DNA of 32,000 nucleotides from Candidatus Electronema aureum (lineage in GTDB: Bacteria > Desulfobacterota > Desulfobulbia > Desulfobulbales > Desulfobulbaceae). The translations under genes and the position numbers were made by a program. Under the pieces are notes generated by a model. That model worked only from the letters and a program-made list of their open reading frames with translations. It had not been told where the DNA came from and searched no databases. This document shows positions 1-32,000 of the stretch, in pieces (position 1 is the first letter of the stretch; each line of letters begins with the position of its first letter). The stretch covers positions 1-32,000 of the forward strand of contig NQJD01000027.1 in the NCBI GenBank assembly GCA_004284765.1. The letters are read 5' to 3'.

Positions 1-349
1 CTTTCATAAGAACGGCGTTTGGCTGGCGGGCATTCGCCCTCTGAAAACTGAGACCAAGTCGGAAGTCAACTTTTTCAATATTATATTGTTTTTAATGGTA
101 AATTCAATGTGTTTTTTAGGGAGCCGTCCGCTTTGCCACTCATGGTTCACCATTACCCAAAATTTGGCAGTACCGATACAAGTCGCACGAATCAGCGAGC
201 GAGCGGTGCGCAAGATCACGGACATCACCGGTCAACCGAAGAAAGAAACGGTGGTACTGCCGGTGATACCGGGGTTAGAAGTGGCAAAGGCGTAGCTCGC
301 TTCAGCCAGACATTTACGCCGCTTTTCAGCATTGCCAACAGCATCTTTT

Positions 350-907
350 CTAAAAGCACCTGATCATTTTCACAGAGCGCGGCTGATTAGCACTTTGAAC
401 CAGCCATTTCCCGTCAGTTTGCTTGAGGAAGAAAATTTTCTCCTCGTCTGTGCCGCTGCCGTCAGTCCGGCAATATCTGATCTTGGCCGTGACTGATGCG
501 CTGCTTGCCGAAGCCTCCTGCGCGAGGAACTCGACTAAGCTGACCGACTTGATCGACTTTTCCGGCTTGCTTGCCGACTGCATCCATCTTGATATTGCCT
601 CAACATTCAGGCTCGGATGCAGTTCTTTGGCTTTGTCGAGCTGCCTGCTGTCAATGAACTGAATGTACTCGGCAACAATCTCCTGCGGCGAAGAAGGTGC
701 AGTAAACAAGGCATCCTTGAATTGCAGGAAAAGACCCAGCACAAGCAGGACTGCGCCAATGACGACGGAGATTTTCTGTCGTTCAGGCGAGACAGTGATG
801 GTCCCGCCCACTTGGGAGACAATCGCCAGCAGCAGAAAAAACAGCCCTGCAACCACCATCAGGGTCTGCAAAGGAGAATTAAACAATGCGTTGATAATGG
901 CATTCAT
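350..907 (-). CDS. hypothetical membrane-anchored protein
   Basis: The ORF has 185 codons and an ATG start. Two N-terminal hydrophobic helices (LMVVAGLFFLLLAIV, VVIGAVLLVLGLFL) are followed by a soluble domain of about 110 aa. I recognise no family. Confidence 0.55.
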   Translation of the reverse strand: MNAIINALFNSPLQTLMVVAGLFFLLLAIVSQVGGTITVSPERQKISVVIGAVLLVLGLFLQFKDALFTAPSSPQEIVAEYIQFIDSRQLDKAKELHPSLNVEAISRWMQSASKPEKSIKSVSLVEFLAQEASASSASVTAKIRYCRTDGSGTDEEKIFFLKQTDGKWLVQSANQPRSVKMIRCF

Positions 908-954
908 GTTTATTCAGGGTAAAGGCTGCGTGACGATCTGCGGCATGACAGCTG

Positions 955-1413
955 CTACTCGCCGCCGGTTTCTCCTCCGCTCTTTTCCTTCTTGCCCGGC
1001 CCTGGCCGGAACGCCTTGAAAAAATCAAAAAGATATTGGGCCTGCTCCTTGATCTCCGGGCAGGCGTTTTCAAATTCCCGGATGCGCCGCGAGACGCTGA
1101 ACAGACCTTCCATGCAGCGCGAGGTGGCCTGTAGCCGCTGATGGTAGATGGACTGGTGCAGTCGCTCCAGCAGCAGCTCAACCGGTTCCAGCTGCTTGAC
1201 CGCAGCCAGACCCTGATCGAGATCAGCCAGCACCGCAGGGGTGAGATGCAGAGTCGTGGCGTGCTGCTGCGCCAGCTGGCTGACATCATCCACTATCGCC
1301 TGATATCCGGGCAGTGCCTTGAGCAAAGCCTGCACCTCGTCGGCATCTAACGGCGGCGCAAATTCCACGTTCAGCAGCTCTGCGATTTTTTCCTGAATGG
1401 TCTTTTCCGGCAT
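955..1413 (-). CDS. hypothetical protein (152 aa, helical/acidic, Gly/Lys-rich tail)
   Basis: The track ORF 955..1563 is trimmed to the internal ATG at 1413. That ATG is preceded by GGAGG (reverse complement of 1420-1424) at good spacing. The longer N-terminal extension would run through the promoter and the repeat array. Confidence 0.55.
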   Translation of the reverse strand: MPEKTIQEKIAELLNVEFAPPLDADEVQALLKALPGYQAIVDDVSQLAQQHATTLHLTPAVLADLDQGLAAVKQLEPVELLLERLHQSIYHQRLQATSRCMEGLFSVSRRIREFENACPEIKEQAQYLFDFFKAFRPGPGKKEKSGGETGGE

Positions 1414-1450
1414 GATCGTCCTCCCTGCAAGAATTTTTAGAGATACGCCA

Positions 1451-1479
1451 AAATTATTCCGCTGCGCCGCTGCTGTCAA
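1451..1479 (-). promoter_or_regulatory. sigma70-like promoter (TTGACA-17 nt-TAATTT) for the 955..1413 gene
   Basis: On the minus strand, TTGACA is the reverse complement of 1474-1479 and TAATTT is the reverse complement of 1451-1456. The spacer is 17 nt, and the -10 element ends about 38 nt upstream of the ATG at 1413. Confidence 0.4.
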
Positions 1480-1501
1480 GCAAAAAAAGAGCGGCAGAGG
1501 A

Positions 1502-1642
1502 AGGAAAACTGCTGCTTGGAGGCAGGAATCTTCTGGGTAAAGCCAGGCGGCTTCAGGGTACAAGGCAGAAACTTTCTGGGTAGAGTCAGGAAGTTTCTGG
1601 GTTGGAGGCAGAAAGCTGCTGGATAGAGGCGGGCATTTTCTG
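1502..1642. repeat. seven phased 21-22 bp degenerate tandem repeats, each with an imperfect CAGRAA-N-TTTCTG palindrome
   Basis: Units start at 1502, 1523, 1544, 1566, 1587, 1609 and 1630. The best unit is CAGAAACTTTCTG at 1566-1578, a perfect 6-1-6 palindrome. Other units are CAGGAAGTTTCTG, CAGGAATCTTCTG, CAGAAAGCTGCTG, CAGGCGGCTTCAG and CGGGCATTTTCTG. Confidence 0.8.
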
Positions 1643-1683
1643 GATTGTTCCCATTCTGCTTTTTAGCAGGGAAGGATAAGCTG

Positions 1684-1700
1684 CGCTTACACAGTAAGCG
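1684..1700 (-). terminator. possible transcript-end hairpin after the HEPN-tailed gene
   Basis: CGCTTAC-aca-GTAAGCG forms a perfect 7-bp stem 6 nt past the stop codon. A second small hairpin, CTGCT-tttt-AGCAG, follows. There is no clear U-tract. Confidence 0.3.
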
Positions 1701-1705
1701 ATTTG

Positions 1706-3316
1706 TTATTGAAGTTCAATTTTCCTCCAAAACAATGACTCTTTTGTGTTATGTTCTTCGTAATGTTCATTCATAATTTTAAGAATCGACTCTGCGAGAA
1801 CACCGGGTATCTCTTCAAGCACCTGTTTTAGTTTTTCCTGATCCTCATCCCTCTCTCTTTTCTTTTTCTTTGTGCTGGTGGAAATATCTCCACCATGCGC
1901 AACTGTAGAGCGAAAGCTGTAAAGATCGCCTATGAGCTTGAACAGTTTGTCTCGATCTTCATAATTTTCTTTTAAAAAGCGAGCAGCTCGAAGACGAAGG
2001 CGGTATGTTAATTCGGTTCGTTCTGTGCCGTTATCGTTTAAATATATTGCTTCAAGGGCGATAGCATATTCAAGAAGTCGTTCTGGATCATCAGGTGAGT
2101 ATCGTTCAATACTATTACGAAATCGTTTTATAGCGTACTCAATTTTTTTATTTTTTGGAGTAATAGAAGGCAGCATCAATAATATTGCCCTGCTAACAGA
2201 TTCAAGCTCTTCGTTAGTTAGTTGAGCCTTTGAAGCAGGTGAAAAATCAAATCGTTTGGGTGTATATGGGGCCATGTATGACTGATATTCATAAGCATAG
2301 TCGTATGTTTTCTGGATATGAGGAGCAAATGGAGATAAAGGATGGATTTCGATAGTTATAATGCCGATATCATCCAGAGGTCGGCAAAGACGTAAACTGT
2401 CAAGTATCAGTCGAGCAAGGTATGAAGCATAACTATATTCTATGCTATAGGATTTTTCATTATCTTTGGCTGGAATTATAACTTTGTATTTGGCGACAGT
2501 ATTAATTTTTTCAACTCCAATAACAGGTTCTCCTTTCCATGATGTTGGCCGTCCGTCATTTGATAGGGGAGTTAAAAGATCATCTGTCGCATATCCGAGA
2601 ACTACTCGAATAGTCCTTCCTGCTTTGGAAAGATTAATTAATGGCACATCTTCGGATTGATCGATTAATGGGCCGTTAAAAAATATTCTTATTTCGTAAC
2701 TGTCTTCATTCAGTAGCTCTATTTCCTTTAGAGCACTGACAGTTCCTTCTTTTACCATCTCCCAACTGTCAAAATGCTGTCGAGCAGCTGGATCAAATCC
2801 TGCTATTTTGAGTTGTTCCACAAGTATTTTTGAAAAAGCAGAGAAATAAATATGAGCATGATAAGGAAATTCAGTCCCCCAACTTTTTTTCCATTCAATG
2901 AAATTATCCCATGACCCTATTTTAGTTCCTATCAACCCTTTGAAAATGCGATAAGTAAGTCTATCGTGAATACACGCGATCTCTTTAATATCTGAAACAT
3001 TCTTCAATATTTCGGCAAATGCTCCCTGTAACTGTTCACGATGATATGATTTAGGCTCCTCATACGAGCTATTAAGCAAATTCGATATCGAATCTCTTAA
3101 ATCGGATTTCTCTGAAAAAGTAACTTTGACCCCAGGTAATCCTCTAATGGGTCTTCCTGTGACAGGCAGTTTTGTTGCCGTTTCTTCAGCCTCAGTAATT
3201 GCCTTTTTGGGTCGTTCTCGCCAGTAAGGATAATCCTCTTTAAATGAATCAAGCGACCAGAGCTGTGATAAGCTGTCGCATAGCGCATGAATGGTAGTTT
3301 CTAATTCAGGTGTCAT
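1706..3316 (-). CDS. large protein with C-terminal HEPN-type (R-x4-H) domain and an unrecognised ~370-aa N-terminal region (ApeA-like architecture)
   Basis: The track ORF starts at TTG 3328. An ATG at 3316 lies 5 nt after the upstream stop. The C-terminal helical domain contains YSFRSTVAHGG, an R-x4-H motif. The gene is visibly AT-rich compared with its neighbours. Confidence 0.75.
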   Translation of the reverse strand: MTPELETTIHALCDSLSQLWSLDSFKEDYPYWRERPKKAITEAEETATKLPVTGRPIRGLPGVKVTFSEKSDLRDSISNLLNSSYEEPKSYHREQLQGAFAEILKNVSDIKEIACIHDRLTYRIFKGLIGTKIGSWDNFIEWKKSWGTEFPYHAHIYFSAFSKILVEQLKIAGFDPAARQHFDSWEMVKEGTVSALKEIELLNEDSYEIRIFFNGPLIDQSEDVPLINLSKAGRTIRVVLGYATDDLLTPLSNDGRPTSWKGEPVIGVEKINTVAKYKVIIPAKDNEKSYSIEYSYASYLARLILDSLRLCRPLDDIGIITIEIHPLSPFAPHIQKTYDYAYEYQSYMAPYTPKRFDFSPASKAQLTNEELESVSRAILLMLPSITPKNKKIEYAIKRFRNSIERYSPDDPERLLEYAIALEAIYLNDNGTERTELTYRLRLRAARFLKENYEDRDKLFKLIGDLYSFRSTVAHGGDISTSTKKKKRERDEDQEKLKQVLEEIPGVLAESILKIMNEHYEEHNTKESLFWRKIELQ

Positions 3317-3321
3317 TTCAA

Positions 3322-3954
3322 TCACCAAATTTCAATTTCCTCAATCTTCCCCTGCGCCTTTTTCAGCATATGCGCCAACACCCCCATAATCTTGCCAATG
3401 CTGCTGATGTAATAAGAGGGCTTGTCTATAAACACCGTGTCTTCGGCAAGTTTCAGGAATTTCCATTCATCGCCGGTGGTCACGGCCCCATAAATGCACG
3501 GCAGATGGCGATTCTCCTTTTCGTTATACAGCTTGGCCGCGTACATCTCCGCAATGCACTGGCCCAGTCCTGAAATAATGTCCTCATTTTTCGCCTCAAC
3601 CACTGCCAGAACGGGCACATCAAGGTAAAGCTGCTCGGCGGATTGGCTCAGAATGTAATCACAAAAGCCACTCAGGCCCCGCTCACGGTCAACCGTGAAG
3701 TCAATCCCGGAAAAAAGACTGATGCTTTCCGCCAGCATCTCCTTTGCTTCCACCAAAATGTTGATAATGATCAGCTCTGAGCGGGCTTTTTCCGTGTTGA
3801 TTGACAATGCCAGCTGGACATTTCTGGTTAACGTCGTGGCAAGATAGGAACTGATCTCGGCCTCTGGCACCTCGTCAAATAATGAAACAGACTCAACCGT
3901 CTTCAGCTGAAACTCAGCCTTTACTTTCTTCAGGGTAAAATCGCTATAGGCCAT
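3322..3954 (-). CDS. standalone PD-(D/E)xK restriction-endonuclease-fold protein (HsdR-N-terminal-like)
   Basis: The protein is 210 aa. The string GFCDYIL...PVLAVVEAKNEDI...GLGQCIAEMY...YGAVTTGDEWKF fits the D-(D/E)xK-Q core of this fold. The gene is translationally coupled to the downstream gene. Confidence 0.7.
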   Translation of the reverse strand: MAYSDFTLKKVKAEFQLKTVESVSLFDEVPEAEISSYLATTLTRNVQLALSINTEKARSELIIINILVEAKEMLAESISLFSGIDFTVDRERGLSGFCDYILSQSAEQLYLDVPVLAVVEAKNEDIISGLGQCIAEMYAAKLYNEKENRHLPCIYGAVTTGDEWKFLKLAEDTVFIDKPSYYISSIGKIMGVLAHMLKKAQGKIEEIEIW

Positions 3955-3992
3955 GATAATTTTTGCTTATGTCTCGCTGTATTCAGCCTCTT

Positions 3993-4412
3993 TCAATGGA
4001 CAAACAGCATGTTCTGAAACGGATAGGTATTCTTCCAGCGATATGTCCGAAAGTCACGCTGATCAATGCTGAGTATCCTTCCGTCACGCAGCTCTTCTGC
4101 CAAAATGACCAAGGACGCATCCGCCAAATCCATCGGCAGGTCAGCGTATTTTTCCATCAGATTTAGAATAAGGCTGTGATGCTCCTCACGAAGGTCGAAA
4201 ACGATGAAACTCCCTTGACGGAGACTGCGGATGAAACCTAATTCCGCCTCGATTCCCATGCGTTTCAGCAGCAGATGACACGTTTCGGTCAGAACCGGCC
4301 ATGTTGTTATCAGCGGTTCACGCAATCTGCTGAACGCATCTATGGCCACTTGATGATACTTATCGTCGGCATTTACCAAGGCAACCCAGAAGCCTGTGTC
4401 CGCAATAATCAC
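3993..4412 (-). CDS. vapC: PIN-domain ribonuclease toxin VapC
   Basis: The acidic PIN residues are in the expected order: IIADTG, LTETCH, DLADAS, SIDQRDF. The start is GTG and overlaps the upstream stop as GTGA. Confidence 0.9.
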   Translation of the reverse strand: MIIADTGFWVALVNADDKYHQVAIDAFSRLREPLITTWPVLTETCHLLLKRMGIEAELGFIRSLRQGSFIVFDLREEHHSLILNLMEKYADLPMDLADASLVILAEELRDGRILSIDQRDFRTYRWKNTYPFQNMLFVH

Positions 4413-4657
4413 AGCTTATCGCTCCAATCCAATTCGTTCTTGTAATTTTCCGAAAGACTGCTGCCTCCATGCAGACAGCCGACCACGCCGTTCTTGCGGA
4501 AAATCTCCAGCGCATCTTGGCCGACAGCAACTTGATGCCGAGCATACAGCTCGTCAATGGCAAGCTCAAGCACAGTGCGCGCATCTTTTCCCACCGTATG
4601 CTGAAGCTGCTGCAATTTTTCGTAATGCCGATTCCCCAATTCCAGATTGAGCTGCAT
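4409..4657 (-). CDS. vapB: VapB-type antitoxin (family not recognised)
   Basis: The ORF is 82 aa and sits immediately upstream of vapC with a 4-nt GTGA overlap. Size and position are typical of a type II antitoxin. Confidence 0.7.
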   Translation of the reverse strand: MQLNLELGNRHYEKLQQLQHTVGKDARTVLELAIDELYARHQVAVGQDALEIFRKNGVVGCLHGGSSLSENYKNELDWSDKL

Positions 4658-4697
4658 AATTTCCTCCGGTTTCCTTGCTTTCTGTCAGCTCGTTATT

Positions 4698-6674
4698 CTA
4701 CTCTCCTTTCTCCAGCTCCTCAATCTTGCCCTGCGCCTCTTCCCAAGCCGCATACTGCCGCTCCAAAAGCTGCTTCACCTCGCCATATTCCTTGCTGGTT
4801 TTGGTCCATTGCTGCTGATTTGCATACAAAGCTGGGTCGGCCATCTGGGATTCCAGCTCAATCTTCTGCGTTTCCAGCCGCTCAATCTCCTTTTCCGCAT
4901 CCACCGCCTTTTTCTTCCACGGCTTGACTTGGGCATTCACCTGCTCCCGCTGCTGGCCGCGCTGCTTCCGGTCTTCCTTGCGGTCAACACTGACTGCAAC
5001 AGGCTGGACAACAGCAGGTTTTGGCGCGGCAGCTTTGGCATTCCGCAGGCTGCCTGCTGCTTCTTCCTCGCGCCGCTTACGAGTTTCCAAGTAATCGTCA
5101 ATATTGCCGTCGTGGAGGAACGCCTGCTGGTCGCGGATTTCCAGCACCTTGTTGACAAAGGAATTAACAAAGGATCGGTTATGCGAAACCACGACGATCG
5201 TGCCTTCGTATTGAGCCATCGCCTCTTGCAGAACCTCCTGCGAGGCAATGTCGAGATGGTTGGTCGGCTCGTCGAGCATCATCAGGTTGGCAGGCTTGAT
5301 CAGCATCTTTGCCAAAGCAACCCGGCTTTTTTCGCCGCCAGACAGCACCTGCACCTTTTTATCCACATCATCGCCGGTGAAAAGGAATGCGCCCAGCAGT
5401 GAGCGCACCTTGGTTATGGTCATGTCCTGCGCATTGTGATACACCGTGTCCAAAATGCTGTACTGACCGTCTAGCTCCTGCGCCTGATGCTGGCCGAAAT
5501 AAGTCATAACCACATTATGACCCCGACGCACAGTGCCTTCGGCTGGCTCCAGCCCGGCCATGATTTTCATCAAGGTGGTCTTGCCCGCGCCGTTCACGCC
5601 GACCACCGCCAATTTGTCGCCGCGCCGCAGCGTGAACGAGACATCTTTGAAAATCGTCCTGCCGTCAAACTGCTTGCTCACCCCGTTCAGCTCCAGCACG
5701 TCGCGCCCGGAAGCCGCCGCAGGGGGAAAGGCGAAATGGATGGTGCGCTCGCTTTCCGACAGCTCAATCCGCTCGATCTTGTCAAGCTGCTTGACCCGGC
5801 TCTGCACCTGCTTGGCCTTGGTTGATTTGGCCTTGAAGCGGGTGATGAACTGCTCGGTTTGCTTGATCATGGCCTGCTGGTTGTCGTAGGAGGCCCGCTC
5901 CATCTCCATGCGCAGGACTTTCTCCTCCAGATATTTGGAGTAATTTCCTTTATAGACCGTCAGCCTGCCCAGACTTAGCTCCCAGGTTTTTGTTGTCACC
6001 CGGTCGAGGAACGAACGGTCATGGGAGATAATCATCATCGCACCTTGGTACTGCTGAAGGAATTCCTCCATCCAGGTCAGCGAGTCGAGATCAAGGTGGT
6101 TGGTCGGCTCGTCAAGCAGAAGCAAGGCGGGCTGGCGCAAAAGCAGCTTGGCTAAAAGCAGGCGCATGATCCAGCCGCCGGAGAACTCTTTCACCTCCCT
6201 GTCCAAATCCGCTTTGACAAAGCCAAGGCCGAAGAGGATGCGCTCAATCTGCGGGCGGATGCGGAAGACATCGTGGCCTTCGAGCAGATGCTGCAACTCG
6301 CCTTGGCGTTCAATCAGCGCGTCCAGCTCAGGGTCATGCTGGTCAATCCCGGCCATGCGCTGGCTGATTTCCTCAAACTCCCGCTGATGCTGCAAGGCTT
6401 CGTCAAAGGCTCTTTCCGCCTCCTCATACAGGGTGCGACTACCCAGCTCGATGGTGATTTCCTGCGGCAGATAGGCCACAGTGAACCACGAGGCCCGGCT
6501 GATCACACCGGGATCCGTCTCAATCTCCTTGCAGATGATCTTCATCAAGGTGGACTTGCCCGTGCCGTTGACCCCAGCCAGGCCGATGCGGTCGTTGACA
6601 TGAATCTGAGCGGCGATGTCGCGGAAAAGATGCTTAGGGCCGTGCTGAAGGCTGAGGCTGCTGATAGTGAGCAT
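4698..6674 (-). CDS. ABC-F family ATPase (two ABC domains, C-terminal coiled coil)
   Basis: Walker A motifs are GVNGTGKST and GVNGAGKTT. Signature motifs are FSGGWIMR and LSGGEKSR. There are no transmembrane segments, and the tail is Lys/Glu-rich. Confidence 0.95.
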   Translation of the reverse strand: MLTISSLSLQHGPKHLFRDIAAQIHVNDRIGLAGVNGTGKSTLMKIICKEIETDPGVISRASWFTVAYLPQEITIELGSRTLYEEAERAFDEALQHQREFEEISQRMAGIDQHDPELDALIERQGELQHLLEGHDVFRIRPQIERILFGLGFVKADLDREVKEFSGGWIMRLLLAKLLLRQPALLLLDEPTNHLDLDSLTWMEEFLQQYQGAMMIISHDRSFLDRVTTKTWELSLGRLTVYKGNYSKYLEEKVLRMEMERASYDNQQAMIKQTEQFITRFKAKSTKAKQVQSRVKQLDKIERIELSESERTIHFAFPPAAASGRDVLELNGVSKQFDGRTIFKDVSFTLRRGDKLAVVGVNGAGKTTLMKIMAGLEPAEGTVRRGHNVVMTYFGQHQAQELDGQYSILDTVYHNAQDMTITKVRSLLGAFLFTGDDVDKKVQVLSGGEKSRVALAKMLIKPANLMMLDEPTNHLDIASQEVLQEAMAQYEGTIVVVSHNRSFVNSFVNKVLEIRDQQAFLHDGNIDDYLETRKRREEEAAGSLRNAKAAAPKPAVVQPVAVSVDRKEDRKQRGQQREQVNAQVKPWKKKAVDAEKEIERLETQKIELESQMADPALYANQQQWTKTSKEYGEVKQLLERQYAAWEEAQGKIEELEKGE

Positions 6675-6773
6675 TGAATTAAATACAGTCTATGGTTTTT
6701 TTATGCCAAAAAAGGAAAGTCTTGAGAAGTAAAATTCAGCAAAAATAGAAAATTGATGGAGAGTGCTGCTGTC

Positions 6774-7127
6774 TTATTCAATGGGACATTTATTACCATC
6801 TTTATCAATGCAGACAAACGTGACCATTGTGGAAAATATTTCCGAATCATCAACAGGAAATGCGCTTGCTAAACTGACCTGCACCCGATAGGTGACTGAG
6901 GTTTTCCCTGTTTTCTCTTTCTCCACATTGAACACCAGAATGCTGCCCAGCTCCACTCGTTTCTTGTAGCTTACCTTGTCCATACCAACCGTGACAAAGC
7001 TCTTGCCGGGATGGTCTAATCTGGCGCAGATGTAGGCAGCTTCATCCACCCACTTGAGCAGCACGCCGCCGAACAGGTAGCCGTAGTGATTGAGATGCTC
7101 GGTAAGGACTAACTGGTAATTTTGCAT
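6774..7127 (-). CDS. hot-dog fold acyl-CoA thioesterase (YciA/4HBT-like)
   Basis: The protein is 117 aa. LTEHLNHYGYLFGGVLLKWVDEAA is typical of acyl-CoA thioester hydrolases. Confidence 0.8.
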   Translation of the reverse strand: MQNYQLVLTEHLNHYGYLFGGVLLKWVDEAAYICARLDHPGKSFVTVGMDKVSYKKRVELGSILVFNVEKEKTGKTSVTYRVQVSLASAFPVDDSEIFSTMVTFVCIDKDGNKCPIE

Positions 7128-7160
7128 GAGTGATACTCGCTATTTCTTTCTTCTGCGGAT

Positions 7161-7196
7161 AAAAAAAGGCCGCAGCCAGAAGCCGCAGCCTTTTTT
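7161..7196 (-). terminator. Rho-independent terminator after atpE
   Basis: On the minus-strand RNA, GGCUGCGGC-UUCU-GCUGCGGCC forms a 9-bp stem with two G-U pairs. It is followed by a U7 run (A-run at 7161-7167 on the plus strand). It lies 20 nt after the atpE stop. Confidence 0.7.
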
Positions 7197-7215
7197 GTAA
7201 ACTGACGGAGATGAA

Positions 7216-7479
7216 TCAGCCGCCGATCAGGGCTGCTTTGTACGGGTTAGCGAACAGCAGAATAAAGGCGATAACCAAACCATAGATGGCGATGGACTCA
7301 ATCAGGGCCATGCCGAGGATCATGGTGGTGGTGATCGCTCCTTTGGCCTCCGGGTTGCGGGCAATACCGCTACATGCGCTTTCAACGCCACGGCCCATGC
7401 CGAGAGCAGCAGCAAAACCAGTCAATCCGATGGATGTGGCTGCGGAAAAACATACCAGTGCGAGAGAAATCTTGTCCAT
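7216..7479 (-). CDS. atpE: F0F1 ATP synthase subunit c
   Basis: The 87-aa protein forms a two-helix hairpin: GLTGFAAALGMGRG...ARNPEA...ALIESIAIYGLVIAF, which includes the carboxylate Glu. Confidence 0.95.
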   Translation of the reverse strand: MDKISLALVCFSAATSIGLTGFAAALGMGRGVESACSGIARNPEAKGAITTTMILGMALIESIAIYGLVIAFILLFANPYKAALIGG

Positions 7480-7541
7480 TTTTTACCTCCAAACAGTAAT
7501 AGATAAATAGAGTTGGCCTTCTTCGTAGCTTATAGGAAATT

Positions 7542-8264
7542 TCAGTGGGCGTGTTCCATCGCTCCGACGCAGTAAATGACAGCGAGCAGAACAAAAACAA
7601 CACCCTGAATCAGGGAAACAAGCACACCGAGGCACAGGATGGGCAGTGGCGCAAAAATCGCCCCGACCAGCATGAAAAGAACACCGAGCAATATCTCTTT
7701 TGCTAAAATATTGCCAAAAAGACGCATGGAAAGGGAAACAAGACGAGCAAAGTTGCCGATCAGCTCAAGAATAATCATAAACGGAGCCATAACTGCAATC
7801 GGCCCGGTGAAATGCTTGTAGTATTTCCAACCGTGATAGCGGAAGCCCAGAATATGATGAAGAAGCCAGACAATGATGGTCATGGCGACGGTGATATTGA
7901 GACTGGAGGTGGGCGACATAAAGCCAGGCAGCAGGCCGATCATGTTAGCCAGCACGATGTAAATGAAAAAGGTCGCCAACACCGGGAAGAGCATCCGGGC
8001 TTTTTCGCGGCCCATGTGCTCGGCAAAAAAATCCATTAGCCCACCAATCAGAGCCTCCCAAAAATTCTGGCCAGTGCCTGGCACCAATTCCAATTTGCCT
8101 AAAGTCAGCTTCGGCACTACGAACAGAAAGGCCATGATCAGCCAACTGTAGGTCAGGTAAGGTTCAGTTAGCTTTTCCAGCAGCGTTCCGCCGATCGGCC
8201 CGTGAGGAACCGGTAGTCCGATCCAGTTGAGAATCACCGAGATGAAAAGTATTGGATGTTCCAT
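7542..8264 (-). CDS. atpB: F0F1 ATP synthase subunit a
   Basis: The 240-aa protein is polytopic and carries the conserved SLSMRLFGNILAKE motif with the essential Arg. Confidence 0.95.
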   Translation of the reverse strand: MEHPILFISVILNWIGLPVPHGPIGGTLLEKLTEPYLTYSWLIMAFLFVVPKLTLGKLELVPGTGQNFWEALIGGLMDFFAEHMGREKARMLFPVLATFFIYIVLANMIGLLPGFMSPTSSLNITVAMTIIVWLLHHILGFRYHGWKYYKHFTGPIAVMAPFMIILELIGNFARLVSLSMRLFGNILAKEILLGVLFMLVGAIFAPLPILCLGVLVSLIQGVVFVLLAVIYCVGAMEHAH

Positions 8265-8267
8265 GAC

Positions 8268-8708
8268 CTATGCTCCTTTCGCGTGTTTTCCTGAAAATTC
8301 CATCAAGCCACGGGCTAAGGTAACGAAAATGACGCTGACCATCACCGTGGACAATCCTGCAACTAAACCGATCAGGTGGATGCTGACGCTCATACTCACT
8401 ACGGCCAGCAGCAGTACTAACACCATAAGACGGATATAAAATTTCACTGCGAAGCCTGCTGCTGGTCTCTGGGCATCCGGCAGGGCGATCCTGCTGACAA
8501 TTTGCATCATTGTTCGTTTCAGGGCAAAAAAACTGCCACCGGACAGCGCACCACCGATCAGCACCGACTTGGCGCAATGCCAGCCAGACAGATACCAGCC
8601 AGACAGGGCAAGCAAGACCACGAAGAAGATATTAAATTGCTCGACCGTCCGCAGCAGGGAAAGGTCATCAGCCTGCTTTGCGTCTACGCTGACTGGCTCA
8701 GTCATCAT
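8268..8708 (-). CDS. atpI: ATP synthase subunit I-like membrane protein
   Basis: The 146-aa protein has four hydrophobic helices. It lies directly upstream of atpB and overlaps atpZ by 11 nt. Confidence 0.7.
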   Translation of the reverse strand: MMTEPVSVDAKQADDLSLLRTVEQFNIFFVVLLALSGWYLSGWHCAKSVLIGGALSGGSFFALKRTMMQIVSRIALPDAQRPAAGFAVKFYIRLMVLVLLLAVVSMSVSIHLIGLVAGLSTVMVSVIFVTLARGLMEFSGKHAKGA

Positions 8709-8979
8709 CCTTGGCGATTCTTTGGCTCAAATCCCAGAGATGCTTGAAGCCTGCTAAAATGCCGAAGCCGAGGAAAATGAAACTCAACCAAGGCGTAGTG
8801 CGACCTCCGAAGACTTTGTTGTCCAAATACCAGCCCATGCCGAAACCGATCACCACCGAGAGGGCGAAAGTCATGCCGCTCTGACTGTAGTTTGCCAGAT
8901 CAGAGAGGATGCCTTTTTCCTCTTTCCGCTCCCGATTTGATTGAGTCAATTTGATAGCACGGCGGCGCGGCAAGTGCAA
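8698..8979 (-). CDS. atpZ: AtpZ/AtpI-family small membrane protein
   Basis: The string YSQSGMTFALSVVIGFGMGWYLD...WLSFIFLGFGILAGF gives a two-helix pattern. The start is uncertain because the codon at 8979 is TTG. Confidence 0.65.
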   Translation of the reverse strand: MHLPRRRAIKLTQSNRERKEEKGILSDLANYSQSGMTFALSVVIGFGMGWYLDNKVFGGRTTPWLSFIFLGFGILAGFKHLWDLSQRIAKDDD

Positions 8980-8986
8980 TATTTTT

Positions 8987-10279
8987 CTATGCGGCAGCCA
9001 ATTTTGTCAGCGAGGCGACGGTAGCATCCAGAGCTTTCTGCAAATGCGTACGGTCGTGGGCGGCAGAGACAAAGGCGGCCTCGAACTGCGACGGAGCTAA
9101 CCAGATGCCGCTGGCCAACATCTGCCGGAAATGCTGCCCGTAATGTTCTGTATTCGATTTCATCGCCGATACAAAGTCTGTCACCGGTGCGTCGGTGAAG
9201 AAACAGGTCATCATTGAGCCGATGCGGTTGAGCACCGTCGGCACCGGAGCCGCCGCGCCGATGGCCGCGAGCTTTTCTGCAAACCAGCTGCTCTTCTCCT
9301 CCAGCTCTTCATAAAAACCGGGCCGCCGCACCACCTTGAGCATCGCCAAGCCAGCGGCCATTGCCAGTGGGTTGCCAGACAAGGTGCCTGCCTGATACAC
9401 TGGCCCAACTGGTGAGACCAAATCCATGATCGCTTTCTTGCCGCCATAGGCACCGACCGGCAAACCGCCGCCGATAATCTTGCCGAGACAGGTCAGATCA
9501 GGCAGAATGCCGAAACGCTCCTGCGCTCCGCCCAAGGCCAGCCGGAAGCCGGTGATGACTTCATCAAAAATCAGGACGATGCCCAGCTCGGCGGTCAGCT
9601 CACGCAGCTTGCGCAGAAAAGCCAGCTCCGGCACAATCACGCCCATGTTGCCCGCCACTGGCTCGATGATCACGCAGGCGATATCCAAGCTGGCATCGCG
9701 CAGGGTCTTTTCGAGAATTTCTATGTTGTTGTAGGGAATGGACAGCGTGTTTTTGACAATGTCCTCCGGCACGCCGGGGCTGCCCGGAATGCCAAGCGTG
9801 ATCACCCCGGAACCGGCCTTGACCAAGAAGGAATCCGCATGGCCGTGGTAGCAGCCGTCAAATTTGACGATCACTTTGCGCCCGGTGTAGCCCCGCGCCA
9901 GCCGCACCGCGCTCATGGTGGCTTCGGTGCCGGAGCTGACGAAGCGCACTTTTTCCATTGAGGGCACGGAATCACAGACCAATTCGGCCAGCTCGACCTC
10001 CAGCGCGGTTGGCGCGCCGAAGCTGGTGCCATGAGGCGCGGTTTCGCAGATTGCTTTGATCACTTCAGGATGGCCGTGGCCCAGAATCATCGGTCCCCAC
10101 GAGCCGACAAAATCAATGAATTCGTTGCCGTCCGCATCGGTGATCGTACATCCTTGGGCCTTGGCAACAAAAAGCGGGTCGCAACCCACAGATTTGCAGG
10201 CCCGCACGGGCGAATTCACGCCGCCGGGAATGACTTGGCAGGCTTGGGAGAAAAGAGCGGCGGAGTTTTTGGTCTTCAT
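8987..10279 (-). CDS. hemL: glutamate-1-semialdehyde 2,1-aminomutase
   Basis: The 430-aa protein shows IPGGVNSPVRA, GSWGPMILGH, FDEVITGFR and LGKIIGGGLP (the PLP lysine). Confidence 0.97.
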   Translation of the reverse strand: MKTKNSAALFSQACQVIPGGVNSPVRACKSVGCDPLFVAKAQGCTITDADGNEFIDFVGSWGPMILGHGHPEVIKAICETAPHGTSFGAPTALEVELAELVCDSVPSMEKVRFVSSGTEATMSAVRLARGYTGRKVIVKFDGCYHGHADSFLVKAGSGVITLGIPGSPGVPEDIVKNTLSIPYNNIEILEKTLRDASLDIACVIIEPVAGNMGVIVPELAFLRKLRELTAELGIVLIFDEVITGFRLALGGAQERFGILPDLTCLGKIIGGGLPVGAYGGKKAIMDLVSPVGPVYQAGTLSGNPLAMAAGLAMLKVVRRPGFYEELEEKSSWFAEKLAAIGAAAPVPTVLNRIGSMMTCFFTDAPVTDFVSAMKSNTEHYGQHFRQMLASGIWLAPSQFEAAFVSAAHDRTHLQKALDATVASLTKLAAA

Positions 10280-10612
10280 GAATGATTTCCGGTTCCGGGT
10301 GCTGGTTCAATGATTCCGGGCTTTGCGTCTTGAACTGTCAGCCCCTTGTATGGTAAGCTGCACGGGCAAGGCAGTTCTGAATCAAGGGCTTGCAGGCGGC
10401 TGGTATTTTACCTATCCGCCGTCGCCCGCTGACTATAGCATGTTGCTTTTTCTTCTGTCAAAAATAAAAACGGATTTTTGCTGTTCCCAGCTCTGCTGAG
10501 GAGGGCTGGGATTCGCTTGTCATGGGCAAAGGCACTTTAGTAGAATGATTTTATTTTTTACATGGTTCTCCCTTCAAAAGGAGAAAATATTTTTCATTCA
10601 ATGGAGATTAGC

Positions 10613-10864
10613 ATGAAATTTAAACGTAATGTAGTGTTAGCTGTAAGCATTTTTTCTATAACTGTAGCAGCTGGCCTTGCCATGATAAATCCAGCAGGAG
10701 CTGAAAAGCAAGACGGCAATCAGAAGTATAAATGTGATGGACGCACACACTGCTCGCAGATGACTTCATGTGAAGAGGCAAAATTTTTCATCAAAAATTG
10801 CCCCAACACGAAAATGGATGGAAACAATGATGGTATTCCCTGCGAGAAGCAGTGGTGTAAATAG
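10613..10864 (+). CDS. secreted Excalibur-type calcium-binding domain protein
   Basis: The start is placed at ATG 10613, with GGAG 6 nt upstream. A signal peptide is present (MKFKRNVVLAVSIFSITVAAGLA). The C-terminal CPNTKMDGNNDGIPCEKQWC matches the DxDxDGxxCE-type Excalibur motif. Confidence 0.7.
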   Translation: MKFKRNVVLAVSIFSITVAAGLAMINPAGAEKQDGNQKYKCDGRTHCSQMTSCEEAKFFIKNCPNTKMDGNNDGIPCEKQWCK

Positions 10865-10935
10865 CTAATAGCAATTGGGAAAACTATCTCTGTTTTGTGC
10901 GCTGACAGGGATAGTTCACAATCAAGAGGAATACT

Positions 10936-11400
10936 ATGAAAAAAAACGTTCAACACACCATTGCTGCACTACTGCTAACCTTCCTTTCTTTTTCCTCAGC
11001 GTTGGCGAAATTCGATATTCCTGATTACGTTTATCCTGCCAGCCAGCTCAAAGAAGCGCAGGAAAAGGCGAAAAGCAGTAGAAAGCCCATTGCCTTTGTC
11101 GGCACTGACAAAGAAACTACTTGTCCGATAGCGACAGCAGCCAGCCAAGAGATTTTTCAAGGTCTGAAAGATTCCTGCATTATTGTCTATGTTGAGCAGA
11201 GTGATATCGACAATCTCCCGGACGTTGCAGGAAAGGCTCTGGATTCAGAAGAAGCAGGCAAGTATATTCCCAAAACAGCGGTGGTTAGTGCGGACGCAAG
11301 CACGCTGATCCTCATTCTTCCTGATGCTCAACCGGAGCAGCGGGCGATGAAAATCAAGGAAGCTCAGGGAAAAATCGCCCAGTATATGGCAGAAAAATAA
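10936..11400 (+). CDS. secreted thioredoxin-fold-like protein with a degenerate active site (C-P-I-A)
   Basis: A signal peptide is present (MKKNVQHTIAALLLTFLSFSSALA). FVGTDKETTCPIATAA sits where a CxxC motif would be expected. The family call is tentative. Confidence 0.5.
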   Translation: MKKNVQHTIAALLLTFLSFSSALAKFDIPDYVYPASQLKEAQEKAKSSRKPIAFVGTDKETTCPIATAASQEIFQGLKDSCIIVYVEQSDIDNLPDVAGKALDSEEAGKYIPKTAVVSADASTLILILPDAQPEQRAMKIKEAQGKIAQYMAEK

Positions 11401-11454
11401 TTAACCCTTCTGCCTTTCATCTCACTACAAACACGCATAAAGGAGAACCAGATT

Positions 11455-11784
11455 ATGGCAAGTGACAAAGTTATCAATGTGACAGATAGTTCTTTTGAGA
11501 GTACCGTGATCAACGGCGGACTTCCCTGCCTCGTTGATTTTTGGGCACCGTGGTGCGGCCCCTGTAAGGCCATCGGCCCGGTTATTGATCAGCTCGCTGA
11601 TGAGTTTGACGGCAAAGTAAAGATCGCCAAGATGAATGTGGATGAAAACCCGGAAACCCCGGGTAAATTCAGCATCAGGGCCATCCCGACTCTGATTTTG
11701 TTCAAGAACGGCGAAAAGTTAGACATGATCACCGGTGCAGTGGGCAAAGGCCAGCTGGTGGCTCTGCTCAACAAGGCAGTCTGA
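11455..11784 (+). CDS. trxA: thioredoxin
   Basis: The 109-aa protein contains the DFWAPWCGPCK active site. AAGGAG lies upstream of the ATG. Confidence 0.95.
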   Translation: MASDKVINVTDSSFESTVINGGLPCLVDFWAPWCGPCKAIGPVIDQLADEFDGKVKIAKMNVDENPETPGKFSIRAIPTLILFKNGEKLDMITGAVGKGQLVALLNKAV

Positions 11785-11853
11785 TCGTTTCAGCGGCGCA
11801 GTCTCCGGGGCGTTCCGCGCTCCGGGGGCGAAATTTAATTGCGGAAAATTCTC

Positions 11854-12789
11854 ATGAACAAGCCAGATTATCAGCTGATCATTATCGGCGGTGGCCCTGC
11901 CGGACTGACTGCCGGGCTGTACGCAGCTCGAGGGCGGATCAAAACCCTGCTCATTGAAAAAGGCGCAACCGGTGGCCAAGTGCTGCTCACCGACTGGGTC
12001 GATAATTATCCCGCCTTTCCTGATGGCGTAGCCGGTTTTGAGCTGATAGACAAGATGACCGCCCAAGCTGATCGCTTCGGGCTGGAAAAAAAATTTGCCG
12101 CCGTTGAGTCGCTGGATTTGCAAGCCGAGCTGAAAAGCGTTCGCTTGGATTCTGGCGAACAACTGACTTGTGAGGCGATTATCCTTTGCACCGGAGCCAA
12201 ACCGCGTAAAATCGGTGTACCGGGCGAAGAGGAGCTGCAAGGCAAAGGTGTGTCCTATTGCGCTACCTGCGACGGTCCTTTTTATCGTGATCAGGAAATT
12301 GCGGTGGTGGGTGGCGGTAATACGGCCATTCAGGAAGCGATCCATTTGACTAAATTTGCGAAAAAAGTAACGGTCGTTCACCGCCGCGACACGCTACGAG
12401 CCACGGCCATTTTACAGGAAAAGGCTTTGGCGAACGAAAAAATCAAGTTTATTTGGAACGCTCAGGTGAGCGAAATCATTGGCACGGAGAGCGTCGAGGC
12501 AGTGAATATCCGCTATAACGACGGCTCGACCTCTGTGCTGCCGGTGACAGGAATTTTTGTCCTCATCGGAGTGATGCCTAACAATGAAATCCTGCCGCTG
12601 GAGCAGCTAAAAACCGACGAAGGCGGCTTCTTGATCACGGACAGTGAAATGGGCTGTCTCGACCTGCCGGGCGTATTTGCCGCAGGCGACATCCGCAGCA
12701 AGCTCTTCCGCCAGATTATCAATGCTGCCGGTGAAGGGGCCAACGCCGAACTTTCGGCTGAACATTATCTCGGCACCCGACCGAGCTGA
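11854..12789 (+). CDS. trxB: thioredoxin-disulfide reductase
   Basis: Motifs present are IIGGGPAG, the redox site CATCDG, and GGGNTA. The ATG at 11854 is preferred over the TTG at 11839. Confidence 0.95.
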   Translation: MNKPDYQLIIIGGGPAGLTAGLYAARGRIKTLLIEKGATGGQVLLTDWVDNYPAFPDGVAGFELIDKMTAQADRFGLEKKFAAVESLDLQAELKSVRLDSGEQLTCEAIILCTGAKPRKIGVPGEEELQGKGVSYCATCDGPFYRDQEIAVVGGGNTAIQEAIHLTKFAKKVTVVHRRDTLRATAILQEKALANEKIKFIWNAQVSEIIGTESVEAVNIRYNDGSTSVLPVTGIFVLIGVMPNNEILPLEQLKTDEGGFLITDSEMGCLDLPGVFAAGDIRSKLFRQIINAAGEGANAELSAEHYLGTRPS

Positions 12790-12815
12790 ATATAAAAAAC
12801 ACTCAGGATACCGCC

Positions 12816-13649
12816 ATGCAGACCGCTGTTTCCAAGTACCGCACCACGCAACCGCGTTCCGTTATTTATGTACTTCTCGCCGCCACGTGCCTTTCTCTGA
12901 GCGGCTGCGGCACGGTTAAAGATATGTTCAGCTCTTGGTCGTTCGGCGCGGATAAAGATGAGGCGTTTGAACAGGCGGATACCTTAGCGGCCAAGGGCAT
13001 GGAAGATTACAAGATTGCTAATTATTCGGATGCGCTCAAGTCCTTTCAAAGCATTATTGATCACCACCCGTTTAGCCCACAGGCTCTGTTGGCCGAGCTG
13101 AAGGCCGCAGATTGCCAGTATTACAGCGGTAAATATGCAGAAGCCAAGGAGCTGTACAAAATTTTTGAAGAACGGCATCCTACCAACGAGGCTGTGCCCT
13201 ATGTCATGTTTCAAATTGGGATGTGCGATCTTTCCCGATCCAGCCGAATCGACCGCGATCCTACCGGTGCGCGTGACGCAGTGCAATCTTTTTCCCAGCT
13301 CCTGCGCGTTCATCCTGATTCGCCGTACGCCAGCGAGGCCAAAGCGAGGATACAGGAGGGAAAAGAGTTTATTGCCAGCCACGAGTATTTTGTCGCGGTT
13401 TTTTATGTCCGCACCAGCAAATATGAGCAAGCCCAGCATCGCCTAAAATATTTGATCGCCACCCACCCGGACGCTGCGGTCATTCCTAAGGCCAAAGAGC
13501 TACTGACTAAGTTAGAAGCAGGCAAGCCGCCCAAATGGGGCATAGAAAAATGGTTGCCAGATTGGCAGCTGCCGGACTGGGGCTGGTGGAAAAAGGGCAA
13601 GGACGTGGTCGAGGAAACCGGCAAAGAGGCGGAGAAATCCGCCCAATAA
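12816..13649 (+). CDS. bamD: outer-membrane assembly lipoprotein BamD/YfiO
   Basis: The lipobox LSLSGC is present. TPR-like repeats follow, with DALKSFQSIIDHHPFSPQA and YFVAVFYVRTSKYEQA typical of BamD. Confidence 0.85.
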   Translation: MQTAVSKYRTTQPRSVIYVLLAATCLSLSGCGTVKDMFSSWSFGADKDEAFEQADTLAAKGMEDYKIANYSDALKSFQSIIDHHPFSPQALLAELKAADCQYYSGKYAEAKELYKIFEERHPTNEAVPYVMFQIGMCDLSRSSRIDRDPTGARDAVQSFSQLLRVHPDSPYASEAKARIQEGKEFIASHEYFVAVFYVRTSKYEQAQHRLKYLIATHPDAAVIPKAKELLTKLEAGKPPKWGIEKWLPDWQLPDWGWWKKGKDVVEETGKEAEKSAQ

Positions 13650-13667
13650 CGGAGCGGGACGACATTT

Positions 13668-15482
13668 ATGGGCTTCCTTGACAGCGAAGAGCTGCTTGAG
13701 CTGCTGCTGCGGCAACGGCTGATCAACGAGCAGCAGAAACAATTTGTCCTCCGCAACAAGGAGCGACAAACGCAGTTGCTGCTCAAGCAACAGGGGATGC
13801 AGAAGCCCGGTAGTGGCCCGGCGGGTCGGGGTTATCCTGACATGGTAGATATTGTAGCTTCCATGAAGCTGGAAATGCCGGGCGGCAAAAAGAAAATTCT
13901 CACTGAAGAGACCGTGATGCGGACGGTCGCTCATCACCTCAGCATCCCCTTTAAAAAACTTGACCCGCTGGAGTTGGATATTGAAATCGTCACCAAAACG
14001 ATTCCCCGTTCCTTTGCCATTAGCCATTTGATTCTGCCTTTTGAAGTCCGCAACGGCGTTCTTCAAGTTGTCACCTATGACCCGGAAAATAAAAGTGCGC
14101 TGGAAGACATTGAGCAAGTCAACCAGATCAAGGTTAATCCTTGGTTAAGTACCCGCAGTGATATTAAGAAAATCCTGTCGGAGTTTTTCGGTTTTCAACA
14201 GTCAATCACCGCAGCGGAAAGTCAGTTCAGTGGAAGTGGTGTCAGCGCAGCGGTCGATATCGGCAATTTGGAGCAGTATGTTAAACTCTCCAGCACCGAA
14301 ATCAGCTCAACTGATCAGCACATCAAGGCGGCAGTCAATCATCTTTTCAAATATGCCATTGATCAGCGAGCCAGTGATATTCATATTGAGCCGAAACGCG
14401 ATTGCTGCATGATCCGCTACCGGATCGACGGCATTCTCCATACCATCTACAAGCTGCCAAAGGCTGTGCATTCGGCCATCAGTTCGCGAATCAAAACCTT
14501 AGCTCGCTTAGACATCGCCGAAAAACGGCGGCCTCAGGACGGCAGAATCAAGATCAGCCAGCAGGACGGTAAAGAAGTCGAGCTACGTGTTTCGACTATT
14601 CCGGTCTCTTTTGGTGAAAAGACGGTTATGCGTATTCTTGATTCCAGCGTGATCTTTCAAGACTTAGACGAAATTGGCTTTTCTAAACGAGATCGAGCGG
14701 TTTATGATTCCTTCATGAAAGCTCATCACGGCATTGTCCTTGTCACTGGCCCGACCGGCAGCGGTAAATCCACCACGCTTTATTCCACCCTCAAGAAAAT
14801 TGCCACGCCGGAAATCAACATCATTACGGTGGAAGACCCAGTGGAAATGGTGCATGAAGAATTCAATCAAATATCTGTGCAACCACAGATTGATGTCACT
14901 TTTTCTACTATTCTTCGGCATATCCTCCGCCAAGACCCTGATGTGATTATGATCGGCGAGATACGCGACCTCGCCACCGCCACCCACGCGGTACAGGCCG
15001 CCCTGACCGGTCATCTCGTTTTTTCTACCCTCCACACCAACGATGCAGTTTCCACGGTCATCCGTTTGCAAGACCTTGGTCTTGAGCCATTTTTAGTCGC
15101 TTCTACCATGCTCGGTGCCTTGGCCCAGCGTTTGGTACGCAAAATCTGCCCGCATTGCATTGAAGGCTATCAGGCCGATTTTGCTGAATTGCAGCGGATG
15201 GGCTTTCCGGTTTCTGGTGAAGGCACGATTGAACTCAAGCGCGGTAAAGGCTGCAAAGAATGTCGGAAGACCGGTTATGCAGGTCGGATGGGAATTTTTG
15301 AGATATTTCCTATGTCCGACAAGATCAAAAAGTTGATCACGGAAAAGGCTTCTGATGCCGAGCTGCGGCAAGTCGCTATCCGCGAAGGAATGACCACGCT
15401 CAACGAAGATGCTTGGCAAAAAGTGAAGAATGGCCTGACCACAGTGGAAGAAGCGAGACGAGTCTGCGGGGCAGATGCCTGA
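13668..15482 (+). CDS. GspE/PilB-family secretion ATPase
   Basis: There is a T2SSE N-terminal domain and Walker A GPTGSGKST. Asp/His boxes are present (IMIGEIRD, TGHLVFSTLHTN). The tetracysteine CPHC...CKEC is also present. Confidence 0.92.
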   Translation: MGFLDSEELLELLLRQRLINEQQKQFVLRNKERQTQLLLKQQGMQKPGSGPAGRGYPDMVDIVASMKLEMPGGKKKILTEETVMRTVAHHLSIPFKKLDPLELDIEIVTKTIPRSFAISHLILPFEVRNGVLQVVTYDPENKSALEDIEQVNQIKVNPWLSTRSDIKKILSEFFGFQQSITAAESQFSGSGVSAAVDIGNLEQYVKLSSTEISSTDQHIKAAVNHLFKYAIDQRASDIHIEPKRDCCMIRYRIDGILHTIYKLPKAVHSAISSRIKTLARLDIAEKRRPQDGRIKISQQDGKEVELRVSTIPVSFGEKTVMRILDSSVIFQDLDEIGFSKRDRAVYDSFMKAHHGIVLVTGPTGSGKSTTLYSTLKKIATPEINIITVEDPVEMVHEEFNQISVQPQIDVTFSTILRHILRQDPDVIMIGEIRDLATATHAVQAALTGHLVFSTLHTNDAVSTVIRLQDLGLEPFLVASTMLGALAQRLVRKICPHCIEGYQADFAELQRMGFPVSGEGTIELKRGKGCKECRKTGYAGRMGIFEIFPMSDKIKKLITEKASDAELRQVAIREGMTTLNEDAWQKVKNGLTTVEEARRVCGADA

Positions 15483-15640
15483 TAGGACTTGAAGCTGCAC
15501 GCTCTTCCTTCTTTCCGCTGCACTTTGCTGTTGCTTTTCAAGCAGTCAGCAGTAAAATGCTTTTCTTTGCGAAAGCAAAACGGCAGGTTCTGCCGCACCG
15601 ATTCAACAATGTAGAGTTCTTATCCGAGGAGAATGCAGCC

Positions 15641-16810
15641 ATGAAGCCCCGATTTGTCTTGCCCGCCGTTGTTTCTTTATTATGCGGCTTATCCGCAGCG
15701 CAGGCCCATGAGCTGCCCGAAGGCGCGGCTCCTTTAGAAAAATCCGAGCAGTGCGCTGCCTGCCACCCGACGATCTTCCAAGAATGGCAGGAGTCGTTCC
15801 ACGCCAAGTCCTCTGTGCATAAGGATTCAGCACACAAAGCCATGCATCAAGCCTTTAGCAAGGCGATGATCGCGAAGGGGCAGAAGGCTAATTATCACTG
15901 CGCTACCTGCCATGCGCCGATGTCGGATAACCTGAAAGCCCTGATGAGCGGCGAGGCCGAGCCGGACAGCAGTAATACAACGCAGGTAGAAGGTGTGGGT
16001 TGTACGTTCTGTCACCGCATCGAGGCGGTCAACAAGGGCAAGAGCTTTGATCAGTACACCTTGAGCAAGGAAGGTGCGTATCATACCAGTCGTCCGGCTA
16101 ACAAGAAGGCCCCGCACCAGACCGCAACATCGCCGCTGTTTACTGATGGCCAAGTCTGCATGGGCTGCCACAGTCAGTATGTCAACCCGCACGAGGTGCC
16201 AGTTTGCGTGATGACTGAAGAAGGCAAGGGCAACTGTATCTCGTGTCACATGTCGCCAGCAGAAGGTAGCCCAGCAGTAGGATCAGCAGTCAAGACGCAT
16301 TTTTCTCATCGGTTTCCGGGCGGTCATGATCAAGACATCCTCCAGAAAGCAGCTGCTTTGGAAGTGAAGATCGAGACCAAGGGCAAAGAGCGCAGCATCT
16401 CTGTGGCGATTAAAAACACCACGGAACACACCTTCCCTTCGACCAACCCGATGCGGATGGCCTTTGTCAAGGTGCGGGCGAAGGATAAGAAGGGCGCGGT
16501 GATCTGGGAGAACTTCAAGGCAGACCCTCTGCAAGAGGACAAGCAGGCCGTGTTCTTCAAAGCCTTTAAGGCCGGTGAGAAGGTGGGCGTGCCGTCTTGG
16601 GAGGCTGAAGCTATGGCCTTTGACACCCGACTAAAGACCGGCGAGACCCGCACGCTGACCTATCCGCTCTATAGCCCGGCCATCAGTGAGGTGGAGGTGG
16701 AGCTGTTCTACCTGCTCTTTCCGCCCAAGGCAATTGAGGGTTTTGGTATTCCCAAAGACGGGGTGAACGACAAACGCTACTCCGTGGCGAAGAAGTCGGT
16801 GAAGATGTAA
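15641..16810 (+). CDS. periplasmic pentahaem c-type cytochrome with C-terminal beta-rich domain
   Basis: The start is ATG 15641, with GAGGAG upstream, and a signal peptide follows. Five CxxCH motifs are present: CAACH, CATCH, CTFCH, CMGCH and CISCH. Confidence 0.9.
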   Translation: MKPRFVLPAVVSLLCGLSAAQAHELPEGAAPLEKSEQCAACHPTIFQEWQESFHAKSSVHKDSAHKAMHQAFSKAMIAKGQKANYHCATCHAPMSDNLKALMSGEAEPDSSNTTQVEGVGCTFCHRIEAVNKGKSFDQYTLSKEGAYHTSRPANKKAPHQTATSPLFTDGQVCMGCHSQYVNPHEVPVCVMTEEGKGNCISCHMSPAEGSPAVGSAVKTHFSHRFPGGHDQDILQKAAALEVKIETKGKERSISVAIKNTTEHTFPSTNPMRMAFVKVRAKDKKGAVIWENFKADPLQEDKQAVFFKAFKAGEKVGVPSWEAEAMAFDTRLKTGETRTLTYPLYSPAISEVEVELFYLLFPPKAIEGFGIPKDGVNDKRYSVAKKSVKM

Positions 16811-16826
16811 GAGGTCTCTATAAGCA

Positions 16827-16848
16827 GGGCAGACACAGGGGTCTGCCC
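16827..16848 (+). terminator. possible terminator hairpin after the cytochrome gene
   Basis: GGGCAGAC-acaggg-GTCTGCCC forms a perfect 8-bp GC-rich stem 17 nt after the stop. There is no clear T-tract. Confidence 0.3.
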
Positions 16849-17050
16849 CTGAGATCTTTAACCTTGATCGCAAGCAACGGCGGCTGGCCGCTGCGTTTCT
16901 CGAAAGAAATGCCTTTCGGGTGGAGCTACTACCCAACGCCTTTGAATGTGAGAAATGGTAGTATTGTATATATGGATTTACATAGTGAAAAAATATAAAG
17001 CTGAAAAGAAATACTGAAAATTTCTTCTAATATTTAACACATACCATTTA

Positions 17051-17389
17051 ATGGAGATGGATATAAAGAAAACAATGATTGCAATTTTATGTTTATCAGT
17101 TATTTTTTTCTCAGTCGCCAATCTATTTGCCTTTGAAGATATCACTACAAAAATTAAAAAAGCTTATACTAATGAAGAAGGTGCGCTTCTTATACAGGCT
17201 GAAGCGGCAAATGGTTCACCCGATGGCTGGCTGAAAGTTGGCAGCAACAATCTGGTCAGCAATCCTGCGGCCCGTATGATGTATGCCACCGCACTTATTG
17301 CATTGACCACAGGTAAAACATGTTGGGTACGAATTATTCCAACCGCTGAAGGGTACTGGGTTGCGGACAGAATATCGATCAACCAGTAA
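17051..17389 (+). CDS. small secreted protein, paralogue 1 (unknown family)
   Basis: The 112-aa protein has a signal peptide (IAILCLSVIFFSVANLFA). It lies in an AT-rich patch and resembles the next ORF in its C-terminal half. Confidence 0.6.
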   Translation: MEMDIKKTMIAILCLSVIFFSVANLFAFEDITTKIKKAYTNEEGALLIQAEAANGSPDGWLKVGSNNLVSNPAARMMYATALIALTTGKTCWVRIIPTAEGYWVADRISINQ

Positions 17390-17459
17390 TCGAAAATGTT
17401 GGGGGATTATTTCGCTCTCTTTAGCTTACTGAACTTCAAACAATGCGGAGGATAAATTC

Positions 17460-17810
17460 ATGAAATGGTATTGTCTTGCAGCTCTTATGGTGCTATGCCA
17501 AATATCTCAAGCAAAAGCTGAAGTTATTTTAGTGACAGGTGCGAAAATTATTTTCTATGCCCAAAGTCATTCTGACAGCGATGCCCATATGATTCAATCA
17601 AATATAGGGATTTACAAAGGAGGAGATCATCCATCGTGTATAAACAATCGTCTATATATAGATTTTACAGACAAGGAAATAATTGCAACCGCTATGGCGG
17701 CTTCTCTTGCTAACAAATCTGTTAGCTTTCTGTACGATGATGCCGCTGCAAGTAAACAAATGACAGGACACGCAATTAATAATTGTAGGGTGTTCAGTAT
17801 ATGGCAGTAG
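17460..17810 (+). CDS. small secreted protein, paralogue 2 (unknown family, two Cys)
   Basis: The 116-aa protein has a signal peptide (MKWYCLAALMVLCQISQAKA). GGAGG lies upstream of the ATG. ATAMAASLANKSVSF...RVFSIWQ parallels ATALIALTTGKTCWV...DRISINQ in the previous ORF. Confidence 0.6.
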   Translation: MKWYCLAALMVLCQISQAKAEVILVTGAKIIFYAQSHSDSDAHMIQSNIGIYKGGDHPSCINNRLYIDFTDKEIIATAMAASLANKSVSFLYDDAAASKQMTGHAINNCRVFSIWQ

Positions 17811-17888
17811 CCCTTTGATCAGCAAGAGCCGCTTGGCCGGGAAGATGCAGGGGCGTAATGAGCATAAAAATCAAACACGGTGTCAATC

Positions 17889-18146
17889 ATGCCGGTCATT
17901 TCCATGTTTTACGGAATCATCATCCGCATGTATCTGCTTGACAACAAGCATCACAATATTCCGCATGTTCATGCTGAATACGAGGCTTCCATCAGCATTG
18001 CCGACGGCGAGGTGCTTGCAGGGCAGCTTCCTCGAAAGCAGCTCAGGCTGGTGCAGGCGTGGATTGAGCTGCGCCGTGACGAGCTGACGGCGGACTGGGA
18101 GCTTGCCCTCAGTGATGAAAAGCCGTATAAAATTGCTCCGTTGTGA
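17889..18146 (+). CDS. DUF4160-family protein
   Basis: MPVISMFYGIIIRMYLLDNKHHNIPHVHAEY is the characteristic DUF4160 N-terminus. The start is trimmed to that Met. Confidence 0.85.
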   Translation: MPVISMFYGIIIRMYLLDNKHHNIPHVHAEYEASISIADGEVLAGQLPRKQLRLVQAWIELRRDELTADWELALSDEKPYKIAPL

Positions 18147-18152
18147 GATGCC

Positions 18153-18395
18153 ATGCACTGGGACGTGAAATTTGTTCAGCCTCTTGAAGAGTACCAAATT
18201 TATGTTGAGCTGGAAAACAGCCGGAAAGGAATCTTCGACATGAAGCCCTACCTGCATCGCGGTGTCTTTCAGGAACTCCGAGATGTGCATTATTTCAACC
18301 AAGTCGGCATCCTGTTCGGAGCCGTTACATGGCCAAACGAGCAGGACATCGCCCCGGAAACCCTGCTGGCGGAGATGGTTCAGGCGGATACATAG
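18153..18395 (+). CDS. DUF2442-family protein
   Basis: The 80-aa ORF starts 6 nt after the DUF4160 gene. VKFVQPLEEYQIYVELENSRKGIFDMKPYL...GAVTWPNEQDIAPETL is a DUF2442-like pattern. DUF4160 and DUF2442 usually occur as a pair. Confidence 0.85.
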   Translation: MHWDVKFVQPLEEYQIYVELENSRKGIFDMKPYLHRGVFQELRDVHYFNQVGILFGAVTWPNEQDIAPETLLAEMVQADT

Positions 18396-18509
18396 GGCAG
18401 CTTGGCTATGAAGGTGTAGGCAGAGTTTCATAGCCTTCCCTTTCTTTGTTCTTCTTGAATCTGTACCCCGTTCAGGCTACGATAAGGAAAAAATGAAGGA
18501 GATTTCGCC

Positions 18510-18761
18510 ATGAACAAAACCGCGACAGTACGCGCCCGCCTTGCCCCTGATTTGAAAGATCGGGTTCCGCCAGCTCGGTCTGACCACCACCCAAGCCATC
18601 ACCATATTCTACAAACAGGTTGAACAACGAAACGGGTTGCCGTTTAATCTTGTCCTGCCAAACGCAACCACACGCCAGACCTTTGACGACACAGATGCTG
18701 GGCGTGTGATCTGATTGTCTGCGAGAATGCCGACGATATGTTCAGCAAGCTGGGCATCTGA
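18510..18761 (+). pseudogene. DinJ/RelB-family antitoxin pseudogene (two frameshifts, small internal deletion)
   Basis: AAGGAG precedes the ATG at 18510. Frame 1 reads MNKTATVRARLAPDLKDR. Frame 2 reads RQLGLTTTQAITIFYKQVEQRNGLPFNLVLPN...DAGRVI*. Frame 3 reads DLIVCENADDMFSKLGI*. Together these recapitulate a DinJ-like protein. Confidence 0.6.
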
Positions 18762-18766
18762 TGCTG

Positions 18767-18788
18767 ACCCCTGCGAATTCGCAGGGGT
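18767..18788. repeat. perfect 22-bp palindrome centred on GAATTC
   Basis: ACCCCTGCGAATTCGCAGGGGT is an exact reverse-complement palindrome. It sits between the two antitoxin remnants. Confidence 0.9.
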
Positions 18789-18909
18789 TGACCGCTACGA
18801 CTTTTTAGAAGCCTGCCGCCAGCACCGCATTGATGTCGTTGACTATGACCCGGATGAACTGGAGACAGATTTCGCCGCGCTGATCAAAGGGAACGCGGCA
18901 TCATGCTGA
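18781..18909 (+). pseudogene. UPF0175-type antitoxin C-terminal fragment
   Basis: AGVDRYDFLEACRQHRIDVVDYDPDELETDFAALIKG resembles the C-terminal half of UPF0175 antitoxins. The N-terminal half is absent. The stop overlaps (ATGCTGA) a 12-codon stub where the PIN-like partner would start. Confidence 0.4.
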
Positions 18910-18984
18910 TTCAGCGGACGCTTGCGCTGGCGGGAGAATAAAGGTAGAGCGGTTGCCATAGGCTGTGTGTTATCTTTAAATCGG

Positions 18985-19083
18985 GTAGGGTGGGCAAACG
19001 GTTTTATCGTTTGCCCACGCGGAAGCTGATATAAATTGGTGGCAAGCAAAAAGACGTTTGCCCATCCTACGGTACTACGGTAC
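18985..19083. repeat. REP-like inverted repeats (GTAGGRTGGGCAAACG units) plus a TACGGTAC x2 tandem
   Basis: GTGGGCAAACG (18990-19000) and CGTTTGCCCAC (19008-19018) form a perfect 11-bp hairpin with a 7-nt loop. A third inverted copy, CGTTTGCCCATCCTAC, is at 19055-19070. TACGGTAC occurs twice in tandem at 19068-19083. Confidence 0.6.
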
Positions 19084-19123
19084 TGGATTCGGACAGCATC
19101 TTTGATGGTACCTATCAAACGTT

Positions 19124-21070
19124 ATGAATCCTCTTGACGACCTTCCGCAACGCCATAATTCTCACGATACTGGAGAAGCGGCAGAAACTGCTTTCCGAAA
19201 TGCTGTCAATAATCTGAATTATTTTGTTATCCAACGGGAAGACCGCAATGACTATGGAACAGATATTCAGATAGAAGCTCGCAAAGGCGACGCAATGACG
19301 AATATCCGTGTCCATGTTCAATTGAAGGGTACAGAGTCAACTACAAACAAAGATGATTCGGTCAGTATTTCAGTTGAACGCACGAATCTGAATTATCTTT
19401 TGGCACAACCAAATTCAGTTTACGTTTGTTATCATCTCCCTTCCAAGCGGTTGTTGGTTCGTTATGCAGAAGATGTTTACCGCGAATATGAACATCGTGG
19501 CGGAGCTTGGATGCAACAGAGTAATTTAACAGTACGCTTCTTTCAACCATTTGACGAACATTTTCAGCAGCAGCTCAATGCACGGGTCATTGCTTCTGGA
19601 ACAGCAGGAAGAGACAGGCGGCTTCTGTGGACAGGTACACCTCCTGATAAACTCTCGGCTTTAGTCCAGAGATCGAATGAGGTCATTGAAGTGCCTGTTG
19701 ACGAAGAACAGGCATTGAAGGTGCTTGAAGAGCTTTATGAGGTTGGCAAAGATAGCACAATCAGTAATTGTTTTGATCAGTTTGCTGCCGTGCTCGGTTC
19801 CGTCCCGCACGGAATGCTTTTTGCTTATTTGGCAGAAATCAACTTGGGGATTAATGCAATTCCATTCGACAGAGATAGGATTATCGAAGGAGTTAAGTTT
19901 CTTGATGAAATGATCGAGAAGCAAGAAGGACATCCTGGCTCAATCTTTTATTGCATAGGTAATGCAGGATTAGCTTTAGGTAATTATGAAATGGCTCAGG
20001 CTGCTTATTATAACGCTTTAAAATTGCTGCGTGTTACTCCTGAAACATATGAATTAGCAGCCAGATGCTGCAAGAATTGGGGGAGTGTCTTGAAAAAGAT
20101 TTCGAGAATGCACGAGGCCCGTAATGCCTATGAAGGAGCATTAAAATTTGATCCTGATTTAGGGGAAGCGCATTTGGCTCTTGGTCTCTGGCACCGTCAG
20201 CATGGAAATATATCTTTGGCATTAAAACATCTTGATAACGTAATTCAACAGAGCAATTCTGCTGTGCAGATGTCCACAGTGCATGGCTGGAGGATGACTC
20301 TGTTCTTTGAAAGCGGGGATACTGAAGGAGCATTCCGGGAAATAAACAATCTGATCGGCGAGGCTAAACAACATGAATGGATTTGGCCATGCTGTGCAAG
20401 GCATGTCGCTCAATTTGGTGTAACATCTGCTGACTCTGCTCGAAAGGCTCTTATATTCTGGCGGCAGTATCTTCGTGAACACCCAAAGTATAGTCGTGCT
20501 GAACGGGAACGTTTGCTCTGTAATTGGTATTTACACTCACGGGGAGCACCTTGTGAAATTGACTTTCAAGGATTCAAGACCGCAGTTGTCCAGTTGATAG
20601 AGAATGGCGATTCATCACCTGCATTTTTATGGGACAGAATAGGGCACTTTGCTCAAGATGACGGTGACTGGGAAGAAGCTGAACAGGCTTACCGGAAGGC
20701 ATACCAAATAGAACCTGAACGATACGGTTATTGTTTGGGAACAGCATTAAATCTTCTTCGTCGCTACAGCGAAGCTCTTCCCATTCTGCTTCCTCAAGCC
20801 GAGCAGCATCTTCCTGACGCTATGAGTTGGTTTCAGGTGGCACAGGCACGCGGAGGCGTTGGCGACATCGAAGGTTGTATTTCTGCGTATGAGAAGGCTA
20901 TAGAGCTTGATGACAGTTATGACCTTGCTTGGTTCAATCTCGGCGGCGTTTATTGGAACAACCGGCAGACAGAAAAAGCTGGTGAGATATGGAGAGAAGC
21001 GGTGAGACGTTTTCCAAATCATGAAATAGCCAAGAAGCTTCTCCAAGATTTGCTCAGTAGATCGGCCTGA
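19124..21070 (+). CDS. DUF4365 (PD-(D/E)xK-like nuclease fold) N-terminal domain fused to a long TPR array
   Basis: The protein is 648 aa. The N-terminus reads GEAAETAF...NDYGTDIQIEARKG...VHVQLKG...NLNYLL...VYVCY, which fits the DUF4365 pattern. The C-terminal ~400 aa contain multiple TPR-like units (AYYNALKL, AYEGALKFDPDLGEAHLALG, AYRKAYQIEPE, AYEKAIELDDSYDLAWFNLG). Confidence 0.8.
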   Translation: MNPLDDLPQRHNSHDTGEAAETAFRNAVNNLNYFVIQREDRNDYGTDIQIEARKGDAMTNIRVHVQLKGTESTTNKDDSVSISVERTNLNYLLAQPNSVYVCYHLPSKRLLVRYAEDVYREYEHRGGAWMQQSNLTVRFFQPFDEHFQQQLNARVIASGTAGRDRRLLWTGTPPDKLSALVQRSNEVIEVPVDEEQALKVLEELYEVGKDSTISNCFDQFAAVLGSVPHGMLFAYLAEINLGINAIPFDRDRIIEGVKFLDEMIEKQEGHPGSIFYCIGNAGLALGNYEMAQAAYYNALKLLRVTPETYELAARCCKNWGSVLKKISRMHEARNAYEGALKFDPDLGEAHLALGLWHRQHGNISLALKHLDNVIQQSNSAVQMSTVHGWRMTLFFESGDTEGAFREINNLIGEAKQHEWIWPCCARHVAQFGVTSADSARKALIFWRQYLREHPKYSRAERERLLCNWYLHSRGAPCEIDFQGFKTAVVQLIENGDSSPAFLWDRIGHFAQDDGDWEEAEQAYRKAYQIEPERYGYCLGTALNLLRRYSEALPILLPQAEQHLPDAMSWFQVAQARGGVGDIEGCISAYEKAIELDDSYDLAWFNLGGVYWNNRQTEKAGEIWREAVRRFPNHEIAKKLLQDLLSRSA

Positions 21071-21129
21071 TTCTATAAAAATGTACTAATTGCTCTTAAC
21101 AATGTGGCCTGAAAGCATAGGAGTAAACC

Positions 21130-21288
21130 ATGTCCAGAACGATTACATTGGAACTTCCAGACGATATTTATCTTGCCTTGCAAAGAATGGCTGAAAAACG
21201 AGGAAAGAATATCAGCCAGATTGTTCTTGAATTGATAAAAAACATGCTGGCAGAAGATCAATTGCTGCAAGCAATCCCCACGAACTAA
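21130..21288 (+). CDS. small ribbon-helix-helix (CopG/antitoxin-like) protein, 52 aa
   Basis: This ORF is not in the track because it is shorter than 60 aa. AGGAG lies 6 nt before ATG 21130. The translation is MSRTITLELPDDIYLALQRMAEKRGKNISQIVLELIKNMLAEDQLLQAIPTN, a strand-helix-helix pattern typical of RHH antitoxins. Confidence 0.55.
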   Translation: MSRTITLELPDDIYLALQRMAEKRGKNISQIVLELIKNMLAEDQLLQAIPTN

Positions 21289-21297
21289 CACACGCCA

Positions 21298-22398
21298 ATG
21301 GCTGAAACTAAACCCACCATCCCCCACGTCCGGCAGCGCATCGACGACATAGACGGCGCGATATTGTCCCTGCTTCAGGAGCGCCTTGACTGCGCCCTGA
21401 CCATCGGCAGGCTGAAGAAAGAGGCCAATCTGTCGAGCTGGGACCCTCGGCGCGAGCGCGAAGTCTATAAACGCCTGCTGGCCGAGAACAGCGGCAAGTT
21501 CCCGGACAACGCCCTGCGCAGCATCTTTCATGAGATCATGACCACCTGCCGCTTGGCGCAGAAAGATGTGGAAGTGGCCTTTCTGGGGCCGGAAGCCACC
21601 TTCTCGCATCTTGCGGCAGTGCGGTACTTCGGCCCTGCGGCGCAGTACCGCCCGGTTGCCTCGATTGAAGATGCCTTCTTGGAAGTTGAGAAAGGCCGGG
21701 TGCAGTACGGCATCGTCCCGGTGGAGAACTCCATTGAAGGCTCCATCGCCCTGACCTTAGACTCATTCATGAAGTACAAGGTCATCATCTGCGGTGAGCT
21801 GCATTTAGCTGTGCGGCAGAACTTGCTGTGCAGCTCCGGCAATCTGAAGGACATTCAAATAGTGGCCTCTCATGCCCAGCCCTTGGCGCAGTGCCGGGAC
21901 TGGCTCCGCAAGAACCTGCCCGGCATTCCCACTTTGGATGTTTCCTCAACCGCAGCGGCGGCGCAGATGGCGGCGGACAATCCCAACATCGGCGCGATTG
22001 CCAGCGAATTGGCAATCAAGCACTACGATGTGCAGATCGCGGTGCCCAGCATTGAAGATCATCAGGGCAACACCACCCGCTTTCTGGTGATCGGCAATCA
22101 TGCCCAGCCACGCAGCGGCAGCGACAAGACTTCGCTCCTGCTCGGCACGGCGGACAAGCCCGGCGCGCTCAACGAGGCCCTGAGCATCCTGTCGGCCAAG
22201 CACATCAACCTGACCAAGCTCGAATCGAGGCCGGTCAAGGGCAAGCGGTGGAAGTATCAGTTCTTTCTCGACCTGCTCGGTCACAGCGATGATCAGGTCA
22301 TCCAAGAGGCCTGCAACGAGCTGCAACACATCTGCCCTTCGTTCCGGCTGCTTGGCTCCTATCCCAAGGCTGCGGAGCCTGAAGCGGAACATATCTAA
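21298..22398 (+). CDS. pheA: bifunctional chorismate mutase / prephenate dehydratase (P-protein)
   Basis: Three domains are recognisable: an N-terminal chorismate mutase helix region (IDDIDGAILSLLQERLDCALTIGRLK), a prephenate dehydratase domain (VAFLGPEATFSH, VPVENSIEGSI), and a C-terminal ACT domain (GALNEALSILSAKHINLTKLESRP). Confidence 0.95.
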   Translation: MAETKPTIPHVRQRIDDIDGAILSLLQERLDCALTIGRLKKEANLSSWDPRREREVYKRLLAENSGKFPDNALRSIFHEIMTTCRLAQKDVEVAFLGPEATFSHLAAVRYFGPAAQYRPVASIEDAFLEVEKGRVQYGIVPVENSIEGSIALTLDSFMKYKVIICGELHLAVRQNLLCSSGNLKDIQIVASHAQPLAQCRDWLRKNLPGIPTLDVSSTAAAAQMAADNPNIGAIASELAIKHYDVQIAVPSIEDHQGNTTRFLVIGNHAQPRSGSDKTSLLLGTADKPGALNEALSILSAKHINLTKLESRPVKGKRWKYQFFLDLLGHSDDQVIQEACNELQHICPSFRLLGSYPKAAEPEAEHI

Positions 22399-24231
22399 AT
22401 GGCTGACCTTCTTTCCTGCCGTGAACTCGGCAAAGCGTTCGGGGCACAGAGCCTCTTTTCCTCAGTCAATCTCTCCATCAGCGAGGGCGACCGCATCGGT
22501 CTGATCGGGCCGAACGGCTCCGGCAAATCCACTCTGCTGAAAATCATCAGCGGTATGATTGAGCCGGACGGTGGCGACATCTTCCGGCAGCGGCATGTCC
22601 GCAGCAGCTTCCTTGCGCAAGAGGATGCGTTTGCTGAAGACAAGAGCTGTCTGGATAACCTCTGCGCCGCAATTGACGACCAGCATCTGGAGCCTGCCGA
22701 GCGAGAAAGCCGGGCGCAGGCTCTTCTCAGCCGGGCAGAATTCACTGATCCTGACTGCCCAGCAGGTTTGCTCTCCGGCGGCTGGCGCAAGCGGCTGGCC
22801 ATCTGCCGCGCTTTGATCGTCCGGCCTGACCTGCTCCTGATGGACGAGCCGACCAACCATCTTGACTTGGAAGGCATACTCTGGCTGGAAAAGATGCTCA
22901 ACGCCTCGCTGCCGGAAAGCCCTGCCGCGTTCCTGATGATCAGCCACGACCGCCGCTTTCTGGAGAACACGGTCAGGCGGGTGATTGAGCTGTCTGCCGC
23001 CTACCCGAACGGCACCTTGCAGGTGAACGGCAACTATTCCGCCTTTGTCGAGCAGCGGGAAACCTTCCTTGAGCAGCAGCAGGAGCAGGAGGAGCGACTG
23101 GCCAACAAGGTGCGGCGGGAGAATGAATGGCTCAGTCGCGGCCCGAAAGCCAGAGGCACCAAGGCCAAAGCCCGCAAGGACGCGGCCTATCAGCTTCAGG
23201 ATGATCTGGTTGAGGTGAAGAACCGCAACCGGGTCGGTAAGGTGGATATTGCCTTTGATGCCACTGAGCGGAAGACGAAAAAGCTGCTGACTGCGGTTGG
23301 CATCAGCAAGAGCTTTGACGGCAGGCAGCTTTTCAGCAATCTTGATCTGACGCTCTCGCCCGGCACAAGGCTGGGCCTGCTGGGGCGGAATGGCTGCGGC
23401 AAATCCACCTTAATGCAGATACTCGCCGCCGCAGACCGCAATGACGGCCTCAAGCCGGACAGCGGCACGGTCAAGGTGGCGGACAAGCTGCGCATTGTCA
23501 ATTTTGATCAGCGCAGGCAGCAGCTTGATCAAAAGCAGACCTTACGCCGTGCTCTATCACCGGACGGCGATTCGGTGCTGTATCAAGACCGGTCAATCCA
23601 TGTGGTCTCTTGGGCGAAACGCTTCCTCTTCCGCCCAGATCAGCTGGAAACCCCGGTGGCGCGACTATCTGGCGGCGAACAGGCCCGCATTCTCATTGCT
23701 GCGCTGATGCGCCAGCCTGCGGACGTGCTGCTGCTTGATGAACCGACCAATGATCTCGACATTCCTTCCTTGGATGTGCTGGAGGAAAGCCTGAGCGAGT
23801 TCCCCGGCGCATTAGTGTTAGTCACCCACGACCGCTTCATGCTCGACCGGCTCTGCGATCAGGTGCTCGGCTTTGACGGCAAAGGCAACGCTTCCTTCTT
23901 TGCTGAGTATGCGCAATGGCTGCGCACTCTTGCTGACGACGCAGGCCCAGTGCCAAGCAGCAAGAAAACGCCGCCTGCTGCGCCTGATGTCAAGAAAGCA
24001 ACGAAAAAACTTTCCTACAAAGACCAGCGCGAGTATGATCTGATGGAAGAAAGCATCCTTGCCGCTGAAACCCGGCAGGAGGAGCTGGAGGCGCGGATGC
24101 ACGAGCCGGAGCTTGTTGCTGATCCGGCCAAGCTCGCTGAATACTGGGAAGAGCAGGCAGCGGCGGCGCAGGAGGTCGCCCGCCTGTACGCCCGCTGGGA
24201 GGAGCTGGAGCGGCTCAAGAATGGCGAATAG
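22399..24231 (+). CDS. uup: ABC-F family ATPase, Uup-like
   Basis: The ATG directly abuts the pheA stop. Walker A motifs are GPNGSGKST and GRNGCGKST. Signature motifs are LSGGWRKR and LSGGEQAR. The C-terminus is a coiled coil. Confidence 0.9.
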   Translation: MADLLSCRELGKAFGAQSLFSSVNLSISEGDRIGLIGPNGSGKSTLLKIISGMIEPDGGDIFRQRHVRSSFLAQEDAFAEDKSCLDNLCAAIDDQHLEPAERESRAQALLSRAEFTDPDCPAGLLSGGWRKRLAICRALIVRPDLLLMDEPTNHLDLEGILWLEKMLNASLPESPAAFLMISHDRRFLENTVRRVIELSAAYPNGTLQVNGNYSAFVEQRETFLEQQQEQEERLANKVRRENEWLSRGPKARGTKAKARKDAAYQLQDDLVEVKNRNRVGKVDIAFDATERKTKKLLTAVGISKSFDGRQLFSNLDLTLSPGTRLGLLGRNGCGKSTLMQILAAADRNDGLKPDSGTVKVADKLRIVNFDQRRQQLDQKQTLRRALSPDGDSVLYQDRSIHVVSWAKRFLFRPDQLETPVARLSGGEQARILIAALMRQPADVLLLDEPTNDLDIPSLDVLEESLSEFPGALVLVTHDRFMLDRLCDQVLGFDGKGNASFFAEYAQWLRTLADDAGPVPSSKKTPPAAPDVKKATKKLSYKDQREYDLMEESILAAETRQEELEARMHEPELVADPAKLAEYWEEQAAAAQEVARLYARWEELERLKNGE

Positions 24232-24403
24232 TCCGCCAATTCCTTGTCCGGCCTGCGGCGGCAGCGGCCAGCTCAGTTCCTTCAAAGGCGAAAGCCGCTT
24301 CTTCCTCACGGTCGAGGAATGCCCGCTCTGCTGCGGTACCGGTCTGGCGGAAGAAACGCCGCCAGACTCTGGCCCTGATCCGTCAACTCAAGCCCCAAGG
24401 TGA
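24221..24403 (+). CDS. 60-aa DnaJ-type zinc-finger mini-protein
   Basis: The internal ATG at 24221 overlaps the uup 3' end by 11 nt. The two CxxCxGxG-like knuckles are CPACGGSG and CPLCCGTG. Confidence 0.5.
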   Translation: MANSPPIPCPACGGSGQLSSFKGESRFFLTVEECPLCCGTGLAEETPPDSGPDPSTQAPR

Positions 24404-24407
24404 TCCC

Positions 24408-25286
24408 ATGTATGCAGCTTTGCGCAAGCTGACCCCGTTCTTTCTGGTCTTTTTCACCCTCGCCTTTGCCGATGCCGGCCTGGCGGTGCTGGACGCGGAA
24501 GCCCGTTCCCGCAGCGGCGGTCGTTCATTCAGGCGTTCCGCGCCCAGCGCACCGAGAAGTGCGCCTGCATCAGGGGCAACAGCTCGCCCGTCCAGCTCTG
24601 GTTTTGGCCGTGGCTTGGCGGGTGGTCTGATCGGCGGAGCCTTGGGCGGCCTCTTGCTCGGCTCGCTGTTTGGCGCGAACGGCTCTGGCATCGGCATTCT
24701 GCCCATCCTTCTGCTCGGCGTGGCCGGGTATTTCCTCTACCGCCGTTTCATGGCTAAACCGAGCAGCGGCCTGTCGGCGTATCAGCCATTGGGCAGCTTC
24801 AGCAGGTCTGCGCCTCCTCCTCCGCCTGCTGTTGATTCCCTTGAAGCAGGTTTGGCGGAACTCCGCAGCACGGATCCTGATTTTGATCCGCAGCATTTCA
24901 CTGAAGTGGCCTCTGATGTCTTTTTCAAGGTGCAGGCAGGCTGGATGCGCCGCGACCTGAACAGCTTCCGCCACCTGCTCGGTAGCACACTGGCGGAAGA
25001 ATATGCGGAGCATTTTGCCGAGATGGAGCGGAAAGGCATCATCAACAAGCTGGAGTCTATCGCCATCCGCAAGGCAGAAATCATCGATGCTGGCAGCATA
25101 AACGGCGAGGATTTTGTCACCATTCTCTTCACTGCCAACTTGCTGGATTACACGGTGGACGACAAAACTGGTGCTGTGTTGGAAGGCAGTATGACCGAGC
25201 CGGTCAAATTTGCGGAAAAATGGACGTGGGCCAGACCGGTAAACACCGAAGATTGGAAGCTCGAAGGGATTGAGGTTGCGGAATAA
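24408..25286 (+). CDS. Tim44-like domain membrane protein
   Basis: The protein has an N-terminal signal or anchor, a Gly-rich transmembrane segment, and a C-terminal Tim44-like domain (DPDFDPQHFTEVASDVFFKVQAGWMRRDL...WKLEGIE). Confidence 0.8.
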   Translation: MYAALRKLTPFFLVFFTLAFADAGLAVLDAEARSRSGGRSFRRSAPSAPRSAPASGATARPSSSGFGRGLAGGLIGGALGGLLLGSLFGANGSGIGILPILLLGVAGYFLYRRFMAKPSSGLSAYQPLGSFSRSAPPPPPAVDSLEAGLAELRSTDPDFDPQHFTEVASDVFFKVQAGWMRRDLNSFRHLLGSTLAEEYAEHFAEMERKGIINKLESIAIRKAEIIDAGSINGEDFVTILFTANLLDYTVDDKTGAVLEGSMTEPVKFAEKWTWARPVNTEDWKLEGIEVAE

Positions 25287-25326
25287 TTCTTCAACGTGAT
25301 GTGAAAACTCTGCACAAGGAGGCGGC

Positions 25327-25758
25327 ATGAGTTCGGCAAAAAAAGGAGATTGCGTAAAAGTGCATTACACCGGCCATCTTGAGGACGGCACCACCTTTGA
25401 TTCCTCACGGGGCGTTGAGCCGTTAGAGTTCACCTTGGGCAGTGGTCAGGTGATCGCTGGCTTTGATGAAGCCGTGACCGGTATGGAATTGGGCGCACGA
25501 AAAAACGTCATGGTTCCTGCGCACAAAGCCTACGGCGAGCGGCACGAGGAGATGGTTATCAATGTTCCCCACAATCAATTTCCCGCTCATATTGTCCCAG
25601 AAATCGGGCAACAGATACAGTTGGCCGGGCCGAACAATCAGCCAATTTTAGTCAAAGTTGTTGGTATAAGCGAAGATTCTGTCCGATTAGACGCGAATCC
25701 CCCTTTAGCTGGATGCGATCTGATCTTTGATCTTGAACTAATTTCGATTGCCGAATAG
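25327..25758 (+). CDS. FKBP-type peptidyl-prolyl cis-trans isomerase (SlyD/SlpA-like, with insert-in-flap region)
   Basis: VKVHYTGHLEDGTTFDSSRGVEPLEFTLGSGQVIAGFDEAVTGM is followed by the C-terminal LAGCDLIFDLELISI. Confidence 0.9.
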   Translation: MSSAKKGDCVKVHYTGHLEDGTTFDSSRGVEPLEFTLGSGQVIAGFDEAVTGMELGARKNVMVPAHKAYGERHEEMVINVPHNQFPAHIVPEIGQQIQLAGPNNQPILVKVVGISEDSVRLDANPPLAGCDLIFDLELISIAE

Positions 25759-25843
25759 AAAAAGCAGCTCTTGCAGTCAGTGCAGCGGAGTGCTATAAGA
25801 AACTTAGTGCATTTATTCTTCAATCGATTGTTTGGTTGCATCT

Positions 25844-26791
25844 ATGTTTCTTGATAAAAAAATTGCGGTGGTTATTCCTGCCCACGATGAAGAAAGGTTA
25901 ATCAGCAAGGTCATCGGCACTATGCCGGACTTTGTCGATTATATCGTGGTGGTGGATGACAAAAGCAGCGATAGCACCGCCGTTGTGGTACGAAAATTGA
26001 CCGAGTCAAATCGGAAAATAGTCCTGATTCCGCATGAGGAGAACCGGGGTGTAGGTGCAGCTATCGCCACTGGCTATAAATGGGCCAGAGACCATCAGGT
26101 AGACGTGACGGCGGTCATGGCCGCAGATTTTCAGATGGATCCCGCAGACTTGCCTCGCATCGTCAAGCCGGTCTGCACAGGGGAATGCGACTACACCAAA
26201 GGCAATCGGCTCTTCCGGGGTGAGTCATGGGGGATGATTCCTAAACACCGCTACATCGGCAATTCTTTTCTCTCGCTTTTCACTAAAATAGCCTCAGGAT
26301 ATTGGCACATTGCTGATTCACAGAGCGGCTACACCGCGATTTCGTTGCAAGCCTTGCGAGCGATTGATTTGGATGCGATTTACCCGCGCTACGGAATGCC
26401 GAATGATCTGTTGATCAGCCTGAATATTGCAAATTTCAGAGTGCGTGATATCTCTATTCGCCCGGTCTATAATGTGGGTGAGGTTTCTGGTATCCGCCTG
26501 AAAAAGGTGATTTTTACCATCCCTTGTATATTAGTAAAAGGCTTCAGCCGAAGAATGGTAGAAAAATATATCATCCGTGATTTTCATCCGCTGATTTTCT
26601 TCTACACACTGGGGTTGATCTTTTTTTTCTTCACGGTGATTCTGACCATCCGAGCGTTCATTTTTCTTGGTATTGACGGAAAATTGCCACCCATCAACAC
26701 GCTAGCGGCGATGTTTTCATTTATGAGTTCCAGCATTTTTATCCTGTTCGGCATGTGGTTTGACATGGAGTACAATAAGGAGTTGAAGTAA
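25844..26791 (+). CDS. family 2 glycosyltransferase with two C-terminal TM helices (GtrB/polyprenyl-phosphate glycosyltransferase-like)
   Basis: IAVVIPAHDEE and VVVDDKSSDST are present, along with hydrophobic C-terminal helices. The ATG at 25844 is preferred over the TTG at 25832. Confidence 0.88.
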   Translation: MFLDKKIAVVIPAHDEERLISKVIGTMPDFVDYIVVVDDKSSDSTAVVVRKLTESNRKIVLIPHEENRGVGAAIATGYKWARDHQVDVTAVMAADFQMDPADLPRIVKPVCTGECDYTKGNRLFRGESWGMIPKHRYIGNSFLSLFTKIASGYWHIADSQSGYTAISLQALRAIDLDAIYPRYGMPNDLLISLNIANFRVRDISIRPVYNVGEVSGIRLKKVIFTIPCILVKGFSRRMVEKYIIRDFHPLIFFYTLGLIFFFFTVILTIRAFIFLGIDGKLPPINTLAAMFSFMSSSIFILFGMWFDMEYNKELK

Positions 26792-26793
26792 AT

Positions 26794-27582
26794 ATGAATC
26801 AATTCCAGATTGGATACATAGAATCAATACGACGGTATGAGTTAGAGAAAGTTTTGTCTATCATGTGTGAAGAGAAAGGAGTAAACAGTAATATTAAAAT
26901 ATTAGAGATAGGAGCCGGAGCTGGTTGGCAAGCAAAAAAAATGTCTGAATGTGGTTATTCTGTTGAGGCCATAGATATCGCGAAAAGCAATTATTTAGAG
27001 CAACGTGTTTGGACTGTAAAAAATTATGACGGCAAAAACATACCGTTTGCGGATTATTCATTTGATGTAGTTTTCAGTTCGAGTGTATTGGAGCATATTT
27101 ATAATTCACAGGAATTTCAACAGGAAATAAAAAGGGTATTAAAAAAAGACGGTATTGCCATCCATGTAGTGCCTGGAACAGCTTGGAGATTTTGGACAAG
27201 CATGACCCATTATCCTTTTCTGATAAAAGAAATTGGAACGTTAACTTGCAGAATGATATTTTCATCGCATACAAACCATCCTAACAAAGATACTGTAGAA
27301 TCAAAACAAATAACAAAAAAGGAGCTGTTTAAGAGGACAGTAATTCCATGCCGTCACGGAGAAAGAGGGAATAGCTTCAGTGAGCTGTATTATTTCAGCA
27401 AAAAATATTGGAGCAGCTTGTTTGAAAATACAGAATGGAAAATAAAAAAAATCTATCAAAATGAGCTTTTTTATACTGGCCATATGTTTTTAGGGGTACT
27501 ATTGTCTATTTCTGCAAGAAAACATTTAAGTTTGTTAATAGGAAGTGTTTGTCATATCTTTCTTCTTGTAAAAAATGAATAA
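26794..27582 (+). CDS. class I SAM-dependent methyltransferase
   Basis: Motif I is ILEIGAGAGW, followed by FDVVFSSSVLEHI. The gene starts 2 nt after the GT2 stop and is AT-rich. Confidence 0.85.
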   Translation: MNQFQIGYIESIRRYELEKVLSIMCEEKGVNSNIKILEIGAGAGWQAKKMSECGYSVEAIDIAKSNYLEQRVWTVKNYDGKNIPFADYSFDVVFSSSVLEHIYNSQEFQQEIKRVLKKDGIAIHVVPGTAWRFWTSMTHYPFLIKEIGTLTCRMIFSSHTNHPNKDTVESKQITKKELFKRTVIPCRHGERGNSFSELYYFSKKYWSSLFENTEWKIKKIYQNELFYTGHMFLGVLLSISARKHLSLLIGSVCHIFLLVKNE

Positions 27583-27607
27583 GATTCATAGTCTACCGGA
27601 GTTTGAT

Positions 27608-27844
27608 ATGGCACAATATATCGAGACTGATGTAGATATTGCGGAATATTTGAGTCAAGTGCTTGAGGAGGGCGATGTTGGTGAACTTTGCTGCCGCGCT
27701 GGGGTATATCGCCAAAGTCTGTGGCATTAAGCGGGAAACACTTTATAAAACATGCGTCCAAATGTTCTGCCGCGTCTTGATACGATCCAACGTGTATGCA
27801 AGGTTCTTGGAGTTAAACTTACGGTACAAGTCACGAGTGCTTAA
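27608..27844 (+). pseudogene. HigA-type (addiction-module antidote) antitoxin pseudogene
   Basis: Three frames together give MAQYIETDVDIAEYLSQVLEEGDVGEL / AAALGYIAKVCGIKRETLYKT / RPNVLPRLDTIQRVCKVLGVKLTVQVTSA*. This matches the HigA-like antidote pattern but needs at least two frameshifts and lacks part of the HTH. No toxin gene is adjacent. Confidence 0.6.
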
Positions 27845-27862
27845 TTGTCGTTTTGAAAATAA

Positions 27863-27874
27863 TTTTTTTTTTTT
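27863..27874. repeat. T12 homopolymer 24 nt upstream of the flippase start
   Basis: There are twelve consecutive T residues at 27863-27874. Confidence 0.9.
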
Positions 27875-27898
27875 GCTGAGGCTGTTTGTTTTTGACGG

Positions 27899-29176
27899 AT
27901 GAATTTTTCTATCAAAACCAAAAGGGTAAAGCTAATCATCTTTTGCTGGAAGAGCGTATTTCACCAAGAACCTTCTCTGGGAGTGATACGACAGGCTGAA
28001 AGATTTTTTCTCTTTGGGACAGGCATGATGGTAGCAAGATTTCTGTCCGTTGCTTCCCAAGTTATCATGGGCAGGAAGTTTGGGCCGGAAATCTACGGGC
28101 AGATTACAATAATTCTGCTCATATCAAGCTATTTTGCCATGCCAATAGTCAATGGCTGGGGTTTAGTTTTCACTAAGATTGCCGTAAAAGAAATCGATGT
28201 CAGCAAAAAAAATCAAGCCCTAAAGTCCCTGCTGCTTGTCGTCTCTGTTTGCTGTATCCTAACCACGCTCGTCCTTTTTGTTCTGCAAAGCCCTCTTGCT
28301 GACTTACTGGATATCGACAGAAGAATGATGCGTTTGTCACTTATCATGACTGTTTGCTATGCTTGGTGGATATTGACAAAACAGATAGCGCAAGGATTTC
28401 AGAATTGGCGGGCATATATTCTGATTGAAAATATTTGGGCATCTATTGTTCTTTCAGGTCTTCTGGTGCTGGCATTCTGGGGAAAGTTTAATCTTTTTAC
28501 GGTGAGTTGGGTCTTCTTTGCAGGGTATGTTGTCGCTGGCCTTGTTCTTGTCAAAGGCCTCTGGCAGTCTCTTCTTGTTAAAATTGATAAAAATTATATA
28601 AAGGATATCCTCTCACATGGCTGGTTTCTGTTGCTGAATAGCATAGTTGGCACAGCGGCTTTCAGCGTTGACAGAATAATGATCAACAAAGCTCTTGGTA
28701 GCCAAGAAGTCGGAATATATCAAGCGCATTTTATTGCAACTTATGGCATGACTTCAGCTATATTTACTGTATTTATCACATATATATTTCCAATTATTTG
28801 TCGAAACAACACAAACACTGTTTCTCTTTTAGAGAAGATAGCTTTTTTGCAGTATCCTGCCACAATACTTTTCACTGCGGCGACGGGTTATTTTTCATTT
28901 AGTTTGTTTAGTTATCAATTCAACAGCATTCTTTTTATTTTTTTGGTTATGTTTTGTGCGATACAAAATCATTTACAGATAAATCTATGGTATATAGCAA
29001 GCAAGGGGATAGATGGCGGAAAAAAAACACTCATAAGTCAAGCAGTATTTTTTTTATCAAGCACGGTTATCTTAATTGTAATTTTACCATATTGTAAGAC
29101 TTATTCTGGCGGAATAGCTTTAGCCGTTTCTTCATTAATAACATTAATTTTCTCAGGAGAGAAAAAAGGTTTGTAG
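27899..29176 (+). CDS. polysaccharide/O-antigen flippase (Wzx-like, MOP superfamily)
   Basis: The 425-aa protein has about 12 hydrophobic helices. It sits inside a glycosyltransferase/methyltransferase operon. The exact start is uncertain. Confidence 0.75.
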   Translation: MNFSIKTKRVKLIIFCWKSVFHQEPSLGVIRQAERFFLFGTGMMVARFLSVASQVIMGRKFGPEIYGQITIILLISSYFAMPIVNGWGLVFTKIAVKEIDVSKKNQALKSLLLVVSVCCILTTLVLFVLQSPLADLLDIDRRMMRLSLIMTVCYAWWILTKQIAQGFQNWRAYILIENIWASIVLSGLLVLAFWGKFNLFTVSWVFFAGYVVAGLVLVKGLWQSLLVKIDKNYIKDILSHGWFLLLNSIVGTAAFSVDRIMINKALGSQEVGIYQAHFIATYGMTSAIFTVFITYIFPIICRNNTNTVSLLEKIAFLQYPATILFTAATGYFSFSLFSYQFNSILFIFLVMFCAIQNHLQINLWYIASKGIDGGKKTLISQAVFFLSSTVILIVILPYCKTYSGGIALAVSSLITLIFSGEKKGL

Positions 29177-29187
29177 GTAACTATACA

Positions 29188-30054
29188 ATGAACGGATCGA
29201 TATCAACATGTTGTATTTGCAATAAAAATGGAATTTATGATTATCGTGCAACTTTGCAATTGCTATCGAATCCATCAAAATACAATTTTAAAGTTTTTCG
29301 TTGCAAGGAATGTGATTTTCGTTGGCTACATCCTCTCCCTATAATAGAAAAAATATATACTAAAGATTATTTTAATTCAGAAGATAATAATTATTCAGAT
29401 ATATCGAGTGAAATGTCTAAATGTTTTACTGAAGATGCTATAAAATTTAAAGAATTATCCCTTGGAGGACAAATACTTGATATTGGTTGCGCCACAGGAG
29501 AGTTTTTAGAAGCAATCCAGTCTGTTGGGTTGAATGGCGTTGGAGTGGATGTAGCAAATTATGCTGTTGATGTAGCAACAAGAAAAAAATTATCTGTTAT
29601 ACAAGGAGATATATTTTATAGCATATTTGATTCAAAACGGTTTGACGGGATACATATGAGTCATGTTTTAGAACATATTCCACATCCAAATAGTTTTCTT
29701 TGCAGAACCAATGAGTTGTTACAAAAAAATGGTATTGTATATATTGAGGTGCCGTTACAGTTTGATAGCTGGCTTGAAAAGATAAGTCGTATTCAAGGAA
29801 AAATGCAATCTTTTGAATTATACAAATTTCATCATTGTTCTTTTTTTACTCCAAAATCAATAAGATTAATTCTTGAAAAAAATAATTTTCAAATTATCTC
29901 TTTAACTACATTTAGATCATGCAGGCGTTCACAGAGAAAATTGTCTGCGCGATATTTTTTATTAACATTAATTTTATGGGTTTCAGACAAAATTTATAAA
30001 AGAGGTGATGTTATTTCCGTATGGGCAAAAACATCGCTGTCGTCAGAAAAATAA
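29188..30054 (+). CDS. class I SAM-dependent methyltransferase with N-terminal Cys4 zinc ribbon
   Basis: CCICN...CKECDF is followed by motif I ILDIGCATGEF and FDGIHMSHVLEHI. Confidence 0.85.
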   Translation: MNGSISTCCICNKNGIYDYRATLQLLSNPSKYNFKVFRCKECDFRWLHPLPIIEKIYTKDYFNSEDNNYSDISSEMSKCFTEDAIKFKELSLGGQILDIGCATGEFLEAIQSVGLNGVGVDVANYAVDVATRKKLSVIQGDIFYSIFDSKRFDGIHMSHVLEHIPHPNSFLCRTNELLQKNGIVYIEVPLQFDSWLEKISRIQGKMQSFELYKFHHCSFFTPKSIRLILEKNNFQIISLTTFRSCRRSQRKLSARYFLLTLILWVSDKIYKRGDVISVWAKTSLSSEK

Positions 30055-30074
30055 ATAGAGGCTGAAAAAATATC

Positions 30075-30896
30075 ATGTTGAAAGAGCGATTTTCCTTTGG
30101 TAAAAACTGGAAAAATTTTCTCGAAACCCTTAATGAAGACCGTATCAAAGAGGCGGAACATTCTCTGCAATCAATGCTGCATCTCGACACCCTGAGGGGA
30201 AAATCTTTTCTTGATATCGGATCAGGAAGCGGACTTTTTTCTCTAGCGGCAGCAAGGTTAGGGGCAGATAAAATTCATTCATTCGATTATGACGATCAGA
30301 GTGTTGCCTGCACAAGGGAACTAAAACAACGATTTTTTTCAGAATTTACAGCTTGGTCAATTGAACAAGGTTCGACCCTTGATCAAAAATACCTTCAAGA
30401 TATTGGCATGTATGATGTAGTGTACTCATGGGGAGTTCTGCATCATACCGGTGAAATGTGGCAGGCATTAGAGAATGTCTCCCATTGTGTTGCTGAGAAT
30501 GGATATCTCTTTATAGCAATCTACAACGATCAAGGCGTAATAAGTGATATTTGGACTCAGGTAAAGAAAATATACAACAAACTGCCAGGGTTTTTACGTC
30601 TATTCTATGTTTTCTCTATCTGGACTCCTTTTGAAATATTGCCATCAATAAAACAAGTTGCTACAGGACATTTGCCTTGGAATCACTGGGTCACATACAA
30701 AAAAAATCGTGGAATGTCACGTTGGCATAATATTGTAGATTGGATTGGAGGTTATCCTTTTGAGGTGGCTACGCCTGAAAAGATTTTTCATTTCTATCAT
30801 GAGAGGCTATTTGTCTTGGTAAAAATGAAGACTAGACAGGGTTTGGGATGCAACGAGTTTGTATTCAGGAAAATAAACAAGGATATTAAGGCATAG
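30075..30896 (+). CDS. class I SAM-dependent methyltransferase
   Basis: Motif I is FLDIGSGSGLFSLAAARLGA. DYDDQSV and YDVVYSWGVLHHTG follow. Confidence 0.85.
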   Translation: MLKERFSFGKNWKNFLETLNEDRIKEAEHSLQSMLHLDTLRGKSFLDIGSGSGLFSLAAARLGADKIHSFDYDDQSVACTRELKQRFFSEFTAWSIEQGSTLDQKYLQDIGMYDVVYSWGVLHHTGEMWQALENVSHCVAENGYLFIAIYNDQGVISDIWTQVKKIYNKLPGFLRLFYVFSIWTPFEILPSIKQVATGHLPWNHWVTYKKNRGMSRWHNIVDWIGGYPFEVATPEKIFHFYHERLFVLVKMKTRQGLGCNEFVFRKINKDIKA

Positions 30897-30901
30897 AAGT
30901 A

Positions 30902-32000
30902 ATGAATATCCTCGTAATAGCTAATATAGCTCCCTTTGAAACAGGTGGGGCTGAAGTACAAGTCAGAAGACTTGCTGAAGCATGGCTGAAACAAGGCCAA
31001 CGTGTTACTATCGTTGGTAATCGTATTCCATCATGCAAAATAACAGTTAATAATTCCAAACATACCTTTAACTGTGTGCACATTTCGACAGTCTTGACCA
31101 ATCGGTTTACGCGTGCTGTTAGTTACGCTGTGTCATTGTCTTGGTTCGTCATAACGCATCAAAAAGAGTTCGATATAATTTATTGTCGTTTTTTACAAGA
31201 AGCAGCTCTTGTCATTGGTTTACTTAAAACACTCCGCATTGCCTCTCTTCCGTTTGTTGCTTGCCCAGCGTGTTCTGGTATAAAAGGAGATGTTGCTTTT
31301 ATTGAGAAAATGCCGATTTCTAACCTGTTAAGGTGTATCCTTAATAAAACATGTAATACTGTCAACAGCATATCCCCTCAAATTGAGAATGAACTCATAA
31401 AATTCGGCATATATAAAATTAAAATAACGCATATACCAAATGGTATTTCTCTACCGTCGAAATATGCACAAAAAAGGATTAGTTCCGGTAATAAATCGTG
31501 TATTTTTGTGGGTCGTCTTACAGAGCAAAAGGGATTACCTTATCTGATGGAAGCTATCCATAAGTTAGCACAACAAAATCATTATCCTGATTTGACAATT
31601 ATTGGCGAAGGCCCAGACAGGAAAAAACTTGAAGAATTAATTTGCAGGCTAAACATTCAGAGACAGGTAAATTTTTGCGGAAAGATTGCTCATGAAGAAA
31701 TTAATGACCATCTCTGTAATCATGATATTTTTGTGCTGCCTTCTTTGTACGAAGGACATCCTAACGCCTTGCTTGAGGCAATGGCAATAGGACTCCCATC
31801 TCTTGTTACCAAGTGCGGAGGTTCCGAATATTTTGTCGATAATTCAGTTGGGCGGGTAGCAAAGGCGGGTGATGCAGACTCTCTTGCTCAGGCGTTGCAA
31901 GAGTTATTAGAACTCAGCGATGAAGAACTACAGGCTATGGGCCAAGCAGCACGAGAGAGGGCAAAAAATAATTTTGATATTGATGTGATCGCTGATAAGT
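30902..32000 (+). CDS. family 4 (group 1) glycosyltransferase, 3' end beyond the window
   Basis: The frame is open from ATG 30902 to the window edge, so it is not in the ORF track. The sequence reads MNILVIANIAPFETGGAEVQ...FVGRLTEQKGL...LPSLYEGHPNALLEAMAIGLP, which contains the E-x7-E region. Confidence 0.88.
   Translation, partial: MNILVIANIAPFETGGAEVQVRRLAEAWLKQGQRVTIVGNRIPSCKITVNNSKHTFNCVHISTVLTNRFTRAVSYAVSLSWFVITHQKEFDIIYCRFLQEAALVIGLLKTLRIASLPFVACPACSGIKGDVAFIEKMPISNLLRCILNKTCNTVNSISPQIENELIKFGIYKIKITHIPNGISLPSKYAQKRISSGNKSCIFVGRLTEQKGLPYLMEAIHKLAQQNHYPDLTIIGEGPDRKKLEELICRLNIQRQVNFCGKIAHEEINDHLCNHDIFVLPSLYEGHPNALLEAMAIGLPSLVTKCGGSEYFVDNSVGRVAKAGDADSLAQALQELLELSDEELQAMGQAARERAKNNFDIDVIADK

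Follow-up and report, generated by a model that had tools for sequence, protein, structure and literature searches.

SPARDA systems combine a short prokaryotic Argonaute with a DREN-APAZ protein. In both NbaSPARDA and XauSPARDA the isolated DREN domain is monomeric and inactive, with activity seen solely in tetramers, and in apo XauSPARDA DREN is held in a 'closed' orientation in which the active site is incompetent. Mutagenesis of XauSPARDA has shown that E37A lowers nuclease activity and that D41A, Q62A and K64A abolish it. Divona, a single-protein anti-phage system from Vibrio integron cassettes, combines DUF4365 with a crr6-like domain, and DUF4365 therefore works as a defense effector outside Argonaute systems. 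Avs proteins also assemble their nuclease through tetramerization. Dsr1, HEPN fusions with an Avs7 sensor, and Upx all carry sensors that recognize core phage proteins. Vulcan (WP_050009967.1) is a single protein in which a NIR/DUF4062 NADase is followed by C-terminal HEAT repeats; it has been shown experimentally to be anti-phage, acting through abortive infection with a small phage protein as the trigger (bioRxiv 10.64898/2026.09.04.749371). DUF4062 is a TIR-like NADase whose immune role has been demonstrated experimentally in Swarozyc, Evangelion, Vulcan and Avs2.

Gene and base composition

The window, a stretch of 32,000 nucleotides from Candidatus Electronema aureum, contains a complete gene for a DUF4365(DREN)-linker-TPR protein at positions 19124–21070 of the forward strand (stop codon included; 648 aa with an ATG start in the open reading frame listing). 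The gene product is predicted, very probably correctly, to act on its own as an immune protein against phages or plasmids. A database protein annotated as 'MAG: Tetratricopeptide repeat-containing protein [Candidatus Electronema aureum]' is 100% identical to it, and at least 200 homologs in the public protein database match over its full length. Its AlphaFold2 model has a mean pLDDT of 93.9 and a pTM of 0.82.

The reading frame has a GC content of 0.447 and a GC3 of 0.376, compared with GC contents of 0.519 and 0.595 in the flanking blocks and GC3 values of 0.56–0.77 in the flanking genes (GspE-like, 0.559; pheA, 0.774; ABC-F, 0.714). The lower GC content that an earlier note on this DNA had judged by eye is therefore real, and the gene, foreign in base composition, is a horizontal acquisition. 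A scan for promoters and terminators around the gene returned no more sites than did shuffled sequence.

N-terminal domain of DUF4365/DREN type

Residues 12–139 (19157–19540, forward strand) are assigned to a PD-(D/E)xK nuclease domain of the DUF4365/DREN type from Pfam, PADLOC and Foldseek results. PF14280 (DUF4365) matches residues 19–118 with E = 3.3e-16 (60.0 bits, the gathering cutoff being 24.3), and the strings GEAAETAF, NDYGTDIQIEARKG and VHVQLKG are all present in the protein. PADLOC matches to the N terminus were Argonaute-associated REase and PDC-M02A. The domain was also modeled separately (pLDDT 87.5), and in a Foldseek search of the PDB with this model the top 15 matches were all SPARDA DREN-APAZ chains (9qcc, 9qbp, 9jt2 and 9vx6 among them; TM 0.57–0.71, E 3.6e-7 to 1.9e-3), followed by weaker matches to D212, MspJI and I-Ssp6803I. 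The DUF4365 identity and restriction-endonuclease-like fold that the earlier note had recognized are thus borne out by the PF14280 match and by the fold matches to SPARDA DREN, and sequence and modeled fold together support a putative metal-dependent nuclease of the DUF4365/DREN type. A sequence search of the PDB with the N-terminal domain returned nothing, either with the single sequence or with a 25-sequence profile; among the PDB comparisons, the DREN relationship came out of the fold search only.

The putative catalytic core, comprising D43, D47 (with E51) and Q66-x-K68 (19250–19327, forward strand), was delineated by invariance and spacing. Poor conservation of these residues had been set beforehand as grounds for abandoning the sensor-effector proposal; D43, D47, Q66 and K68 are invariant across 116 homologs. 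Their spacing of 4/19/2 compares with 4/21/2 for E37, D41, Q62 and K64 of XauSPARDA, the two tetrads being equated through spacing and the common Pfam family rather than through residue-level superposition. A Pfam scan of the 648-aa protein detected no Mrr_cat, winged-helix or other DNA- or modification-reading domain.

Helical linker and TPR-like solenoid

Beyond residue 145 the AlphaFold2 model of the protein is all-helical. Residues 145–270 (19556–19933, forward strand) form a helical linker, with model helices running from 145–171 through to 250–265, that holds both the point of effector exchange described below and a conserved AEINLG motif (residues 237–242); in the conservation profile, residues 141–200 are the least conserved segment of the protein. 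Residues 271–647 (19934–21064, forward strand) form a TPR-like solenoid, identified from Pfam, the model and Foldseek and presumed to be the sensor or assembly module, which in the model consists of 21 helices arranged as about ten hairpins and a capping helix. The Pfam families TPR_1, TPR_2, TPR_8, TPR_11, TPR_12, TPR_14, TPR_16 and TPR_19 match between residues ~276 and 642. Full-length Foldseek matches included the TPR superhelices of OGT and SPINDLY, and full-length fold searches against the PDB and viral models returned generic TPR superhelices and nothing else. The earlier description of everything after the nuclease as TPR-like repeats is accordingly correct for residues ~271–647, with their roughly ten hairpins, but not for residues 145–270, a non-TPR helical linker. 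The absence of an NTPase motif, also claimed earlier, is confirmed: the 648-aa protein contains neither a Walker A nor a Walker B motif, matches no NTPase model of Pfam or NCBIfam, and is composed entirely of helices after residue 145.

The best-conserved part of the solenoid, residues 496–640 (20609–21043, forward strand), was located from the conservation profile and invariant columns, and its majority fraction of 0.715 is the highest of all regions. It contains the family motifs WDRxGHxxQ, (Y/F)GYCLG, SWFQVA and AWFNLGG, which are common to the nuclease clade and to a clade with an NADase effector, as seen in the DUF4062 clade consensus and by pairwise alignment. Conservation of the solenoid is unusually high for an arms-race sensor. 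The conservation of the C-terminal TPRs is as compatible with a conserved target, a host 'guardee' or a surface for self-assembly as with a sensor of phage proteins.

A sister clade with a different effector

The same linker and TPR module of ~460 aa is found in a sister clade in which DUF4062 replaces DUF4365. The likeness starts at residue 187, and residues 187–648 of the window protein align to the sister clade with 33% identity (E = 1e-67). Every sister-clade member having the DUF4062 domain keeps its catalytic Glu (21/21), and no third effector type on the module was present among the odd-offset matches. When the DUF4062-clade protein P0164 was compared with the protein database, no Enterobacter DUF4062-TPR member was named, and the plasmid search with P0164 yielded no full-length DUF4062-TPR copy; its sole Enterobacter plasmid match is a DUF4365-type gene, reached via the common C-terminal module. 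The genomic contexts of the sister clade are less clearly defensive, comprising polysaccharide gene clusters together with a Dam methylase, a type ISP R-M system and an integrase. Exchange of a nuclease for an NADase on one sensor marks immune proteins, and the occurrence of the same module with a DUF4062 NADase supports the sensor-effector logic, without a STAND ATPase, that had been proposed from the window sequence.

Genomic context and distribution

In the window, the nuclease-TPR gene lies near a DUF4160/DhiT-like gene (17880–18146) that stands with a DUF2442 gene (18153–18395), and near the debris of toxin-antitoxin (TA) genes, namely a frameshifted DinJ-like reading frame (~18510–18714) and a UPF0175 fragment (18715–18909). 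These identifications agree with the earlier view of a gene embedded among TA genes and their remains. The tiny RHH gene reported 59 nt past the stop codon is likewise present: a 52-aa reading frame on the same strand (21130–21288) matches RHH_1 above the cutoff (E = 5.6e-5; 23.4 bits against 20.5). A functional tie between the two genes is not supported, however, nor is the co-occurrence that the earlier note had proposed to look for. Within 2 kb of 84 homolog loci, no RHH-like or conserved small reading frame was found (frames of at least 35 aa; phmmer E ≤ 10); the window locus alone has the RHH gene (0/84 homolog loci). No other neighboring gene is conserved across these 84 loci, and the nuclease-TPR family is without an obligatory partner gene. 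A ~210-aa protein encoded 2 nt upstream at seven loci was considered as a family partner and rejected; its copies share ~90% identity between genera and are missing elsewhere, a pattern that points to one recently spread element.

Homologs are found in defense islands and on plasmids. Their neighbors include MmeI, type I, type ISP and Eco57I-type R-M systems, Septu PtuAB, Avs2, NERD-helicase, GmrSD, integrases and TA genes, and the plasmid copies adjoin AAA+HNH pairs, AIPR and VapBC. The earlier note had stated in advance that consistent housekeeping surroundings would count against an immune role; in this survey, a tally of neighbors with no formal background control, the contexts are defensive or mobile and no recurrent housekeeping neighbor was found. 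No Piwi/Argonaute family occurs among the scanned neighbors in the window, nor do the 25 most frequent families of the 108 nearest neighbors include one.

Relatives are present in at least 175 of 185,579 species-representative genomes, with a patchy distribution over many phyla, as well as on 11 plasmids and in three of 5,426 E. coli genomes, where the copy is chromosomal; no relative was found in phages. Eight of the 12 plasmid records with a match were typed as conjugative, and the carriers include conjugative Klebsiella plasmids (K. pneumoniae homologs include the plasmid protein WP_306589217.1 and WP_048295727.1). The nearest relative (78% identity) occupies another locus with other neighbors. 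The nuclease-TPR proteins are a rare family with a fixed architecture. No full-length PADLOC model matches the 648-aa protein and no paper on the architecture was found, including under other names, in agreement with the earlier remark that no defense system of this kind has been characterized.

Proposed mechanism and alternatives

In the mechanism that we propose, the C-terminal helical/TPR module would act as the sensor, either binding an invading phage or plasmid protein or responding to a state that the invader causes. Binding would alter the assembly state, most likely by gathering four copies of the protein. The DREN (DUF4365) domains, expected to be inactive as monomers, would in the assembled form become an active, non-specific Mg2+/Mn2+-dependent DNase, and degradation of both invader and host DNA would then lead to cell death or dormancy and halt the infection, as in abortive infection. 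Taken as a whole, this account of a horizontally acquired single-polypeptide immune protein, with sensing by TPRs, an assembly-activated DREN DNase and abortive infection as the outcome, is on balance probable, if by no means secure. More tentative, and at present rather doubtful, is the idea that the linker and TPR module (~460 aa) constitutes a self-contained switch for sensing and assembly that needs no NTPase and is able to operate either a DREN DNase through tetramerization or a TIR-like NADase through oligomerization. If that idea is true, activation of DREN by induced assembly would be a general principle outside Argonaute systems, and the family would represent an 'Avs without the ATPase' in minimal form, whose conserved C-terminal TPRs recognize a very conserved target in the invader or the host.

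Two other readings keep an immune role and alter either the switch or the target. In one, which we consider unlikely, the solenoid autoinhibits the nuclease in the monomer and a ligand releases it by conformational change, with no higher-order assembly. The pTM of 0.82 suggests that nuclease and solenoid are fixed relative to each other in the modeled monomer, so that release from intramolecular inhibition could be the switch instead of oligomerization; the 'closed', incompetent DREN of apo XauSPARDA would be a precedent for such locking, and in Upx, likewise a nuclease sensor that lacks an NTPase, the apo form is a monomer and oligomerization is unproven. However, in both SPARDA systems studied the freed DREN is still inactive and the tetramer is needed to bind and cut DNA; release alone is therefore not expected to be enough. 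Somewhat less likely again is a guard-type sensor, in which a conserved component of the host, a protein or a complex, is the ligand of the C-terminal TPRs and its modification or displacement by an invader sets off the nuclease. The strong conservation of residues 496–640 across phyla and both effector clades would be unusual for a module that tracks fast-evolving phage proteins, and Avs7 is known to co-opt host EF-Tu. By contrast, Avs sensors, which can be conserved themselves, read the shape of conserved phage folds (terminase, portal and capsid), a self-assembly interface would explain the same conservation equally, and no candidate host partner is co-encoded.

A nuclease without an immune role, engaged in DNA repair or recombination or in type IV Mrr-like modification-dependent restriction and using its TPRs as a scaffold, appears improbable. 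DUF4365 is itself an Mrr-like PD-(D/E)xK nuclease, MspJI is among the weaker fold matches, and the gene often adjoins R-M genes; yet the protein has no detected DNA-binding or modification-reading domain, its distribution is rare, patchy and mobile, and its homologs have no recurrent housekeeping neighbor. Moreover, the exchange of its effector for an NADase is typical of abortive-infection sensors and would be senseless for a DNA-specific enzyme. That the protein is instead a TA toxin, whose antitoxin or repressor would be the 52-aa RHH protein encoded downstream, is barely credible. The arrangement of the two genes, 59 nt apart on the same strand in a locus rich in TA genes, would suit such a pair, but the adjacency is not conserved: the 84 homolog loci offer no RHH-like or conserved small reading frame, the relative with 78% identity has different neighbors, and the plasmid and E. 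coli copies have no RHH gene. At the level of the family, this pairing is effectively refuted.

Confirmation of the immune role would add an uncharacterized single-gene immune family that extends over many bacterial phyla and conjugative Klebsiella plasmids, and would mean that the SPARDA nuclease serves as a plug-in effector beyond Argonaute systems. A natural pair of proteins would be gained as well, with one sensor and an output that is either nuclease or NADase, in which NTPase-free assembly of effectors by a repeat sensor can be probed. With its compact protein and its homologs in E. coli and Klebsiella, the family is directly testable.

Comparison with known systems

The window protein shares with SPARDA its DUF4365/DREN effector, for which SPARDA provides the best fold match and, on the basis of spacing, an equivalent tetrad; by analogy, its output would be expected to be a non-specific DNase gated by assembly. 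Unlike SPARDA, it has no APAZ domain, Argonaute partner or nucleic-acid guide, its nuclease being fused to the linker and TPRs. Divona is likewise a single protein with DUF4365, but there the partner domain is crr6-like rather than TPR, and the window protein has no crr6 (PF08847) match. The order of an N-terminal nuclease and a C-terminal TPR-like module recalls Avs, in particular Avs2 with Mrr-like nuclease effectors, where the C-terminal module binds phage proteins; however, the window protein lacks the STAND NTPase that separates the two in Avs, and no PADLOC Avs model matches it.

Dsr1, the HEPN fusions with an Avs7 sensor, and Upx resemble it in being NTPase-less single proteins that combine an effector with a large sensor. 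They differ from it in their effectors (SIR2, HEPN or a C-terminal PD-(D/E)xK domain) and in their sensors, which are of other kinds and much larger, and PADLOC detected no sequence relationship between them and the window protein. In Vulcan, as here, an N-terminal effector is fused straight to helical repeats in a single gene with no NTPase; the window protein bears a DUF4365 nuclease instead of the NIR/DUF4062 NADase of Vulcan, and it is the sister clade whose effector is also DUF4062. The nuclease-TPR family thus joins the NTPase-less effector-repeat design known from Vulcan, Dsr1 and Upx as a further variant.

Domain architecture and predicted nuclease

The DUF4365-TPR gene (window 19124–21070, plus strand, ATG start) encodes a protein of 648 aa. 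A database entry from a MAG of the cable bacterium Candidatus Electronema aureum matches it at 100% identity and carries no annotation beyond TPR protein. DUF4365 is detected by Pfam at aa 19–118 (E = 3.3e-16, 60 bits, cutoff 24.3), and numerous TPR families match in the interval aa ~276–642; neither a Walker A/B motif nor, in Pfam and NCBIfam, an NTPase family match was found. The AlphaFold2 model, based on an alignment of 116 homologues (mean pLDDT 93.9, pTM 0.82), comprises an alpha/beta domain (aa 12–139), a linker of seven helices (aa 145–270) of which the first is long (145–171), and an unbroken run of 21 helices (aa 271–647) that form about ten TPR-like hairpins and a cap. For the N-terminal domain modelled separately (pLDDT 87.5), the 15 best fold matches in the PDB are DREN-APAZ chains from three SPARDA systems, which pair a short prokaryotic Argonaute with a DREN-APAZ effector (TM <=0.71, E down to 3.6e-7); next come the PD-(D/E)xK nucleases D212, MspJI and I-Ssp6803I, and sequence searches of the PDB with this domain gave no match. 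The solenoid matches only generic TPR superhelices among PDB and viral models. This anatomy bears out the earlier note, which had recognized an N-terminal DUF4365 domain of restriction-endonuclease-like fold and TPR-like repeats lacking an NTPase motif.

The putative catalytic residues D43, D47, Q66 and K68 are invariant in 116/116 aligned homologues. Matched by spacing rather than superposition (4/19/2 versus 4/21/2), they fit E37, D41, Q62 and K64 of XauSPARDA, where nuclease activity is significantly lowered by E37A and lost altogether in the D41A, Q62A and K64A mutants. Judged by sequence and model, the predicted effector belongs to the DUF4365/DREN family in every respect open to testing.

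A foreign gene in a low-GC insert

The base composition of the gene is foreign: its GC content is 0.447 and its third-position GC 0.376; for the GspE-like, pheA and ABC-F genes that flank it, third-position GC is 0.559, 0.774 and 0.714, respectively. It is housed in a ~4.4-kb low-GC insert bounded by a multihaem cytochrome gene and pheA. At the left edge of this insert (GC about 0.40), two small ORFs (17051–17810; 112 and 116 aa) have hydrophobic N-termini, with a significant Pfam match in neither. An apparently intact pair with a 6-nt gap, a DUF4160/DhiT-like gene (88 aa) and a DUF2442 gene (80 aa; together 17880–18395), is probably a type II TA module, the former scoring 82 bits against NCBIfam toxin_DhiT, under the cutoff of 100. 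A DUF4160 gene also lies near the homologue at a Klebsiella plasmid locus (L087:93-470). Decayed TA remnants follow at ~18510–18909: a DinJ/RelB-like antitoxin frame, a family call read off the translation and not tool output, is split by a frameshift, so that MNKTATVRARLAPDLK... and ...LGLTTTQAITIFYKQVEQRNGLPFNLVLPN... read in different frames, and is succeeded by a UPF0175 fragment that also matches the PADLOC candidate PDC-S70 (E = 2.6e-7). A 52-aa RHH (CopG-like) gene (21130–21288) starts 59 nt past the DUF4365-TPR stop codon and ends 9 nt before pheA; it is an orphan without a toxin partner and might serve as a local regulator or be one more piece of TA debris. The lower GC, the TA genes and debris, and the tiny RHH gene 59 nt downstream had all been described from the sequence alone, and each holds.

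An inverted repeat (18985–19070; 21-nt arms, 86% complementary, 44 nt apart) surrounds two direct copies of CGTTTGCCCA as well as an 11-nt hairpin with perfect pairing, and terminates 54 nt 5' of the start codon. Candidate identities are a REP-like element, an operator and an upstream terminator; the region 5' of the gene yielded no sigma-70-like promoter.

Elsewhere in the window, two adjoining minus-strand ORFs (1706–3954; 540 and 210 aa, 7-nt overlap) occupy a low-GC stretch (GC 0.37–0.40), and neither matches a Pfam family at E <= 1e-5; this may be a second acquired cassette. At 25832–30896, genes for a polysaccharide flippase-like protein, a family-2 glycosyltransferase and three SAM methyltransferases form a low-GC (0.30–0.45) cluster that resembles a variable locus for surface polysaccharide.

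Distribution and conservation of the family

Full-length homologues (43–78% identity, ~645–675 aa), all with DUF4365 and TPR, make up more than 200 database clusters. When 185,579 genomes, each representing one species, were scanned by pattern, 234 stretches matched and 175 of them were confirmed to contain a relative; this figure is a minimum, since two peptide patterns had to be present. The listed relatives come from Desulfobacterota, Alpha-, Beta- and Gammaproteobacteria and Myxococcota, and also from Planctomycetota, Gemmatimonadota, Latescibacterota, Rhodothermales and Nitrospirales. Full-length copies are present on 11 plasmids, six of them from Klebsiella, and 8 of the 12 matching plasmid records are typed as conjugative; in 50,697 phage records there was no match. 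A chromosomal copy, 98.6% identical to a Klebsiella plasmid gene, is present in three of the 5,426 complete E. coli genomes. Some genomes hold truncated or split copies (L082:10001-11221, L083, L045), consistent with frequent decay of accessory defence genes.

Conservation peaks in the nuclease core (aa 41–120) and, unexpectedly, in the C-terminal TPRs (aa 501–580), and is lowest in the linker and mid-solenoid. RefSeq labels family members as TPR protein. No PADLOC v2 model spans the full protein and no paper on the architecture was found, in keeping with the earlier statement that it was not known as a characterized defence system.

Genomic neighbourhoods of homologues

The commonest neighbour, a tyrosine integrase, occurs at no more than 12 of 84 homologue loci, a count that no neighbour exceeds. 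One recurrent setting is a set of type I R-M genes into which a Septu PtuA/PtuB pair is embedded. L009, L011 and L078 (about 4600–18200 each) are composite islands of this kind: PtuA/PtuB and the DUF4365-TPR gene are inserted between the genes of a type I R-M locus (HsdM, HsdS ... HsdR), the DUF4365-TPR gene lying between PtuB and HsdR; at L004 the gene adjoins a type I R-M locus and the PtuAB pair is absent. The HsdR of L011 has a C-terminal Peptidase_S24 domain (E = 1.1e-6), an unusual fusion. Avs2, a ResIII/Helicase_C protein and IS transposases also recur, and single loci contribute an MmeI-type enzyme with GmrSD, an integrase-flanked NERD-helicase, and VapBC-like and HipA genes. The closest relative (78% identity) adjoins an Eco57I-type methylase and a specificity gene; plasmid copies adjoin AAA+HNH pairs, AIPR, DUF3800, IS110 and VapBC. 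When the 108 nearest substantial ORFs at 27 independent loci were assigned to Pfam families, ResIII (8), DEAD (8), SWI2_SNF2 (6) and Phage_integrase (6) led, followed by HSDR_N (3), N6_N4_Mtase (3), DUF4238, AAA_21, Fic and PIN (2 each). Together these neighbourhoods, as raw observations uncorrected for background, bear the signature of mobile single-gene defence cargo.

Two possible companions were seen in subsets of loci. A ~210-aa protein lies 2–3 nt 5' of the gene in seven genomes of different genera (L043:9300-9986, L044:9354-9986, L046, L059, L064, L067, L077); its copies are about 90% identical to each other, without a Pfam or PADLOC match, and with the DUF4365-TPR gene it looks like one recently spread two-gene element. 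At four alphaproteobacterial loci (L024, L027, L030, L034; about 2600–9950), a ~1,100-aa ResIII/Helicase_C protein with weak PADLOC matches to PbeA and type IV REase is encoded on the same strand, exactly 50 nt 5' of the gene, and may be a lineage-specific companion.

The repeat module occurs with a second effector

An exhaustive search with aa 140–648 alone against 1.84 billion representatives gave 113 matches at E <= 1e-30. Beside the ~650-aa family stands a second clade (599–638 aa, 28–33% identity) whose match starts deeper in the module. Among 28 remote module members scanned, 20 have an N-terminal DUF4062 (E down to 1e-21) and six DUF4365. Ten further matches at odd offsets revealed no third effector type: nine have DUF4365, and among the fragments one of 282 aa has no family match and one of 404 aa only TPR families. 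Pairwise, the window protein and a DUF4062 member share 33% identity over aa 187–648 (E = 1e-67), with no similarity before aa 187, and the DUF4062 clade retains the motifs AE(I/V)NLG, WDRxGH, (Y/F)GYCLG, SWFQVA and AWFNLGG. When the plasmid collection was searched with a DUF4062 member, its C-terminal part matched DUF4365-TPR genes; most other matching records (175/230), outside the matches listed, are Staphylococcus plasmids, which we assume matched through the DUF4062 head.

The catalytic Glu of DUF4062 is present in 21/21 members with the domain. Three 2026 preprints establish DUF4062, renamed NIR, as a TIR-like NADase effector in anti-phage systems: Swarozyc (portal-activated), Evangelion, Avs2 variants and Vulcan (bioRxiv 10.64898/2026.09.04.749371), a one-protein system that joins NIR to helical repeats and is set off by a small lambda protein. 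One homologous repeat module with two unrelated suicide effectors is the pattern expected of an immune sensor.

Proposed mechanism and alternatives

In SPARDA, the isolated DREN domain is monomeric and inactive. Its DNA-binding pocket and a competent active site arise when a DREN tetramer assembles on the Argonaute filament; the active enzyme then degrades DNA non-specifically, and the cell dies or becomes dormant. Because Argonaute, APAZ, NTPase and a partner gene are all absent here, the linker and TPR module is the sole remaining candidate controller of the nuclease, which is why we propose sensing coupled to assembly: the module would bind an invader-derived protein, and binding would drive formation of the DREN tetramer. 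Avs TPR sensors likewise tetramerize upon binding terminase or capsid protein, but the DUF4365-TPR protein lacks their NTPase; Vulcan, Dsr1 and Upx show that an NTPase is dispensable in effector–repeat designs. As an argument by analogy, this specific assembly mechanism is an evenly balanced call.

The high pTM of the model hints at an alternative in which intramolecular inhibition of the nuclease is released without assembly, and in another the very conserved C-terminal TPRs would act as a guard that watches a host factor. A TA role together with the RHH gene is poorly supported, since that gene does not recur with homologues: a search of every ORF of >=35 aa lying within 2 kb of the homologue at the 84 loci found no relative of its product. 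Poorly supported, too, is a housekeeping or type IV restriction role; the 108 nearest ORFs at 27 loci include no recurring housekeeping family.

Comparison with known systems

The protein was considered as a SPARDA component, Avs, Dsr, Divona or a TA toxin and is none of these, because a defining feature fails in each; SPARDA, for example, has Argonaute and APAZ, whereas the DUF4365-TPR family has neither. A defence role, in contrast to the particular assembly mechanism, we regard as highly probable, and the effector swap, conserved sensor and enterobacterial homologues make for a clean, readily testable defence candidate. The effector–repeat design has known precedents, and reports of many families of this type are appearing. 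Within that design, we rate DUF4365-TPR as a probable NTPase-less, single-protein effector–repeat defence with a DREN nuclease, and the family has a natural NADase counterpart in the DUF4062 clade.
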